Assembly: GCA_965225855.1 (NCBI GenBank)
Contig: CBDDCK010000005.1
Span: 928,001 to 992,000 of the forward strand
Direction: 5' to 3'
DNA: 64,000 nucleotides
Origin: Spirochaetia bacterium
GTDB lineage: Bacteria; Spirochaetota; Spirochaetia; SP-2023
The notes beneath the pieces were generated by a model that searched no databases, had not been told where the DNA came from, and saw only the letters and a program-made list of their open reading frames with translations. The position numbers were made by a program, and so were the translations under genes. Positions 1-64,000 of this stretch are shown here, in pieces (positions within the stretch are counted from its first letter, which is position 1; every line of letters begins with the position of its first letter).

Positions 1-772
1 ATAGTTTGAAATATTTTCGTAAGTGTTTCTTCGGTGTTTCGCTGGCAATGCAGTGCAATAGCGCCAGTAAAGTGGTTTTGCCTGTGCTGTTCTTGCCCAA
101 AAATAAATTGATTTGGCCAAATTCCATCGCCAATTGTGGCAGGGCATATAGCCGGTCTAGCTCCAAACTCTGTATTTTTATCGGTTTAAAATCCTGCGGT
201 TTTACCAGCTTAGATTGGTATTCATGGCTTTTGTCCAGCATGGGGTAGTGATCGGATAGTTGATTTACTTTTCGGCTATCGGCCAAGGCTTGTTCGTACT
301 TTCCTTGTTTGGCATAGCATTCACTGCGATATAAATAGTAGAAAACCATAGCGTTTGGGTTTCTCTCTATCAATTGGTCGTACTCGGCAAGTGCGAGATT
401 CCACTGTTCTGTTCTTTCGTATAACAAGGCTCTATCAACATAGATCGACATATAGTCTGGGTTTAATTCAATTACTTTGTTGTAATTCTCTAAGGCTTTA
501 TCCCATTGTTCTTGCATTTGATATACATTACCTCGTTGATGATAAGCAGGTAAATAGTTTGGCTCTATCGCCAGGGCTTGGTTTAAATCTTGCAAAGATT
601 GCTCTAATTCCCCTAGGTATCTATAACTTATTGCTCTGCTGTTGTAGATTTCAGCATTGTGTGGTTCTAGTTCAATCGCCACGGTGTAGGCTGCAATAGC
701 CTCCGCGTCATTGCCTGCTTTTTGTCGCTTTTGCCCTCGATTGAAATGCTTTTTTGCTTCTTTATTTTTCAT
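1..772 (-). CDS. TPR + ABC/AAA ATPase fusion protein, runs off window start (paralogue of 8076..10190)
   Basis: Not in ORF track. Manual translation from ATG at 772: MKNKEAKKHFNRGQ..., ~5 TPRs, then KIQSLELDRLYALPQLAMEFGQINLFLGKNSTGKTT (Walker A), closely matching the 704-aa paralogue; GGAG upstream. Confidence 0.85.
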   Translation of the reverse strand, partial: MKNKEAKKHFNRGQKRQKAGNDAEAIAAYTVAIELEPHNAEIYNSRAISYRYLGELEQSLQDLNQALAIEPNYLPAYHQRGNVYQMQEQWDKALENYNKVIELNPDYMSIYVDRALLYERTEQWNLALAEYDQLIERNPNAMVFYYLYRSECYAKQGKYEQALADSRKVNQLSDHYPMLDKSHEYQSKLVKPQDFKPIKIQSLELDRLYALPQLAMEFGQINLFLGKNSTGKTTLLALLHCIASETPKKHLRKYFKL

Positions 773-794
773 GATGTGGCTCCTGTGTTTACGA

Positions 795-2315
795 TTGATA
801 AACCGTTTATCAATGGTTTACGGACTCATTTTAACCGATTGGGATTCTAAAGGGTATAGACCCTTTAGCGGGGTTTCGGGCAGAGCCCCGGATATAATAG
901 TAAAGAGTAGGCTTGTCAATCGGTGGTAGTTGTATCATTTATCAATGGTTTACGGACTCATTTTAACCGATAGGGATTCTAAAGGGTTTAGACCCTTTAG
1001 CGGGGTTTGGGGCAGAGCCCCGAATATAGTAATAAAGAATAGGTTTGTCAATAGGTGGTAGTTGTATCATTTATCAATGGTTTACGGACTCATTCTAACC
1101 GATAGGGATTCTAAAGGGTTTAGACCCTTTAGCGGGGTTTGGGGCAGAGCCCCGAATATAATAGTAAAGAGCTGGTTTGTCAATAGGTGGTAGTTGTATC
1201 ATTTATCAATGGTTTACGGACTCATTTTAACCGATAGGGATTCTAAAGGGTTTAGACCCTTTAGCGGGGTTTGGGGCAGAGCCCCGAATATAGTAATAAA
1301 GAATAGGTTTGTCAATAGGTGGTAGTTGTATCATTTATCAATGGTTTACGGACTCATTCTAACCGATAGGGATTCTAAAGGGTTTAGACCCTTTAGCGGG
1401 GTTTGGGGCAGAGCCCCGAATATAGTAATAAAGAGTTAGCTTGTCAATCGCTGGTAGTTTTCCATATTGTCAACGATAGGGATTCTAAAGGGTCAAGACC
1501 CTTTAGCGGGGTTTGGGGCAGAGCCCCGAATATAAAAATAAATAGTTTACTTGTCAATAGGTGGTAGTTGTATCATTTATCAATGGTTTACGGACTCATT
1601 CTAACCGATAGGGATTCTAAAGGGTTTAGACCCTTTAGCGGGGTTTGGGGCAGAGCCCCGAATATAGTAATAAAGAGTTAGCTTGTCAATCGCTGGTAGT
1701 TTTCCATATTGTCAACGATAGGGATTCTAAAGGGTCAAGACCCTTTAGCGGGGTTTGGGGCAGAGCCCCGAATATAGTAATAAAGAGCTGGTTTGTCAAT
1801 CGCTGGTAGTTTTCCATATTGTCAACGATAGGGATTCTAAAGGGTTGCGACCCTTTAGCGGGGTTTGGGGCAGAGCCCCGAATATAATAGTAAAGAGCTG
1901 GTTTGTCAATAGGTGGTAGTTGTATCATTTATCAATGGTTTACGGACTCATTTTAACCGATAGGGATTCTAAAGGGTTGCGACCCTTTAGCGGGGTTTGG
2001 GGCAGAGTCCCGGATATAGTAATAAAGAGCTGGTTTGTCAATCGGTGGTAGTTGTATCATTTATCAATGGTTTACGGACTCATTCTAACCGATAGGGATT
2101 CTAAAGGGTTGCGACCCTTTAGCGGGGTTTGGGGCAGAGCCCCGGATATAGTAATAAAGAGCTGGTTTGTCAATCGGTGGTAGTTGTATCATTTATCAAT
2201 GGTTTACGGACTCATTTTAACCGATAGGGATTCTAAAGGGTTGCGACCCTTTAGCGGGGTTTGGGGCAGAGTCCCAAATATTACAATAAAGAGTAGGCTT
2301 GTCAATCGGTGGTAG
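795..2315 (-). repeat. Tandem array of 12 double-hairpin/promoter units (132-bp and 110-bp periods)
   Basis: Core gggattctaaagggtNNNNaccctttagcggggtttggggcagagcccc at 841, 973, 1105, 1237, 1369, 1479, 1611, 1721, 1831, 1963, 2095, 2227. Confidence 0.95.
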
Positions 2316-2787
2316 TACCGGTAATATTCAGTACTTCAGCTAAGCACTTTAGCAAATTCGATACTTCGGTAAGCCACAGAGTTAAGTTCCTTTGCCCTAT
2401 GCTGGTATTGCCACCGTGTGCAAGTTGATTGCGGTTTTTAATTAAAGCAGCTATGGCATCTTTGGTTTCTTGGGTTATTCTTTGCTTAAATGCTTGTTGT
2501 AATGGCTCTGTTATATCTCCTAACAATTGTGAGAGTACGTCAAACTTAAATGAGCTTTGGCGGCGCAAAATGCGCTTTTGCACTAACTGATTCAGTGATT
2601 CTCCCGAATTTTGTGCCACATACTGCAACAGGTATTGCTTGACAGACTGTTCATAGTGCGCACTGATACGAATGCAAAGATACTGGTTAAAGTCCCCTTG
2701 CAAGTCGACATCTTCTATAGCAGTAGACTTTTCTAGCTTTTGTTGTAAGCGATTATTGTTGGTGCTTATGTTGTAATCTGCTACCAT
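2302..2787 (-). CDS. HEPN-domain protein (RiboL-PSP/MAE_28990-like putative RNase)
   Basis: R-x4-H motif RNQLAH; N-terminal helix 'ISAHYEQSVK'; directly downstream of a DUF262 gene. Confidence 0.75.
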   Translation of the reverse strand: MVADYNISTNNNRLQQKLEKSTAIEDVDLQGDFNQYLCIRISAHYEQSVKQYLLQYVAQNSGESLNQLVQKRILRRQSSFKFDVLSQLLGDITEPLQQAFKQRITQETKDAIAALIKNRNQLAHGGNTSIGQRNLTLWLTEVSNLLKCLAEVLNITGTTTD

Positions 2788-2790
2788 AAT

Positions 2791-3906
2791 CTACAGTTTG
2801 GCAAAGGTTTGTTGTGCTAAGTCAAAGCGTTTATCTACATGGTTTTCGTCCGCTGTAGGGCCTTTACAGTATTCTTTGTATGTATTGTTCTGCAACAATT
2901 CATCGTATAATGTTTTGACTCTCTGTGGTTTAAGCTCTGTATTACTAGACAATTTGTGGGCCAACGCTACCATTACCGAATCAAAACAAGCTGCATTAAA
3001 GATTTTAAAAGGCCGAAAGGCTTTGTTTGGTTCACCGTTAAAAGCATCATAGACCAGCTTTATTGTGCGGCCAAATAACTGAAAGTCGATATTGCTACCG
3101 TCTTTATGTGCACTCATAAACTCGTTCATAAACTTTTTATATGGTGCTTTATAGTTTGCTCTGTTGTAGTAGTAGGCATAAAAACGCAGTATATATTCCT
3201 CATCTTTTTTGCGGTTATCTTCCTTGCCGTAGATGGCCCGCCAGTGCTGATTCTGGTTGAGTTGCTCGAGTTGATTGTTAAACTCACCCATATACATACA
3301 GGCCCTAAGCTCTTGGGGCGCCAATACCCGCCCGCTGGAATTGAGCCTTTCAAACACTAAGTAAATGCCACTCTGGCTGCGATCGGGTTTTTCTTGCTTT
3401 ACAACCGTAATATGTAGCATGGCATTGTCTAGCTTTCTTTGGTAGACATCCGCTAAGTCTTGGTATGTTTTACCATGAAGTGGGTTGCTTTTACCCAGTT
3501 GCAAGGCAAAACTTGTCGCTGGTTTTGTACCTGTAGGGAACTGATTGGCAAAGAATCCTTCAATGGTTTTTAGCCGTTGTTGGCCGTCAATTACCATAAA
3601 CTTTTCATCATTTGTTTTGGCTAAAAAGATGGTAGGGATAGGCAAATCCATCAATAGCGATTCTATAAATCGGGAAGCTTCGGCTTTATTCCAGACGTAG
3701 TTGCGTTGGTAGTTCGGTATAATAAACTCTTGCTTTTGTAGTTTTCTAACCAGAATCTCTACAGTAAAGTCCACCCCATACGTACTAATCTCATAATTAT
3801 ATCGTATATCTTCATTTTCTCCGCTTTCTTGTTCGGCTTGCAATTCCTGCTGTTCTGGTGTTAATCGATCACGAAAGTTATTGTCAATATCGCTTTCTTG
3901 GGACAT
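2791..3906 (-). CDS. DUF262 (GmrSD/ParB-like) protein
   Basis: IPNYQRNYVW, FIESLL..LPIP, VIDGQQRL, VFERLNSSG motifs. Confidence 0.9.
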   Translation of the reverse strand: MSQESDIDNNFRDRLTPEQQELQAEQESGENEDIRYNYEISTYGVDFTVEILVRKLQKQEFIIPNYQRNYVWNKAEASRFIESLLMDLPIPTIFLAKTNDEKFMVIDGQQRLKTIEGFFANQFPTGTKPATSFALQLGKSNPLHGKTYQDLADVYQRKLDNAMLHITVVKQEKPDRSQSGIYLVFERLNSSGRVLAPQELRACMYMGEFNNQLEQLNQNQHWRAIYGKEDNRKKDEEYILRFYAYYYNRANYKAPYKKFMNEFMSAHKDGSNIDFQLFGRTIKLVYDAFNGEPNKAFRPFKIFNAACFDSVMVALAHKLSSNTELKPQRVKTLYDELLQNNTYKEYCKGPTADENHVDKRFDLAQQTFAKL

Positions 3907-4069
3907 CGTATCCTCCTTTTATAAAGGGCAGAATAAACAAATAACTATTTGGGGTCAAACGAATGTAGAGTATAAATTCTATTTTTTGAGGTAGGGAAGT
4001 CTATTAAAAATAAACACTGAATCGGCCTAAATTAAATCCATTATCACCGATTTCTATCTTAGCTATCTA

Positions 4070-4541
4070 TAACATTATTTGGGGCTCTGCCCCAAACCCC
4101 GCGCAAGGGTCTATACCCTTGAGGATCCCAATCGTTGATTGTTTAAGTTACTCTTTGGCAACCTGTCTTTAATCATCACTTATTTTTACCCCAACTATCT
4201 ACTATATCATTCGGGGCTCTGCCCGAAACCCCGCGCAAGGGGTTATACCCTTTAGAATCCCAATAGTGCATAGTTTAAGTTACTCTTTGGCAATCTGTCT
4301 TTAATTATCACTTATTTTTACACCACTTATCTATAACATCATTCGGGGCTCTGCCCGAAACCCCGCGCAAGGGTCTATACCTTTTAGAATCCCAATCGGT
4401 TATAGTTTAAGTTACTCTTTGGCAATCTGTCTTTAATTATCACTTATTTTTACACCACTTATCTATAACATCATTCGGGGCTCTGCCCGAAACCCCGCGC
4501 AAGGGTATCTACCCTTTAGAATCCCAATCGTGTATAGTTTG
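4070..4541 (+). repeat. Array of 4 double-hairpin units, opposite orientation, 132-bp period
   Basis: ggggctctgccc(c/g)aaaccccgcgcaaggg...ccctt...atccc at 4081, 4213, 4345, 4477. Confidence 0.95.
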
Positions 4542-4623
4542 ACTGTTTGTTGGTGATAATCTATTGGTTGGTCTACTAGCAATAGATGGTCGATCATATA
4601 TTTTGTTAGCCTACAGAGTCAAG

Positions 4624-5202
4624 CTAGCTTGTTCCATTGTATGATAATTGCCCTTGTAAATGCTGGTTTACGGCCTCTATCAATGCCATTGAATGCTGAT
4701 ACATCTGCGAAATATCTTCCACGGTTAGCTGGCCTAGGTTTTGTTCTACGTAATTTTTATGGACAAGCTCATTGCGCTTATACCCCAATCTTATGAAAGA
4801 CTTGGCATAGCTCTCACTATAGCGATCGATACTTGTTAGTGATTCCATTTCTATATCTATGCTTTTTAGAAACCTATTAAAGCCACGTTGGTGTGGTTCT
4901 TTAAACTCAAACAGTTTATAAAACCCCCGATCGAAAACTTTAGTTTCTACTAGCTTAGTTAGGGAAGTAGTCTTGCTTGCATTTTGTAACCACTGTTTGA
5001 GCATTTCAATAAAGCAATGTTCGACATAACTAAAAGCAGAAATCACTAACGACTTACGCAGCTCTAGGTTTAGTTGGTTGGCATCGTCAAACTTCTCTTC
5101 AGCAGATAGAAATTCTTGTATTCTATGGCATAACTCTATCGATTGCTCTATTGAGCCCTTTGTTTGCATTGTTGTTTGTTGCATAAACTTATACTTTTGC
5201 AA
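4624..5202 (-). CDS. HEPN-domain protein
   Basis: RKSLVISAFSYVEH and RNELVH (R-x4-H); overlaps the upstream DUF262 stop. Confidence 0.75.
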   Translation of the reverse strand: MQKYKFMQQTTMQTKGSIEQSIELCHRIQEFLSAEEKFDDANQLNLELRKSLVISAFSYVEHCFIEMLKQWLQNASKTTSLTKLVETKVFDRGFYKLFEFKEPHQRGFNRFLKSIDIEMESLTSIDRYSESYAKSFIRLGYKRNELVHKNYVEQNLGQLTVEDISQMYQHSMALIEAVNQHLQGQLSYNGTS

Positions 5203-6361
5203 GAATATCTTTGGCAGTTTGTATGCGTTGTTCTACCAGTCCTTTGTTGGTAGTCGGTAGGTTGGTTTGTTGCAATCGCTGTTGAATAGTTTTCTTCAGC
5301 TGGTCAAACTGGGCTACTGTAATCGAGACTTGCACTTGCCCCTTGCAAGAAAGCTGGGCCCAAGCGGTAAACAATGCATCGAGTATCGTAACTAAAAATC
5401 TACCGTCATTACTTTTCAAGTTATAACTTTCTATGGGCTGGGTAAAGCTATTCAGAAAGTTAGCAAACATTTGTCTACACTCTGCAAGTTGTTCTTCGGT
5501 GAAGTCTTTTGTTGTTAGCGAAAAGGTATTGAGGAAACGTGCCATAGGTGGCTTGTATTCTTCGGCGTCAGCCAGAGCAAAACAACGCAACAAATACTCT
5601 ATATCTTTATAGTTGTTGTCGGGACTGTTTTGGCCTAACAACTTTTGCCATTGCGGTTTACGGTTTAGTTCATCGAGTAGTTGGTAAAACGGACCATCGA
5701 AAATCGATCGTCGTACTTCCTGGGGTGTTAGCTTAGTTCCACCAGTGTTTAAGCGCTTAAAGATTTCATACATCGAAGAAGCCTGATGTTCAGGTTTCGG
5801 ATCAAATTGAGTGATAGTGATAGTCCGCAGTGTTCGCATGTCGAATATCCATTGTTGTTTGATGCTTAGTTCGCTATACTTTATGCCATGCAAATCGTTC
5901 TTTTGTTCTACATTCGTTACTTTAGGGAGCTGCAAGCGGAAGTCTTCAAAGTATGTATTGTCATCAAATAGTTTGGGATCAATAAACTTGTAGCCTGCTT
6001 GTAGGGACTTTGACCGGATGGTGCCGTACTGATCTTTTCTGGGAAAGCGTTGTTTATAGAAAAAGTATATCGAAGATAGGCGCTGTTGGCCATCTATTAA
6101 CAATTGCTGTTTATTGTGTTCAAAGAGGAACAGCTGCGGTATCGGCAGCCCCATGATTAGCGATTCGATTAAAGAAGACGCTTGTTTTTTGTTCCACGTA
6201 AAGTTGCGTTGAAACGGTGGAATGGTGAATGAGCCTCGATCAATAAACTTTACTAAAGATTCAATATTCCAATCATTGGGTAGCGATCTTATATCATAAA
6301 CGGTTAATCCCGTTGCGTCATCCTCCTCTTCCTCTAATGGTTGTGCTTGATTTTCAGCCAT
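5189..6361 (-). CDS. DUF262 (GmrSD/ParB-like) protein
   Basis: IPPFQRNFTW, LIESLIMGLPIP, IDGQQRL, IFKRLNTGG. Confidence 0.9.
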   Translation of the reverse strand: MAENQAQPLEEEEDDATGLTVYDIRSLPNDWNIESLVKFIDRGSFTIPPFQRNFTWNKKQASSLIESLIMGLPIPQLFLFEHNKQQLLIDGQQRLSSIYFFYKQRFPRKDQYGTIRSKSLQAGYKFIDPKLFDDNTYFEDFRLQLPKVTNVEQKNDLHGIKYSELSIKQQWIFDMRTLRTITITQFDPKPEHQASSMYEIFKRLNTGGTKLTPQEVRRSIFDGPFYQLLDELNRKPQWQKLLGQNSPDNNYKDIEYLLRCFALADAEEYKPPMARFLNTFSLTTKDFTEEQLAECRQMFANFLNSFTQPIESYNLKSNDGRFLVTILDALFTAWAQLSCKGQVQVSITVAQFDQLKKTIQQRLQQTNLPTTNKGLVEQRIQTAKDILAKV

Positions 6362-6539
6362 AATGTCAACCTCCTCAATTGGTTTTTACCCGCTAGATTA
6401 TAGAAAAACACCGCCAGTTGTGCCATAACATGCTCTAAATTTTGTTGCATTTGCTTTCTGATACCCTACAGAAAGGCTGCCTATATATTTGAGTGATGGT
6501 AGATATTTGCACGATTGCCACTCCAACTATCCGCTATAG

Positions 6540-7420
6540 TATCTGGGGCGCTGCCCCAAACCCCGCGCAAGGGGTCTATACCCTTTAGAATCCCAATCGT
6601 GTATAGTTTAAGTTACTCTTTAGCAATCTGTCTTTGGCTTTCATTGATTTTTACCTTGACTACCTACAACATTATTCGGGGCGCTGCCCCAAACCCCGCG
6701 CAAGGGTCTATACCCTTGAGGATCCCAATTTGTTATAGTTTATCCGTAGACCATAAATAAATGATGAAACTATCAATGATGGACAAACCAATTATTTATT
6801 ATATTATTCGGGGCTCTGCCCCAAACCCCGCGCAAGGGTCTATACCCTTGAGGATCCCAATTTGTTATAGTTTATCCGTAGACCATAAATAAATGATGAA
6901 ACTATCAATGATGGACAAACCAATTATTTATTATATTATTCGGGGCGCTGCCCCAAACCCCGCGCAAGGGTCTATACCCTTGAGGATCCCAATTTGTTAT
7001 AGTTTATCCGTAGACCATAAATAAATGATGAAACTATCAATGATGGACAAACCAATTATTTATTATATTATTCGGGGCTCTGCCCCAAACCCCGCGCAAG
7101 GGTCTATACCCTTGAGGATCCCAATTTGTTATAGTTTATCCGTAGACCATAAATAAATGATGAAACTATCAATGATGGACAAACCAATTATTTATTATAT
7201 TATTCGGGGCTCTGCCCCAAACCCCGCGCAAGGGTCTATACCCTTGCGAATCCCAATTTGTTATAGTTTGTCTTATTGTTTGTTGCTCTGTCTTTGGCTT
7301 TCATTGATTTTTACCCCCACTACCTACTATATCAATCGGGGCTCTGCCCCAAACCCCGCGCAAGGGTCTATACCCTTACGAATCCCAATCGTGTATAGTT
7401 TGCTTGTCAATCGGTGGTAA
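6540..7420 (+). repeat. Array of 7 double-hairpin units, 132/133-bp period, two spacer types
   Basis: Cores at 6545, 6678, 6810, 6942, 7074, 7206, 7338. Confidence 0.95.
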
Positions 7421-7495
7421 TCTGACCAATACCCTACAATTTTCGATCGGTTGATCGATTAAATTGAGCCTTTTTTCCCACTATTTAGGAAATGC

Positions 7496-8083
7496 TTATC
7501 CATTTTCCAGGCTCAAGAATACATTGAGTTTTTCTTTGGCTAATTGCTGGTCGATTAGCTTAAATTCAAAAGGCAATCTGTCATTCATTATGGTTGTATA
7601 CTTGTTTATTTCCGTTTCAATATTCTTTTTCCAGTCATCAAACTGTTGTTGACCCTGTAGATCGTCTTTTACATAGTAAATGAAATACAAGCATACTCGT
7701 TGGGGTTGGTTGTGGATAAAGTTGTTATCAATGGTAAAATTCCATTGATGAGAAAAGGCCAATAGCAAGGTATCTAAAGCTTTCTTGATGATTTCTTGTA
7801 GCTGTTCTTGCTTATATTGCTTGATAATATGGCGTTTGATGTCTTTAATAGAATTGCCTTCTCCGATAATTCCTTGCCATTCCGTAATATCTCTTTGGTA
7901 TGCTTTGGGCTGGTATTCGGAAACTTCGACAAAATAAAACCACTGTTGTTTGCTATAGAAAAAGTCCATATCCTTTAATTTCCAATTGCTTCCCAGTTTG
8001 TCTTCCACTTTAAAGCAGTTGGTTTCATTTAGGTTTTCATCTTCAAACCTTACGGTTAATCGGCTTTCTGTAAACTCAATCAT
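7496..8083 (-). CDS. Hypothetical protein coupled to the ATPase; possible degenerate PD-(D/E)xK nuclease fold
   Basis: 8-bp overlap with ATPase stop; 'DMDFF...FYFVEVS' resembles a D...ExK motif with K>S. Confidence 0.6.
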   Translation of the reverse strand: MIEFTESRLTVRFEDENLNETNCFKVEDKLGSNWKLKDMDFFYSKQQWFYFVEVSEYQPKAYQRDITEWQGIIGEGNSIKDIKRHIIKQYKQEQLQEIIKKALDTLLLAFSHQWNFTIDNNFIHNQPQRVCLYFIYYVKDDLQGQQQFDDWKKNIETEINKYTTIMNDRLPFEFKLIDQQLAKEKLNVFLSLENG

Positions 8084-10190
8084 GCCACATTACCTCGTCA
8101 TAATGGTCATGCATCTCTAATGCTTCGGCCAATATCTCGTTATCTGGCACGCCGTCTTTAAGGTCATTGCAGATGTAACCTTGCTTAGTTAAGGCAAAAC
8201 AAAAGGCGCTTTGTTGGTTGCGTTTGCTGGCAATTACCAGTTCTTCTAGTACAAAAGAGCTGTGACTGGCGATGAATATTTGCACGCCTTTCGCCGCTAG
8301 TGCAGCCAAGATTTGCACAAACTGGCGCACGAAAGCGGGGTGAAGGTTGGCTTCGGCCTCGTCTATCAACAACACACTTTCACGAGTGATGCTGTGGTTT
8401 TCTAGCAATAAGCGCAGCAATTGCAGCTTTTTTATCCCTTCCGCTCCCTGCTCTAAGGGTATTGTTTCACCGCTAGCCAGTTTGTAACTAAATTCATTGC
8501 GGGGGCTAGATTTGCGATTGCGCTCTACCGATTCGCTGCCTTTGTAGTGTTGTTCAAAGCATTCCAGCAGGTTCTGTTGGCGATTGCTGAGCTGCTTATC
8601 TGGGCTATTGCGGAGCAACTTCTGGCAAGTTTGGCTATCAATAGCACTATATTCATGGGGTAGGGTGATTATGGCACGGTACAAACTCAATAGGCATTTG
8701 TCTGGGATAAACACAGGTTCAAATAAGGTTGTGCCTCTATGCGATTGGTTTGTGGTGCTGTTCCATTGCCATTGTTGCTGATAGCTTTGCAAAAATGCTT
8801 GGATATTGGCCTGCTCTATCACCGATAGTGCAAAGTGTTGTTGTAAATTTTGTTTGGGGTTGTCGCTGGCAATGCAGTGCAATACCTTCAATAAAGTGGT
8901 TTTGCCTGCACCATTTTTACCCAAAAATAAATTGAGTTGGCCAAACTCCATCGCCAATTGGGGTAGGGCATATAAGCGATTTAGCTCCAGCTTCTGTATT
9001 TTTCTTGGTTGGAAATCTTGTTGCTTTACTAGCTTTTCTTGGTATTCTCGTGCTTGTTGATCTATAAAAGGAAATCCCGGCATCAATTGGTTTACCTTGC
9101 GGTTATCGGCTAAAGCCAGTTCGTACTTCCCTTGTTGTGCATATAGCATGCTGCGGTTCATGTAGGCTACTGCATTGGTTTTGTCTAATTCAATCGCTTG
9201 GTTGAAGTCTAACAGAGCCTGATCTTCTTGCCCTTGTTCTGCGTATAGTGCCCCACGATTGCCATAGGCATCTGCATAGTCTCGGTTTAATTCAATCGCT
9301 TTATGGTAATCTTCCAGAGCCTGCTCCCATTGCCCTCTTTCTGTATATAATAGGCCTCGGTTATAGTAAGCTGCAACATTGCCCAACTCAATCGCTTTGT
9401 TGTAGTCTAACAGAGCCTTATCTGTTTGCCCTTGTTCTGCGTATAATACCCCACGATTGCCATAGGCATCTGCATAATCTGGCTGTAACTCAATTGCTTG
9501 GTCGTAGTCTTTCAAAGCCTTATCCGTTTGCCCTTGCTTTTTATATAATACACCTCGGTTGTTGTAAGCTGTAACATTGCCCAACTCAATCGCTTGGTTG
9601 TAGTCTTCCAGTGCCTTATCTTCTTGCCCTTGTTTTTGGTATAGGTTTCCACGATTGCCATAGGCATCTGCATAGTCTCGGTTTAATTCAATCGCTTTAT
9701 GGTAATCTTTTAGAGCCTCATGCCATTGCCCATGTTTTCGATATAAGTTGCCTCGGTTGTTGTAAGATTCAACATTACCCAACTCAATCGCTTGGTTGTA
9801 GTCTAACAGAGCCTTATCTTCTTGCCTTTGTTCTGCGTATAGTACTCCACGATTGCCATAGGCTGCTGCATTGTCTGGCTGTAATTCAATCGCTTGGTCG
9901 TAATCTTTTAGTGCTTGATCCAGTAGTCCTTGTTCCCGATATAGATTGCCTCGGTTATAATAAGCTGTAGCATTGTTTGGTCTTATCGCAATGATTTCGT
10001 CATAATCTCCCAAGGATTTTTCCCATAAACCTAGGTTTTTGTATAAGTTTCCTCGGTTGCTGTAGGCTTCAATACATTTATTGTCTAGCTCAATAGCCTT
10101 GGTGTAGGCTTCAATGGCCGCCTCTATGTTCCCTGTTTTTTGGTAGTTTTCTCCCTGTTCAAAGTAGGCTTTTGCTTCTGGGTTTGGCAT
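8076..10190 (-). CDS. 11-TPR array fused to ABC-type (AAA_15/AAA_21-like) ATPase
   Basis: AYxNRG repeats; Walker A GKNGAGKT, AEG signature, Walker B LLIDEAE, NLHP, H-loop IASHS. Confidence 0.9.
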   Translation of the reverse strand: MPNPEAKAYFEQGENYQKTGNIEAAIEAYTKAIELDNKCIEAYSNRGNLYKNLGLWEKSLGDYDEIIAIRPNNATAYYNRGNLYREQGLLDQALKDYDQAIELQPDNAAAYGNRGVLYAEQRQEDKALLDYNQAIELGNVESYNNRGNLYRKHGQWHEALKDYHKAIELNRDYADAYGNRGNLYQKQGQEDKALEDYNQAIELGNVTAYNNRGVLYKKQGQTDKALKDYDQAIELQPDYADAYGNRGVLYAEQGQTDKALLDYNKAIELGNVAAYYNRGLLYTERGQWEQALEDYHKAIELNRDYADAYGNRGALYAEQGQEDQALLDFNQAIELDKTNAVAYMNRSMLYAQQGKYELALADNRKVNQLMPGFPFIDQQAREYQEKLVKQQDFQPRKIQKLELNRLYALPQLAMEFGQLNLFLGKNGAGKTTLLKVLHCIASDNPKQNLQQHFALSVIEQANIQAFLQSYQQQWQWNSTTNQSHRGTTLFEPVFIPDKCLLSLYRAIITLPHEYSAIDSQTCQKLLRNSPDKQLSNRQQNLLECFEQHYKGSESVERNRKSSPRNEFSYKLASGETIPLEQGAEGIKKLQLLRLLLENHSITRESVLLIDEAEANLHPAFVRQFVQILAALAAKGVQIFIASHSSFVLEELVIASKRNQQSAFCFALTKQGYICNDLKDGVPDNEILAEALEMHDHYDEVMWHD

Positions 10191-10214
10191 GGTGTGTCTC
10201 CTGTCTTTACTATA

Positions 10215-10345
10215 GATAAACCGTTTATCAACGGTTTACGGAATCATTCTAACCGATTGGGATTCTAAAGGGTCGAGACCCTTTAGCGGGGTTTGGGGCA
10301 GAGCCCCGAATATTATCATAAATAGTTTACTTGTCAATCATTGAT
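10215..10345 (-). repeat. Single double-hairpin unit directly upstream of the TPR-ATPase gene
   Basis: Same core near 10259-10308 with TTGACA on the minus strand. Confidence 0.9.
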
Positions 10346-10413
10346 ATTTCCATCATTTATTTATGGTTTTTAGTTTTTCAATAGTGTATAGTATCTAGTA
10401 GAATAGCTAATAG

Positions 10414-13272
10414 TTATTCGGTTTTAACCTTATTGTCGCTGGGTTTGTCGGTTGTTTGGGCCTGGTGTTTGTGTTTATAATGCTCTGCCAATTCTGCATG
10501 CACCCAGTCTTTTACCTTTAATCTTAGCTTGGTTCTGTGTTCATATTGCGGCAATTCATACAAGCTCAAATGCAATTTCTGCACAAATTCCGTTTGCTCT
10601 GTCTGCTTGTAATGGTCCACCATTACGGGAATATGCTGGGCTATCAATGCTTTGTGCTGGTAGAATTGCCGTTTTCTTTTAGCCGTAAGGTAGCGGCTTG
10701 TATGTAAAACCATCCAGTAGATAAACAAGGTATAAAACGGGGTGAGGGCCAACAATATATAAAGGCCTTGCCATATAACTATGACTAATATCCCAATAGT
10801 TACCGCAGTAATAGTCAAAATCCCCTTATGTTCAAGTTTAAAGAAATTGAATACCGCTTCAATCTTTGCCAGTGCTTCCTTCTCTTCTCTTTGAAACTCT
10901 TCCTTTTTATCGCTAAAACCTTGATGTAGTTCTTCTTTAAGAACCTTTGCTAGTTGCTGTTTCTGTTGCTCTATCTTGCCTAAACTATTTATATTATCCA
11001 CAGCTTTAAGGTATAAGTCTTTGGCTTGTTCAATATTTTTCTCTAGCTTTTCTTTGGCAAAGTCTTGGGCTTTTTGCCAAATTTTTCTGGCAGAATCTCT
11101 CCGGTTATCGGCTAATTCTTGCTCTGCCCATTGGCTATATAAGATGCTAAGATTAGTCCAAGCTAGAACATCATCTGGCTGTAATTCAATCGCTTGGTCG
11201 TAGTCTTTCAGAGCTTTATCCAGTTGCCCTTGCTTTTCATATAATCGGCCTCGGTTATAGTAGGCTGTAACATTGCCCAACTCAATCGCTTTGTTGTAGT
11301 CTTCGAGTGCTTTATCTGGTTGCCCTTGTTCTTCGTATAGGTTTCCACGATTGCCATAGGCTTCTGCAAAGTCTGGGTTTAATTCAATCGCTTGGTCGTA
11401 GTCTTTCAGAGCTTTATCCAGTTGCCCTTGCTTTTCATATAATCGGCCTCGGTTATAGTAGGCTGTAACATTGCCCAACTCAATCGCTTTGTTGTAGTCT
11501 TCGAGTGCTTTATCTGGTTGCCCTTGTTCTTCGTATAGGTTTCCACGATTGCCATAGGCATCTGCATCATCTGGCTGTAACTCAATCGCTTTGTTGTAAT
11601 CTTTTAGTGCCTTATCCAGTTGCCCTTGCTTTTTATATAGATTGCCTCGGTTGTTGTAAGCTGTAACACTGCCCAGCTCAATCGCTTGGTTGTAGTCTAA
11701 CAGAGCCTTATCTTCTTGCCCTTGTTCTGCGTATAGTACTCCACGATTGCCATAGGCATCTGCATCATCTGGCTGTAATTCAATGGCTTGGTCGTAATCT
11801 TTTAGAGCCTCATGCCATTGTTTTTGCTTTTGATATAGATTGCCTCGGTTGTTGTAAACGTCAACATCGCCCAACTCAATCGCTTGGTTGTAGTCTTCCA
11901 GTGCCTTATCTGGTTGCCCTTGTTCTGCGTATAATACCCCACGATTGCCATAGGCTGCTGCAAAGTCTGGCTGTAATTCAATGGCTTTATCGTAGTCTTT
12001 TAGTGCTTGATCCAGTAGCCCTTGTTCTGCATATAATAGGCCTCGGTTATAGTAGGCTGTAACATTGCCCAGCTCAATCGCTTGGTTGTAGTCTAACAGA
12101 GCCTTATCTTGTTGCCCTTGTTCTGCGTATAATACCCCACGATTGCCATAGGCATCTGCAAAGTCTGGCTGTAATTCAATCGCTTGGTCGTAATCTTTTA
12201 GAGCCTCATGCCATTGTTTTTGTTTTTGATATAATCGGCCTCGGTTATAGTAGGCTGCAACACCGCCCAACTCAATCGCTTGGTTGTAGTCTAAAAGTCC
12301 CTTATCTTCTTGCCCTTGTTCTGCGTATAATACCCCACGACTCACATAGGCATCTACAAAGTCTGGCTTTAATTCAATTGCTTTGTTGTAATCTTCCAGG
12401 ACTTTATCCGTTTGCCCTTGCTTTTGATATAGATTGCCTCGGTTATAGTAGGCTTCAATATAGCCCAACTCAATTGCTTGGTTGTGGTCTAATAGAGCCT
12501 GATCCCATTGCCCTTTTTTTACGTATAGCACTCCACGATTCGTATAGGCTTCTGCAAAGTCTCGGTTTAACTCAATCGCTTTGTTGTAATCTTCCAGGGC
12601 TTTATCCGTTTGCCCTTGCTTTTGATATAGATTGCCTCGGTTATAGTAAGCTTCAACATTGCCCAACTCAATCGCTTGGTTGTAGTCTAACAGAGCCTGA
12701 TCTTCTTGCCCTTGTTCTGCGTATAGGTTTCCACGATTCGCATAGGCTTCTGTAAAGTTTGGCCTTAATTCAATCGCTTTATGGTAATCTTCCAGAGCTT
12801 TATCTGGTTGCCCTTGCTTTTCATATAATACACCTCGGTTGTTGTAAGCTGCAACATTGCCCAACTCAATCGCTTGGTTGAAGTCTAAAAGTGCCTTATC
12901 TGTTTGCCCTTGTTCTGCGTATAATACCCCACGATTGCCATAGGCATCTGCATAGTCTGGCTGTAATTCAATCGCTTGGTCGTAATCTTTTAGTGCTTGA
13001 TCCGATAGCCCTTGTTTTTGATATAGATTGCCTCGGTTGTAATAAGTTATAGCATTGGTTGGCTCTATCGCAATGGCTTTGTTGTAATCAACCATGGCTT
13101 CGGCCCATTTTCCTATTTCTCTATATAAGATTGCTCGGTTGTTATAGGCTTTAATACATTTATTGTCTAGCTCAATAGCTAGGGCATAGGCCTCAATGGC
13201 CGCCTTTATATTTCTTACTTCTTGGTGGTTTTCCCCCTGTTCAAAGTAGGCTTTTGCTTCTGGGTTTATCAT
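10414..13272 (-). CDS. ~22-TPR array protein with C-terminal coiled coil and two TM helices
   Basis: Alternating 34/31-aa TPRs; hydrophobic segments GILTITAVTIGILVIVIW and LYILLALTPFYTLFIYWMVL. Confidence 0.85.
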   Translation of the reverse strand: MINPEAKAYFEQGENHQEVRNIKAAIEAYALAIELDNKCIKAYNNRAILYREIGKWAEAMVDYNKAIAIEPTNAITYYNRGNLYQKQGLSDQALKDYDQAIELQPDYADAYGNRGVLYAEQGQTDKALLDFNQAIELGNVAAYNNRGVLYEKQGQPDKALEDYHKAIELRPNFTEAYANRGNLYAEQGQEDQALLDYNQAIELGNVEAYYNRGNLYQKQGQTDKALEDYNKAIELNRDFAEAYTNRGVLYVKKGQWDQALLDHNQAIELGYIEAYYNRGNLYQKQGQTDKVLEDYNKAIELKPDFVDAYVSRGVLYAEQGQEDKGLLDYNQAIELGGVAAYYNRGRLYQKQKQWHEALKDYDQAIELQPDFADAYGNRGVLYAEQGQQDKALLDYNQAIELGNVTAYYNRGLLYAEQGLLDQALKDYDKAIELQPDFAAAYGNRGVLYAEQGQPDKALEDYNQAIELGDVDVYNNRGNLYQKQKQWHEALKDYDQAIELQPDDADAYGNRGVLYAEQGQEDKALLDYNQAIELGSVTAYNNRGNLYKKQGQLDKALKDYNKAIELQPDDADAYGNRGNLYEEQGQPDKALEDYNKAIELGNVTAYYNRGRLYEKQGQLDKALKDYDQAIELNPDFAEAYGNRGNLYEEQGQPDKALEDYNKAIELGNVTAYYNRGRLYEKQGQLDKALKDYDQAIELQPDDVLAWTNLSILYSQWAEQELADNRRDSARKIWQKAQDFAKEKLEKNIEQAKDLYLKAVDNINSLGKIEQQKQQLAKVLKEELHQGFSDKKEEFQREEKEALAKIEAVFNFFKLEHKGILTITAVTIGILVIVIWQGLYILLALTPFYTLFIYWMVLHTSRYLTAKRKRQFYQHKALIAQHIPVMVDHYKQTEQTEFVQKLHLSLYELPQYEHRTKLRLKVKDWVHAELAEHYKHKHQAQTTDKPSDNKVKTE

Positions 13273-13295
13273 GATGTGTCTCCTGTTGTTATGAT

Positions 13296-13870
13296 AGATA
13301 AACCGTTTATCAACGGTTTACGGACTAATTTTAACCGATTGGGATTCTAAAGGGTATAGACCCTTTAGCGGGGTTTGGGGCAGAGCCCCAGATATTATAA
13401 TAAAGAGTTGTTTTGTCAATCATTGATAGATAAACCGTTTATCAACGGTTTACGGACTAACTCTAACCGATTGGGATTCTAAAGGGTCGAGACCCTTTAG
13501 CGGGGTTTGGGGCAGAGCCCCAGATATTATAATAAAGAGTTGTTTTGTCAATCATTGATAGATAAACCGTTTATCAACGGTTTACGGACTAACTCTAACC
13601 GATTGGGATTCTAAAGGGTCGAGACCCTTTAGCGGGGTTTGGGGCAGAGCCCCAGATATTATAATAAATAGTTAGCTTGTCCATCATTGATAGTTTTATC
13701 ATTTATTTATGGTTTTTAGTTTTTCAATAGTGCATAGTTTCTTTTATTGTTTAGGAATTTAACCCTTATTATCCATTATTCCCACCCAACCTATCTGCTA
13801 TATCAATTGGGGCTCTGCCCCAAACCCCGCACAAGGGTATATACCCTTGAGGATCCCAATAGTGCATAGT
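13296..13870. repeat. Three minus-oriented units (132-bp period) plus one plus-oriented unit
   Basis: Cores at 13341, 13473, 13605; inverted core at ~13809-13860. Confidence 0.9.
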
Positions 13871-13872
13871 TA

Positions 13873-16800
13873 TTATTTTTCTTGATGATTCTTTGCTTCC
13901 TTTTCCAGCATTTCCAGTAGCTCTACCGTCTGTAGGCTGACCGTGATTACACGACAAACCAAGTCGATAATGGCTTCTTTGTGCTCGGCAAAGCTAAAGG
14001 CAGGGACTAACTCTGCAATGGTCGGGTCTTTAATCTTTAGGGCTTGACGGTAGCGTTCCAGTGGCCAATCTATCGCACTTCGGTTGCCTAGGCGGTAACT
14101 CCAAGCGATAGTCGGAATGTTTGTTAGCGTGGTTTGGTTGTCGATTCGTATCGTTCCATTGGCAGAATCGCTTTTTAGTTTGGGCAACAATACCAATTCT
14201 GGTTCTGCTTGCTGTGGTTCTTCGCTTGGGCTATCACTGAATAAAGGCCCGTCAATCGCTTTTTTCTTTTGGGGCTTTTTACTATTTGCTTCTTCTCTTT
14301 GGCAAGTAAACGGTTCTACTGTGGCAAAGTTTATATGCAATTCTGCCAATTGTTGGCCGATACTCTGGTAATGAGCAAAGTCTTCTTTAGTAGACCCCAA
14401 CAACGGCATTCGTGGAAAGCTGCGCTTCAAATCTACGGCATACTTCTCGCGATAGCTCGATAAATGCAACACAGCATAGCAATAGTGCCAGATACTTTCG
14501 GCCATAATGGCCTCGTCTTTGTAGTGTTCTCTAAACTTCTTTAAACCATACTCGGTAACATTGCTGCGCTTTTCGCCTTCTTTTGTCCAGTAATATAGTG
14601 GTATACATTGGCTGTCTCCAGTTGCATGTAAATCGACAATCGTATCGCTTGCCAGTGTTTGAAAGTCTTTAGCTGTACCGGGTGCAGCTAAACAAAGGTA
14701 GATATTTGGTTGTTCTTTGCGCCATATCTGCGGCCATTGATAGGTCATCGAATTAAAATTCTTGTCGTAGTACAGGTGCATTGTAGTAAAGGGGCGGTAC
14801 AAACACAACACAATCTGTTCTTGGTTATAGCTTTTGGTTATGCCTCTTTTCAGGTATTTGTTTAGCTCTCTATCCCATTTAATGCTTTGTTTATCGCTGG
14901 TTTTGCCCTCTAAAGTCTGTTGATATACCTTGCTAAAGTACTGCATCTTGGTTTGTAAATCGTCTATATCAAAATCATAAACCCATTCATCTCGCTGGCT
15001 CTTTAACCCATTAGAAAAGGTTTTGAATAAAGGAGTTTCTCCTTTTGCCGTTGCTTTGCCTTCTTTGACTTGCTTATTAATAATAGGAATCAAGCTATGC
15101 CAATCGTTATCGGTTTGCTGTAGCCAATGGTTTTGTTTACTGGGCACAATCTGCCTAAAGTCTATTTTATCTATGGGATTGCCTTGCAACCAAGCTAACT
15201 TTTGCCCTTTCGTCCATTCATCTTCTACGCTTGTGTAGTGTAAAGTAGTGCTTTGTAGCTCTGAATCTCGCACGAAAAACAGAATACTTACGCCTACCAT
15301 AATATCAAATACATTGCCTACTGCCGTTCCCTTTCCACCAGAGGTGCGCACATTACCGCCCAGATCGACAATATAAATCCGTTGAAAGTCCTGCATAACA
15401 CAGCTACGCAAACCGTCCAAAGCCATTGCATCAATAAAACTTCTGTTGCATACAAAGGCCACAATTCCGTTATTTTTAAGGCGATCACTGGCATAACGCA
15501 CAAAGCGAATGTACATATCATAAAGCTGGTTTTTGTTTTGTGCGCTTCCTTGCTTGGCGTAAGTTTGTTTAATTCTTTGGTCAATAAAAGGGTACTTTCG
15601 GTTAGAGTTTTGGTCATTGTAGCTTATTTGTTTGGCATTATACGGCGGGTTACCGATGATCAAACTAATATTCTTGTTGTTTTGTTCGGCGATTCTCTCG
15701 GCATTTGTGCTAGAAAGTCCAAACAACTCTAAGCGATTGTTGGGGGCATTCGTGCCTAGGGCTTCGGTATTGTCTAGGGTATCGGCAAAGCATAAACCGC
15801 TAAATTCTTTATATTCTTTCATCTTTTGTTGGTATGTGTATTCTATATTCAAGGCGGCAATGTAGTAAGGAAGTATCGCCACTTCATTGGCATGTAGCTC
15901 GTGTTCATACTTATATTGTAGGCTTTCCTTTGGCAGTTTCTCTATCAGTTCGCAAATGAATGTGCCCGTACCTGTGGCAGGGTCTAGGATTTCCACGCCT
16001 GGACTGCCCAAGGTTTTGCCAAAGTGTTCGGCCAACAAATGGTTAGAACTGTCTATCATAAAGTCGACAATCTCGGTGGGAGTGTACACAACTCCCAGCC
16101 GATCTGCCATCTTCGGGTTATACGCCTTGTAGAAACTCTCATAAACTGCCTTCAAGAATTTCTGCTTCTCATGGTGATCTTCAATCTGTTTAGCGTGCGC
16201 ACTCAAGGTAGAATAGTAGTGTTCTATGTTGCTAAGTAGGCGCATGCGTTCGGCTCTACTTAGGAAAGTCGCCACCAATGTTTCCAATTGTTGGCCTATG
16301 TTGTTACTGCGGTGGAATCTTGTATCGCTGAAAATACTACTGAATAGCTCTTCTGTAAGTACGTGTTGTACCAACATCTCATCTATATCATGCGTGGTAA
16401 TTTCTTTGTTTATCGTCTGTTTACAAGTTTCATAAAAGCGATTGTGTTCCTCTCTAAAGCCGATATTTTCCTTGTGTTGTTGCTGTACTAGCTCCACAAA
16501 GTGCGCAGCTATCTGGGGAATATCGGCGGTAAACTGTTCTAAAGCCGCTTGAAATTCCTTTACCTCTGGTGGAGTGTAGGCGGTAAACTGCAGCAATAAC
16601 TGGTGCAGTTTGTGCTTATCGCTAAACGAAACTCGGCCATATTCTTGGCTATTCTGGTACAGAATCGCCTGCATACTGTCTTCAAATAGAATGTTGTTTC
16701 TGGGGTATCCTTTGGCAAACTTTACTTGAATCTCTTTGTCTATGTCGTCTTTCGAGTCCTTACTTTCCCAAAAGCCAAAGTCTAAACGCAAGGCATTCTT

Positions 16801-16998
16801 TAGCGTTCCGTCCGGCCTTGGGCTCTTGTTTCGTGCTTTGTGGGGCAGTTCCCGCACTAAAAACAGGTTTTGTTTGTCCGCATAATGGTTGATCAAACGC
16901 TCAAAGCAACTCTTGATCTGCTCTTCATTGCGGCTGCCTCCGTACTGTATCACCTTGTCGCGTTCACTTAAATAGGTTTCAATCTGCGCTATACTCAT
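13873..16998 (-). CDS. Single-polypeptide restriction-modification enzyme (type IIG / type ISP-like, no helicase)
   Basis: N-terminal RPDG...FWESK nuclease motif; VYTPTEIV, LDPATGTGTF, IGNPPY N6-MTase motifs; ISP-type C-terminal region (YRPF, FPRMP). Confidence 0.85.
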   Translation of the reverse strand: MSIAQIETYLSERDKVIQYGGSRNEEQIKSCFERLINHYADKQNLFLVRELPHKARNKSPRPDGTLKNALRLDFGFWESKDSKDDIDKEIQVKFAKGYPRNNILFEDSMQAILYQNSQEYGRVSFSDKHKLHQLLLQFTAYTPPEVKEFQAALEQFTADIPQIAAHFVELVQQQHKENIGFREEHNRFYETCKQTINKEITTHDIDEMLVQHVLTEELFSSIFSDTRFHRSNNIGQQLETLVATFLSRAERMRLLSNIEHYYSTLSAHAKQIEDHHEKQKFLKAVYESFYKAYNPKMADRLGVVYTPTEIVDFMIDSSNHLLAEHFGKTLGSPGVEILDPATGTGTFICELIEKLPKESLQYKYEHELHANEVAILPYYIAALNIEYTYQQKMKEYKEFSGLCFADTLDNTEALGTNAPNNRLELFGLSSTNAERIAEQNNKNISLIIGNPPYNAKQISYNDQNSNRKYPFIDQRIKQTYAKQGSAQNKNQLYDMYIRFVRYASDRLKNNGIVAFVCNRSFIDAMALDGLRSCVMQDFQRIYIVDLGGNVRTSGGKGTAVGNVFDIMVGVSILFFVRDSELQSTTLHYTSVEDEWTKGQKLAWLQGNPIDKIDFRQIVPSKQNHWLQQTDNDWHSLIPIINKQVKEGKATAKGETPLFKTFSNGLKSQRDEWVYDFDIDDLQTKMQYFSKVYQQTLEGKTSDKQSIKWDRELNKYLKRGITKSYNQEQIVLCLYRPFTTMHLYYDKNFNSMTYQWPQIWRKEQPNIYLCLAAPGTAKDFQTLASDTIVDLHATGDSQCIPLYYWTKEGEKRSNVTEYGLKKFREHYKDEAIMAESIWHYCYAVLHLSSYREKYAVDLKRSFPRMPLLGSTKEDFAHYQSIGQQLAELHINFATVEPFTCQREEANSKKPQKKKAIDGPLFSDSPSEEPQQAEPELVLLPKLKSDSANGTIRIDNQTTLTNIPTIAWSYRLGNRSAIDWPLERYRQALKIKDPTIAELVPAFSFAEHKEAIIDLVCRVITVSLQTVELLEMLEKEAKNHQEK

Positions 16999-17195
16999 GG
17001 CTTATCCTATCGATAATCGGTGTTACATTGTGTTGGTCTAACTATGATAATCGGCCAATCCATAAAGATAAATAGCAAGCCTTACTATGGAAAAACAACC
17101 AAAGCAAGAACAAAATTCTACTACCCAGCCACCAGTACCCAGGCCAAACAACACTTATTGCTTGTGGTAAAAATAGACATCATACTAAACTACTA

Positions 17196-18413
17196 TCACG
17201 TTGTTCGGCGATAATATGTTTTTAAGCGCAAAGCATGTAAGTTGATAAAGCCTTTTGCGTCTGTATGATCATAACCGCCCTCTTCATCCATTGAGGCAAT
17301 CTTTTGATCGTAAAGAGCATAGCTGCTACTACGGGCAATGGGGTAAGCATTGCCCTTATACAGTTTGAGCTGTACCATACCGCTAACATATTCTTGGCTC
17401 TGGCGAATGGCTGCCATGATAAATTCCATTTCAGGGGAAAACCAAAAACCGTTGTAAATTGCTGCGGCAAAACGCGCTACCATGCTATCACGCAATTGCA
17501 TTACTTCTCTATCTAAAGTCAAGCCTTCCAAATCTTTGTGGGCTTCCAGCAAAATTTGGAAACTAGGCGCTTCATAAACCCCACGGGATTTCATACCCAC
17601 AAAACGATTTTCTACCATATCGAGGCGACCAATGCCGTTAAGCCCACCAACGGTATTTAAATAATTGATAATCGCAACTGCTTCAGTGATTTCTGTATGG
17701 TCTTTGCAGTTATACACTTTAACCGGAATGCCCTTATCAAAAGTGATTTCAATAATAGTCGCCTCGTTGGGCGCCTCTTCTGCGCTACGGGTAATACTGT
17801 AGACATCTTCTGGGCAAGGCATAGCCGGGTCTTCAAGGATACCAGCTTCATGGCTAATATGCAGCAAATTTGCATCCTCACTGTATGGCCGCTTTTTACT
17901 AGCACCAACTGGTATACCGTGCCTTTGTGCAAAGGCCAACATATCGCTGCGGCCGGCAAAATTATTTAGAAATTCTGGGTCTTTCCAAGGTGCAATTATT
18001 TGTATTTCTGGGGCCAACGCACAGTAAGAAAGTTCAAAACGCACTTGATCATTGCCCTTGCCCGTGGCCCCATGCGCTACATAAGCCGCCCCTTCGCGCT
18101 GGGCAACTTCAATTTGGCGTTTGGCAATCACAGGCCGAGCCAAAGAAGTCCCCAGTAAATAACGCTGTTCGTAGACGGCATTACCTTGTAAAGCGGGGTA
18201 AATATAATCGGTAACAAATTCATGTTTTAAGTCTTCCACATAAGCTTTACTAGCACCAGTTTCCAAAGCTTTTTTCTGAACCGCTTCAAAATCTTCTTCC
18301 TGTCCTACATCTGCAATGTAGGCGATGACTTCAAAGCCTTTAATCTTTAACCATTTGAGGATAATAGAGGTATCAAGCCCCCCTGAATAAGCCAGTACAA
18401 CTTTATTGCTCAT
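17196..18413 (-). CDS. argG: Argininosuccinate synthase
   Basis: [40 protein letters not shown]. Confidence 0.97.
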
Positions 18414-18558
18414 ATAAAAAACCTTACCTAAAATACTATTACTAAGCTCTAATCAAAAAATATACAAAACCAGACTGTATAGCTATATAATAGTCATATA
18501 AAAACAAAAAAGCTAAATTTAAGAAAACCTAAACTTAGCTTTTAAACAAAATGCCACA

Positions 18559-18631
18559 TGCCACCGGTGAGAATCGAACTCACGACACAGGGATTTTCAG
18601 TCCCTTGCTCTACCGACTGAGCTACAGCGGC
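18559..18631 (-). tRNA. tRNA-Phe(GAA), CCA not encoded
   Basis: GCCGCTGTAGCTCAGTCGGTAGAGCAAGGGACTGAAAATCCCTGTGTCGTGAGTTCGATTCTCACCGGTGGCA folds as a cloverleaf with anticodon GAA. Confidence 0.95.
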
Positions 18632-18641
18632 TAATCAATGC

Positions 18642-18690
18642 TGCAGGGAATATATTGCTGTGCTCTACCTTTGTCAATATATTCCCTGCA
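18642..18690 (-). promoter_or_regulatory. sigma70 promoter of tRNA-Phe inside a 16-bp inverted repeat
   Basis: TTGACA (18677-18672), 17 bp, TATATT (18654-18649); arms tgcagggaatatattg / caatatattccctgca. Confidence 0.7.
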
Positions 18691-18756
18691 AAATTTGCAA
18701 TAAACGGAAATACTATATGAAGCAACTCTAAAATTTGCTTCCTTTGTTTCCAGTTC

Positions 18757-21045
18757 TTATTTGCTACATTCTTGGCGTAAAACTTTTGCAGCCTCAACCA
18801 TCAATTTCAAAGCTTCTTGGGTTTCGGGCCAATCGCGGGTCTTTAAGCCACAGTCCGGATTAATCCAGATTTGCCAATTTTCTAAGTATTGTTTGGCTTT
18901 GCGGATTACACTGGCCATTTCCTCAAGCTGGGGCACACGTGGGGAATGAATGTCATAAACACCCAGACCAATTCCACTAGGGTATTTTGACTCGCTCATA
19001 ACTTTTAGAATATCGTGCTGGGAACGCGAAGCTTCAATGCTAATTACGTCTGTATCCATCACAGCAATGGCAGCCATAATTTCATTAAATTCAGAATAAC
19101 ACATGTGGGTATGGATTTGTGTCTGATCTTTTACGCCCGCAGCACTGATACGAAAGCTTTCCACCGCCCACTTCAAATAAGCGCTCTGGTCTTCTTTGCG
19201 CAAAGGCAAGGCTTCACGAATCGCTGGCTCGTCAATTTGAATTATGGGCAAGCCAGCTTCTTCCAAATCTTGCACTTCATCGCGCAGGGCAAAAGCAATT
19301 TGGCGGCAAGTTTGAGCCAAAGGTTGGTCATCACGCACGAAAGACCATTTCAAAATGGTAATTGGGCCGGTAAGCATTGCCTTCATGGGAAGTTTGGTTT
19401 TCTGTTGGGCAAAGGTCATCCAATCAACTGTCATTGCCTTGGCGCGCGCTATATCTCCATAAATTACCGGCGGGCGTACACAACGCGAACCGTAGGATTG
19501 CACCCAGCCGTTACTGGTAAAAGCCAAGCCCGAAAGCTGCTCGCCAAAATATTCCACCATATCGGTGCGTTCAAACTCACCATGAACCAGCACATCTAGC
19601 CCTAAATCTTGTTGGAGTTGAATACATTTTTGGGTTTCTTGTTCTAAGAAATCATGATATTGCTGTTGGCTAATTTCCCCTTTGCGGCAAGCGCTGCGTT
19701 TTTTGCGCACTTCCGCTGTTTGCGGGAAAGAGCCAATGGTTGTGGTTGGAAACAAGGGAAGCCCTAATTTCTGCACTTGTTTTTTGCGCCGCTCGCTAAA
19801 AACGCTGTTGCGCTGGGTATCTTTTGGGCTAATAGCCGAAACGCGTTGTTGCACGCTAGGGTTGTTGATAATGCTAGAGCTTTTGCGATCTTCAATGGCA
19901 GCATTACTGACTTCCAAAGCTTGCGTTATATCTTGGCCATCTAAGCCTTTGGCTAGAGTAACAATCTCATCGAGTTTCTGGCGAGCAAAGGCTAACTGTT
20001 GGTATACTTCTGGTTGTAAATGGCCTTGTTCATGCCTTAAATCCACTGGGCTGTGCAGTAGTGAACAAGAAGAGCTAACGATCAAACGTTCTGGACCTAT
20101 TTTGTCTACTATATTTTGCAGTAAGGCCAAAGACTTACCCAGCTTATTGCGCCAAATATTGCGGCCGTTAACGATACCAGCAGAAACTTTAACTGCTTCG
20201 GGCAGCTTGCCTAGTATTGCGTTAAGCTCAGCTTGACTGTGGTTGATTAAATCTAGGTGCAGGGTTGCAATCCCTTGGTTTACCACCAATTCGGCATTTT
20301 CACGCAGTGGCGCAAAGTAACTGCTTACAAATAATTTGGCTTTACTAGCTAGCAAACCATAGGCTTTGCGGTAGGCCTCTTTGGCTGCATCGTCTAAATC
20401 CAAAGCTAAAAATGGCTCTTCAATCTGTACTTGTTGGTATTCGGCAAGCTCGGCTAGCAACTGTTGATATACAGCTAACAAAGTATCCAAAAGCTGTAAC
20501 GGTTGGTCCAAGCCTTTGCTAAGCAATAAAAAGCTTACGGGCCCTAACACTACTGGGCGAATTTTGGCTTTCGTCCCAATAGTATTTTGGGCTTCTTGCA
20601 GTAGCTGTTTTACGGTGGAGCTGTCTAATTGGAATTTTTGCCCTGCTACTAATTCTGGTACAATGTTGTGGTAATTGGTATCAAACCACTTGGTCATCTC
20701 CATGGCCGCTACATCAATGCCATCTTGCTGGCGGCCACGGGCCATTGCAAAGAATAGGTCTAACGGTTGCTCTAGTTTACTTTCAATATCTTGGTAGCGT
20801 TGCGGAATTGCTCGCAACATACAAATGGTATTGAGCACGTGGTCATAAAAGCTAAAATCACCTACCGGGATTTCGGTTACTCCAGCTTCCAGCATAGCAG
20901 CATAGTTGCTTTGGCGCACTCTGGCCGCTGCATCTTGTAATGCTGAAATACTAGACTTACCTTTCCAATAGGCTTCTTGGGCACGTTTTAGCTCACGTTT
21001 AGCCCCAATGCGGGGGTAGCCGAGTATGGTTGTTGCTATAGACAT
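18757..21045 (-). CDS. metE: Cobalamin-independent methionine synthase
   Basis: GYPRIG..RELK, KWFDTNYH, HGEFERTDMVEYF, HTHMCYSEF, NPDCGLKTR. Confidence 0.97.
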   Translation of the reverse strand: MSIATTILGYPRIGAKRELKRAQEAYWKGKSSISALQDAAARVRQSNYAAMLEAGVTEIPVGDFSFYDHVLNTICMLRAIPQRYQDIESKLEQPLDLFFAMARGRQQDGIDVAAMEMTKWFDTNYHNIVPELVAGQKFQLDSSTVKQLLQEAQNTIGTKAKIRPVVLGPVSFLLLSKGLDQPLQLLDTLLAVYQQLLAELAEYQQVQIEEPFLALDLDDAAKEAYRKAYGLLASKAKLFVSSYFAPLRENAELVVNQGIATLHLDLINHSQAELNAILGKLPEAVKVSAGIVNGRNIWRNKLGKSLALLQNIVDKIGPERLIVSSSCSLLHSPVDLRHEQGHLQPEVYQQLAFARQKLDEIVTLAKGLDGQDITQALEVSNAAIEDRKSSSIINNPSVQQRVSAISPKDTQRNSVFSERRKKQVQKLGLPLFPTTTIGSFPQTAEVRKKRSACRKGEISQQQYHDFLEQETQKCIQLQQDLGLDVLVHGEFERTDMVEYFGEQLSGLAFTSNGWVQSYGSRCVRPPVIYGDIARAKAMTVDWMTFAQQKTKLPMKAMLTGPITILKWSFVRDDQPLAQTCRQIAFALRDEVQDLEEAGLPIIQIDEPAIREALPLRKEDQSAYLKWAVESFRISAAGVKDQTQIHTHMCYSEFNEIMAAIAVMDTDVISIEASRSQHDILKVMSESKYPSGIGLGVYDIHSPRVPQLEEMASVIRKAKQYLENWQIWINPDCGLKTRDWPETQEALKLMVEAAKVLRQECSK

Positions 21046-21208
21046 TGATTCTCCTCTTATTTGATAGCTTGGTAAGACAGCGAGTATTTTGGCTTCTCGA
21101 TCGTTATTTTTGAAACGCTACGGGCAAGCTTATTTTCCGTATCAATTTATAAAGTTTATCGGCCTAACTGAAAACTATTGACTAAGAATTTTTATAAATT
21201 TTCTGCAA
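19402..21208. repeat. Copy 1 of ~1.8-kb direct repeat (metE 5' part + upstream region)
   Basis: Apparently identical to 26436..28242 (offset 7034 bp). Confidence 0.9.
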
Positions 21209-21709
21209 TACTTTTATGGTACAGTTTACCAAGCTGACAGTTAGCCCCTACGCCCTTGCATTACATTACAAATCGCCTTGGCCTGTTTTTTGCCAAGGAA
21301 GCAACCGTAAATTATAGCCTTAATAAAAATTTTTATAGCCTTGCTAATTGTTTTTTGCAAGGCTATTTTTACTTGTTGTAGCCTTGGATATTTTGATAGT
21401 AACGCTGAAGACACTTTCTTTTTGGTTAAAATGAATTAAGCTTGAGTTATTGCTAAACTTAACGTTTAGCCAAGTTTACGGTAGTTCCTACTAGAAAGTA
21501 AGCTCAAAAAAATTTTTTATTCTTGACAACTCAAATATCCTGCTCAATAATACTGTCCGTAGGAACGGAAAGCATTATTAGGTAAAAAATATGGGTCTAA
21601 TCCTAAGCAAAATTTACAATTAGTTTAAAATAAAAATTTACAATTAGTTTAAAATAAGTTAATAATATTTATTTTGAGTTGGTTTCTATTAAAAAATGAG
21701 GGAAACTCT

Positions 21710-22216
21710 ATGAATTATTTATTAAAATTACTTTCTGATTTTAATAATTATCTTTGTAAATTTCTTGTGAACCTTACTGGGCTTATTCTAGTGCTGATCT
21801 CGATTATTTTTTTCTATGCAGTATTGATGCGATATACTTTAAATAGTCCAGTTACTTGGAGTGAAGATGCTGCAAAGATTCTTATGGTCTGGATGATTCT
21901 CTTGGGAGCTCCTGTAGGGTTAAAAGCAGGGAATCATGTTTCTATTGATTTGTTGCTTGAAGAATTACCAGAGATATTAAGTAAACTCTTGAGAATTATT
22001 TCTGTTCTCCTGATTGTCTTTACCACAATAATTGTTCTGAAATATGGTTGGTCTTTTGCTTTGAGAGGAATGAGACGAATTGTCCCTAGTATTGATTGGA
22101 TGAAATTTGGAGTGGCTTATTTAGCCTTACCAGTAGGATACGGCTTGATGCTTCCAATTTGTTTTGAACAAATCCTTCGCCATATTGCTGAATTGTGTTG
22201 CGGTTATAAAAAATAA
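21710..22216 (+). CDS. TRAP transporter small permease (DctQ family)
   Basis: MRYTLNSPVTWSEDAAK...GNHVSIDLL; ATG 21710 after GAGGG. Confidence 0.9.
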   Translation: MNYLLKLLSDFNNYLCKFLVNLTGLILVLISIIFFYAVLMRYTLNSPVTWSEDAAKILMVWMILLGAPVGLKAGNHVSIDLLLEELPEILSKLLRIISVLLIVFTTIIVLKYGWSFALRGMRRIVPSIDWMKFGVAYLALPVGYGLMLPICFEQILRHIAELCCGYKK

Positions 22217-22231
22217 AGGAGATAAATTAAA

Positions 22232-23515
22232 ATGCCTTTGTATTTGATTATTGTTGTATGCTCTAGCTTTATTGGCTTGCCAATAGTATTTGCCTTAATT
22301 CTTGGACCGTTTGCCGATTTTTTGCTAAATGGTCAACAAGCAATATTAGAAACTTTAGTCCAACGAATTTTTTCTGGAATGCACAAATTTATCTTACTTG
22401 CAGTACCTCTTTTTATTTTAGCTGGTGAAATGATGAATCAAGGTGGAGTTACTATGCGGATAGTAAATCTTTCGCGCGCTATGGTAGGCCATTTTCATGG
22501 CGGCTTGGCGCAAGTTAATATTCTTGCCAGTATTCTTTTTGCTGGTTTGAGTGGATCCGCAGTTGCTGATACATCAGCCTTAGGTTCCATTTTGATCCCA
22601 TCTATGGAGGAAGACGGTTATCCTAAAGATTTTTCTGCTGCTGTTACTGCCGCCTCTTCTATAATCGGCCCGATAATACCACCCAGTATTATTATGATAG
22701 TTTATGCTTTTATAATGGAGGTATCTACTGGTGCGCTCTTTGCAGCAGGGATTCTGCCGGGTATAGTAATGGGTGTTGGACTTATGTTAATGACAAGAGT
22801 AATTGCAAAAAAAAGAAATTTTCCACGAAGTGTTCAAACTAATCTTGAAGAAAAATTCGTGGCAATAAAATCTGGCTTCCTGCCGATGTTAGCTCCTGTG
22901 ATTATTCTTGGTGGGATACTTTTCAGTATTGTATCTCCCACTGAAGCAGCTATTTTAGCTGTTGCATATGCCCTATTTCTTGGTCTATTTATAACAAAGG
23001 ATTTAAAAATAAAAACGATTCCTCAGATATTTAATAAAGCATCTATAGAATCTGGTGTCATTTTATTGGTTATTGGGTCTGCTGCAATGTTTGGATGGGT
23101 ATTAACGGTTACTCGAATCCCCCATATGTTAGCTACCTTTATTTTAGATTTAACAGAAAACAAATATTTTTTCTTAATTATAATGAACGTATTTCTTTTC
23201 CTAATTGGAATGTTTCTCGATGCAGGGCCAGCGATACTTATTTTAGGACCAATCCTTGGCCCAACATTTTTTGAATTGGGAATAAATCCAACTCATTTTG
23301 CAGTGGTTATGTGTGTCAATTTGACTGTAGGATTAACGACACCTCCTTTTGGATTAGTATTATTTGCTGCATCCGCAGTATCAAAACTCTCTGTAAAAAA
23401 GATTGTACGCCAAATGGTCCCCTACTGGTTCGTTCACATAATTGTAGTATTTATAATTACATTTGTGCCCGATCTATCTTTGACTTTACCAAAGTTATTA
23501 GGATTTTCAGTGTAG
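22232..23515 (+). CDS. TRAP transporter large permease (DctM family)
   Basis: LLAVPLFILAG, FAGLSGSAVAD, IIPPSI, TPPFG. Confidence 0.95.
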   Translation: MPLYLIIVVCSSFIGLPIVFALILGPFADFLLNGQQAILETLVQRIFSGMHKFILLAVPLFILAGEMMNQGGVTMRIVNLSRAMVGHFHGGLAQVNILASILFAGLSGSAVADTSALGSILIPSMEEDGYPKDFSAAVTAASSIIGPIIPPSIIMIVYAFIMEVSTGALFAAGILPGIVMGVGLMLMTRVIAKKRNFPRSVQTNLEEKFVAIKSGFLPMLAPVIILGGILFSIVSPTEAAILAVAYALFLGLFITKDLKIKTIPQIFNKASIESGVILLVIGSAAMFGWVLTVTRIPHMLATFILDLTENKYFFLIIMNVFLFLIGMFLDAGPAILILGPILGPTFFELGINPTHFAVVMCVNLTVGLTTPPFGLVLFAASAVSKLSVKKIVRQMVPYWFVHIIVVFIITFVPDLSLTLPKLLGFSV

Positions 23516-23578
23516 TATAAAATTATCCCAACCGTTTTTCAGTTGGGGAAATAAAAAATTCTAGGAGGTTATTTTATT

Positions 23579-24631
23579 ATGAATAACATCAATAAACTAT
23601 TTTTGCTAGCAATGATCGTATCATTGTTTGCTAGTCCATTCTTATTTGCCAGAGGCTCTAGCGGAGGGAAGGCTGAATCCTATACCTTAAAAATATCCCA
23701 TGCGGGGCCGGTATCAGAAGTAAATGATGACTATGTGGGTGCAAAAGCAATTAAAGATTATATAGAAGAAAAATCTAATGGTAAAATTTCTGTTGAGATT
23801 TATTCGGGAAGTCAGCTTGGCAATTATCAGGAAGTTATGGAACAAGTTGATTCGGGTGTCTTAGAAATTGCGCATACTTCGATTGGGGGCGTTACTCCAT
23901 TTATCCCTGAGCTAGCTGTTGTAGACTTGCAGTATATGATACCAGGAGATAAAGTTGTGGTAGAATTAATGGATGGGCCTTTCTTTGATGAAATGAATAC
24001 TGCTATTAAAAATGTATTGCCTAATGTAACACTTGCTGGTGTTTCAGACGGGGGACGATGGCGTTCTTTTTATACAACGAATACTGAAGTAAAATCTGCA
24101 AATGATTTAAAAGGATTGAAAATTCGGACGATAAATTCGCCACTACAGCAAGAATTTGCTAGACAACTTGGAGCGGCAGCTACCCCTGTAGCTTGGAGTG
24201 AAGTCTATACAGGCCTTGCTTCAGAGCTAGTTGTCGGACTTAAAATAGCTACTCCTGATATTATGTCTAATAACTTTGATGAAGTGATTCGCTTTGGTGT
24301 TTTAGATCGGCATACATTTCTTTTTGGATTCTATTTTATCAGTGATCAATTTATGAATAGTATGCCTAAAGACCTTCAGAATATTGTTATGCAAGGCGTT
24401 GAATACGGAACAAAACAGCAGACAGCCTTTAACCAAGCCAGGGAAGAACAAGCCAATAAGGAATTTATCCAGGGAGGTGGTGCCATTCATGAATTGACGG
24501 AAGCTGAAAGAGCTACATTTCTTCCTGCAAGAGAGGCCATGAAGAGTTGGTATATAAATAAATATGGTACCAAATGGCTAAACTCATTTGAAAGTGCCAT
24601 AGAAATAGCAAAAGCGGCAGTGGCAAAATAA
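23579..24631 (+). CDS. TRAP substrate-binding protein (DctP family)
   Basis: Signal peptide; EEKSNGKISVEIY..SQLG, DLKGLKIR. Confidence 0.92.
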   Translation: MNNINKLFLLAMIVSLFASPFLFARGSSGGKAESYTLKISHAGPVSEVNDDYVGAKAIKDYIEEKSNGKISVEIYSGSQLGNYQEVMEQVDSGVLEIAHTSIGGVTPFIPELAVVDLQYMIPGDKVVVELMDGPFFDEMNTAIKNVLPNVTLAGVSDGGRWRSFYTTNTEVKSANDLKGLKIRTINSPLQQEFARQLGAAATPVAWSEVYTGLASELVVGLKIATPDIMSNNFDEVIRFGVLDRHTFLFGFYFISDQFMNSMPKDLQNIVMQGVEYGTKQQTAFNQAREEQANKEFIQGGGAIHELTEAERATFLPAREAMKSWYINKYGTKWLNSFESAIEIAKAAVAK

Positions 24632-24692
24632 AGTAGCAACAAGATTTACAAGAGAGGCCAAATTGTAATTTGGCCTCAAAAAGGAGCGATAT

Positions 24693-25784
24693 ATGAAAGC
24701 GATGGGATTCCCACTCATATATAAACAGGGTAGTAATCTGGTTGATTCTTTAGGAGAGCATGTACGACTTTTTGGAACAAAAGCTTTTATTGTTGCCGAT
24801 CAGTTTATTAGAGATTCATATGGGAAAAAATTGGCCGATGCTTTGAATAAAGAAAGTATTGAGACAGTGTTTGTTGATTTTTCAGGCCAAACGGCACCAT
24901 CAGAGTTGGAGCGATTACGCCAAATATCACAGGAAAATGCTTGCGATTTTGTTATTGGCTTTGGTGGAGGGAAGGCTCAAGATGCGGCAAAAGTCGTCAA
25001 AAAAGAACAGGGTATTCCTGTCGTGATTATTCCCACAATTGCATCTAATGACGCAGCCACCAGCCGGCTTGCAATAACTTATACCGAAGATGGTAAATTT
25101 CTAGGGCCAATCTTGCTTCCTACAAATCCCGATGCTATTATTGTGGATACATCAATCATAATAAATGCACCTGTTCGTTTTTTTATTGCTGGTATTAGTG
25201 ATGCATTAGCTACATATTTTGAAGCTTTCCAATGTAATTCTTCTGGCGTGAAAAATTTTTTCAATGGTCGGCAAACGGAAACAGCATTTGCTTTAGCAGA
25301 AAAATGTTTTCAACTTATATCGGAAAATGCAGAGCAAGCTGTGGCCGCAGTTAAAAATAAGGAGCTCACGGACTCGGTAGAAAGGGTTATTGAAGCAAAC
25401 GTATTGTTAAGTGGACTGGGCTTTGAAGGATGTGGCGTTGCCGCTGCACATGCGATTTCACAAGGATTTACTCTGATACCACAATTACACGGTAATCTCC
25501 ACGGTGAAGAAGTTGCGGTTGGGCTACTTTCCCAGTTCGTATTGGAAGAAAGAGACGAAACATTTTTACAGTCTATGTTTGATTTCTACCGCCGTATAGG
25601 TATTCCCAATAGTCTTAGATCTTTGGGGTTGTTGGAACCGAGCAACGAACATTATCAGATTATTGCTCAATTTGCTTGCCGAGATAATAGCCGCATATTT
25701 AATATGGACAAAGAGATTACTATTCCTCTGGTAATAGATGCGCTCAAAAAGACCGAGTATTTAGCACAAGAATACAAAAATTAG
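24693..25784 (+). CDS. gldA: Glycerol dehydrogenase-family metal-dependent alcohol dehydrogenase
   Basis: GFGGGKAQD, PTIASNDA, SGLGFE..GVAAAH, HGEEVA. Confidence 0.8.
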   Translation: MKAMGFPLIYKQGSNLVDSLGEHVRLFGTKAFIVADQFIRDSYGKKLADALNKESIETVFVDFSGQTAPSELERLRQISQENACDFVIGFGGGKAQDAAKVVKKEQGIPVVIIPTIASNDAATSRLAITYTEDGKFLGPILLPTNPDAIIVDTSIIINAPVRFFIAGISDALATYFEAFQCNSSGVKNFFNGRQTETAFALAEKCFQLISENAEQAVAAVKNKELTDSVERVIEANVLLSGLGFEGCGVAAAHAISQGFTLIPQLHGNLHGEEVAVGLLSQFVLEERDETFLQSMFDFYRRIGIPNSLRSLGLLEPSNEHYQIIAQFACRDNSRIFNMDKEITIPLVIDALKKTEYLAQEYKN

Positions 25785-25925
25785 CTATATATTTAGATTC
25801 AAATCACCTTCTAGGTTAGTAGCAAAAAATACCAAACTATGATTAATGTCTCTACCAAGCTGGTAGCTTTTATTATTACAAAAAATTTAGGTAAGGCCTA
25901 TTGCGTTGTTTACAAAAACTTTGCC

Positions 25926-28079
25926 CTACAGTTTGTTAAGCTCATTTTGTAGGGAATCAAATTCTTGTTGCTGTTGCTCTAGTTGCTCTTCTACACGGTG
26001 GACGCTAGCCAGTATTTCATTGCGCATTTGTTCGTGCGCTTGCTGGCTTTGCTCTTGCATAAATGCACTGTAGTTTTGCTCTATGTTGCTGCGGCAGTTG
26101 CTAAAGTATTGCTCTAGCTGGTGCTTGGCCTCGGTTTCAAACTGCTGTTGAATAGCTTGCATGTTCTCTTTGAGCTTTTCCATGCTAAAGGTAATGTCAT
26201 GGTTGTTTGGGTCTTGCTTCATTACGCCTTTGCCCCGCTGGTTGCCCTTGCCTTCAAAGGTGATGGGCGGTGCGCTAAATTGCAGTAGCATCCAGTCTTG
26301 TACTTGGGTTGGCGCAATTTCTTGAGTACCATCTTCTGGCTGGGGCTCTGCGCCATATTTGGTTGGGCTGGGGCCATTACCCCCTAGCTGCTCGGTCAAT
26401 AGCTGCTGAAACGGTGTGCGGTACTGCCCTAGTAGCTGTTGGGCAAAGGTCATCCAATCAACTGTCATTGCCTTGGCGCGCGCTATATCTCCATAAATTA
26501 CCGGCGGGCGTACACAACGCGAACCGTAGGATTGCACCCAGCCGTTACTGGTAAAAGCCAAGCCCGAAAGCTGCTCGCCAAAATATTCCACCATATCGGT
26601 GCGTTCAAACTCACCATGAACCAGCACATCTAGCCCTAAATCTTGTTGGAGTTGAATACATTTTTGGGTTTCTTGTTCTAAGAAATCATGATATTGCTGT
26701 TGGCTAATTTCCCCTTTGCGGCAAGCGCTGCGTTTTTTGCGCACTTCCGCTGTTTGCGGGAAAGAGCCAATGGTTGTGGTTGGAAACAAGGGAAGCCCTA
26801 ATTTCTGCACTTGTTTTTTGCGCCGCTCGCTAAAAACGCTGTTGCGCTGGGTATCTTTTGGGCTAATAGCCGAAACGCGTTGTTGCACGCTAGGGTTGTT
26901 GATAATGCTAGAGCTTTTGCGATCTTCAATGGCAGCATTACTGACTTCCAAAGCTTGCGTTATATCTTGGCCATCTAAGCCTTTGGCTAGAGTAACAATC
27001 TCATCGAGTTTCTGGCGAGCAAAGGCTAACTGTTGGTATACTTCTGGTTGTAAATGGCCTTGTTCATGCCTTAAATCCACTGGGCTGTGCAGTAGTGAAC
27101 AAGAAGAGCTAACGATCAAACGTTCTGGACCTATTTTGTCTACTATATTTTGCAGTAAGGCCAAAGACTTACCCAGCTTATTGCGCCAAATATTGCGGCC
27201 GTTAACGATACCAGCAGAAACTTTAACTGCTTCGGGCAGCTTGCCTAGTATTGCGTTAAGCTCAGCTTGACTGTGGTTGATTAAATCTAGGTGCAGGGTT
27301 GCAATCCCTTGGTTTACCACCAATTCGGCATTTTCACGCAGTGGCGCAAAGTAACTGCTTACAAATAATTTGGCTTTACTAGCTAGCAAACCATAGGCTT
27401 TGCGGTAGGCCTCTTTGGCTGCATCGTCTAAATCCAAAGCTAAAAATGGCTCTTCAATCTGTACTTGTTGGTATTCGGCAAGCTCGGCTAGCAACTGTTG
27501 ATATACAGCTAACAAAGTATCCAAAAGCTGTAACGGTTGGTCCAAGCCTTTGCTAAGCAATAAAAAGCTTACGGGCCCTAACACTACTGGGCGAATTTTG
27601 GCTTTCGTCCCAATAGTATTTTGGGCTTCTTGCAGTAGCTGTTTTACGGTGGAGCTGTCTAATTGGAATTTTTGCCCTGCTACTAATTCTGGTACAATGT
27701 TGTGGTAATTGGTATCAAACCACTTGGTCATCTCCATGGCCGCTACATCAATGCCATCTTGCTGGCGGCCACGGGCCATTGCAAAGAATAGGTCTAACGG
27801 TTGCTCTAGTTTACTTTCAATATCTTGGTAGCGTTGCGGAATTGCTCGCAACATACAAATGGTATTGAGCACGTGGTCATAAAAGCTAAAATCACCTACC
27901 GGGATTTCGGTTACTCCAGCTTCCAGCATAGCAGCATAGTTGCTTTGGCGCACTCTGGCCGCTGCATCTTGTAATGCTGAAATACTAGACTTACCTTTCC
28001 AATAGGCTTCTTGGGCACGTTTTAGCTCACGTTTAGCCCCAATGCGGGGGTAGCCGAGTATGGTTGTTGCTATAGACAT
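25926..28079 (-). pseudogene. Chimeric ORF: first ~548 aa of MetE fused in frame to ~169 unrelated coiled-coil residues; lacks the Zn-binding catalytic end
   Basis: Identical to metE up to ...WMTFAQQ, then LLGQYRTP...; no HxC/E/C ligands. Confidence 0.8.
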
Positions 28080-28242
28080 TGATTCTCCTCTTATTTGATA
28101 GCTTGGTAAGACAGCGAGTATTTTGGCTTCTCGATCGTTATTTTTGAAACGCTACGGGCAAGCTTATTTTCCGTATCAATTTATAAAGTTTATCGGCCTA
28201 ACTGAAAACTATTGACTAAGAATTTTTATAAATTTTCTGCAA
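26436..28242. repeat. Copy 2 of ~1.8-kb direct repeat
   Basis: Matches 19402..21208. Confidence 0.9.
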
Positions 28243-28477
28243 AGCTTGTACTACGAGGCTATTGGCTAGCAACGAGTGTAGTGCTGTTGATAGATTATTT
28301 TCGCTGTAGATTGACCGGTTTTAAAGTTACTCGCAGAACTTAATGGGCTTGCGAACAACAGCCATACTTTGGTTATACTACTAGCTATCCAGCTGGCCGC
28401 CATAGCCTTGGCTTTCGCTAAAGTAGTGCTTTGTTTTGTGGAATTGCTAAGTTTATTGTTAAAAATTATATAAGATG

Positions 28478-28591
28478 TTATTGTTTTCTAACAACTACAA
28501 GGGAAGCCAACAACGCCGTGCGTCCATTGCCATCTGCAAACGGTTCGATTAGGCTAAAGCGGTGGTGTGCAACGGCGCACGAAATAATTAT
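28478..28591 (-). pseudogene. Fic-domain fragment
   Basis: Manual translation IIISCAVAHHRFSLIEPFADGNGRTALLASLVVVRKQ*; Fic motif HPFxDGNGR with H>E, no start codon. Confidence 0.7.
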
Positions 28592-28592
28592 A

Positions 28593-29903
28593 CTATCGAT
28601 CATAATTGATATTATTGTTCAATTCTGTCAAAGTGATGGCTGCGCTGCCTAGGCAAATATCACCCCGATAGAATACCGCAAATTGGCCAGGTGCTACCCC
28701 TCTATCGCCCCGTTCCATCACTACATGCCAGCAATCATTCAATTGCTGTAACTGGCAGGCTATCTTAGTGGGGCCGTGGCGCAGTTTTAATTGCAACGGC
28801 CCTAATGCTAGGCTGTGCCAAGCAAAATTGCTCTGTAGCCAGTGGGGCTGTTCTACCCAAAAGCTGCGCAATAACTGGGAATCACTGTACTGTCGGCTAA
28901 CATATAAGCGGTTTTCTAGCATATCCTTAGCACAGACATACCAAGGGCCACCGCTCAAGCCCAAACCCTGACGCTGCCCTATAGTATGGAACCATAGCCC
29001 CCTATGCTGGCCCAATTCTCGGTTTGTTTCCAGCTCTACAATTGGGCCTAGTTTTTCCCCAAGGTATTGTTTGGCAAAGTCCCGAAATTTAATCTTACCC
29101 AAAAAGCAAATGCCTTGGCTATCTTTGCGTTGCGCGGTAGCCAAGCCCCAATATTGGGCCAAACTGCGCACTTCAGCTTTATACAAACACCCTAAAGGAA
29201 ACAATAGATTTTGCAATTGAGATTGCCCTAAACGGGAAAGAAAATAACTTTGATCCTTTACCAAGTCTGGAGCTTGTTGTAACAATATTTCGTTCGTTAT
29301 ATCTTTCTGATTCAAGCTAGAATAGGCATTCATTAGCTGGCTAATGCGAACTAATAAAGCATAGTGCCCACTGGCGACTAAAGGCTGTAAGGCTTTATCA
29401 TTACTTGGCTTTAACTGCTGTAAGAATGCACCAAATTTAACGCCCTCGTTGCAAAACAAATCTGGGCTTGGTGTGCGCCCCTTGCAAAGCTCATCAATAG
29501 TGTAAGATACCACATAATCGTAGTATTGTTGTTGTAAGGGCAGTACCTGTAAAGGTATATCTAATTGCTCGCAAACTGCGGCGGCATAGCTTAAATCGTC
29601 TTCCCAAGGGCATTCACCTAGGAACTGTGCGTCTTCTTGAAGCCAGATTTTTAAATAGTAGGCCGTTAGTTTTTGGCAACCATAGTTTTTTAAGCTAGCT
29701 AGCACTACCGAGCTATCTACCCCGCCAGAAAGCAATACAGCTATTTCGCGCCGGTGGTCTAAACCATAAGTTTGGCTCAAATAATGCTCTAGTTTCGCTA
29801 CTATCTCCATGGGGTTTGCAAGGCTGGGCGTGGCTAGCTCGCCCGCATAATTTGTTTGTGTATCTGTAAAACTGAGTTGTCTACTTGAGTAATTTTCTTT
29901 CAT
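28593..29903 (-). CDS. mnmA: tRNA 2-thiouridylase
   Basis: LLSGGVDSSV, GRTPSPDLFCN, SGHYA, KDQSYFL, KDSQGICF, APGQ. Confidence 0.95.
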   Translation of the reverse strand: MKENYSSRQLSFTDTQTNYAGELATPSLANPMEIVAKLEHYLSQTYGLDHRREIAVLLSGGVDSSVVLASLKNYGCQKLTAYYLKIWLQEDAQFLGECPWEDDLSYAAAVCEQLDIPLQVLPLQQQYYDYVVSYTIDELCKGRTPSPDLFCNEGVKFGAFLQQLKPSNDKALQPLVASGHYALLVRISQLMNAYSSLNQKDITNEILLQQAPDLVKDQSYFLSRLGQSQLQNLLFPLGCLYKAEVRSLAQYWGLATAQRKDSQGICFLGKIKFRDFAKQYLGEKLGPIVELETNRELGQHRGLWFHTIGQRQGLGLSGGPWYVCAKDMLENRLYVSRQYSDSQLLRSFWVEQPHWLQSNFAWHSLALGPLQLKLRHGPTKIACQLQQLNDCWHVVMERGDRGVAPGQFAVFYRGDICLGSAAITLTELNNNINYDR

Positions 29904-29928
29904 TTGGGGGTATTTCTTCCAACAGGCT

Positions 29929-31230
29929 TTAACTTATACCCGTGTTCTTAGCCTTGTTTGTAGATTTCTTGCAGGGCTTTTTGGGGCTGAACTTTGGCCT
30001 TTGGCGGTCAATCATTTGGCCATATTTTTTGACAATCAAGCGCGGTTCAAAGGGCAGACCCTGACCCATAAACAAATGCTTACAAGCCGTCCATACCTCT
30101 ACATTAGGAGTATTGAGATCATTTAGACATTCCTTTATCTGCAAGTAAGCTGCAAGTGTACGCTCTTCATCACCCATAGCTTGCAAGCGTTGCCACTGGA
30201 ACGAATGCTGAAAGTAGGCAGCAAGCAAATAAGAGAGCCCAATACCCAGTAAATGCTTGCCCAAATGGCCTTCAACTAGGAGCGGTTCCTCCATTTTACT
30301 TGGCTCTTTATATCCCCCGTGTTGCCTATATGCTAATTTCTTTAGTTTTAACTCGGCTTGAAGTGATTGTACTTGATTGTGCTGTTGCAAGCATTTCTGC
30401 CACACTAGCATATTCTTAGTAAAGCTCGCTTTATAGCTATTCGGTAACTTCTTTAGAGCTAAACAAGGTAGCATAATCTCTAAAATACCAAACTGCTGTA
30501 AGTCTTTCATAATCTGGTGGCACTGTTCAGAATAAAGTATCTTATTGAGCTCTTCTGACAAGCGGGATTTGGAGCAACTGTAGAGCAAGTTAGCATCGCG
30601 TCTCAATTGCAATATAATCTTTTTTGGTATCTTGAAACCGGCCTTTGCAGCATACTTAATACAGCGAATAATGCGCACTGGGTCTTCTTTAAATATTTTA
30701 GGTAAGGCAATAATGTTGCGTATTTGCCGCTTGCGGAAGTCCGCCATAGCCCCGATAAAATCTAAAATTTGTTCTTTATTTAAATCATAATACAAGGCAT
30801 TGGCCGTAAAATCTCGGCGTTGCACGTCTTCTTCAATCGTACCATACAAGTGGTTATGGTCGCTAGAATCCAAAGAGCGAAAAGTAATAACTTCAATAAT
30901 ATCACCGCCTTTATAAAAGACGTGCACCAAACGAAACCTTTTGCCAATAATGCGCGAATTGCGGATAATTTTGCGGATTTCTGAAGGCGCAGCATTGGTA
31001 ACTATATCAAAGTCTTTAGGTTGTTGGCCCAACAGTAAATCTCGAATCGCACCGCCAACAAGGTAACTATCATAGCCATGCAGCTTTAGCTGACTAGCAA
31101 TTTGAAACACCCTATCATCAATTTTCTTATTATCAATTTGATGATCTTGTGCAAAATATACATCGGCCACCCTAACGGCCTTACCTTGTTCATTGTGGCT
31201 ATATCTGCCAACTTTAGAAAGCTTTAGCAT
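29929..31230 (-). CDS. pcnB: Poly(A) polymerase I
   Basis: VGGAIRDLL, KDFDI, IIGKRFRLVHV, RRDFTANALYY, EDPVRIIR. Confidence 0.9.
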   Translation of the reverse strand: MLKLSKVGRYSHNEQGKAVRVADVYFAQDHQIDNKKIDDRVFQIASQLKLHGYDSYLVGGAIRDLLLGQQPKDFDIVTNAAPSEIRKIIRNSRIIGKRFRLVHVFYKGGDIIEVITFRSLDSSDHNHLYGTIEEDVQRRDFTANALYYDLNKEQILDFIGAMADFRKRQIRNIIALPKIFKEDPVRIIRCIKYAAKAGFKIPKKIILQLRRDANLLYSCSKSRLSEELNKILYSEQCHQIMKDLQQFGILEIMLPCLALKKLPNSYKASFTKNMLVWQKCLQQHNQVQSLQAELKLKKLAYRQHGGYKEPSKMEEPLLVEGHLGKHLLGIGLSYLLAAYFQHSFQWQRLQAMGDEERTLAAYLQIKECLNDLNTPNVEVWTACKHLFMGQGLPFEPRLIVKKYGQMIDRQRPKFSPKKPCKKSTNKAKNTGIS

Positions 31231-31613
31231 AAATTCTAATATATAACCCTAACTAATAACCCTAACTAACTACAAGTTTAAGGTGCAGATAGTACTGGTT
31301 AAGCACTATGGAAACAATACAAAAACTGCTTCATATAGCAAAAAAGGCCCTTTCTACACCCCCTAGATTTACAGAATAATTACCTACCAAGGCCAACACC
31401 CTTAAGCCTTTTGATTGGCATGGATTTTGAACCACCTTACAACACTAAAACACAAATAACACACAAAAAAAGTGCCCAAACATAAAAAAAGCACAAAAAA
31501 TCTTACAAAAAGCCTTATATGGGCCTTGACTCAATTCCCCCTAACACAATAGGGCGCTATATACTAGCCCGTATGGCTTGGCAAATCTTTATCCATTTTT
31601 GGAGGTATTGCTT

Positions 31614-31811
31614 ATGTATAAGCACAAACTACTTTTATTGCCTGTAGCTTGGCTATTGGCTTTTATGGCCTTTCCCTGCGCCCCACCCGATGACGATAAG
31701 CCATCTTCTGGGCCGTCTGGGCCGACTATTAATAAGGCCATCTACGATGTTGGCACGGCTCTGCTAACTTTACAAGGTACTTACTTAGGTAGTGCGACCC
31801 AAATCTATTGA
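31614..31811 (+). pseudogene. Truncated paralogue of the modular lipoprotein
   Basis: Same leader and signal peptide as 32469 and 50265 genes; stops at a tandem repeat after ~65 aa. Confidence 0.8.
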
Positions 31812-31975
31812 TAGAATTACCTCTCACCTATTGATAGAATTGACTTAAATCTATTGATAGAATTACCTCTCACCTATTGATAGAATTGACCTAAATCTAT
31901 CAATAGAATTACCTCCCACCTATTAATAGAATTGACCTAAATCTATCAATAGATTTACCTCCCACCTATTGATAC
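31801..31975. repeat. ~3.8 x 46-bp tandem repeat of palindromic CTATTGATAG boxes
   Basis: aaatctattgatagaattacctctcacctattgatagaattgactt at 31801, 31847, 31893, 31939. Confidence 0.85.
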
Positions 31976-32003
31976 CCTAGTCTTTAATGAAATTTTCTAC
32001 ATC

Positions 32004-32187
32004 GGCACATAATCCACGACCTATATAACAATCATCGGCAATCGTTGGCCAAATTCTGAATGCCCCTGAAAGAATAATATAGCGTTTTCATTTTCATTAA
32101 ATGTTTCACCTTTTGGAGATTGCCCCATAGTGTAATCAAGGTGTAATCAAGTATTTTATTCAATTCTATACTTTCCCACCCCAAAGG
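32004..32187 (-). pseudogene. hsdS: Type I RM specificity subunit (HsdS) fragment
   Basis: PLGWESIELNKILDYT, 11-bp duplication, MGQSPKGETFNENENAILFFQGHSEFG, then CYIGRGLCA in another frame. Confidence 0.7.
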
Positions 32188-32468
32188 CCAACCAAAGGCT
32201 GGAACAGACAAGCCACAAACACCCAGGCTTATACAAATTTTTACCCCAGTAGTCTCAAATAATTTATTGGCTACTAAGCAACGTATTTGCCTACAACACT
32301 AAGATACAAAAAAAGTGCCCAAACATAGAAAAAGCACAAAAAAACTTACAAAAAGCTTACAAAAAGCTTATATGGGCCTTGACGCAACACCCCCCCTAGC
32401 AAAATAGGGATTTACAGACTAGCCCGTATGGGTTGGCTAATCTTTATCCATTTTTGGAGGTATTGCTT

Positions 32469-34757
32469 ATGTATAAGCTCAAACTACTTTTATTGCCTGT
32501 AGCCTGGCTACTGGCTTTTATGGCCTTTGCCTGCGCACCACCCGATGACGATGATGCGCCATCTTCTGGGCCGACTATCAATAACGCCATCTACGATGTT
32601 GGCACGGCTCTGTTAACCATACAAGGCACTAACTTAAGTCCTACAGAAGCGCAAATCCAAACCATCGTAGTAGATGGCGTAGCCTTAAGTTCCTATTCTG
32701 CAGATGACCCAGCCACTGGGCCAGATAGTAGCGATCTTGTAAAAGGTAAGTACCGCCTGAAAAGCGATGGCACAGCGATTTGGCTTTACCTTACCGATAC
32801 CGATAAAGCTGCTCTGAATGGCAAGACAGGTATGGATAGCAATGGTCTAAAAAAAGGGTTGCTTAGCGTTAGCTCTGGTGCTTGGGCGGGTTTAAATATA
32901 GCCAAAGGCTTGGCCGTTAGTGGAAACCCCACAATTACCCGTGCAAGCTACAATGTTGGCACGGCTCTGCTAACTTTACAAGGTACTGACTTAGGTAGTG
33001 CGACCCAAGCGCAAATCCAAACCATCAAAGTATATGGCGTAGCCTTAAGTTCCTATACTGCAGATGACGATGCCACTGGGCCAGATAGTAGCTATCTTGT
33101 AGGAGGTAAGTACCGCCTGAAAAGCGATGGCACAGCGATTTGGCTTAGACTTACCTATAAAGATAAAAATACTCTGCATTTCAAGCCCGGTATGTATAAG
33201 GGTGGTCTAAAAGATGGTAAGCTTACTAGCACTGGTACTTGGGCGGGTTTAGATACAGCCAAAGCCTTGGCCGTTAGCGGACACCGCCAACCCGTAATTT
33301 ACCGTGCATTCTACAATGCTAATACAGGCAAGTTAATTATTTTCGGTGGTAATTTACCGTACTCAGTTGAAGAGTGGGACTTTAGCAAATTGACGCTTGT
33401 ATCCGGTGATCGTAAGAAGAGATTCACATTACCTAAGCAATCAACTGCAGGTGAAGACACAGCCACAGGTTCTGATGCAAGTGCAATAAAATTATTGATT
33501 ACTTTAAGTGGTAGTGTAAAAGCCAAAGCCAATGCTATACTGGTTAAGGATGGTCTTCGTGATAATAATGGTGCATACAACCTGGAAGCAGCAGCAGGAT
33601 TTGCAGGTGGTAGCGCTGAAGACGACAGATGGCGTGGTAGCGCTGAAGACATATGGGATAACCCGATTACCGTTAGGGGGTATACAGCCAGCATCACCAA
33701 AGCAAAATACGATGCTAATACAGGCAAGTTAATTATTTTTGGTAAAGGTTTACCGGAAACAGTTGAAGAATGGGACTTTAGCAAATTGACGCTTGTATCC
33801 GGTGATGGTAGTAAGAGATTCACATTACCCCAGAAATCAACTGCAGGTGAAAACACAGCCACAGGTTATGGAGCAAGTGAAATAGACGTATATATTACTT
33901 TAAGCGGTAGTGTAAAAGAGAAAGCCAATGCTATACTGGTTAACGATGGTGATAGTGATGGTAATGGTGCATACAACCTGGAAGCAGCAGCAGGATTTGC
34001 AGGTGGTAGGTCTGAAGACACAAGCAATAACCCGATTACCGTTAGTGGCTACGTAAGCCAGATCTACTCCGTAGTCTACTTTGCTAATAAAGGCAAGTTA
34101 TATATTTATGGTAGCAGGTTATCAACAGCAGTTGCAGACTGGGACTTTAGCAAATTGACGCTTGTATCCGGTGATGGTAGTAAATACACATTACCCCGGC
34201 ACTCAACTGCAGGTGCAAATACAGCCACAGGTTCTAGGGCAAGTGCATTAGACTTATTGATTACTTTAAGCGGTAGTGTAAAAGCGGAAGTCGAGAAGAT
34301 ACTGGTTAGGAATGGTGAAAGTGATGATAATGGTGCATACAACCTTGAAGCAGCAGCAGAATTTGTACCTGGTAGCCAAGCAGACTCAAGCAATAACCCT
34401 ATTACCGTTATTGGGTATGTAGCCAGAATCACCAGCGTATTATACATAGCTATAGACAACAAGTTATATATTAATGGTAGCAGGTTACCGACAGCAGTTG
34501 CAGACTGGGACTTTAGCAAATTGACGATTGTATCCGGTGATGGTAAGAAGAGATTCACATTACCTAAGCAATCAACTTCAGGTGAAAACACAGCCACAGG
34601 TTCTGATGCAAGTGCAACAGGCTTAACGATTACTTTAAGCGATAGTGTAAAAGAGGAAGTCGATGCTATACTGGTTAACAATGGCAACTTTGAAGCAGCA
34701 GCAGGATTTGTACCTGATAGTCCAAAAGACTCAACCACTAGTATTGAAGTTTTATAG
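32469..34757 (+). CDS. Modular repeat surface lipoprotein (2 A + 4 B beta-rich modules)
   Basis: GGAGG RBS; signal MYKLKLLLLPVAWLLAFMAFA-C; repeats YDANTGKL..WDFSKLTLVSGDG..YNLEAAAGF. Confidence 0.85.
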   Translation: MYKLKLLLLPVAWLLAFMAFACAPPDDDDAPSSGPTINNAIYDVGTALLTIQGTNLSPTEAQIQTIVVDGVALSSYSADDPATGPDSSDLVKGKYRLKSDGTAIWLYLTDTDKAALNGKTGMDSNGLKKGLLSVSSGAWAGLNIAKGLAVSGNPTITRASYNVGTALLTLQGTDLGSATQAQIQTIKVYGVALSSYTADDDATGPDSSYLVGGKYRLKSDGTAIWLRLTYKDKNTLHFKPGMYKGGLKDGKLTSTGTWAGLDTAKALAVSGHRQPVIYRAFYNANTGKLIIFGGNLPYSVEEWDFSKLTLVSGDRKKRFTLPKQSTAGEDTATGSDASAIKLLITLSGSVKAKANAILVKDGLRDNNGAYNLEAAAGFAGGSAEDDRWRGSAEDIWDNPITVRGYTASITKAKYDANTGKLIIFGKGLPETVEEWDFSKLTLVSGDGSKRFTLPQKSTAGENTATGYGASEIDVYITLSGSVKEKANAILVNDGDSDGNGAYNLEAAAGFAGGRSEDTSNNPITVSGYVSQIYSVVYFANKGKLYIYGSRLSTAVADWDFSKLTLVSGDGSKYTLPRHSTAGANTATGSRASALDLLITLSGSVKAEVEKILVRNGESDDNGAYNLEAAAEFVPGSQADSSNNPITVIGYVARITSVLYIAIDNKLYINGSRLPTAVADWDFSKLTIVSGDGKKRFTLPKQSTSGENTATGSDASATGLTITLSDSVKEEVDAILVNNGNFEAAAGFVPDSPKDSTTSIEVL

Positions 34758-34805
34758 GGGTTGGTAAGTAGGGTTTGGTTGTTGCAACGCTTGCATTGGC
34801 CAATT

Positions 34806-34840
34806 GCAGCCTTGGTAAGTTTTTTATCAAGGCTGCTTTT
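34806..34840 (+). terminator. Intrinsic terminator
   Basis: gcagccttg...caaggctgc followed by tttt; related hairpins near 35030 and 48095. Confidence 0.6.
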
Positions 34841-35048
34841 ATCAATTATAGCCTGGGTATGGAGAAAATACCAAGGCTAAAACAACCAAGCTAAAACGTT
34901 GGCATAAAAATTAAGAGAGTCTCTTAATGCCCAACAACAGAATTTCTTAATACCCAATAAGAGATTCTCTTAATAAGAGACTTTCTTAATAACTAACAAC
35001 AATTTTTTGTAACAAGATAAACTTTGGCCAAGCCTTGGTAAGTTTTTA

Positions 35049-37634
35049 TCAAGGCTGCTTTTGCCAACCATTTTTGCCAAGCGAACGGTATACAATACAG
35101 ACCAAATATTGTGGATACCAACTAAACCGAACAACCTTCCAATAGTTAAGGGCTTTTCTAGTACCTAGATACGAGCGTATCTCTTGTAAATAACGGCGTA
35201 AACACAACACATCTTCAAGTTGAAACTCGGCACTAAAATAGTACTTTTGAAATAGGGCCAAACAAAGCTGGCTATAGTGCAGTAACGGGCTTATTTGTGC
35301 TTGCGTTTGCAGCTCTTTTGATTGATCATGCGTTCGTTGCTGCTGGTCATATTCCAGCTGTTGTTTCTGTTTTAGCGTTTGGGCTAACATCTGCAAAGCA
35401 TCTTGCCAAGCATAGAGCTGCGGGGGTGGTAATTTATTCTGAAGGGGCTTATACCGGGGTTTTCCTGACGCATTGGTGTCATCGGAGCGAGTAAATAAAT
35501 TTGTATTGAGCAGTGCTAAAAGGTGATAGATAGCCATAACGATTTTTGCCATAGCCTTATGATTGCTCTCATTCTCTGCTCTATCCTTATCTTGTGCTAA
35601 AGTAACTAGTGCTTGTAGTTTTATCGGTGCACGCAGCGCAAAGTAGGCCAATCGGATACGATATAGCAACAGCACCACTAAAGCGATACCAAGCAATAGC
35701 AATGGCAGTAGCCAGCTCCGCTGGCGGAAAGTCTTTAGGAAGCGGGCCAACAATAATTCAGTAGTAGACTTCTCGGCTACTAACTTTTTAAGCCCATCTT
35801 CGGCATTAAATCTATTATTGCGCAGCAGCTCTTCTGTCAAGGCTGCTAAGTCTAGTTCTGCACCTTCAGGTAGGCCAAATTCCAGCTCCTCACCCGGGGC
35901 TAGCTCAAACGTAGTAGGGTCAAAAGTTACCCAACCTTGCTCTGGATCAAACACCTCCACCCAAGCGTGAGCCTGATCGGCAAACAACGGATAATAGTCT
36001 AAAATACGCAGTTCTGGATTGAGCAAAAAACCCACTACTACGCGCGAGGGAATACCGAGTGAGCGAAGCATTAGGCCCATACTAAAAGCAAAGTAGGTAC
36101 AGTAACCCTTCCTACTATTAAATAGAAAGTAGCGCAGTTGGTCCCCGTCTTCAGCAATGCCGGGGTTCAAAGTATAGCGATATTCCCTGTGGAAGTAATG
36201 GGTAAACAATTGGGCTATTTCTAATGGCTGTAAATTCCCGATATTAAAACCCTGAATAGCCAAGCTATTACTTTCTAATCCGCTCGAATTTGGCTCTGTT
36301 GGACTGCCCTTCCAAGCTGGTTGTAAGCGGCCTAACAACTGCAAAGCAAACTCGCCAATATCGCGGTATTCCTCTGGCACATAAGTATAATAAGCCATGC
36401 GTTCAGCTCCAACATAGTCTGCATAATCTTTTAGAGGTCGACCAAACGGGAAGGGCTGTATCAAGGTACGGGCTTCCACCTGATAGACGCGACTAAAGGA
36501 AGAGTCCGGCCAATTCTCAAACGTCTGCACCTTGGTAGGGTAGTTTAAGACAAACAAGGAGCTGGGCTGGATATTCAGCAGAAAGGCATACATTTCTTGG
36601 CTTTGGCGCAAATCGTAACGGGGCATTTCAAACAAACTAATACCCTGTTCTAATTCCATTGGTAAGGGGCTTTCGCCCGGCATATTAGGTTCTTCTGGAT
36701 CACGGAAAAAGCTACGGGAAGCATCGAGCCCACCGAGCGTAAAGCGCGTTAAGTATGTAGGGCGGTCATCGCGAAAATCCTCAATTTGGCTCATCATTAC
36801 CAACTGCCGATCTTGTTCTAAAGAGCTATCGAGCTGCAAGTATTCGCCAAAGTCAAACTGGTTGCTTAGGTTCTTTCCCAAGAGTCCATTGCCCGCACTG
36901 GAACCACGTATAGCTTGATTCCAATTGATCGGTGATATTTTCGTCCACCACAATAAAGCGAATAACAATAATAGCAGAAAAGCAAAACTAGTCAATTGTC
37001 TACCCCGTTTCCGCAAAGCAGTCTGGCCATATTTACCATTAGTAACGGCCGTATCAAGATTATTAATAGGTACCCAACTTGCCTCATGGCGTAAGTATGG
37101 GTGCAAAGTTAAGACAAACAATACTAGACTCAAGCTAGGTACGCTCAACCAAAACAGACGATACAGATCATAGCGATCTTCAAAGCTCGAACTAAGCTCC
37201 TCACGAGTTAGGAGAATGAAGCCCAGTAGTAACAAAACTACCATTTCAATACTGCGGTATTTGCCAAACTGCAAGACAAGTATACTGCTCAGTAAAAATA
37301 GCGAAGCGAGTACTAAGGACATTCTCATCTGTAAAATACCATACAGGGTTTGGATAGCTTGGTAAGAGAGGCTAAGGCTAGCAAGATAATCACTAATCCC
37401 TTGCAAGGATAGGAACAGCACGGAAAAAGCACAAAGGACCCAAATGATACGCAAGGACAGCTTATTGCTAAACAAAAGTACAACAAATAAGATATTGGTA
37501 CTGACAAACAGCAAAATAGATATAAGGCTATTTGTTTGCTCCAAACTTTCTACCAATAGGTAGAGCAAGGCACTACACAAGAGCATATGCAGCAAGATAT
37601 ACAACAGCAGCAACCCGAATCGTCTATCTTCCAT
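35049..37634 (-). CDS. Membrane transglutaminase-like protein
   Basis: N-terminal TMs; KGYCTYFA, LRSLGIPSRVVVGF, AHAWVEV, WVTFDPT. Confidence 0.9.
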   Translation of the reverse strand: MEDRRFGLLLLYILLHMLLCSALLYLLVESLEQTNSLISILLFVSTNILFVVLLFSNKLSLRIIWVLCAFSVLFLSLQGISDYLASLSLSYQAIQTLYGILQMRMSLVLASLFLLSSILVLQFGKYRSIEMVVLLLLGFILLTREELSSSFEDRYDLYRLFWLSVPSLSLVLFVLTLHPYLRHEASWVPINNLDTAVTNGKYGQTALRKRGRQLTSFAFLLLLLFALLWWTKISPINWNQAIRGSSAGNGLLGKNLSNQFDFGEYLQLDSSLEQDRQLVMMSQIEDFRDDRPTYLTRFTLGGLDASRSFFRDPEEPNMPGESPLPMELEQGISLFEMPRYDLRQSQEMYAFLLNIQPSSLFVLNYPTKVQTFENWPDSSFSRVYQVEARTLIQPFPFGRPLKDYADYVGAERMAYYTYVPEEYRDIGEFALQLLGRLQPAWKGSPTEPNSSGLESNSLAIQGFNIGNLQPLEIAQLFTHYFHREYRYTLNPGIAEDGDQLRYFLFNSRKGYCTYFAFSMGLMLRSLGIPSRVVVGFLLNPELRILDYYPLFADQAHAWVEVFDPEQGWVTFDPTTFELAPGEELEFGLPEGAELDLAALTEELLRNNRFNAEDGLKKLVAEKSTTELLLARFLKTFRQRSWLLPLLLLGIALVVLLLYRIRLAYFALRAPIKLQALVTLAQDKDRAENESNHKAMAKIVMAIYHLLALLNTNLFTRSDDTNASGKPRYKPLQNKLPPPQLYAWQDALQMLAQTLKQKQQLEYDQQQRTHDQSKELQTQAQISPLLHYSQLCLALFQKYYFSAEFQLEDVLCLRRYLQEIRSYLGTRKALNYWKVVRFSWYPQYLVCIVYRSLGKNGWQKQP

Positions 37635-39273
37635 TACGAAACCACCTTTTTACAGAATAATGCCGACTTGGCTGCTGATAGTAACGTTTCCATTGCCATA
37701 ATAACAGTAATAATTGCGGGTAACGCTGGCCTTTTAAAGGCCGATGGATAAACGTTTTTGTCTTCATTTTAGCTTGCTTAGCAGGCTTAAGTGTAATCAC
37801 TTGGTTCAGTGGTAGGCCTAAATTACGATACAATTGTAAAGCCCTTGAACCTTCTTGCAAGCGTTGGCGGCCTTGCAATAGCCAACCCCACAATAACGAG
37901 AAGGGCAATAATCCTATAATATTTTTGCACAATAAAGTTTCTCTCAAAGAGGCACTAGGTTCTGGCAATGGAATATATTGCGTTTGGGTTATAGAGAAGT
38001 ATTGAGCTAATATCTCGGTATGATAAGAAAGACTGTGGGGGCTAACAAATACCAAGTTATTGGCAGTGGAACCAGTAGACTGGGCTACTAGAAACTGCTG
38101 TAAGTTTAAATAAGGCTCCCGATAAAAGGGGATTTTCATTTTATTTAAAAACTTACTATACTCAAGTAAAAATAAAAATTTATTACTAATCCCTTGTTGC
38201 TGATTTATCGGTACTAACGCAATATTGCGCTGATAAGAAGCTAATAGATGCAAGATACGTTCTTCACTAGATTCATGGTAAAGAATGCCTTGTCCGATAT
38301 TGTAATCTTGTTCTAAGGGCAGACTATCTGTTTGACTACCAATAAAGCAAGGAATGTGAGTAATAATACGGTACCCTTTTTGATGCAATTGCTTCAACTG
38401 GTTTAAAAAATAAATACTAGCCCAGCTTAAAACACTCTCGCGCAATCTCTTGGGATAGCAAGACATGTCCAATACAAAATAGCAATGTAAATCCTGCGAA
38501 AAAACAGGTTGTTCTTCGGGGATACGAACGTGTAGTTCATTAAATCGCGAATACAATTTCCAATTGATTCGGCGCGGATCATCACCGGGATAATAAGGCC
38601 GCTGTTCACCCCTACCTTCTTGAGCTAACTTTTGAACGGCGCTACTCAAAGGGTCTTTACTCATACTTGATGATAGTGCTTCACAACTACTGCATAAATT
38701 GGCTGAAGATAATACGGCTAGCTCCAAGGCCTGCTGAATGCGATAGCGCAGGTGTAACGCCGCAAAACAATCGCGCACATAAAAACACTGATTAGCCCCT
38801 TTATATAAACCATGTTGGAATTGAGCCAACAACCACGGTTCGGCCTTATCTAAAGGGAATTTTAAACTATTATGACCACTGCGCAAACGGTAGCGCAAAC
38901 ATAATTTTTGTCCTGTTTCTATGTTGCGTAGTCGCAATTCCCAAAAGACTTGTACTCCAAACAAAATATTTGGAAGCTGAACTTCTAACACCAATTCAGA
39001 GGCTGGGGCATGGCGCAAGCAAACGGTACTGGGGACAAAAAACCTTGGTAAGCTAAGGTTATAGCATAACTCTCTTCGAGCTAGTTGGCCACTAAGTAAC
39101 ACCGCTTGAATACTAAAACTAAGGCAGATGTAAGCCAAACACAACAACAGGCACAAGCCCCAGATATTTTCCCAAGAATCACCAAAACGTGGCTTATGCC
39201 ACCAAAGTGTATAAAGAATTACAGAAAAAAAAAGAAAAAACGCCAGCCTGGATAAAAACGTATAGAATCGCAA
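37624..39273 (-). CDS. DUF58-domain protein
   Basis: RPYYPGDDPRRINWKLYSR. Confidence 0.85.
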   Translation of the reverse strand: MRFYTFLSRLAFFLFFSVILYTLWWHKPRFGDSWENIWGLCLLLCLAYICLSFSIQAVLLSGQLARRELCYNLSLPRFFVPSTVCLRHAPASELVLEVQLPNILFGVQVFWELRLRNIETGQKLCLRYRLRSGHNSLKFPLDKAEPWLLAQFQHGLYKGANQCFYVRDCFAALHLRYRIQQALELAVLSSANLCSSCEALSSSMSKDPLSSAVQKLAQEGRGEQRPYYPGDDPRRINWKLYSRFNELHVRIPEEQPVFSQDLHCYFVLDMSCYPKRLRESVLSWASIYFLNQLKQLHQKGYRIITHIPCFIGSQTDSLPLEQDYNIGQGILYHESSEERILHLLASYQRNIALVPINQQQGISNKFLFLLEYSKFLNKMKIPFYREPYLNLQQFLVAQSTGSTANNLVFVSPHSLSYHTEILAQYFSITQTQYIPLPEPSASLRETLLCKNIIGLLPFSLLWGWLLQGRQRLQEGSRALQLYRNLGLPLNQVITLKPAKQAKMKTKTFIHRPLKGQRYPQLLLLLWQWKRYYQQPSRHYSVKRWFRNGR

Positions 39274-39509
39274 GACTGCTCAAAATCATTCATGGGCTTA
39301 TCTTATATACGATGGAATGCTTGGGCAACAGAATAATTATAAAAAAATGGTATAAGCGCGATATATTGCCTAACCCCATTTTATTTTTAGACAATACCCT
39401 GGAATTATCAGAAAATAAAACTTAATGATGATAAGGCCTCTATATCTTTAGTAATTCTATCTTCAAGCCGATATGTCAAGAAAGTATATAAGAGGCTAAA
39501 GGATTTCCC

Positions 39510-41483
39510 ATGAATATCACTGAATTTCGCAATTTAATCGCAGAACAGTTGAGTATTGATCGCCAAGTAACAAGACATCAAATGTCTGGCCGGAATTTAA
39601 ATGCACTATTGCGTACGGCGTCCCAGCAACTATGTATACCTTTTAATCAATTAGATTATGAGATAGAAGTACAGGGCAATAATGGTTTTATGCGTCTTAT
39701 AAAACCCAGAGATTTTACCATCACAGTATACCAAAGCGAAGTTGATCGCAGTGGAGATCATGTCCAATTTGCCAAAGATATGGTTGCTCAGCAAGATGTT
39801 TTTGCACCAATACCGGGCAAAATGTTTTTGCATGTTTATCCAGATGGCATATATTTAAAATTAGTTGCCCCTAAAAATGGCGGTATTCCGGTTACCGAAC
39901 AAGATATTCTGGTGCAAATCAATCGCTTATTTGGGGAGCAGCCGAAACGCCGCCTTATCCGCGAATTGTCTCACCACGAATTTTGTGATTACACAAGGGT
40001 TGCCAATATAGACCACCAGCCCAAAGCAGATGTCCGGGTCAATATCCAAGTAGCTAAAGATCAAATGCAGGCCATAATGATTGTTACCGAGCCTAGTGAT
40101 TACGGTGCTCATTTACAATATATTGATTTAATGAAAATTATTAGCGGTAATGGTATTACTTACGGATATGATAAAGGTTTCCTCAAAAATTTTTGTGATG
40201 AACCAACTTATGATCAAGCTATACTTATAGCAAAAGGAAAATTACCGATCAACGGAACCGATTTATATATTGAGATTTTTGAGAACAAGCAAAAAAACAA
40301 TATATTGCAGGAAGAAAACGGGAGAGTGAATCTTCGCGCCATAAACAACATTAATACGGTAGCTGCAGGTACTGTTATTGGAATGTTACTTGAACCTTCA
40401 TCTGGTGAGCCAGGTTATACTGTTTTGGGAGACTCTATTGAACCTATACCTGGTGAGATTAGGCCTTATACCATTGGTTTAAACTGCACATTAAACCAAG
40501 AAACAAAAGAAATTGTAGCCACCACTTCCGGTGAAATGGTTTTTGATAAAGACGAACAACTCATTAAAGTTTTGGAAATCTATGTTGTTGAAGGCGACTT
40601 ACAAAGTAATATTGATTTTCCCGGTTCTATTTTGATTAAGGGAGATGTTGGTAATGGTTACAATATTAAGGCGGAAGCCAATATAACAATATTGGGTCAC
40701 TTAGGTAAAACAAATATCGAATGTGGTGGTACTTTAATTATTAAATCTGGTATCAATGCTGTCGATGCTGTTCATGAAATGTTAGTGTATGCCAAAGACA
40801 ACATTTTTACTCGATATATTAACAATGCTGGTGTTATTTCTGATAAAAGTATTATTGTTGAAGACGGTATTTTAAGCTCAAGCGTTTTTGCCGATGAATA
40901 TGTTATCTGTCGTGGCAAAAGAGGGATTATAAGCGCTTCTTTTATCAATGCACGTCTGGGTATTTATGCCAAAAATTTTGGCTCTGTCAGTGGAACATCA
41001 ACAGAGCTATCTGTGGCTATACCCAAAAAAATACAAGACGAACGCCATTCATTACAAGAAAAATATGAAAGCTATCGCGGGAAAATAAAGTCTTTAAGAC
41101 AAAGGCTGAATGCACAAAATAGACAGAAAGAAATTATTAGCCAAATGGGTTCGATCAATGTAGAATTTATAAAACAAATTGGAAAAAATACGGAAGAGTT
41201 ACAAGCTCAAATTAAACAAATTGAACAAATTTTATTTGCCATTCATACGCGTTTGCAAGAACTTGAGGCAGAGATAAAAGACCTTTCTAACCATGCTTTT
41301 GTTAGTAACGAAAAAAACTTAAACCCTGGTGTTGTAATTACTATTGGTACCCATCACATGGATATACAATCTGCTTACGCGAAAGGTTTGACATTCCATT
41401 TAAAAAATGAAGAAATCCAACCTTGCCCCCTGGAACATTTTGATTTAGAGCAATTTGTGGAAAATGACCGTAATATTAAATAA
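39510..41483 (+). CDS. FapA (DUF342) family protein
   Basis: IAKGKLPINGTD, NIDFPGSILIKGDV, T.LSV, C-terminal coiled coil, PGVVITIG. Confidence 0.85.
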   Translation: MNITEFRNLIAEQLSIDRQVTRHQMSGRNLNALLRTASQQLCIPFNQLDYEIEVQGNNGFMRLIKPRDFTITVYQSEVDRSGDHVQFAKDMVAQQDVFAPIPGKMFLHVYPDGIYLKLVAPKNGGIPVTEQDILVQINRLFGEQPKRRLIRELSHHEFCDYTRVANIDHQPKADVRVNIQVAKDQMQAIMIVTEPSDYGAHLQYIDLMKIISGNGITYGYDKGFLKNFCDEPTYDQAILIAKGKLPINGTDLYIEIFENKQKNNILQEENGRVNLRAINNINTVAAGTVIGMLLEPSSGEPGYTVLGDSIEPIPGEIRPYTIGLNCTLNQETKEIVATTSGEMVFDKDEQLIKVLEIYVVEGDLQSNIDFPGSILIKGDVGNGYNIKAEANITILGHLGKTNIECGGTLIIKSGINAVDAVHEMLVYAKDNIFTRYINNAGVISDKSIIVEDGILSSSVFADEYVICRGKRGIISASFINARLGIYAKNFGSVSGTSTELSVAIPKKIQDERHSLQEKYESYRGKIKSLRQRLNAQNRQKEIISQMGSINVEFIKQIGKNTEELQAQIKQIEQILFAIHTRLQELEAEIKDLSNHAFVSNEKNLNPGVVITIGTHHMDIQSAYAKGLTFHLKNEEIQPCPLEHFDLEQFVENDRNIK

Positions 41484-41494
41484 GGAGAATAGCT

Positions 41495-41920
41495 ATGTCA
41501 ATACGGCCCATGGATACACACAATATTTACTTGCGTATGGGAGAAGTTTCTCGCGAACAAGATAAAGAAATTAAAAAAGAAGGGCGCCAACAAGATTCCC
41601 AAAAGCGTATTCAAAGATTTCGTGAAGAAAACTTTGACCGCGCGGTAAACCAAGTATTAGAAAGCCACGCAGACAAAACGGTAAAAGAACACGAAGACCG
41701 TGGCCTTCCAAAGCAAAAGAAAAACAAAGATGACAATGAATTCTCAAATGGATACCAAGGGCAACACCAAGAGCAGCAGAAACAACACGATACATATTCA
41801 GCTCAAGACATTGCCTTGCCCATGGTTACTTTACATCAACATGCATACGGTTCCCGTTCTCTAAACCTGACAACCTGCTTAGATCCTGATTTAGGGCAAT
41901 ACGTAAATATCATCAGTTAA
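41495..41920 (+). CDS. Hypothetical protein downstream of fapA
   Basis: AAGGAG RBS; MSIRPMD...DPDLGQYVNI. Confidence 0.7.
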   Translation: MSIRPMDTHNIYLRMGEVSREQDKEIKKEGRQQDSQKRIQRFREENFDRAVNQVLESHADKTVKEHEDRGLPKQKKNKDDNEFSNGYQGQHQEQQKQHDTYSAQDIALPMVTLHQHAYGSRSLNLTTCLDPDLGQYVNIIS

Positions 41921-42007
41921 TAACATAAAAAGCAAACACTTAAAGACCATTACTGGGCATACATTCTAGCAAGTTTCCCTTTCATGGCCCCTAAATCCAA
42001 AGCATGT

Positions 42008-42499
42008 TTACACACTAAATCCTTCTATCTGGTTTAAAATATATATCAAAGTACCCCAGATTGTAGCTAATCCAATTTCTAAAATATACAGCATACCTCG
42101 CAAAGATGGTTGAAACCATAGTTTATAGTTACGCTTTATTTGGGTAAAAACCAACGGTATACCATTAGAGTCTGGGTGGTTGCGGTCTCTTTTTTGCAGC
42201 TCTTGCAAAAGCTGGCTACCTAGTGTTAGCAACAACAATAGTAAAGATGCGATTGCATAGCAAAGCACACAGTAAAAGCCATACGCTAAAATAAGCTTTA
42301 AGTTTGCTTGGGCTAGCCCCTGAAGGTTTGCGATAACCAATAGCACAATAAAGCAAACATTAGTCGTTCGCAGGATATTCTGTATAGCAAGACAAGCGTT
42401 CCACAACAATAGAAACACAGCATATTGTTTGCTTTCGCCAGCATGTAAGGCCGCAATAAAACGGCCCCATACTCGGTTAAACGGCGTTTTATTAGGCAT
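42008..42499 (-). CDS. Hypothetical membrane protein
   Basis: Hydrophobic segments; ATG 42499 avoids overlap with the upstream gene. Confidence 0.55.
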   Translation of the reverse strand: MPNKTPFNRVWGRFIAALHAGESKQYAVFLLLWNACLAIQNILRTTNVCFIVLLVIANLQGLAQANLKLILAYGFYCVLCYAIASLLLLLLTLGSQLLQELQKRDRNHPDSNGIPLVFTQIKRNYKLWFQPSLRGMLYILEIGLATIWGTLIYILNQIEGFSV

Positions 42500-42515
42500 T
42501 TCTCTACGATAAACA

Positions 42516-43451
42516 CTATTGATGTAGTTGAATGATGGTTTCTTTCTTACCGCAAAAAGATGCGAATGGTACTGGTTGTTTTTGAGCAAATATACCACCT
42601 GCAACCCCCATTTCACCTTGTCCTCCTTGGGTAGAAACAAATAAAATATCTTGGTTTCGGCCACCCAAACAACACGAAGTCACTTTAGGCGTGGCAATTT
42701 TCAGTTTCCCTAACTCTTGGCCACGATATGTATCAAAACATGTTACGCTGCTTGCGCCTGTTTCAGCCAGCCAGATACAAGCATCTTTCCCCAGACATAA
42801 ACCGTCAGGACGCCCTAGGCGACCATCAAAATCAATAAACCTCTCTCCTAAATCCCATTGAATCTCTGCTCTTTCAAAGTCTATTACCGGGAAGCGATGC
42901 ACAACAAAATCCCGGGTGTCTGCAAAATAAAAGTAATCATTGCAAAGGCCCATACCGTTAGCTAACTTCAAATCTTGCAATACAACTTGATAAGATTTGT
43001 CCGCGGTATCCAAGAGCAGCAGGCGCGAATCCACCTGACCATCACTCGGCATTGTGCCACACAGCACAAAACGGCCCTGTAAACTGGGCCACGCAAACAC
43101 ATCATTAAAGCGCGTAGGCACTAGGCTTGGCTCTACTTGGCAGTATAGTTGTTGCTTGGGTTGCGCTGTATTGCCATGTTCATAGCACCATTGGTAAATG
43201 TGCCCTTCAGAAGCAAACAACAAAAAGCCTACTTTATCAGCAACCTGATAAAACACAAAACCACCAACTGGTTGATCGAGCTGCAGAATACAGGCCGATT
43301 CAAAAGAACTTAAATCTTCTTGCTCTTTGTTGTGGAAAGCACCGCGAAACAATTTGCCTGCCGGAATATCCAGCCAATACAAAGCGTTATCTTGCGGCTG
43401 CCAAAGTATGTTTTCTGCCGTATCATGGCCATAATCAGCAATCTGTTGCAT
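42516..43451 (-). CDS. SMP-30/gluconolactonase/LRE family protein
   Basis: LYWLDI, TRFND, NGMG, YFADT, PDGL, VTSCCLGG. Confidence 0.9.
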   Translation of the reverse strand: MQQIADYGHDTAENILWQPQDNALYWLDIPAGKLFRGAFHNKEQEDLSSFESACILQLDQPVGGFVFYQVADKVGFLLFASEGHIYQWCYEHGNTAQPKQQLYCQVEPSLVPTRFNDVFAWPSLQGRFVLCGTMPSDGQVDSRLLLLDTADKSYQVVLQDLKLANGMGLCNDYFYFADTRDFVVHRFPVIDFERAEIQWDLGERFIDFDGRLGRPDGLCLGKDACIWLAETGASSVTCFDTYRGQELGKLKIATPKVTSCCLGGRNQDILFVSTQGGQGEMGVAGGIFAQKQPVPFASFCGKKETIIQLHQ

Positions 43452-44243
43452 ACCAATTCTCCTTTTGGGACCCTATTCTAACCAGTCTGTAACTATAGGT
43501 CTAGTACAGTGGCAACCTTATAATAAAAATCACCAAACCCACGACTATAGCCCCAAACCAAACGATAGATAATACCAAAAGGGAGTTTCTAGGTAGAGGT
43601 AAAAAGGCCGAGGCGCAGCGGGAAAACGCCAGTATTTGGCTTGCTAAAAAGGGAGGATTGAGACCATATACTATTCAGCCCATATTCAAAAGTTTCATAA
43701 TTTACATTGGTACAATATTTATTGCTGTTGACTCTATAATAAAAAATGATACGATAGCTTGAATTTTTCTTACAATGATTGATGATGAAATACTCTAGCC
43801 GTAGAGTTTTCTGTTCCCTTCTAATTAGAATCTTACCCCCCTTTTGTGTTTTTGTGCTTGGCTGGGATACTAGCCATTTTAATCCATTGCTATGAATGGG
43901 CTTAGTGTTGGGCTTTTGGCTCAAGCAGCAATCCATCCACATGTTTTGCAAGTCTACCAAAATTTACTTAGTTTTGAAAAAGTGCAAATGAAATGTATTT
44001 TGTCGGGCCCCTGAAGAATATAGCACAAAACTTTTGAGTCAACACTTCTTGAAATTTCCAATACATAGCTGAACAGACAGCTTATACGAAAAATCCTGCG
44101 ATTCTTTTAGCTATTAAATGCAACGATAAATTGTTTATTAGTTTATTAATCCTCGGCGTGGTGTTATTGGAGAGTTAGAATTTGCTGATATATTGGTGCT
44201 CATGTCCCATAATCGGCCGGATAATTTGGGTTTAAAGAAAGTT

Positions 44244-46580
44244 CTATATAACAAAACGGCGTAGGGCTAGGGAGTTGCTGACAACAGCAACCGAGCTAAA
44301 GGCCATAGCAGCCCCAGCGATCATTGGGTTTAATAAACCAAAAGCAGCAAACGGAATACCAATTGAATTGAAGAAAAAAGCCCAAAATAAATTTTGCCGA
44401 ACTTTGTTCATCGTTTTGTGAGAAAGCTGTATTACTATAGCAATATCGCTTAAATTGCCATGCATTAAAGTTATATCGCCAGCTTCCATAGCGACATCGG
44501 TTCCTTGCCCCATAGCAATACCCACATCAGCCAAAGCTAAGGCAGGCGCATCATTGACTCCATCACCAACCATTGCTACGCATTGACCTTGTTGCTGTAG
44601 TGACTTTACTGCTGCAGCTTTATCCTGTGGTGGCACTTCGGCTAATACATCTTCTAGGCCGGCTTTGGCAGCAATCGCGCGGGCACTACACAAGTTATCA
44701 CCGCTAATCATTTGCACTTTTAGCTGCATATCTTTTAAGCGTTGGACACCAGCTGCAGAGCTATCTTTAATCTGGTCAGCAATGGCAATCAAGCCAAGTA
44801 TCTGCTTGCCAGAAGCGAGCATTACCACTGTTTGCCCTTGGCTTTCTAACAATATTTTGTGTTGCTCAATACTTTGAAGATCAACGGTTAAACGCTGCAT
44901 CATACGTTGATTGCCGATTGCGTAATGCAAGTTGTGCCCTTCATGTTCAATATAGCCTTCAACACCTTCACCCGGATAGCAACGCAATTGTTGGACAGGG
45001 TACAACTCTATATTCTGCTCTTTGGCAAAAGTGGTAACCGCCTTAGCCAGCGGATGTTCAGAACCATTTTCCAACGATGCAGCCAAGCAAAGTAGAGATC
45101 GCAATTTACTTGATAGCTTATTAGGCACTTCGTTTGGTTTTGCACTATTATCCTTTTTTTCATTTATAGACCAATAATTAGGGCCGTCATTTGAATTAGT
45201 TAGGCCCTTAATAGATGAAACTTTGGGTTTTCCTTCGGTAATAGTGCCGGTCTTATCTAAAATAACGGTTTGGATTTTCTCTGCCAATTCCAGTGTTTGG
45301 CTAGAACGAATGAGGATTCCATGTTGGGCACCAAGCCCTGTACCAACTATAATGGCTGTTGGCGTAGCTAGGCCTACGGCACAAGGGCAAGCGATAGCCA
45401 ACACGGCTACTGCTGCAAGCAAACCTTCTGTTGGATTGCCTAATAACAACCACCAAATGAAGAAGCTTAGGCTAGCTATGGCTAAGACAATGGGGACGAA
45501 TACGGCCACGACTTTATCAGCTATTTGTTGTATGGGGGCCTTACTTGCCTGTGCCTCTTCAACAATAGCAATCATGCGAGCTAACATGGAATCCTTCCCC
45601 AAATGCGTAGCCTGATAGCGCAGTAAACCGTAGCTATTGATAGAGCCGCTAACCAACTTATCGCCGGGTGATTTTTCCACCGGGATACTTTCGCCCGTAA
45701 TAGTACTTTCGTCTATTGCACTCTTGCCAGAGATGATCTTGCCGTCTACAGGAATGCGGCTACCGGGCTTAATAACCACAATGTCGCCAATGGCAATATC
45801 GGCTACAGCGACTTCTATTTGCTTTTGTTCTAAGCCATCTTGTTCAATGATAGCTCTATCGGGTTGCAAACTCATAAGCTTTTTAATGGCAGTGCTGGTG
45901 CGTGCCCTAGCATTTGCCTCTAAGTGCTTGCCCAGCAAAACCAAAGTAATAATTACAGCAGAAGACTCAAAATATAACGCTATGGGCTGCTGTTCTCCGC
46001 CTCCAATATTTTGAATGCCATTGAAAACACTCAAACAATAAGCTGCCGATGTTCCCAGCATTACTAGGAAATCCATACCAAGATTTCTGGCTATTAAAGT
46101 TTTAAAACCCATACGATAAAAACGCCAACCAATAAAGAATTGCACTGGCGTAGCTAAAGCAAACTGCACTTCAAAACGATGCAAAAATGCTAGCATTTCC
46201 GATAGTGGAGCCAGTACAATGGGTAATAACATTGCCAATACTAGAGGAGCTGTAAGCCCAGCAGAAACCATAATTAGCAGTACACTGCGCCGCTGTTCTG
46301 CTGCTTTTGCCACAGATTGATTACCATCTTGAGTATCTTGGGTTGATCCCAAGCCGGTTATCAAATTCGCACGATAACCCGCTGTTTTGACTGCTTTTTG
46401 CACCGCCTGAATCATCGCTTGTTTGCTTAGCTGTATTTCATTAAAACCTACAGTAGCCTTTTCCATTGCCAAATTTACCGAAACGGTCTCCACTTCGGCC
46501 AATGTTTCGATCGATTTTTCCACATGAGATACACAGGAAGCACAATGCATTCCCTCAATTTTGAATTGAACTGTATTCAT
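44244..46580 (-). CDS. copA: Cu(I)-type P1B ATPase
   Basis: GMHCASC, TGES, CPC, DKTGT, SEHP, GDGVNDAP, AMAFSS. Confidence 0.93.
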   Translation of the reverse strand: MNTVQFKIEGMHCASCVSHVEKSIETLAEVETVSVNLAMEKATVGFNEIQLSKQAMIQAVQKAVKTAGYRANLITGLGSTQDTQDGNQSVAKAAEQRRSVLLIMVSAGLTAPLVLAMLLPIVLAPLSEMLAFLHRFEVQFALATPVQFFIGWRFYRMGFKTLIARNLGMDFLVMLGTSAAYCLSVFNGIQNIGGGEQQPIALYFESSAVIITLVLLGKHLEANARARTSTAIKKLMSLQPDRAIIEQDGLEQKQIEVAVADIAIGDIVVIKPGSRIPVDGKIISGKSAIDESTITGESIPVEKSPGDKLVSGSINSYGLLRYQATHLGKDSMLARMIAIVEEAQASKAPIQQIADKVVAVFVPIVLAIASLSFFIWWLLLGNPTEGLLAAVAVLAIACPCAVGLATPTAIIVGTGLGAQHGILIRSSQTLELAEKIQTVILDKTGTITEGKPKVSSIKGLTNSNDGPNYWSINEKKDNSAKPNEVPNKLSSKLRSLLCLAASLENGSEHPLAKAVTTFAKEQNIELYPVQQLRCYPGEGVEGYIEHEGHNLHYAIGNQRMMQRLTVDLQSIEQHKILLESQGQTVVMLASGKQILGLIAIADQIKDSSAAGVQRLKDMQLKVQMISGDNLCSARAIAAKAGLEDVLAEVPPQDKAAAVKSLQQQGQCVAMVGDGVNDAPALALADVGIAMGQGTDVAMEAGDITLMHGNLSDIAIVIQLSHKTMNKVRQNLFWAFFFNSIGIPFAAFGLLNPMIAGAAMAFSSVAVVSNSLALRRFVI

Positions 46581-46770
46581 AAGATTTTTCTGCTCCCAAA
46601 TTGGCAAAACTTAAGACAGAGTGCTTAAGTATGTCAAGATTTTCTTTATATAAATTGCAAATTATGAGAAAAACTATCAGTAAAGTTGAACGCTTTTCAG
46701 AACAGGGTATTTTTACTATGGTAGACTTCTGCAATAAATAACAAAGAATGGAAAAAATGAAGGATATATT

Positions 46771-47523
46771 ATGAAAGTTGGTATTATAGCCGCAATGCAA
46801 GAGGAGTTAGTAGCCCTCACAGAGCTTTTGCAAAACCATCAAATTGAGAATGAATCTAGCCGTTATCATATTTCCAGCCCCATTGTAGAATGGCACTATG
46901 GCCAGCTTAAAAGCCAAGATAGCGAAGTTGAAATAGTGGCTCTAACTTCTGGCATTGGCAGAACCCAAGCAGCATTTCATACTGGTTTGCTATTGCAACG
47001 CCATCAAGTGGATTACATTATCAATATTGGTTCTGCTGGTAGCCTAAGAACAGAAGGCCAGAATGGCGATATTGTAATTGCCAACAGCTTAGCCTATCAC
47101 GATGTTGATGTGCAGACATTTGGTTATGCTTATGGTCAATTACCCGGCAATCCAGAGCAATTTCCCAGTAATCCACAATTGAGGGAAATGGCATTAAAAG
47201 TAGCCAATGAATTTTTTGCTGGTAAACCCAATCAAGCGACTATCGGGCAGATTATCAGCGGCGATTCTTTTGTAGAGTATGGCAGCTCACATTTGGCTAC
47301 AATCCAACAACACTTTCCTCAAGCTCAAGCAGTAGAAATGGAAGCTGCTGCCATTGCCCATATTGCCTTTTTGTATGGTTGCCCTTGTTTGATCGTGCGC
47401 TCAATTTCAGACTTTTTGTTGCGCCCGGAAGGGAAAATAGATTTTCAGCAGTATTTGCCACTAGCTGCTGCCAATGCTGCAAAAATTGTAGAGCGATTTA
47501 TCTACCAGCAGCCCCGTTTATAG
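46771..47523 (+). CDS. mtnN: MTA/SAH nucleosidase
   Basis: GIIAAMQEE, SGIG, INIGSAG, SGDSF, VEMEAAA, RSISD. Confidence 0.93.
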   Translation: MKVGIIAAMQEELVALTELLQNHQIENESSRYHISSPIVEWHYGQLKSQDSEVEIVALTSGIGRTQAAFHTGLLLQRHQVDYIINIGSAGSLRTEGQNGDIVIANSLAYHDVDVQTFGYAYGQLPGNPEQFPSNPQLREMALKVANEFFAGKPNQATIGQIISGDSFVEYGSSHLATIQQHFPQAQAVEMEAAAIAHIAFLYGCPCLIVRSISDFLLRPEGKIDFQQYLPLAAANAAKIVERFIYQQPRL

Positions 47524-47717
47524 GCTTTATACTCGATCAGTTTGTTCTTTTTAGCTTGGTTGTACCAAGAACCAACAAAAAGGCAAATAAAGTAGTCGAT
47601 CGTAAAAACTAGATTATCATAGTGAAAATTATTCCACTACCAAGCGAGTAGTGGGTTGCTAGCCATAGTACCCACCCAAAAGGCAAGCAAGGCTTGACCA
47701 AAGTTTATCTTGTTACA

Positions 47718-47960
47718 AAAATCTCTTGTTAGGTATTAAGAAAATCTCTTGTTAGGTATTAAGAAAATCTCTTGTTAGGTATTAAGAAAATCTCTTGTTA
47801 GGTATTAAGAGACTCTATTATTGGGCATTAAGAAATTCTCTTGTTAGTTATTAAGAAATTCTCTTGTTAGTTATTAAGAAAATCTCTTGTTAGGTATTAA
47901 GAAAATCTCTTGTTAGGTATTAAGAGAATCTCTTGTTAGGTATTAAGAGAATCTCTTAAT
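47718..47960. repeat. ~10.5 x 23-bp tandem repeat
   Basis: aaaatctcttgttaggtattaag; shorter degenerate inverted counterpart at ~34910-35005. Confidence 0.9.
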
Positions 47961-48171
47961 TTTTATGCCAACGTTCTGGTAATAATTATTGTAAGGGGTT
48001 TGTGCAAAGCTATTACTAAAAAAAGTTTGTAGCCTTAATAAAGTTTTTCTAGCCTTGGTATTTTCTCCATACCCAGGCTATAATTGGCCTATTGCAGCCT
48101 TGATAAAAAAACTTACCAAGGCTGCAATAGGCCAATGCAAGCGTTGCAACAACCAAACCCTACTTACCAAC

Positions 48172-50265
48172 TTATAACTTGTTGTATATACTAGTGGTTG
48201 AGTCTTCTCGACTACCAGTTATAAATCCTGCTGCTGCTTCCAGGTTGTATGCACCATCATTATCACGAAGACCATCCTTAACCAGTATAGCATCAGCTTT
48301 GGCTTTTACACTACCCTTTAAAAAAATCTGTAAGACTTTTATAGTTGCTACAGTACCTGTGGCTGTGTTTTCACCTGTTGAGTGCTGGGGTAATTGGTAT
48401 CTCTTCTTACCATCACCGGATACAAGCGTCAATTTGCTAAAGTCCCAGTCTGCAACTGCTGTGGGTAAACGGCTACCATAAATAAGTAACTCGCCTGTAT
48501 TAGAAAAGTAGTATACTTTGGTGAGCCGGCTTGCGTAGCCATCAACGGTAATAGGGTTGCTTGTGTCTTCAGTGCTATAACCTGCAAATCCTGCTGCTGC
48601 TTCCAGGTTGTATGCACCATTAGCATCACTTTGACCATCCTTAACCAGTATCTTCTCGGCTTCGGCTTTTACACTACCGCTTAAAGTAATATTTAAGGTT
48701 AGTGAACTTACTTTAGAACCTGTGGCTGTGTTTTCACCTGTTGAGGAGTGCTTGGGTAATTGGTATCTCTTCTTACCATCACCGGATACAAGCGTCAATT
48801 TGCTAAAGTCCCAGCGATCCACTCTTGACGGTAAATCGCTACCTTGAATCAATAACATGCTTATGTTAGTATAGTAGTATACTTTAGTGATAACACCTGC
48901 ATACCCACTAACGGTAATAGGGTTATTGCTTGTGTCTTCAGCCCTACCACCTGCAAATCCTGCTGCTGCTTCCAGGTTGTATGCACCATTAGCATCACCA
49001 TCGTTAAACAGTATCTTATTGGCTTTGGCTTTTATACTACCCCTTAAAATAATCGTTAAGCTTGTTGCACTTGCTGCAAAACCTATGGCTGTGTTTCTAT
49101 TTGAATTTGAGTGCCGGGGTAATGTGAGTCTATTACTACCATCACCGGATACAAACCTCAATTTGGTGAAGTCCCAGCCTGTAACTGCTTCTGGTAAATT
49201 AGTACCTGTAATCACTAATCTACCTGTATTTAAATCATAGGTTGCACGGGTAATTGCGGGTGCGGGGTTTCCACTAACGGCCAAGCCTTTGGCTGTATCT
49301 AAACCCGCCCAAGTACCAGTGCTAGTAAGCAACCCATCTTTTAGACCATTGCTATCCATACCTGTCTTGCCATTCAGAGTAGTTTTATGTTGATCGGTAA
49401 GGTAAAGCCAAAGCGCTGTGCCAGCGCTATGTAGGCGGTACTTACCTTTTGCAAGACCGCGACTATCTGGCCCAGTGGCATCGTCATCTGCAGTATAGGA
49501 ACTTAAGGCTACCCCATCTACTACGATGGTTTGGATTTGGGCTTGGGTCGCACTACCTAAGTCAGTACCTTGCAAGGTTAACAGCGCCGTGCCAACATTG
49601 TAGCTTGCACCGGTAATTGCGGCTTTAGGCGACTGCTCTTCGGCTTTAGGTTGCTTAGGCGACTCCTCTTCAGCTTGTTCGACTTGTTCGTCTTTAGGTT
49701 GCTTAGGCGACTCTTCTTCAGCTTGTTCAGCTTGTTCAGCTTGCTTAGGCGACTCTTCTTCAGCTTGTTCAGCTTGTTCAGCTTGCTTAGGCGACTGCTT
49801 ATCGGGTATATTGCTAACGGTTAAGTCTTTGGCTGTATCTAAACCCGCCCAAGCACCAGAGCTAGTAAGCAACCCTTTTTTTAGACCATTGCTACCCACC
49901 TTGGCCTCAAGAGCAGCTTTATGTTCATCTTTAAGTTTCAGCCAAAGCGCTGTGCCATCGCTTTTCATACGGTACTTACCTTTTGCAAGACTGTTACTAT
50001 TTGGCCCAGTGGGTTTGGCATCTGCAATATAGGAACTTAAGGCTAGGCCAGCTACCGTGATAGTTTGGATTTGCGCTTCTGTAGGACTTAAGTCAGTACC
50101 TTGTACGGTTAACAGAGCCGTAGCAAAGTCGTAGATGGCATTATTGATAGACGGCCCAGAAGATGGCCCAGAAGATCGATCATCGTCATCGGGTGGTGCG
50201 CAGGCCAAGGCCATAAAGGCCAGTAGCAATGCTACAGGCAATAAAAGTAGTTTGAGCTTATACAT
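48172..50265 (-). CDS. Modular repeat surface lipoprotein paralogue (2 A + 3 B modules, Q/E-rich linker)
   Basis: Signal ...AFMALA-C; same modules as 32469..34757; SPKQAEQAEQAEEE repeats. Confidence 0.85.
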   Translation of the reverse strand: MYKLKLLLLPVALLLAFMALACAPPDDDDRSSGPSSGPSINNAIYDFATALLTVQGTDLSPTEAQIQTITVAGLALSSYIADAKPTGPNSNSLAKGKYRMKSDGTALWLKLKDEHKAALEAKVGSNGLKKGLLTSSGAWAGLDTAKDLTVSNIPDKQSPKQAEQAEQAEEESPKQAEQAEQAEEESPKQPKDEQVEQAEEESPKQPKAEEQSPKAAITGASYNVGTALLTLQGTDLGSATQAQIQTIVVDGVALSSYTADDDATGPDSRGLAKGKYRLHSAGTALWLYLTDQHKTTLNGKTGMDSNGLKDGLLTSTGTWAGLDTAKGLAVSGNPAPAITRATYDLNTGRLVITGTNLPEAVTGWDFTKLRFVSGDGSNRLTLPRHSNSNRNTAIGFAASATSLTIILRGSIKAKANKILFNDGDANGAYNLEAAAGFAGGRAEDTSNNPITVSGYAGVITKVYYYTNISMLLIQGSDLPSRVDRWDFSKLTLVSGDGKKRYQLPKHSSTGENTATGSKVSSLTLNITLSGSVKAEAEKILVKDGQSDANGAYNLEAAAGFAGYSTEDTSNPITVDGYASRLTKVYYFSNTGELLIYGSRLPTAVADWDFSKLTLVSGDGKKRYQLPQHSTGENTATGTVATIKVLQIFLKGSVKAKADAILVKDGLRDNDGAYNLEAAAGFITGSREDSTTSIYNKL

Positions 50266-50454
50266 AAGCAATACCTCCAACAAGGGATAAAGATTGGCCA
50301 ACCCATACGGGCTAGTCTGTAAATCCCCATTTTGCTAGGGGGGGTGTTGCGTCAAGGCCTATACAAGCTTTTTGTAAGTTTTTTTATGTTTGGGCACTTT
50401 TTTTGTGTGTTAGTGTTGTAAGGTGGTTCAAAATCCATGCCAATCAAAAGGCTT

Positions 50455-50700
50455 AAGGCTATGCGATAGCAGGCGCAACGCCAACCATGCCAACCATTGG
50501 GTGGTATCAATATATCCCAGTTGGGGTCATAGGCCCGCAATATATAGCCAGATATTGTGCAAGTCGTCTAAAATGCCAGCATTGACGCTGTGGGCTAAGG
50601 TCAAAGCATCGGCATACTGGCCCTATTTGAGGTCGTCCCAGTTTTGGCTTTTTACGATGTTGTTGGGTTTTAGCAAGTCTATGGCCTGCTTATTTTTATG
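50455..50700 (-). pseudogene. Mu-like phage head morphogenesis (gpF-like) relic
   Basis: AIDLLKPNNIVKSQNWDDLK*GQYADALTLAHSVNAGILDDLH, then frameshifted GYILRAYDPNWDILIPPNGW(HGW)RCAC. Confidence 0.65.
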
Positions 50701-50711
50701 GTTTTTAGTGC

Positions 50712-50873
50712 CTTGCTATGATATAGCTTTCCACCTTCGATCAATACCTTACTCCAATGCGGATCAAGGCCTTGATCCAAGTGGGAAAGTTATATTGCAC
50801 CAATGCGGAGTAAGGCATTACTCCAATGCGGAACAATACTTTATACCAATGTGGAAAGCTATATTGTAGCAAG
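50712..50873 (+). other. 162-bp structured element with a 23-bp closing stem (candidate ncRNA or MITE)
   Basis: cttgctatgatatagctttccac / gtggaaagctatattgtagcaag; internal palindrome and 4 ccaatg(c/t)gga motifs. Confidence 0.5.
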
Positions 50874-51220
50874 ACAGGCGATGACTTGTAGATTCGCATC
50901 GGCAAACGCAATTGCCCAATTGCGTTTGTATGTGCGTTTGTATGGCTATTTCGGCTTGTTGCTTTGGCTTGTTGGTTGGGGCTGGGGCAGTTATTGGGTG
51001 GGGTTGGGGTGGTGTTTGGTTGGCCTTTGGTTGTTTCCATGCAATGATCAATAGTTTTGGCTATATTGGCTTCCCGTATTTAGCCGAAGCTCTCTCCGTA
51101 TTTAGTCGGGCTCTTCTGGGTATATACCGAAAAGCGCTTTGCGTATTTAAAAGTAAAATTTTTGCATATTTACTATCTAATTTAAAGAGAGTTTTTAGAA
51201 ACAATTATTGTAAATTTTAT

Positions 51221-51248
51221 TTGACAAAACGGAATACGATGCTATCAT
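51221..51248 (+). promoter_or_regulatory. sigma70 promoter of the sugar operon
   Basis: TTGACA, 16 bp ending TGc, TATCAT. Confidence 0.55.
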
Positions 51249-51298
51249 CTTTGGACAGATTCTATTAAAACTGTTTTATCAATCGGAGGAGAAATTTG

Positions 51299-52519
51299 AT
51301 GAAAGTAATACTATTGATGGCCTTGTTTATTTCCTTAGCTTTTGGCTGTGCTAAAACAAAGGATAAAGAGCAAACTAAAGCGAATGACTTAGAATTTACT
51401 GTTTGGATTCCAGGCGATCGCGGTGAGTATGCGTTTTATTATGATATGTTTGAAAATTTTCAAAATTACAAAGAAAGTAAGGGTGAGAATTTTGCATACA
51501 CAATTGAGCAGCAACCATGGAGTGATTATTGGACAAAGTTGCCATTGGAAGTCAATAATGGCCGTGGGCCGGATATATTTCTTTCGCACATGGCTTATAT
51601 TAATATTCTCAAACCAATTGCTAAGGAGCTAGATTTTTCTGCAGAGACTTTGGCTAAATTCCATGTTACCGACCTCTTTATGGGGCCAAATAATAAGCCT
51701 TATTTTATCCCGACTTTATTTGTCAGTAAAATCATGTATGCCAATAAAGACCTTTATCCAGACTATCAAAACTATCCCAAAACGTGGGAAGAGCTTGAGC
51801 AAATAGCAGCTAGCTTAAACAATGAAGAAAAACGCATTAGTAGCTTTGATTACAGCTATCATATTATTTGGGACTTAGGCTATCAACACGGTTTTACCAT
51901 AACCGATACAGCAGGTAAAGCCCAGTTTGATGGTGCGCGTAAGGCATTGGAATATATTGCGCGTTGGGAAGATGCAGGGGTTTCCAGTATTCTTTCTTAT
52001 GGTAATGGTGATTCCGAAAAGTCTTTTTATGAAGGTACCAGTGCCATGATTTATGGTGAGCCTTGGATGGAATTTTGGGCACCTAATAAAATCAATTCCT
52101 TTGCCTTTCCTGTTCCCGGAGGGCAAACGCACAATGTAGCTGAACTTAGTTTTGGTATTAGCAAAAATGTCTCTGATGCGCAATTCAAAGTTCTCAATGA
52201 ATTTGTCGAGTTTATGTTGACTGATGAGAAAACCATTACTGCCATTGTAAAAGGAAACTCTGCTTTCCCAAATAATAAAAATATTCAAGTTGCTTATGAA
52301 CCGGGCACAGCTGGTGATGCGGTAACGAAAACATTCGAAGCAAATGATACCTTTTTGATCATTACTCCGAGCACTTTAGAGCGTGCGTATCGTACCATGA
52401 TGGGGAATTTCATTACCTCCAGAGATAGTGATGCGGTAATTGACGAAGCAGAGCTATCTTTGCAAAACCAAGAGTTTACACTGCTCAATCGTTTAGAAGA
52501 TACCTTCCGCGACCAATAA
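51299..52519 (+). CDS. Carbohydrate ABC transporter substrate-binding lipoprotein
   Basis: Lipobox LAFG-C; PWSDYWTKL..GPDIF. Confidence 0.85.
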   Translation: MKVILLMALFISLAFGCAKTKDKEQTKANDLEFTVWIPGDRGEYAFYYDMFENFQNYKESKGENFAYTIEQQPWSDYWTKLPLEVNNGRGPDIFLSHMAYINILKPIAKELDFSAETLAKFHVTDLFMGPNNKPYFIPTLFVSKIMYANKDLYPDYQNYPKTWEELEQIAASLNNEEKRISSFDYSYHIIWDLGYQHGFTITDTAGKAQFDGARKALEYIARWEDAGVSSILSYGNGDSEKSFYEGTSAMIYGEPWMEFWAPNKINSFAFPVPGGQTHNVAELSFGISKNVSDAQFKVLNEFVEFMLTDEKTITAIVKGNSAFPNNKNIQVAYEPGTAGDAVTKTFEANDTFLIITPSTLERAYRTMMGNFITSRDSDAVIDEAELSLQNQEFTLLNRLEDTFRDQ

Positions 52520-52564
52520 AAATTCTTGAATCCAAAGGCGTAACTTATTGAATTGGCGTAATTA

Positions 52565-53446
52565 ATGAAGTTATATGAAAGATACCAGCAACGATTATTT
52601 GTTGCTGGTGCCGTATTATTAATGCTTTGTTTTTACGCAGTATTTTTTATGCTACCGTTATTTAGCAGTATTATCGGTAGCTTTTTTAATTGGAATCCGT
52701 TAGGTGGCGAGCGGGCTTTTATTGGTTGGCAAAATTACCAGCAAATGTTTCGTTCACCTGTATTTCTCGTTGCTTTGAAAAATACATTGTTTTTTACATT
52801 TTTTGCTGTAAGTGGCAAAACAATACTTGCGCTTTTTTTGGCTCTTGCGATCAACTCGCTGGGAAAAAGAGCTCAAAAGATATTTCGCAGTTTGTATTTT
52901 CTGCCGGTAATCATGCCAATTGTGGCTGTCTCCATTGTCTGGAAATGGTTTTATCATTCTAGGGTTGGATTGTTAAATTCGTTCTTACTTTGGTTGGGCT
53001 TGGGTGAACCGATTAACTGGCTTGGCCGGCCTGATTTAGTGCTTCCTGCTGTGATTGTAATGTCTATCTGGAAAGATATGGGCTATGCGTTGATCATTTT
53101 TATTGCAGCGTTACTCAATATACCTAGGGATTTATTTGAAGCAGCCCATATCGATGGGGTCAATGGTTGGCAGAAACTGCGTTTTATTATTTTGCCTTCA
53201 ATCCGCCCTACATTGATTTTTATTGTCATTACATCTTTGATTGGTGATTTTCAGTCTTTCGTGCAAATTTTTATCATGACGAAAGGAGGGCCTGGAAATT
53301 CTTCTAATGTAATTTCCTACTTAATTTATAATCAGGGTTTTGTCGATTATCGTTTTGGTTATGCTTCTGCCATATCCGTGGTATTATTTTTCATCATTAT
53401 GCTCATAACTTTCGTGCAATATCAAGTAATGACTAGGGAAAAGTGA
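52565..53446 (+). CDS. Carbohydrate ABC permease
   Basis: EAAHIDG EAA loop, MTKGGPG. Confidence 0.92.
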   Translation: MKLYERYQQRLFVAGAVLLMLCFYAVFFMLPLFSSIIGSFFNWNPLGGERAFIGWQNYQQMFRSPVFLVALKNTLFFTFFAVSGKTILALFLALAINSLGKRAQKIFRSLYFLPVIMPIVAVSIVWKWFYHSRVGLLNSFLLWLGLGEPINWLGRPDLVLPAVIVMSIWKDMGYALIIFIAALLNIPRDLFEAAHIDGVNGWQKLRFIILPSIRPTLIFIVITSLIGDFQSFVQIFIMTKGGPGNSSNVISYLIYNQGFVDYRFGYASAISVVLFFIIMLITFVQYQVMTREK

Positions 53447-54273
53447 TCATGAAGCAAAATTATATTGTAAAAGTATTGTTGTTTATCATTGTCTTATTGG
53501 GTGCGATTGTTATTTCTATACCATTTGTTTGGTTGATTGTTAGTACATTTAAAGATAATCAAGAAATTATTCGTTTCCCCCCGCAATTTTTCCCAGACAG
53601 CATCAATTGGGCAAACTATCAAGAGATTATCCAAAAATTTAACATTTTTCGCTATTTTTATAATTCTGTATTTTTATCTGTAACAAAAACAGGGATAGGA
53701 GTTTATATCAGCATATACTGTGGTTACACTTTAGCAAAGTTTCAGTTCTTTGGCAAAAAAATATTATTTAGCATCCTTTTATTTACCATGATGGTACCAT
53801 ATTTAATTATGGTAATACCTTTATATAATATGATCAATAGTTTTAATTTAATGGATAGCTATATGGGAGTTATGCTACCCACTATTTTATCGCCATTTGG
53901 TGTTTTTATGATGCGCCAGCATATACTAAATGGTGTACCCAATGAACTGTTAGAGAGTGCACGAATTGATGGTGCCAGCGAATTTTATATCTTTCACATA
54001 ATCGCTATACCGCTATGCCAAAATATGCTTTCCGCTCTAGGTATTTTTTTATTTTTATGGAATTGGGAAGACTTTCTTTGGCCTTATTTGGTGTTGTTAA
54101 CACAAAGTAAATTTCCCTTAGCTGTGGCCTTAAATTTGTTTAGCGGTCAAAATGTGGTAAACTATGGCCCTTTATTTGCAGCAACATTTGTAGCCATACT
54201 GCCCATTTTAATCGTTTATGCGTTTTTGCAAGGTCGCTTTGTCAATGGTATTGCCATGACAGGTATTAAATAA
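53443..54273 (+). CDS. Carbohydrate ABC permease
   Basis: ELLESARIDGAS, WNWEDFLWP. Confidence 0.92.
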   Translation: MIMKQNYIVKVLLFIIVLLGAIVISIPFVWLIVSTFKDNQEIIRFPPQFFPDSINWANYQEIIQKFNIFRYFYNSVFLSVTKTGIGVYISIYCGYTLAKFQFFGKKILFSILLFTMMVPYLIMVIPLYNMINSFNLMDSYMGVMLPTILSPFGVFMMRQHILNGVPNELLESARIDGASEFYIFHIIAIPLCQNMLSALGIFLFLWNWEDFLWPYLVLLTQSKFPLAVALNLFSGQNVVNYGPLFAATFVAILPILIVYAFLQGRFVNGIAMTGIK

Positions 54274-55946
54274 TGTTTGACATAAATGAGATACCATTTT
54301 CTTATTTTGTTGTATCACATTATCCGGGCGAGGGTTTGTTTATACGCGATATACGCAATGGAGATATGGATACTGGCAAGATTTTCAAGCTAACTCCTTG
54401 TGATGAAGATGGTAAAGCGATTATATACCACTGTTTGATGAAAGCGCATTTGCTGCAAATTTTGAGTCAACAAAATGAGGTATTATTGGAATTTTGCTTT
54501 GCTGATGAGAATACTTTGCTTCTTGCTACAATGGCCCCGTGTGCTTTATGTAAATTTGAATTGTTATTGCAAAAATACGATCATATAAATCCTTTAAATA
54601 AAAATATGTATGAATTACATAGTTACTCACAACAAGTAAAAATGTTGCTTTGTGTACGTCAAGGAGAAATCAAAGCAATTTTACCATGGGAGCGCATTGG
54701 CAATAGCTCGGCGACATTGTTTTTAAAACATACAGATGGTAGAGCAGAATTGACAATGGAGTCTTATCTGACTGTAGCAAAGCAAAAAGAATATCCTAGT
54801 TTTGCCGTTTGTGTAGTGCAGGCAAAAAATTTTTATCAAGACTTCCAAAAGAAGCTACCAATTCTCTCGGATAATTTTAAAGATACATGGAATCAAGCTT
54901 GCTATATTTTATTTTCTTGTATCGTTCATCCAGAAGGCATGTTAAAAAAATATGCCATATATATGTCCAATAATTATATGACAAATATATGGAGTTGGGA
55001 TAATGCATTTACATCTTTGGGAATGTTGTTAGCGCAGCCGAAAATGGCTTATGAACAATTTACTTACTTTCATGAACTTCAAGATGAAAGCGGTATTTTT
55101 CCCGACTTTGTCAATAATAAATATACTTCGTTTGCCTGTTGCAAGCCCCCCATTCATGGTTTTATATATCAAATATTGATGAGGGAAAATAGCTATTTTA
55201 CGGATACGAATAGGCTAATAGAAGTTTATCAGATGCTCAAACATCTTGCTTCATACTGGGAAAACTATAGAAAGTCTGGCAATCTATATTTTTACAATCA
55301 TGGCAATGATTCGGGTTGGGACAATGCGACTATGTTTGCTCAAGGTTGTCCGCTAATCGGCCCCGATTTGGCAGCCCATTTAATTACCTTACATGATGCG
55401 TTAGCCGATATAGCGGCTAAATTACCCAAGAATCTCAAAGATTGCGATGGTGTGGGAATGCATCGCAATCGGGCAAAAGAAATTGCACGGAATTTGGTAG
55501 CAGAATTATGGAATGGTTGCTATTTTGTTGCTAAAAAAATTAATGGCGATTTTGTGGATATAAAATATTGTTTATTGCGTTTGTTACCATTAGTTGCTGC
55601 CAAATATTTGCCCACAGAAATTATTGATACTATGGTAGGAGATTTATGCGACCCTAGGCAATTTACAGATTTTGGTTTTGCTACAGAGCGGCTCGATAGC
55701 CCATTGTATGAATCCAATGGTTATTGGCGTGGCCCAATTTGGGCCCCCAGCACGTTGCTATTGGTTGAAGCTTTGCAACGGTGTGGCAATGCCCAATTGG
55801 CAAAATCGGCAGCAGAAAAGTTTTGCCAATTGTGTGAAGTGGGAGGTTTAGCTGAAAATTTTGATGCAGTAACAGGAAAAGGCTTAGGAGACTCTGCGTT
55901 TGCCTGGACCAGTAGTGTTTTTTTACATCTAGGAGCAAAGTTATAG
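54273..55946 (+). CDS. GH63/MGH1-like glycoside hydrolase
   Basis: IWSWDNAF, KPPIHG, DSGWDN, YWRGPIW, ENFD..TG, FAWTSS. Confidence 0.85.
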   Translation: MFDINEIPFSYFVVSHYPGEGLFIRDIRNGDMDTGKIFKLTPCDEDGKAIIYHCLMKAHLLQILSQQNEVLLEFCFADENTLLLATMAPCALCKFELLLQKYDHINPLNKNMYELHSYSQQVKMLLCVRQGEIKAILPWERIGNSSATLFLKHTDGRAELTMESYLTVAKQKEYPSFAVCVVQAKNFYQDFQKKLPILSDNFKDTWNQACYILFSCIVHPEGMLKKYAIYMSNNYMTNIWSWDNAFTSLGMLLAQPKMAYEQFTYFHELQDESGIFPDFVNNKYTSFACCKPPIHGFIYQILMRENSYFTDTNRLIEVYQMLKHLASYWENYRKSGNLYFYNHGNDSGWDNATMFAQGCPLIGPDLAAHLITLHDALADIAAKLPKNLKDCDGVGMHRNRAKEIARNLVAELWNGCYFVAKKINGDFVDIKYCLLRLLPLVAAKYLPTEIIDTMVGDLCDPRQFTDFGFATERLDSPLYESNGYWRGPIWAPSTLLLVEALQRCGNAQLAKSAAEKFCQLCEVGGLAENFDAVTGKGLGDSAFAWTSSVFLHLGAKL

Positions 55947-55995
55947 AAAAATTTTCCGTTTGTATTAGAATGCTATTAGTTGTTCAAAGTGAGAT

Positions 55996-56868
55996 ATGAA
56001 AAAATACTGTTATGATTTTATACTATTAGCGGTTGCGATGATTTGGGGTTCTGGATTTATTGCTGCTGATATTGCTGTTGAACATTGGCCACCCATATTT
56101 ATTACTGCAATGCGCTTTAGTATTGCAGCATTATTTTTTAGTATCATTAGTATCAAAAAACTTAAAGATATAGCCGTTTATCTATACCCCGGTTTCGTAA
56201 TTGGTTTTTTCTTGGCATTAGGGTTTATATTCCAAACGGTGGCTTTAAACTATACTACACCAGCGAAAAATGCTTTTTTGACTTCAACCAATGTGATCAT
56301 TACACCATTTCTATATTTTATTTTTAGCCGCAAAGCAGTAACGATAAAAAGCTTAATCGGTGCTACTTTAGCTCTCGTGGGAATTGGCATTTTAAATTTT
56401 GATGGGCAATCTTTATTGCTCAGCAATAAAGGTGATATTTTGACATTAATATGCGCCTTTTTTTTTGCGTTGCATATTTACTTTACAGGGTATTTTTTGC
56501 ACGAAAAAAATTGCAATTTGAACACGATTGTTTTGTTGCAATTTTTGGTTGCTGCCATAATTTCTTGGCTCGCTACCATATTTGTAGAAGGTTTATTTCT
56601 AAGCAATTTTAATTTTATCTCTGTGCCAAGTTACGCTGTGATATATTTAGGATTATTTTCCACTTTGCTATGTTTTTTCTTGCAAAACTTTGCCCAACGT
56701 AGAGTAAACCCAAATAAAACAGCCATTATTTTATCATTGGAGGCTTTATTTGGTAGTTTATTTTCTGTTCTCTTGCGTGGTGAAATACTCACAACAACTA
56801 TGCTCATTGGATTTAGTATCTTGTTTAGCGCAATTATGATCATCGAAGTAAAAATACCCAAAAAATAA
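55996..56868 (+). CDS. DMT/EamA family transporter
   Basis: IWGSGF, ~10 TM, LSLEALFG. Confidence 0.9.
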   Translation: MKKYCYDFILLAVAMIWGSGFIAADIAVEHWPPIFITAMRFSIAALFFSIISIKKLKDIAVYLYPGFVIGFFLALGFIFQTVALNYTTPAKNAFLTSTNVIITPFLYFIFSRKAVTIKSLIGATLALVGIGILNFDGQSLLLSNKGDILTLICAFFFALHIYFTGYFLHEKNCNLNTIVLLQFLVAAIISWLATIFVEGLFLSNFNFISVPSYAVIYLGLFSTLLCFFLQNFAQRRVNPNKTAIILSLEALFGSLFSVLLRGEILTTTMLIGFSILFSAIMIIEVKIPKK

Positions 56869-56890
56869 AAAGGATAACAAACATTTGTAA

Positions 56891-59992
<3,102 letters not shown>

Positions 59993-60028
59993 ATTACAGC
60001 GTATTCAGCTAATAGGAAATTTTAGGAT

Positions 60029-60613
60029 ATGGGCAATAAAGTGAAATTATTGATGATCGATCACTATGATTCTTTTACTTATAATTTATTAGCTTTAATT
60101 GAATTACAAGGGATCAAAGTCGATTTGATCAAAAATAATGAGTACCGAGCCATCACAGGTTATGATGCGCTGGTTTTTTCGCCAGGGCCTAGCAATCCTG
60201 TAAATGCAGGTATTTCGCTGCGTTATTTTGATGAATGGGCAGGCAAATTGCCCATTTTTGGTGTGTGTCTAGGTATGCAAATTATGGCATATAAGCTAGC
60301 AGAACATGGGCTTGCAGGATATAAAGTGCACGCGGCTGTGAGTATTCAACATGGAAAAACCGATGAGTTAAAAGTGCAATTGGATTCGCAACTATTTGCT
60401 GGGATTCCCAAACAAGGGGCTAAGGTGGTGCGCTATCATTCGCTGGCTATCGCTGCGCCCGAAGAGCAAATTAGCTCTCGTGCACAAAGCGATAATGAAG
60501 TGATGAGCTTAGAAATCCCACAATGGAAATTATATGGGGTTCAGTTCCACCCTGAATCTATCCTTAGTGAATATGGGGCTGAAATAATACAAAATTTTAT
60601 TTCTCTATTGTGA
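60029..60613 (+). CDS. trpG: Anthranilate/aminodeoxychorismate synthase glutamine amidotransferase subunit (TrpG/PabA)
   Basis: IDHYDSFTYNL, SPGP, GVCLG, RYHSL, QFHPES. Confidence 0.85.
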   Translation: MGNKVKLLMIDHYDSFTYNLLALIELQGIKVDLIKNNEYRAITGYDALVFSPGPSNPVNAGISLRYFDEWAGKLPIFGVCLGMQIMAYKLAEHGLAGYKVHAAVSIQHGKTDELKVQLDSQLFAGIPKQGAKVVRYHSLAIAAPEEQISSRAQSDNEVMSLEIPQWKLYGVQFHPESILSEYGAEIIQNFISLL

Positions 60614-60679
60614 AGCCATATTTTTCTAAATTTTAAAGAGAACCAAAAATGAAACCAATTATCATCAAGTTTTACAAGA

Positions 60680-60946
60680 ATGGAAGTTTTACAAATAAAC
60701 AAAAGCCAAACAAAACATTTATTGAAATTTTCTATCTCGGATACCGGTTGTGGTATATCAAAAAATAAACACAAATTGATATTTGAGCGATTTTTTCGGG
60801 TAGATTATGACCGCAACCAAAAAATAGGTGGTAGTGGCCTAGGGCTAGCTATCTCAAAAAAATCTTATAGAATTGGTGGCAAAATTATGGGCCGAAGGGG
60901 AGCTAAATTATGTTTTGTTCTACTTTGCATGAGGTATATAGTTTGA
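60680..60946 (+). pseudogene. Histidine kinase HATPase_c fragment
   Basis: ISDTGCGI, IFERFFRVD, GGSGLGLAISK; no HisKA or sensor part. Confidence 0.75.
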
Positions 60947-60991
60947 GTAAAATTTCTTAAAGATTTGTCCTGCTTAGCCGAGTATTATGCA

Positions 60992-61849
60992 GTGAAATTG
61001 AAAATATTAATTACCAATGACGATGGTTTTGGCCATCAAGGTCATCAAAGCCTAAAAAAAATGCTCCAAGATTTAGGCCATGAAGTTTGGAGTATTGCAC
61101 CGCAAGAAAATCAAAGTGGCGTTGGAATGAAATTCACCTTGGGCAAAAGCCTAGAATTTAAGCAGCTGGATTCACATAGCTGGGCATGCTCGGGAACGCC
61201 TGTTGATTGTGTGCTATTTGCCCTACATGGTTTTTTATCTTTTCGCCCCGATGCGGTTATTTCTGGGATCAACGGCGGGGCGAATCTAAGTGATGATCTT
61301 TGGTATTCCGGTACAGCTGCTGCTGCGCGGGAAGCATCGAGATGGGGGCTGCCGGCTTTAGCTCTGTCTTACGATAGCTTACCTCCTTATAGCGAGAATG
61401 ACTTTGTTTTTTTTGGTTCTTTGTTTCAGCAGCATCTTAGAGATTTGTTGCAAGCCTGTGAGCTAAACGATGAAGGAGCAGGACAAAATCTTTCAGGCTT
61501 TTTAAATATCAATATCCCGCCTAATTGTAATGGAGGGGTTAATTTTGCCAATTCTTTTGCACTGCGGCCATACCATAATGTATTGCAAAAAACCGGTGAG
61601 GATTGCTATGTTTTAAATAGCCGTATTGATGAACAGCAAAAATATCCATCTTATGTGGATACAGCTATCAATAAAGCGGGGCATGTTAGTATCAGTTTGG
61701 GGGCTTTCCATAGCCTACAACCATTGCAGCTAGCTCCAGAGTTGTACAAAGAGGAAAATAATTTCTCACAAAATTTTCAGTTAGCTTCTACCAAAGAAGC
61801 GGTTGAGGCGATGAATCGTATAGCTCAAGTTGGTATTGGTTTTGCATAA
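60992..61849 (+). CDS. surE: 5'/3'-nucleotidase SurE
   Basis: ILITNDDG, GTPVDCV, SGINGGAN, YSGTAAAA. Confidence 0.93.
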   Translation: MKLKILITNDDGFGHQGHQSLKKMLQDLGHEVWSIAPQENQSGVGMKFTLGKSLEFKQLDSHSWACSGTPVDCVLFALHGFLSFRPDAVISGINGGANLSDDLWYSGTAAAAREASRWGLPALALSYDSLPPYSENDFVFFGSLFQQHLRDLLQACELNDEGAGQNLSGFLNINIPPNCNGGVNFANSFALRPYHNVLQKTGEDCYVLNSRIDEQQKYPSYVDTAINKAGHVSISLGAFHSLQPLQLAPELYKEENNFSQNFQLASTKEAVEAMNRIAQVGIGFA

Positions 61850-62039
61850 AATTATGCTCTGTAAAAATATAATATTAAATTTTTTGGGTATTAGAATTTA
61901 GTACCATATTTGTTTTTATGGACTTTGTCAAATAGAAGAAAATGCTGCTCTTTACTCTTGGCTATTGCTTTTTTGTACACTATTTTTATTGTTTGGCTAT
62001 TATTCCAGCAGATAAAACCGGGGATTGTAAAGGAGTTGT

Positions 62040-64000
62040 ATGAGCCCAGTCTTGCCCAAAACCGTTTTCGTTAGGCCATTTGTTACGCAACTATCTTTAG
62101 TTATTGGTTTTTCGTTGTTTAGTTATTTTGTTTTACAGCAGTTTTTATTTGCCCAAGCAGATGTGGATATGGGCCAAATAGAATATAATCTTATTCAAGC
62201 TAAAGAAAATTTTCGGATTGGTGTCAATGCTTTTAACTACGGTTTTTACAATCGTGCGATTGTTGCTTTAGAACACTCTTTATCTTTAAATCCAGAAAGT
62301 TCTGGTGCCATATTTTGGTTAGGGCGCAGCTATTATGCCAATGGTTATGTGCGCTTGGGGTTAGAGCAATGGAAGAGTTTGATTGATGAGAATCAAGCAA
62401 CTTCCAGTCTCCGCAGCTTTTATGACACATTGGATTACCGTTATCGTTTAGTTTCTAGGCGCAGCTCTGTTGATGAATATTCATTGTTTATGAAGTTACA
62501 ATCGCGCAAACGCGGGACCAAACGCAATATGTATTTTATTGGACCGACTTCGGCTCGCGCATCTTTGGACAGGGATAAAATTTATATTGTCGATTATCGA
62601 GACAGCAAAGTGGTTGCAGTAGATGCCAGTGGTGCAACAAAATTTTTATTTCGCGGCTCTATTCAAAAAGTTTATGACCGCCCTTTTGATATTTTATTGC
62701 GGCCTAAAGGTCAAGGTTTTATTTTGAGTCAAGAGGGTTCTCATTCATTATTATTTTGTGATGAGAATGGATTTCCATTTAAAGAAGTTGGTGAAAAAGG
62801 TAATGGTTTTGGCCAATTTTTGGGGCCACAGCACCTCACAGATTCTGGGGACGGCTATTTTTATGTTACTGATTGGGGCAATCGGCGTATTGTAAAATTA
62901 GATTACAATGGCAATTTTATTTTTACCTTCGGTTCGGCTAACGAGAGATTTTTGGGTTTAGAAGGGCCTACAGGTATAATGATCCGGAATAATAAGATGT
63001 ATGTTGCCGATACGTTGCAACAGAAAATCTTTATTTTTAATCAGGAAGGAATTTATCTCGAGACTTTTATTAATTCTGGGTTAAAGTCTCCGGAATCCCT
63101 CCAGCTGACAAAAGAAGGAAATATGCTTATTGCTGATGGCAATGAAATCAAGTTGTATGACTTTAATGAAAACAAACTGAAAACGATTTATACTTCAGAA
63201 AAAAACCGTAGGTATGTAGATATTGGTTATGACCGAAATTTGAATATTATTGCGGTAGATTTTGATAACCAAAGAATTGATTTTATTACCCCCATCAACA
63301 ATTTGTATACGGATATGTTTGTTCAGATAAACCGAGTGCTTACTTCCCAATATCCTAAGGTTGATATAGACTTGCTAGTGCAAGACCGAGAAGGTAACCC
63401 AATTGTGGGTTTAAGTAAAGAGAATTTTCAAGTTATCGAGAGCAATAAAAGGCAGAATTCGGATTTAATATATACCAGCGTCAATGACCAATCTGTTGCG
63501 ATTGCGATTATTTTGGGCAGCAACCTGGGCTTCCATCATGATGCCATTCGCGAAGTTGCAAACAACGTTATCCAGCGAAATGGAGAGGCCCGAGATGATA
63601 GTTTTGTGCTGGTGCAGGGTGGTAAAATTCCCCGTATATTGAGTACTTCTATTGCAGATTTGGCTGAAAACTTTACTGATTATATAGGGCTAGAACCGAA
63701 TGGTTCACCAGAGGCAAATTTTGATATTTCTTTGCGCTTCGCTTTGGATAGCTTGGTGCAATCACGCCAAAGGAAGGTGATTGTATTTTTCTCTGGTGAT
63801 ACCGACAAAATTGCAACAGAGACTTATAATATATCGGACTTAAAGAGCTATCTGCAATTGGAAAATGCCAATATGTATAGCGTGCTTTCTAAGGGCAATA
63901 AGGTTATCTCGTATTTAGTGGATAATACCAATGGTCGGGTTTATAACAATTCTAGTGTGCGCAATTTTGATACAGACCTGCAAGAAAATCGTGATGCATT
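62040..64000 (+). CDS. Secreted TPR + NHL-repeat + vWA-like protein, runs off window end (possible spirochaete BB0236-like flagellar collar protein)
   Basis: Not in ORF track; ATG 62040 after AAGGAG; spot translations gave TPR FWLGRSYY, NHL YVTDWGNRRIVK and VQDREGNPIVGL in one frame; not every codon checked. Confidence 0.75.
   Translation, partial: MSPVLPKTVFVRPFVTQLSLVIGFSLFSYFVLQQFLFAQADVDMGQIEYNLIQAKENFRIGVNAFNYGFYNRAIVALEHSLSLNPESSGAIFWLGRSYYANGYVRLGLEQWKSLIDENQATSSLRSFYDTLDYRYRLVSRRSSVDEYSLFMKLQSRKRGTKRNMYFIGPTSARASLDRDKIYIVDYRDSKVVAVDASGATKFLFRGSIQKVYDRPFDILLRPKGQGFILSQEGSHSLLFCDENGFPFKEVGEKGNGFGQFLGPQHLTDSGDGYFYVTDWGNRRIVKLDYNGNFIFTFGSANERFLGLEGPTGIMIRNNKMYVADTLQQKIFIFNQEGIYLETFINSGLKSPESLQLTKEGNMLIADGNEIKLYDFNENKLKTIYTSEKNRRYVDIGYDRNLNIIAVDFDNQRIDFITPINNLYTDMFVQINRVLTSQYPKVDIDLLVQDREGNPIVGLSKENFQVIESNKRQNSDLIYTSVNDQSVAIAIILGSNLGFHHDAIREVANNVIQRNGEARDDSFVLVQGGKIPRILSTSIADLAENFTDYIGLEPNGSPEANFDISLRFALDSLVQSRQRKVIVFFSGDTDKIATETYNISDLKSYLQLENANMYSVLSKGNKVISYLVDNTNGRVYNNSSVRNFDTDLQENRDA

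Follow-up and report, generated by a model that had tools for sequence, protein, structure and literature searches.

In a Spirochaetia bacterium we describe a gene island whose modules are spaced by a stackable repeat. Within the 64,000-nucleotide stretch analysed here (the window), an apparently foreign, REP-like double hairpin lies beside a predicted sigma-70 promoter in one 132-bp unit, and tandem copies of this unit space the island. From the sequence and from the likeness to known phage elements, it appears rather probable that the units are chromosomal, tandemly amplified regulatory linkers of the PeSL type that homologous recombination and slippage have reshaped. Little is understood of how defence hotspots on chromosomes acquire, shed, and tune their genes where no integrase or transposase is at work. 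If the reading is true, a single stackable linker of 132 bp would drive expression, offer sites for recombination, and serve as a copy-number dial. Furthermore, its core exposes a repeat family across many phyla for which no description was found in the literature searched.

The island belongs to a spirochaete chromosome and has argG and metE as neighbours. As the preliminary description had it, the six modules all lie on the minus strand in one shared orientation, at the places it gave. Units were assigned to class A (n=16, core on the plus strand) or class B (n=12, opposite orientation). The features are:

2..772, running beyond the left edge of the window, minus strand: TPR-ATPase 1, 5' part (506 aa in full)
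773..2305, minus strand: array 1, 12 class A units (132/110 bp), each with TTGACA box, core, and spacer
973..1021, plus strand: example core, 8-9-bp stem-loop, then a G4-T3-G4-loop-C4 hairpin
1023..1051, minus strand: example class A promoter (predicted), TTGACA-17-TATATT, 11/12
2302..2787, minus strand: HEPN-1 (RiboL-PSP-HEPN), by family scan
2791..3906, minus strand: DUF262/GmrSD_N protein 1, PD-T4-2_A / NsnA-like, by family scan
4061..4539, plus strand: array 2, 4 class B units, -35 box decayed
4624..5202, minus strand: HEPN-2 (RiboL-PSP-HEPN), by family scan
5189..6361, minus strand: DUF262/GmrSD_N protein 2, by family scan; the DUF262+HEPN pairs are PD-T4-2/NsnA-like
6525..7420, plus strand: array 3, 7 class B units
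6780-6807, 6912-6939, 7044-7071, and 7176-7203, plus strand: four TGGACA-16-TATTAT sites, antisense to the 3'-end of the partner gene
7496..8083, minus strand: partner gene, DUF6661/NERD-like by language-model features; weak HEC-02B match
8076..10190, minus strand: TPR-ATPase 2, 704 aa with about 10 TPRs; HEC-02A (PADLOC), E=8e-48
10191..10392, minus strand: single class A unit with predicted promoter at 10337-10309
10414..13272, minus strand: TPR-TM protein, about 20 TPRs, hydrophobic C-terminal part
13273..13871, no single strand: array 5, 3 class A units (cores at 13370, 13502, and 13634) and 1 class B unit (13809)
13873..16998, minus strand: type IIG/ISP-like restriction-modification fusion (RM), by family scan

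On the minus strand, the DUF262+HEPN modules span 3906-2302 and 6361-4624, and the TPR-ATPase+partner module 10190-7496. The idea that all modules serve defence holds for most of them by family scans. HEC-02A is the best PADLOC match of the proteins combining TPRs with an ABC/AAA ATPase; TPR-ATPase 1 is a HEC-02A-like ABC/AAA ATPase with TPRs at its N-terminus, and among named homologues of the ATPase the nearest is that of Candidatus Haliotispira prima, which puts the organism among the spirochaetes. The partner gene likely encodes a nuclease. The exception is the TPR-TM protein, for which family scans matched TPR repeats only and no defence family, while its C-terminus yielded no family, no Atlas match, and no longer homologue. 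Its 5'-end is paralogous to that of TPR-ATPase 2, and a role in defence is suggested by context alone. The TPR arrays at 9180-10080 and 11080-13160 of the window consist of 198-bp double units common to the two genes. To the left of the window the island continues for about 3 kb, where another partner gene, the 3' remnant of a HEPN gene (81% to 4556-4718 of the window), a third TPR-ATPase (494 aa, without repeat unit), and a 232-aa gene with no matched family are located; the core is absent from the gaps of this extension. A tRNA gene on the minus strand (18559-18631 of the window) lies beyond argG, 1.6 kb from the right edge of the island, and no link to the island was seen. This tRNA was the sole match of an Rfam gathering scan, which gave none to the core.

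The core of the unit is about 49 bp long and folds into two predicted hairpins with modest folding z-scores (-1.3 to -2.8). By regular expression and nhmmer, 28 cores were counted in the 2.71-Mb genome, and 28/28 are located between positions 836 and 13862 of the window. All 28 nhmmer matches had E<1e-16, and the best match off the island had E=1.3. This bears out the claim that the repeat occurs in every gap between the modules, with none noticed past 13.9 kb. The five gaps hold 12(+), 4(-), 7(-), 1(+), and 3(+) plus 1(-) cores, mostly as tandem units spaced by 132 bp; exceptions are spacings of 110 bp (three times) and 133 bp (once). Hence, the statement that each module is individually delimited by the repeat stands as far as the five gaps are concerned; it fails for the 5'-end of the RM gene and for the gaps of the left extension, where no core was found, so not all modules are bracketed.

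The spacers are mosaics common to both orientations, and class B spacers are inverted class A-type spacers. The two classes are 35-70% alike in this part and align almost gap-free. Elsewhere in the genome, island spacers had no significant match except in the region of the HEPN remnant. A CRISPR array was rejected, since the spacers are repeated and not unique. Unit lengths of 132 and 110 bp are multiples of 22, near the genome-wide period of short arrays, perhaps by chance, but the periodicity of the spacer itself is about 26 bp; a model of the unit built of 22-bp sub-blocks was discarded because the autocorrelation peak is at 26, not 22.

The way in which units adjoin the genes differs between the classes. 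Class A runs before the three TPR genes end in AGGAG and ATG at a constant distance from the core, array 1 terminating in the ribosome binding site (RBS) of TPR-ATPase 1, which agrees with the earlier observation that units end just before the RBS of these genes. Class B units follow the 3'-ends of HEPN-2, the partner gene, and the RM gene, likewise as described before. The motif CAAT(A/C)GTG(C/T)ATAGT, noticed initially near four stop codons, turned out to be the tail of the repeat unit. Its 7 copies in the genome are all in the island, and it lies 2 bp from the stop of RM, 21 bp from that of TPR-TM, 85 bp from that of HEPN-2, and 96 bp from that of the partner gene. Stranded tail motifs were found at 10379-10392 on the plus strand beside the single class A unit, and at 13725 in array 5, where the class B unit stops 2 bp short of the RM stop. 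The first unit of array 1 supplies the final codons and the TGA stop of HEPN-1, the stop being situated within the TTGACA box. Thus, modules and repeats are either 2-96 bp apart or joined within a reading frame.

A sigma-70-like promoter was predicted at a fixed position in 16 of the 28 units, 12 of which point to TPR genes and 4 of which face the 3'-end of the partner gene. These predicted boxes give a concrete basis to the sense/antisense control that had been proposed as one role of the repeats. In terms of sequence match only, 12/16 class A and 4/12 class B units score at least 10/12 against the sigma-70 consensus, and 4/16 and 8/12, respectively, score 9/12 or less. The -35 box is kept in 16/16 class A units (15 with TTGACA, 1 with TGGACA) and decayed in most class B units. 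A promoter scan returned 64 sites versus 39.4 (sd 6.9) in shuffles, and array 1 holds all eight best matches of the 17.3 kb scanned; since tandem units share one ancestor, these matches are not independent. None of the 7 terminator-like matches in a scan for intrinsic terminators falls in any unit. The link between promoter and core is local: exact TTGACA at the corresponding position was present in 0/130 cores of other genomes, and within one mismatch in 3/130. A search of metagenomes for the promoter-plus-core pattern returned 7 loci, none a tandem defence array, which were read as coincidental.

Two duplications contain the unit together with the 5'-end of a TPR gene. The segments 9187-10369 and 12269-13451 are 82.7% identical over 1185 bp, and 452-1215 and 12952-13715 are 77% identical over 766 bp. 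Because unit and TPR 5'-end were duplicated together, the unit before the three TPR genes is, on this comparison, to be read as one event copied and not as three captures. In a congener, TPR-ATPase+partner modules occur at two loci and a DUF262+HEPN module at another place, all of them without the core. Hence, the repeat is not needed for the function of these module types. The neighbours of argG differ in all three congeners.

Data on other strains came from two samples of one other study, with contigs of depth 2-8 compared at 80% likeness. These contigs cover most modules at roughly 80-99% identity. In X4 and X5 (depth 2) HEPN-2 still precedes DUF262 protein 1, and the mix of units between them differs. 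In X7 (depth 8.4) a join of 6505 to 7299 skips 793 bp, and array 3 appears shorter. A 282-bp contig of X7 (depth 4.2) joins window positions 13859-14002, the 3'-end of RM, to 10188-10314, a side that equals one class A unit and a start codon. In that strain, the unit beside the RM gene therefore has the opposite orientation. This join drops the class B unit and may drop TPR-TM, the gene behind the unit being outside the contig. Antisense-type units face HEPN-2 in sample S2. The C-terminal region of TPR-TM is hardly covered, or not at all, in X4, X5, and X7, which counts as evidence only in the case of the X7 join, and X7 also contains an opposite-strand join of 3834 to 4844. No module reordering was seen in the contigs of other strains where this was testable. 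Among the joints listed for the sample that is the likely source, none was of the circle type, but contigs drop rare variants.

A 16,597-bp contig of another strain carries alleles of five island proteins (P0002, P0009, P0011, P0016, and P0017). Its TPR-ATPase allele P0002 has about 2 TPRs and 404 aa, versus 704 aa here, so coding TPR repeats also expand by strain. The HEPN-1 allele on this contig has a different tail, and the HEPN-1 junction differs between strains. The RM allele P0016 is truncated at both ends (543 aa), and the module may be inactive in that strain.

A scan of species genomes with the core pattern found at least 119 loci, among others in Clostridia, Acetobacteraceae, Myxococcota, Synergistaceae, and Chloroflexota. 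The upstream arm, which was left unconstrained, pairs in 112 of the 119 distinct matches listed, compared with 0.19 in the shuffled control. With 4-5 pair types at its outer positions, stem 1 shows compensatory changes and thus covaries; the sequence 5' of it is mostly GGGATT or GGGT. In a survey of neighbours covering 90 of 190 flanking ORFs, with viral loci and frames that looked spurious by eye left out, housekeeping and transport families prevailed. PADLOC matches were few, mostly to one methyltransferase model and generic ATPase-type models. Among 12 neighbours picked by hand, 11 were gyrA, gyrB, gltX, mutS, gdh, radA, ruvB, fliG, argB, sua5, and surE. No BLASTP match linked the island proteins to ORFs around 102 core-bearing loci. 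The core pattern was not found in the 3 congeners and 400 other spirochaete genomes, which suggests that the core arrived by horizontal transfer.

Annotated plasmids and phages contained no match to the unit, and viral contigs held 0 loci of the strict and 22 loci of the loose core pattern. The double-hairpin family, seen in many phyla and some viral contigs, shows GGGAT/GGGGT tags, strong covariation, and a triplex-like G-run layout; no linked transposase was found for it. A congener has a single related multi-hairpin element (L056:9695) between housekeeping-type genes. Core-pattern matches in the genome G001 were rejected as they are located inside a lipoprotein reading frame. Full-text searches with motif strings of 12-14 nt retrieved no published description of the family, which may be included in the supplementary REP lists of PMC6006769 and PMC3733652. 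The only bacterial match to these strings in the searchable text came from a primer located in the oriT region of a Bacillus plasmid (PMC4902927), and the accessible parts of bioRxiv 10.1101/2020.03.09.984088 and PMC13586616 do not describe the arrangement. The core family is thus widespread over many phyla and apparently undescribed.

The preliminary description had proposed that the repeats may be recombination or capture sites for shuffling modules, analogous to integrons but not attC. An attC site consists of RYYYAAC and GTTRRRY boxes on one long hairpin and is used by an integrase. As in integron cassette arrays, co-oriented defence-type genes alternate with structured repeats and stops lie near or in the repeat. 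In contrast to integrons, the R boxes (RYYYAAC/GTTRRRY) are found in 0/28 units at the flank positions tested, in agreement with the earlier view that these are not attC sites; there is no long single hairpin, tandem arrays replace single sites, junctions vary, the multi-gene modules have their own promoters, and no integrase is encoded at the locus. The island is not an integron. That no recombinase is visible in the window was confirmed, and the genome-wide search found only two PF00589 tyrosine recombinases, one on C5 (about 545 kb from the island) and one on C1, both among housekeeping genes and presumably XerD and XerC. With positive controls and a genome that is 94% complete, neither Y1/RAYT genes (PF01797, NF047646) nor a serine resolvase/invertase or IS110 gene were found; recA and a mutS homologue are present. 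The search for the C-terminal part of Mu transposase was silent even in controls, and a DDE transposase may have escaped it. A role of the repeats in recombination of modules fits in so far as they are island-specific, arrays differ between strains, and one low-depth contig joins the RM end to a unit. Site-specific capture of the integron kind, however, is not supported: no cognate recombinase was found, junctions vary, the module order is unchanged where testable, unit and TPR 5'-ends were co-duplicated, and the same core lies beside housekeeping genes elsewhere. A fixed order together with repeats beside housekeeping genes had been named as evidence against shuffling: the former applies where testable, and the latter to other phyla and not to this genome.

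The closest known counterpart is the PeSL of T4-type phages, a composite promoter/stem-loop/RBS linker where recombination adds or removes genes, and for which, in the portions available, promoter activity and circles were reported (Arbiol et al. 2010, PMC2839356; Comeau et al. 2014, PMC4122927). As far as these portions describe it, both systems share a repeated intergenic unit of about 100 bp with a sigma-70-like promoter, a G/C-tract stem-loop, a Shine-Dalgarno sequence, and a start codon, in a variable region, next to genes that vary among close relatives, and with no dedicated recombinase. Class A runs end in the Shine-Dalgarno sequence and start codon like a PeSL, whereas class B units do not. 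The island further differs in its location on a bacterial chromosome instead of the hyperplastic region of a T4-type phage, its defence cargo, 1-12 tandem units per gap in both orientations including antisense, and a double hairpin of outside origin with no terminator score. Thus, the array would work like a PeSL without being a member of this class. New are the stacking of units in tandem, the copies placed antisense, and a double-hairpin core that is borrowed and apparently undescribed.

REP and BIME elements, as far as covered by the accessible text on them (Di Nocera et al. 2013, PMC3733652; Quentin et al. 2018, PMC6006769), are likewise short GC-rich intergenic palindromes with covarying stems, and in other phyla, relatives of the core lie scattered next to housekeeping genes in a similar way. 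In contrast to REPs, the core carries no GTAG or CGTC tag, no RAYT/Y1 gene was found, and it is confined here to one island and fused to a promoter. Tag, dispersal, and RAYT exclude the core from the REP family. The core also resembles intrastrand triplex repeats of the TM-ECO/BoxC kind, whose loci are reported as unstable (Holder et al. 2015, PMC4666352), in having a G-run, short loop, G-run, loop, and C-run in both halves. Its runs are 4 nt long, compared with the minimum of 6 nt given there, its sequence differs from the TM-ECO consensus, and the mirror rule is not strict, as both GGGATT (34) and GGGT tags precede the AAGGG arm. An invertible promoter (inverton) would differ by its invertase, a gene not found here.

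On the PeSL-type reading, class A units would act as batteries of predicted promoters for the TPR genes, and a few class B units as predicted antisense promoters that may damp the nuclease or HEPN genes. Unit copy number would tune expression. At the same time the units may serve as homology blocks for RecA-type recombination and for slippage, so that arrays would change in length and modules would be added or lost. The hairpin may have arrived with horizontally acquired DNA, been fused to a promoter, and then been copied along with the TPR 5' region; amplification of the unit would have followed, with exchange from gap to gap in either orientation.

Alternatively, the arrays could be a neutral by-product: when paralogous genes were copied, a stranded REP-like element would have been carried along and then expanded through slippage, and only the unit nearest the gene would have a role, that of an ordinary promoter. 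We regard this as a possible, if somewhat unlikely, account. The genome is unusually rich in tandem repeats, with 217 merged intergenic arrays, 164 of which have a period of 21-23 bp; at least 10 unrelated families are represented, many flanking a large lipoprotein family. In sampled congener DNA 2 arrays occurred in 225 kb, 11 in 275 kb, and 1 in 160 kb. Amplification is therefore a general habit in this genome, which strengthens the neutral account. It is further favoured by the strain-dependent expansion of coding TPR repeats, by the co-duplication, which explains the placement at TPR genes, by the congener modules devoid of the repeat, and by the tandem reiteration of REPs together with neighbouring DNA described in earlier work (Di Nocera et al. 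2013, PMC3733652). A neutral origin is harder to reconcile with the 132-bp period of all four arrays despite the divergence of class A and B spacers, with units adjoining four unrelated 3'-ends, with the failure of the element to spread beyond the island, and with the persistence of related units in other strains. Structured repeat RNAs (leader, antisense, or decoy) regulating or activating the HEPN and nuclease modules as the main product of the arrays are highly improbable. The promoter directly precedes two hairpins, stem 1 covaries across the family, and antisense-type units face the partner gene here and HEPN-2 in S2, but there is no Rfam match and no terminator delimiting a small RNA, and the family occurs elsewhere without a promoter.

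Degenerate 13-bp inverted repeats flank the core and enclose a stretch of 83 bp, the -35 box being outside and the -10 box just inside. They raise the question of a site-specific switch or cassette, in which a trans-acting or other enzyme flips the 83-bp stretch, toggling the promoter, or captures DNA there; we judge this quite improbable. In class B units none of 432 offsets outscores the flank pair (mean 7.5/13, background 3.75, sd 1.1), which reaches 11/13 in one copy. At the partner-proximal end of array 3, a class A-type -35 block adjoins an inverted core at the 13-bp repeat, RM and TPR-TM end at or in the first bases of this repeat, the X7 join retains the repeat-to-core register of the class A left end, and both unit orientations occur. 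Against this, the repeats are poorly kept in class A (mean 5.3/13), no candidate enzyme of the types listed above was found in the 94% complete genome apart from tyrosine recombinases in a housekeeping context, attC boxes are absent from all 28 units, all genes are co-oriented, the HEPN-1 junction differs between strains, and the X7 join rests on one contig. A broader version, which also seems doubtful, is a phase-variable immune island without its own recombinase, where the 83-bp hairpin unit, a domesticated member of the double-hairpin family, would be flipped, stacked, and exchanged. Lineages would then dial modules up by stacked sense promoters and down by antisense promoters directed against nuclease and HEPN genes.

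Several other repeats were observed in this genome. The window contains an example of the short-period arrays at 47667-48011. Promoter-like arrays of 43 bp (TTGATA-17-TATAAT) are located at C5:890446 and 1566680, and twelve arrays of 46 bp have an extended -10 box TGnTATAAT, e.g. at C5:1184628 and 1187632. By crude ORF calls, 10/12 of the 46-bp arrays and 2/2 of the 43-bp arrays face the 3'-end of a neighbouring gene. The window segments 19402-21216 and 26436-28250 form a direct duplication of 1815 bp (99.8%) that spans metE in its 5' part; the sequence that follows the second copy is unrelated, and the pair is either a recent duplication or an assembly artefact. Positions 32433-34757 and 48172-50301 are inverted paralogues of a repeat-rich surface lipoprotein family with short flanking arrays.

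Follow-up and report, generated by a model that had tools for sequence, protein, structure and literature searches.

The window, meaning the whole 64,000-nucleotide stretch analysed here, carries one 13-kb defence island whose genes all lie on the minus strand. At the left end is a gene for a TPR-AAA ATPase (2..772), which continues past the window edge and is followed by a small partner gene and a further paralogue. Array A (806..2316, minus strand), which would feed this gene, consists of twelve tandem units delimited with TRF, each made of promoter boxes, a 52-bp double-hairpin core and a tail. A palindrome at 795..813 lies between its last unit and the ribosome-binding site; palindromes of this type precede the ribosome-binding sites of all three TPR operons (also those of the genes at 10190 and 13272) and may represent a candidate operator or leader hairpin.

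Upstream of array A are a GmrSD_N (DUF262) and HEPN gene pair (2302..3906, minus strand), PD-T4-2/NsnA-like by domain matches, whose HEPN gene ends in a stop codon shared in part with the first TTGACA in the array; array B (4063..4540, plus strand), four inverted units of period 132 that carry no -35 box; a second GmrSD_N and HEPN pair with domain matches of the same PD-T4-2/NsnA-like kind (4624..6361, minus strand); and array C (6515..7420, plus strand), seven inverted units with periods of 133 and then five times 132, four of which retain TGGACA-16-TATTAT directed against the island genes. Farther along are a TPR-AAA ATPase with a HEC-02A-like C-terminal part, together with a small partner that weakly matches HEC-02B (7496..10190, minus strand), and upstream of this ATPase gene a single sense unit with TTGACA-16-TAATAT, core and palindrome (10214..10337, minus strand). 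These are followed by a long TPR protein whose C-terminal segment is hydrophobic (10414..13272, minus strand), by array D (13292..13693, minus strand; three sense units of period 132) and by a single inverted core (13809..13860, plus strand) directly beyond the gene of a type ISP/IIG restriction-modification enzyme (13873..16998, minus strand). The operon downstream of array A is likely to be an anti-phage operon.

At the left island edge (15829-16527 of locus L001), an HU-type DNA-binding domain is fused to a DUF4469 Ig-like domain, and this protein is a candidate for binding either the repeats or the palindrome. Elsewhere in the window, a gene that we take to be metE-like is duplicated (25926-28079 versus 18757-21045), the second copy matching to about residue 550 and then continuing into an unrelated Q/E-rich tail. 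Arrays of 23-bp units at 31796-31974, 34916-34992, 47718-47957 and 50742-50856 adjoin two paralogous lipoprotein-like genes (32433-34757 and 48172-50301) that have internal repeats of 363-366 bp.

Cores and tandem units of the island

The genome (2.71 Mb, 94% complete) holds 28 cores in total, all of them at window positions 838-13860, where they occupy six operon boundaries in both orientations. This count, first given by a sequence-only reading of the locus, holds: a covariance model of the 28 found no 29th in the genome, the next match reaching 19 bits against 78-98 for the cores (150 of 1240 candidates were scored). A tandem two-core pattern matched 19 times in the window and never in 100 shuffles. 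Sixteen cores are on the minus strand and face the island genes (12, 3 and 1), twelve are inverted on the plus strand (7, 4 and 1), and each of the three TPR operons with a start in the window is preceded by sense units (12, 1 and 3 copies, respectively). Core-to-core intervals (n = 22) measure 132 bp in 18 cases, 110 bp in three and 133 bp in one. The parts between cores align gap-free at 71-80% identity among the A, C and D types, while B-type parts show 38-52% identity to the other types (39-46% for A versus B), with about 27-30% for shifted alignments. Within array A these parts are 94% identical, and are therefore not unique spacers of the CRISPR type.

The cores of array A start at 2275, 2143, 2011, 1879, 1769, 1659, 1527, 1417, 1285, 1153, 1021 and 889 on the minus strand, with eight periods of 132 bp and three of 110 bp. 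In each unit, TTGACA is followed by a spacer, a -10 box, one further base and the core. A recount on the minus strand bears out the pattern that had been read from the sequence: TTGACA is present in 12 of 12 units, the spacer varies in sequence and is exactly 17 nt long in each, and the -10 box reads TATATT in eight, TATATC in three and AATATT in one. In an example unit (1287..1315, minus strand), the 17-bp spacer separates a -35 box at 1310-1315 from a -10 box at 1287-1292, and the start would fall near 1280. Hairpin 1 of this unit (1273..1285) has a 5-bp G/C stem, which reaches 8 bp on the plus strand via T.G wobble, and a 3-nt loop, and hairpin 2 (1243..1264) has a 9-bp stem and a variable 4-nt loop with no U-tract 3' of it. 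Since the 12 units comprise 10 distinct haplotypes and 141 of the 168 contigs of the best-matching sequencing run, which may be the source sample, fall on the region at 99% identity or more, array A is no assembly echo.

The stem of hairpin 2 is invariant in array A (0 of 18 columns vary among the 12 units) and its loop takes four forms (CTAA in five, CGCA in four, CTTG in two and CTAT in one). The reported loop variation on a kept stem is thus borne out, except that the CTCG loop is restricted to cores outside array A (10307, 13521 and 13653). A GGGGC-TCT-GCCCC hairpin 1 had been described after every -10 box; the core does begin one base downstream of the box, but the stem is mismatched in 3 of 12 units (2275, 2011 and 889). 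Likewise, the compensatory change is real but partial, because several of the 24 distinct core rows leave the pairs open: pair 32/50 is C-G in six rows and unpaired in five, and pair 31/51 is compensated in two and unpaired in nine.

The earlier conclusion that selection acts on both promoter and structure is not borne out by array A itself: among the full periods, conservation of the -35 box (0 of 6 columns variable) and of the stems (0 of 18) does not exceed that of the unstructured tail (2 of 59; P = 1). It is the spacer that differs from the tail, with 10 of 17 columns variable versus 2 of 59 (P = 1e-6). Furthermore, 38 of 66 informative site pairs across the eight full periods fail the four-gamete test, indicating that the units are mosaics. 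Spacer blocks recur in arrays 9-12 kb apart, spacer and loop alleles are common to arrays at distances of up to 12 kb, and an identical flank precedes the forward unit at 2310 and the inverted unit at 7420.

The island also occurs in a sequencing run from another study (X4), which derives from a strain of about 93-95% likeness, and there the gene order around array B is unchanged. One contig of this run joins a sense unit to the 2310/7420 flank (depth about 2); in addition, array B has gained about 23 bp relative to the window and the end of the HEPN gene differs, both in single contigs at a depth of about 2. A minor contig of a further run (X1) places a unit before the type ISP gene. We rejected as gene rearrangements the X4 joints 7225 to 4537 and 6508 to 4063, which are explained by repeat alleles mapped to the wrong copy, and 1686 to 13243, which is probably a short chance match.

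Promoter boxes and predicted transcription

The tRNA-Phe gene of the window (18559-18631) provides an internal reference, as its promoter (18649..18677, minus strand) is TTGACA-17-TATATT, with the same boxes as in array A, in agreement with the sequence-only reading. A sigma70 consensus scan allowing 16-18 bp passed 9 of the 12 array A units, eight of them matching at 11 of 12 letters; the units that failed are the three with TATATC, among them the gene-proximal unit, in which the final T of the -10 box is missing. Over all cores, the scan passed 13 of the 16 sense copies and 5 of the 12 inverted ones; five inverted copies, with TGGACA or TTGCCA, still score 9-10 of 12. Exact TTGACA is found in 15 of 16 gene-facing copies and in 0 of the 12 facing away, a comparison that comprises few independent lineages. 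Moreover, -10 boxes have been recreated at 16 or 17 bp, with different letters in different arrays. Because the boxes resemble those of tRNA-Phe and TTGACA is found in the gene-facing copies, it is plausible that array A acts as a promoter bank for the TPR-ATPase gene, tuning by copy number being conjecture.

Array A resembles tandem sigma70 promoters of the rRNA/tRNA type, in which G/C-rich discriminators have effects, both in its near-consensus boxes and in the G/C run directly after the -10 box. It differs in that twelve promoters stand in series, that a palindrome overlaps each and that the series would have arisen by repeat amplification.

According to PMC5730371, transcription most often starts 7 bp beyond the -10 box. 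In array A this position is in the loop of hairpin 1 and GGGGC begins at 2 bp, so that a start at GGGGC is geometrically unlikely. With the predicted start in this loop, the RNA would keep only hairpin 2. No terminator or U-tract was found at any unit on either strand, and transcripts would therefore pass through downstream units into the TPR-ATPase gene. Stacked read-through transcription from array A is likely on this prediction.

A double-hairpin repeat family across phyla

Judged by its sequence, the core belongs to a widespread family of REP-like double-hairpin repeats that extends over many phyla and small DNA viruses. An exact 21-letter pattern matched 86 viral loci and a looser pattern at least 127. 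The tandem two-core pattern occurs at no fewer than 109 loci in genomes of many phyla, including Streptomyces, Vicinamibacterales, Bacteroidales, Clostridia, Fusobacterium, Magnetococcales and Ktedonobacteraceae, and at none in viral contigs. Five genomes with tandem pairs contain 205, 97, 18, 15 and 5 copies. Within the same phylum, 22 of 301 genomes match, and 21 of these belong to one genus (21 of its 35 genomes), where the copies are dispersed, single and intergenic. In the AT-rich genus g71 (L383-L402), the core sits within a larger element that is dispersed. In most of its copies a TATAAT, TATAGT or TATATT box is separated from the core by a single base, as in the present island, but there is no -35 box.

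Among 51 ORFs beside tandem pairs, taken from loci of at most 62% G+C, 32 have a Pfam match and 19 have none; one match is a defence gene and the remaining matches are housekeeping genes. Tandem pairs also occur inside operons, for example nuoF-nuoG and ilvN-ilvC. The possibility, raised at the outset, that the core is a genome-wide REP-like element with no enrichment at defence genes is accordingly true of other genomes, whereas in the present genome the core is confined to 13 kb.

A scan of viral neighbours (88 of 117 ORFs, with near-duplicates and some loci left out) found ssDNA-virus hallmark genes at 11 loci and transposase domains at four. The core lies 3' of the scaffold gene in three microvirus-like contigs (L020, L038 and L073), two of which (L038 and L073) have it 5' of the Rep gene. 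Cores in L003, L017, L031 and L062 are near IS30-like, IS3 and IS110 transposase genes, possibly within IS ends. A BLAST search of plasmids returned 43 short matches, intergenic or unannotated, none of which covers 80%. We discarded a single match in genome G016 as chance, because it breaks the stem and equals the control count. Rfam yielded only tRNA in the window, nothing real for the core at E 10, and nothing on the core in 20 family loci. In the accessible portions of article text, supplements being outside the scope, no description of the element was found; one match to the motif string is a palindrome in a torque teno mini virus.

The promoter is a local addition and not a feature of the family: a promoter-like site occupies the same place in 1 of 247 dereplicated family contexts, and promoter-plus-core was found at 0 loci in viral contigs and at five single loci in metagenomes. 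Closer to home, no core accompanies the TPR-ATPase paralogue that lies 1.6 kb to the left of the window. Of three congeners, one has a single core, and another (G002) shares the gene types but lacks a core in five 20-kb regions. G002 also has a different palindromic tandem array, with periods of 183 and 127, between restriction- or defence-like genes (L381 2814-3605). In congener G003 the single core (L090 1470-1550) is preceded by a third small hairpin, and the gene downstream presumably resembles a Mu-type portal.

The pairing of the hairpins favours the strand opposite to that of the core as written. The outer pair of hairpin 1 covaries across the 247 contexts, which derive from 451 copies (T-A in 126, C-G in 104), and a second hairpin is found in 113 of 336 distinct contexts versus 29 when shuffled, with 85 different arms; these family counts are not phylogenetically independent, and the search patterns fix part of the stem. 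The opposite-strand triloop is GNA in 97 of 247 contexts and purine-N-A in 172, whereas on the strand as written GNA occurs in four. In PMC13037366, GNA loops closed by C-G are described as a stable DNA mini-hairpin at phage priming sites and N4 promoters, and GNA alone is reported there to form it. The opposite-strand loops of the window are AGA in 25 cores and AGC in three, not GNA, so that the argument for DNA folding rests on the wider family.

Furthermore, 21 of 28 window cores have a C.A as written that corresponds to a T.G wobble on the other strand, and hairpin 2 in family contexts has 11 A.C versus 3 G.T mismatches as written, again favouring the opposite strand. Folding energy is lower on that strand for 28 of 28 cores as RNA and for 24 of 28 as DNA; the energies pick the strand but do not separate RNA from DNA. 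At 10 of the 11 loci that have hallmark genes of ssDNA viruses, this better-pairing strand is the coding one; the virion strand of ssDNA phages is, however, of mRNA sense as well. Collectively, these results suggest that the folded strand probably lies opposite the promoter transcript and that the molecule is probably single-stranded DNA. Known DNA mini-hairpins (G4 ori, RSF1010 ssiA and the N4 vRNAP promoter) have in common with the family the C-G-closed GNA triloop, which in ssDNA viruses is on the coding strand next to Rep genes. Unlike them, the copies here have AGA or AGC loops and are chromosomal, multicopy and unpolarised with replication. An apparent replichore bias was dismissed, as it came from strand-uneven sets of matches; complete subsets give no consistent direction relative to dnaA (left 16 plus and 19 minus, right 7 and 19 in G066; left 2 and 5, right 6 and 1 in G067; left 7 and 16, right 10 and 4 in G068). 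In G061, the loop variants TTT and TTC lie 23 times on the plus and three times on the minus strand over the whole chromosome, within a subset of 26 matches.

As with REP, BIME and REPIN elements and their RAYT transposases, family members are short intergenic palindromes, single or in tandem mosaics, that have housekeeping neighbours, reach up to hundreds per genome and are patchy among lineages (REP and RAYT features as given in PMC3733652 and PMC6006769, including the GTAG/GTGG and CGTC tags). By contrast, flank frequencies reveal only a pyrimidine at -1 and neither of these tags at the base of the stem; the core sequence is kept across phyla rather than being species-specific, and there are two hairpins with a fixed linker. 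Here, in addition, the repeat is fused to a promoter and confined to 13 kb, and no Y1 (RAYT) transposase was found in the 94% complete genome. Among five other copy-bearing genomes, three have no Y1 transposase and two have a Y1 match.

Origin and role of the arrays

We favour, with moderate confidence, the reading that the array is recombining DNA in which a REP-like repeat is combined with a captured promoter, and that its outcome is read-through into the TPR-ATPase gene rather than small RNAs. The repeat would have entered the island beside a TPR-gene promoter; repeat and flanks would then have spread by homologous recombination, inversion and short-patch gene conversion, and unequal exchange would have amplified the 132-bp promoter-hairpin unit. 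Sense copies would have kept TTGACA because they transcribe operons. Up to nine of the twelve array A promoters may add up, each predicted to start inside hairpin 1 with only hairpin 2 entering the new RNA, and the repeat itself could be a selfish or a domesticated DNA element. Drift does not obviously explain a near-constant interval of 132 bp (18 of 22) despite 39-46% identity between arrays A and B, and this favoured reading does not explain why the periods are fixed at 132 and 110, why the spacer is hypervariable or why the element is confined to one island.

It is possible, although we consider it unlikely, that an undescribed cross-phylum ssDNA signal composed of a 6-bp stem, a purine-N-A triloop, a fixed linker and a second hairpin has been domesticated here as an integrase-free dial of defence expression, with spacers and 11-bp-phased periods under selection. 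Such a signal would be common to the Rep regions of ssDNA phages, IS ends and chromosomes, and would act as a handle that moves, inverts and multiplies the promoter module at operon boundaries.

We assign a similarly small chance to the main rival, a selected promoter bank, in which copy number and spacer alleles would set or vary the dose of the TPR-ATPase operon in the manner of a contingency system and the hairpins would serve as a recombination handle or as a supercoiling-sensitive switch over the start site. The restriction of exact TTGACA to sense copies, the -10 boxes remade by different letters across arrays, the sense units before all three TPR operons, a spacer hypervariable at fixed length and periods of 132 and 110 that are both multiples of 11 argue for such a bank. 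However, the promoterless inverted arrays are equally amplified (4 and 7 copies), the weakest -10 box is in the gene-proximal unit, the paralogue left of the window and the congener homologues have no unit, and the tandem pairs of the family elsewhere form without promoters.

The sequence-only reading had also proposed a multicopy small-RNA cassette, an antitoxin or decoy by analogy to type III TA systems, which would serve the HEPN or ATPase systems; we consider this improbable. Each unit does have promoter boxes and two foldable hairpins (folding z of -2.1 to -3.5 in four sense 66-mers), HEPN and AAA-ATPase defence genes adjoin, and, as in ToxIN, CptIN and TenpIN, tandem non-coding repeats lie directly 5' of a possibly toxic gene. 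Yet the predicted start falls within hairpin 1, neither strand has a terminator, pairing is better on the other strand, and the element is dispensable, as the same systems exist without it in the congener and the paralogue. In type III TA arrays, tandem repeats are followed by a terminator before the toxin gene and the transcript is processed to unit-length RNAs. Here, in contrast, there is one promoter per unit and no terminator before the gene, no Rfam match to ToxI, CptI or TenpI and no pseudoknot-type repeat, no ToxN-type Pfam family among the island proteins, and the downstream gene is of the TPR-AAA type, not ToxN, CptN or TenpN.

Integron attC sites have R and L boxes, an unpaired spacer of about 5 nt and an extrahelical base. 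That the cores are sites of the attC type for ssDNA recombination in an integron-like cassette array, whose recombinase would be distant or lost, is highly improbable: no integron integrase was found in the genome (best 65 bits against a cut-off of 265), which has two tyrosine recombinases, and gene order around array B is unchanged in the second strain. The cores, highly conserved in sequence, lie in both orientations (16 minus, 12 plus) and in gene-less tandem runs (12, 7, 4 and 3), and their spacers measure 3 and 2 nt versus the 5 or so of attC. By eye, a few of the inverted copies bear a partial likeness to attC, as their outer inverted repeat ends in TAAC...GTT and leaves a C unpaired, but the sense units lack this repeat. 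In favour of this reading, the cores stand at six consecutive operon boundaries, a pattern that attC-like motifs show (Weinberg et al., PMC5737381, in its section 23), and, like attC/CALIN sites and the DUF1874 motif of that paper, they are structured elements in consecutive intergenic regions of a defence cluster.

The chance is slight that the cores are live signals for ssDNA priming or replication restart kept from a phage or plasmid origin. The family does occur near Rep genes in ssDNA viruses (11 loci), and mini-hairpins mark G4 and ssiA priming sites (PMC13037366); against this, three complete chromosomes show no consistent replichore polarity, both orientations occur here and no REP_ORF2-G2P or other Rep protein was found in the genome. 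Finally, a 35-residue peptide encoded by each 132-bp unit is scarcely credible, for although the period is a multiple of 3 and several variants are synonymous in one frame, no frame has a synonymous excess (best P 0.23-0.37), and 2 of 12 array A units have stops within them and others have no start.

If the array were only the drift of a selfish repeat, it would be a modest variant of the REP/BIME type. The repeat family is nevertheless kept in sequence and pairing across phyla and ssDNA viruses, with no Rfam entry and no description found in the portions of the literature covered, and identifying its reader protein would extend the known ssDNA signals by a new class. The island offers a natural case of a repeat bringing a promoter into a defence island, and makes copy-number tuning of defence expression testable.

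Follow-up and report, generated by a model that had tools for sequence, protein, structure and literature searches.

At positions 7496 to 10190 of the window, a 64,000-nucleotide stretch of a Spirochaetia contig (CBDDCK010000005.1), lie two genes on the reverse strand whose reading frames share 8 bp. The first, P0001 (8076..10190), encodes a protein of 704 amino acids that begins directly with a TPR and carries an array of 11 TPRs at residues 7-365 (9096..10172, reverse strand), with inner repeats that alternate between 34 and 32 amino acids and form a 198-nt unit. The repeats were delimited with Pfam TPR_1 (11 stretches, E 1.9e-96) and likewise with a purpose-built TPR profile, and the figure of 11 depends on the assembly, as the whole array is spanned by none of the listed contigs. 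Residues 393-704 (8076..9014, reverse strand) form an ABC ATPase domain of the HEC-02A type, matched by AAA_21 (E 1.5e-18) and AAA_15 (E 2.7e-16). The second gene, P0002 (7496..8083), encodes a 195-aa HEC-02B/NERD-like partner, for which a restriction-endonuclease-like fold is predicted. The initial annotation had described a TPR array fused N-terminally to the ATPase and overlapping a 195-aa gene, and this layout was confirmed, as was the degenerate D..ExK-like motif in the partner, which reads D40...E53-V-S55, with Ser55 (7919-7921) in the place of the ExK lysine. The further description of the ATPase as complete holds for the Walker A motif (residues 424-431; 8898-8921), the signature GAEGIKK (582; 8427-8447), the Walker B/D-loop (607-618; 8337-8372) and the H-switch (640-644; 8259-8273), but not for the substitutions E499C and D520Q, nor for Insert 1, which is short; the P-x-K-E motif reads PDKC (within 8694-8711).

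The window belongs to a 2.71-Mb genome (G000; contig C5), which was compared with three other genomes of the same genus (G001-G003). G002 encodes proteins labelled Ca. Haliotispira prima, and the host of the window is a genus-mate of this organism. The junction between the TPRs and the ATPase is bridged by a single contig from run X2, which may represent the source sample (8074-9280, no differing letters), and by another from run X4 of a different study (8262-9143, ~91% identity, depth 2.9), which argues that the fusion is not a repeat mis-assembly; together with the paralogues and G002, these junction contigs rule out that explanation. The 5-TPR paralogue placed at 1..772 by the initial annotation proved to be real: the gene encodes 506 amino acids on the reverse strand and extends beyond the window (C5:927252-928772; its 5' part is at 1..772), and the proposed search for a partner located one at C5:926720-927259, outside the window, with a cysteine in place of the ExK lysine. 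A third paralogue of 494 amino acids and 5 TPRs (C5:924890-926374, reverse strand, also outside the window) lacks a partner, has a truncated end and shows degenerate Walker A, signature, D-loop and H-switch motifs.

The gene content shows that the neighborhood is a defense island. Two GmrSD_N (DUF262) plus RiboL-PSP-HEPN gene pairs, which resemble PD-T4-2, occupy 2302..6361 with hairpin repeats between them, and a type IIG restriction-modification fusion is located at 13873..16998, all on the reverse strand. Double-hairpin repeats with a length of 132 or 110 bp fill all gaps between the cassettes of the island. Tandem units are found upstream of the 5-TPR paralogue (773..2301, reverse strand; eight with TTGACA-17-TATATT) and at 6362..7495 (no strand assigned), where their orientation is opposite to that of the arrays that precede the TPR genes, and a single unit is present in the region upstream of P0001 (10191..10413, reverse strand), along with a promoter-like sequence (TTGACA-16/17-TAATAT) and a ribosome-binding stretch. 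The two latter elements are nearly identical to those of the two other TPR genes in the window, and the repeat units before the three TPR genes carry TTGACA-16/17-TATATT or TAATAT directed at the gene. All 30 blastn matches of the repeat in the 2.71-Mb genome are confined to 13 kb of the island, and searches for it yielded no Rfam family, no viral contig and no match in G001-G003. Restriction and HEPN systems neighbor the pair in both G000 and G002, which speaks against a non-defense role, for example in the binding of host or housekeeping proteins in a host-associated spirochaete, as does a protein that begins directly with a TPR. TPR arrays are general binders and would suit such a role, but nothing points to it specifically, and we consider it highly improbable.

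The ATPase domain of P0001 has HEC-02A as its best PADLOC model (E 4e-49; the next unrelated family, NsnB, at 6e-21), as do all five ATPase domains scanned, and HEC-02B is the sole PADLOC match of the partners (P0002: E 3e-4). Likewise, the relatives collected with an ATPase alignment were HEC-02A-like, and a partner-family ORF was present at 76 of the 80 genome loci collected with it. A profile built from 65 downstream partners (eight of 73 picks were left out as short or wrong-frame) matched exactly two of the 3,895 ORFs of G000, namely P0002 and the partner of the paralogue (E 6e-11 and 8e-9), and the Atlas leads for P0002 were DUF6661/NERD (0.91-0.94). According to the available text of the report on HEC systems, HEC-02 pairs an ABC ATPase with a PD-(D/E)xK protein of the NERD-like kind, and a tested representative lowered plaquing in E. 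coli, with both genes required (10.1101/2024.01.29.577857). In the same text, its discoverers leave open how ABC ATPases of the HEC type sense infection and propose that inserts in the ATPase set the trigger specificity (10.1101/2024.01.29.577857). The PADLOC matches of both genes show descent from HEC-02 and rule out a wholly new system; the candidate new anti-phage system of the initial annotation thus has a known core, and of its architecture the gene pair matches HEC-02, whereas the TPR cap found no match in the searchable literature.

Judged by these matches, the pair is derived from HEC-02 and would work like it, but we do not count it as a member because the lysine of the nuclease signature is missing: the (D/E/Q)xK signature of the HEC-02 nuclease is absent in P0002 (E53-V-S55). 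The P-x-K-E and GFDDTYxD motifs, family-invariant as defined from our alignment and not from the HEC paper, are also not intact in P0001 (E499C, D520Q). The likeness to HEC-02 lies in the order of the genes, with a small gene for a NERD-like PD-(D/E)xK protein downstream of that for the ABC ATPase, in the match of both proteins to its models, and in the location of a 23-TPR copy within a type I restriction locus in G002. The differences are the 2-23 N-terminal TPRs on the ATPase, an Insert 1 that is ~35-40 residues shorter, the erosion of the GFDDTY-type motif and the missing ExK lysine in this partner clade. No HEC-02 structure was among the PDB matches.

Comparisons were also made with other defense systems. 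In PARIS, the AAA_15/21 ABC ATPase AriA is described as sensing a phage protein and releasing the nuclease AriB (PMC11464382). However, AriB is a TOPRIM tRNase, and the accessible part of that account has AriA sensing without a repeat domain (PMC11464382). AriA models score P0001 far lower than HEC-02A does (3e-19 versus 4e-49), and the pair gave no match at E 0.1 to DUF4435 TOPRIM, the AriB partner of PARIS, the partner here belonging to the HEC-02B family. The features of Septu, Gabija and OLD (an HNH partner; a TOPRIM-fused ATPase with a helicase partner) are absent from both proteins. In Avs proteins, TPR-like arrays reportedly bind phage proteins and turn on an NTPase-coupled effector, but the NTPase is of the STAND type and, in Avs7, the TPRs lie at the C-terminus of a protein that includes the effector, as far as the available text goes (PMC13581612). 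P0001, in contrast, combines an ABC NTPase with near-identical tandem TPRs at the N-terminus, and the effector is encoded by a separate gene. No STAND NTPase of the Avs/AVAST kind was recognized in P0001, which has an ABC signature, D-loop and H-switch and matches AAA_15/21 and ABC ATPases.

In terms of domain composition, it is the TPR cap that sets the pair apart from known HEC-02. Six TPR-capped HEC-02-type ATPases were identified, with 2, 5, 5, 8, 11 and 23 repeats. Five come from genomes of the genus Haliotispira, three of them in G000 (11, 5 and 5 TPRs) and two in G002 (8 and 23), and the 2-TPR form (P0005) is from an unplaced contig that is 90% identical to the window. Their ATPase domains form one group in a 119-row FastTree phylogeny (SH 100, stem 1.25), in which the cap is kept by all six across 44-90% ATPase identity. 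The 23-TPR copy in G002 lies between the hsdS and hsdM genes of a type I system. In the same genome, the ATPase-partner pair is followed on its strand by a TPR-DUF2971 gene, and no third gene is common to the G000 and G002 loci.

TPRs were found on none of 147 distant representatives (from the best 150 of 5,962 matches). Nor did the ATPase carry them at any of the 80 best genome loci among 427, from a scan of 21 of 64 parts, or at any of 75 metagenome loci, for which 16 of 64 parts were scanned and five of 80 loci omitted. The same was true of the ATPase frame at 25 loci of other spirochaetes (28 of 400 genomes matched; two positive controls recovered) and of six viral loci, all weak Walker A matches; plasmid records gave eight matches at 24-31% identity. 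Word-index searches, with 8,000 candidates scored, returned the proteins of the clade alone, although one of these searches was weak and missed a known 1107-aa fusion. No close match was seen in G001 (89% complete) or G003 (92% complete). A wider spread of the fusion was not found in any of these searches, all of them partial, and should be read as not found rather than absent. Likewise, the searchable literature held no description of a TPR-capped ABC defense ATPase, and Krishnan et al. (2020), on ABC ATPases, may list such fusions. Thus, the HEC-02 core is known, and what appears from these searches to be new is a TPR-capped ATPase with a variable number of repeats.

The ATPase itself has been remodelled. 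Insert 1, taken as the stretch that separates the Walker A lysine and the P-x-K-E motif, has a length of 57-66 amino acids in all six TPR-ATPases (66 in P0001) versus 95-111 in 74 of 74 full-length genome-locus relatives (six of the 80 were dropped as partial), which amounts to a loss of ~35-40 residues in all six. Furthermore, the GFDDTYxD motif is eroded in the TPR-ATPases. In P0001, E499C affects a position that is acidic in 74 of 74 sequences outside the clade and D520Q one that is kept in 73 of 74; the equivalents of both residues are kept in P0008 and in P0012, the 23-TPR protein of G002. Since the inserts have been proposed to set trigger specificity, the loss of the insert together with the gain of TPRs fits a change of sensor. 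Against this reading, nine of the 122 distant representatives that could be measured, among them the nearest (P0014), have a short Insert 1 but no TPRs; some of these nine may be pattern errors.

A likely donor of repeats is the neighboring gene at 10414..13272 (reverse strand). Its product of 952 amino acids combines 20 TPRs with a hydrophobic tail, and at the DNA level its repeats share 80-85% identity, as well as the 198-nt register, with the repeats of P0001. The P0001 gene resembles a chimera: its bases 6-1004 show 82% identity to this neighbor and its bases 1048-2115 show 75% to the 5-TPR paralogue. In a related strain, represented by the X4 contig (depth 2.9, ~91% identity to the window), 483 bases separate the first repeat from the ATPase versus 879 in the window; the array is 396 bp shorter, which corresponds to exactly two 198-nt units, or four TPRs. 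The array looks recombinogenic. An in-register joint from 9205 to 12684 in one X3 contig, 396 nt shorter, was discounted as a possible assembly path with 43 shared letters.

The concave positions of the repeats were taken as 2, 5, 9, 12 and 13, which are described in the available part of the source as the variable concave face of TPRs (PMC1261162). In the seven inner repeats of P0001, which are not independent, pN was 0.447 at concave, 0.164 at other non-core and 0 at core positions, and the concave value only about equals pS (0.388). Of 33,649 five-position sets, 216 reached the concave pN in P0001 and 298 did so when both genes were included. A like pattern of concave variation is described for the TPRs of fungal NLRs in the accessible text (PMC4986451), and our data suggest that selection on a binding surface is either relaxed or diversifying. 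Together with the differing repeat numbers and the shorter X4 array, these sequence signs lend indirect support to the putative sensing by TPRs proposed in the initial annotation. Position 17, which is not concave, is the second most variable TPR position, and concave-face variability is said to be typical of TPRs generally (PMC1261162); we counted both observations against the sensor evidence, along with the similarity of pN to pS and the non-independence of the repeats.

Both genomes that carry the fusion are rich in TPRs, with at least 150 TPR_1 matches in G000 and at least 97 in G002; there are 22 in G001 and 14 in G003, where these searches did not find the TPR-ATPase system. The other arrays in G000 and G002 precede DUF2971 (PDC-S31), RelA_SpoT (PDC-S33), HEC-07-like and membrane-tail domains. 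This raises the question of whether the TPRs are a lineage-wide scaffold or solubility module that has been spread by repeat recombination, while the ATPase senses as an ordinary HEC-02. The expansion, the variety of domains behind the arrays and the existence of a 2-TPR form are in line with such a module, as are the other N-terminal domains accepted by HEC-02A relatives (DUF4268 in two and TIR in one of 28 long proteins scanned, plus unnamed extensions). However, the domains on the other arrays that can be named are of the defense type (PADLOC PDC-S31, PDC-S33 and HEC-07), the variation is concentrated on the binding face, and the cap has been retained by all six ATPases in spite of their divergence. 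We therefore regard a mere scaffold as unlikely. With TPR arrays on many proteins of the lineage, the fusion could also have been indiscriminate, which we counted against the mechanism proposed below.

The partner P0002 keeps E6, D40, E53 and K101, the latter in a helix, as do all four partners of the clade. The position of the ExK lysine is Ser, Ser, Cys and Ser in these four proteins, and Lys in all aligned outside partners (73/73 and 15/15, or 88/88, without motif filtering). The stem of the clade's partners is long (2.01, SH 100) and the loss of the lysine is older than the split of G000 and G002. K101 is invariant in the family, also in members that retain the ExK lysine, and is therefore, as the alignment has it, ancestral and not a compensating gain. 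In the P0002 model, it is predicted to lie on the helix after the catalytic strand, which is the second core helix; migration of the lysine to this helix has a structural precedent in the PD-EXX-K protein Pa4535, as given in the available text (PMC3424549). The fold prediction reached pLDDT 92.5 with a 64-row alignment and 52 with four sequences. The fold check proposed in the initial annotation gave a divided answer: restriction-endonuclease-like chains lead the list of structural neighbors (Z 5-7), with middling values for the top ones (Upx 7.1, FokI 6.6, Can2 6.5), but Foldseek returned no match at E 0.001. The predicted complex of the ATPase domain with the partner scored 0.02.

The defense context and the ATPase-nuclease logic of the initial annotation are supported, but the loss of the ExK lysine casts doubt on the nuclease activity of P0002. 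One hypothesis is that the partner is a dead nuclease fold that serves as an adaptor, inhibitor or decoy, and that the output comes from the TPR-sensor ATPase or a neighboring effector. The absence of the lysine from all four partners on their long stem, the purifying selection under which the partner gene nonetheless stands and the TPR-DUF2971 gene that follows the pair in G002 are all compatible with this. On the other hand, a pure scaffold need not have retained E6, D40, E53 and K101 in all four proteins, and no third gene is shared by the two loci. We consider a dead partner to be a serious alternative, though not a probable one.

Both genes are under purifying selection, as shown by dN/dS ratios of ~0.26-0.31. 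The values are 0.33/1.29 between the two partners in the genome, which argues that the partner gene is maintained, and 0.23/0.74 between the ATPases of the in-genome paralogues. These ratios are difficult to reconcile with a decaying duplicate that is losing its function and persists by tandem duplication, as are the open frames and the overlap, kept twice in G000 and also in G002, and a loss of the lysine that predates the split of these genomes. Decay could account for E499C, D520Q and S55 in this copy and for the truncated, partnerless and degenerate third paralogue, but we find it quite improbable. The partner of the 23-TPR copy in G002 (P0013) belongs to another HEC-02B subfamily (E 1e-31), on a separate branch, and its ExK motif is intact. 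Judging from these sequences, TPR-capped ATPases would thus work with both kinds of partner, lysine-less and intact. The idea that the ATPase tail chooses the partner subfamily was not supported, as the six tails all score equal or higher against the same subgroup.

With a confidence just short of even, we favor the hypothesis that the TPR sensor binds a phage protein, upon which the ATPase activates or releases the partner, which then cuts nucleic acid. The TPR groove would bind the phage protein much as the TPRs of Avs are described to do (PMC13581612), and the activation or release of the partner could be ATP-dependent, like that of AriB by AriA in the accessible account (PMC11464382). The partner, as a predicted nuclease-fold effector, would halt the infected cell, and would probably cut weakly or with altered specificity by means of the retained acids and K101. 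The array may have taken over sensing from the shortened Insert 1 and the eroded start of Insert 2, and may be re-tuned by recombination in the 198-nt register, both within the gene and with the neighboring 20-TPR gene. We infer every step beyond the sequence facts. The loss of the ExK lysine, the loss of E499 and D520 and the modest fold matches (best Z 7.1) were counted against this mechanism.

More tentatively, Haliotispira may possess an NLR-like repertoire without NLRs, in which recombining TPR cassettes are placed on unrelated effectors and, in the case of HEC-02, have replaced the sensing insert. Near-identical cassettes would expand, contract and recombine, providing each effector with a fast-changing specificity for phage proteins; the effectors would include the HEC-02 ABC ATPase, DUF2971, a RelA/SpoT-type synthetase, a HEC-07-like toxin and membrane tails. 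The fungal NLRs with highly conserved TPRs offer a parallel in their repeat-number polymorphism, sharing of repeats between genes and concave-face variation, although, in the available description, they are eukaryotic STAND proteins (PMC4986451). In P0001, the 198-nt units are ~80-88% identical in DNA, and positive selection is not shown by the sequence data. To date, the fusion has been seen only in one small genus, and at the level of sequence. If such a repertoire exists, P0001 and its relatives would be the first ABC ATPases with a repeat sensor, and if specificity is set by the TPRs, bacterial sensor modules could pass from one NTPase class to another (STAND to ABC) and become diverse through the shuffling of repeats. 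With a sensor of a known type joined naturally to a HEC-type ATPase, the question of the trigger can be tested directly, and the six proteins provide a natural allelic series of 2 to 23 repeats for the triggering of an ABC defense ATPase, with both lysine-less and intact partners.

The gaps between the cassettes of the defence island are all occupied by tandem double-hairpin repeats of 132/110 bp, which form blocks at window positions 773-2301, 3907-4623, 6362-7495, 10191-10413 and 13273-13872. A blastn search of the whole genome (G000) returned 30 matches to this repeat, arranged in five clusters, and no copy in the rest of the genome beyond the inter-cassette gaps. Each of the eight repeat units located before the 5-TPR paralogue contains an 11/12 sigma-70 match directed towards the gene, and one possibility is that this series represents a promoter array of variable copy number or a recombination scaffold. 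In a related strain (run X4 of another study), the joints 10335-13277 and 13549-10197 place other TPR-like gene starts behind the same hairpin unit, which suggests that this strain contains a different set of cassettes.

A third TPR-ATPase paralogue was identified without a partner gene in G000 (contig C5, 924890-926374). Its C-terminus is shortened and the Walker A, signature, D-loop and H-switch motifs are altered, the pattern of a putative decaying copy or decoy. The relatives of HEC-02A (P0020-P0149) have N-terminal extensions of 120-290 aa of different sorts; these are DUF4268, TIR or, in several cases, sequence that matches no Pfam family. In G002, another Haliotispira genome, TPR arrays are joined to RelA_SpoT (PDC-S33, two cases), to a HEC-07-like domain and to DUF2971 (L215:3518-6196, L216:4357-6417, L217:3845-5545 and L017:4237-6627).

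Elsewhere on contig C5 of G000, at 110700-132000 (L209, L210) and 769200-786600 (L211), type III methyltransferase genes alternate with TPR genes in repeated pairs, the latter ending in a C-terminal DUF2971 or a membrane tail. By sequence, these arrays contain at least seven methyltransferase-like copies, two of which were domain-scanned, and no restriction subunit was seen between the pairs. Genes for ThsB-TIR, 8xMP and HEC-06 are embedded in one of the arrays.

The window also contains two copies of metE (18757-21045 and 25926-28079), with a sugar-transport-like block on the plus strand between them. The N-terminal part of the second copy is apparently identical up to about residue 550, followed by unrelated sequence; a duplication or an assembly fault is possible. 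A paralogous pair of lipoprotein-like genes with repeated domains is located at 32433-34757 and 48172-50301. Finally, about 18 kb to the left of the island, an ORF of 1242 aa (G000, C5:902957-906685) may encode a Cas9-like protein, judged by its N-terminal and HNH-like motifs.
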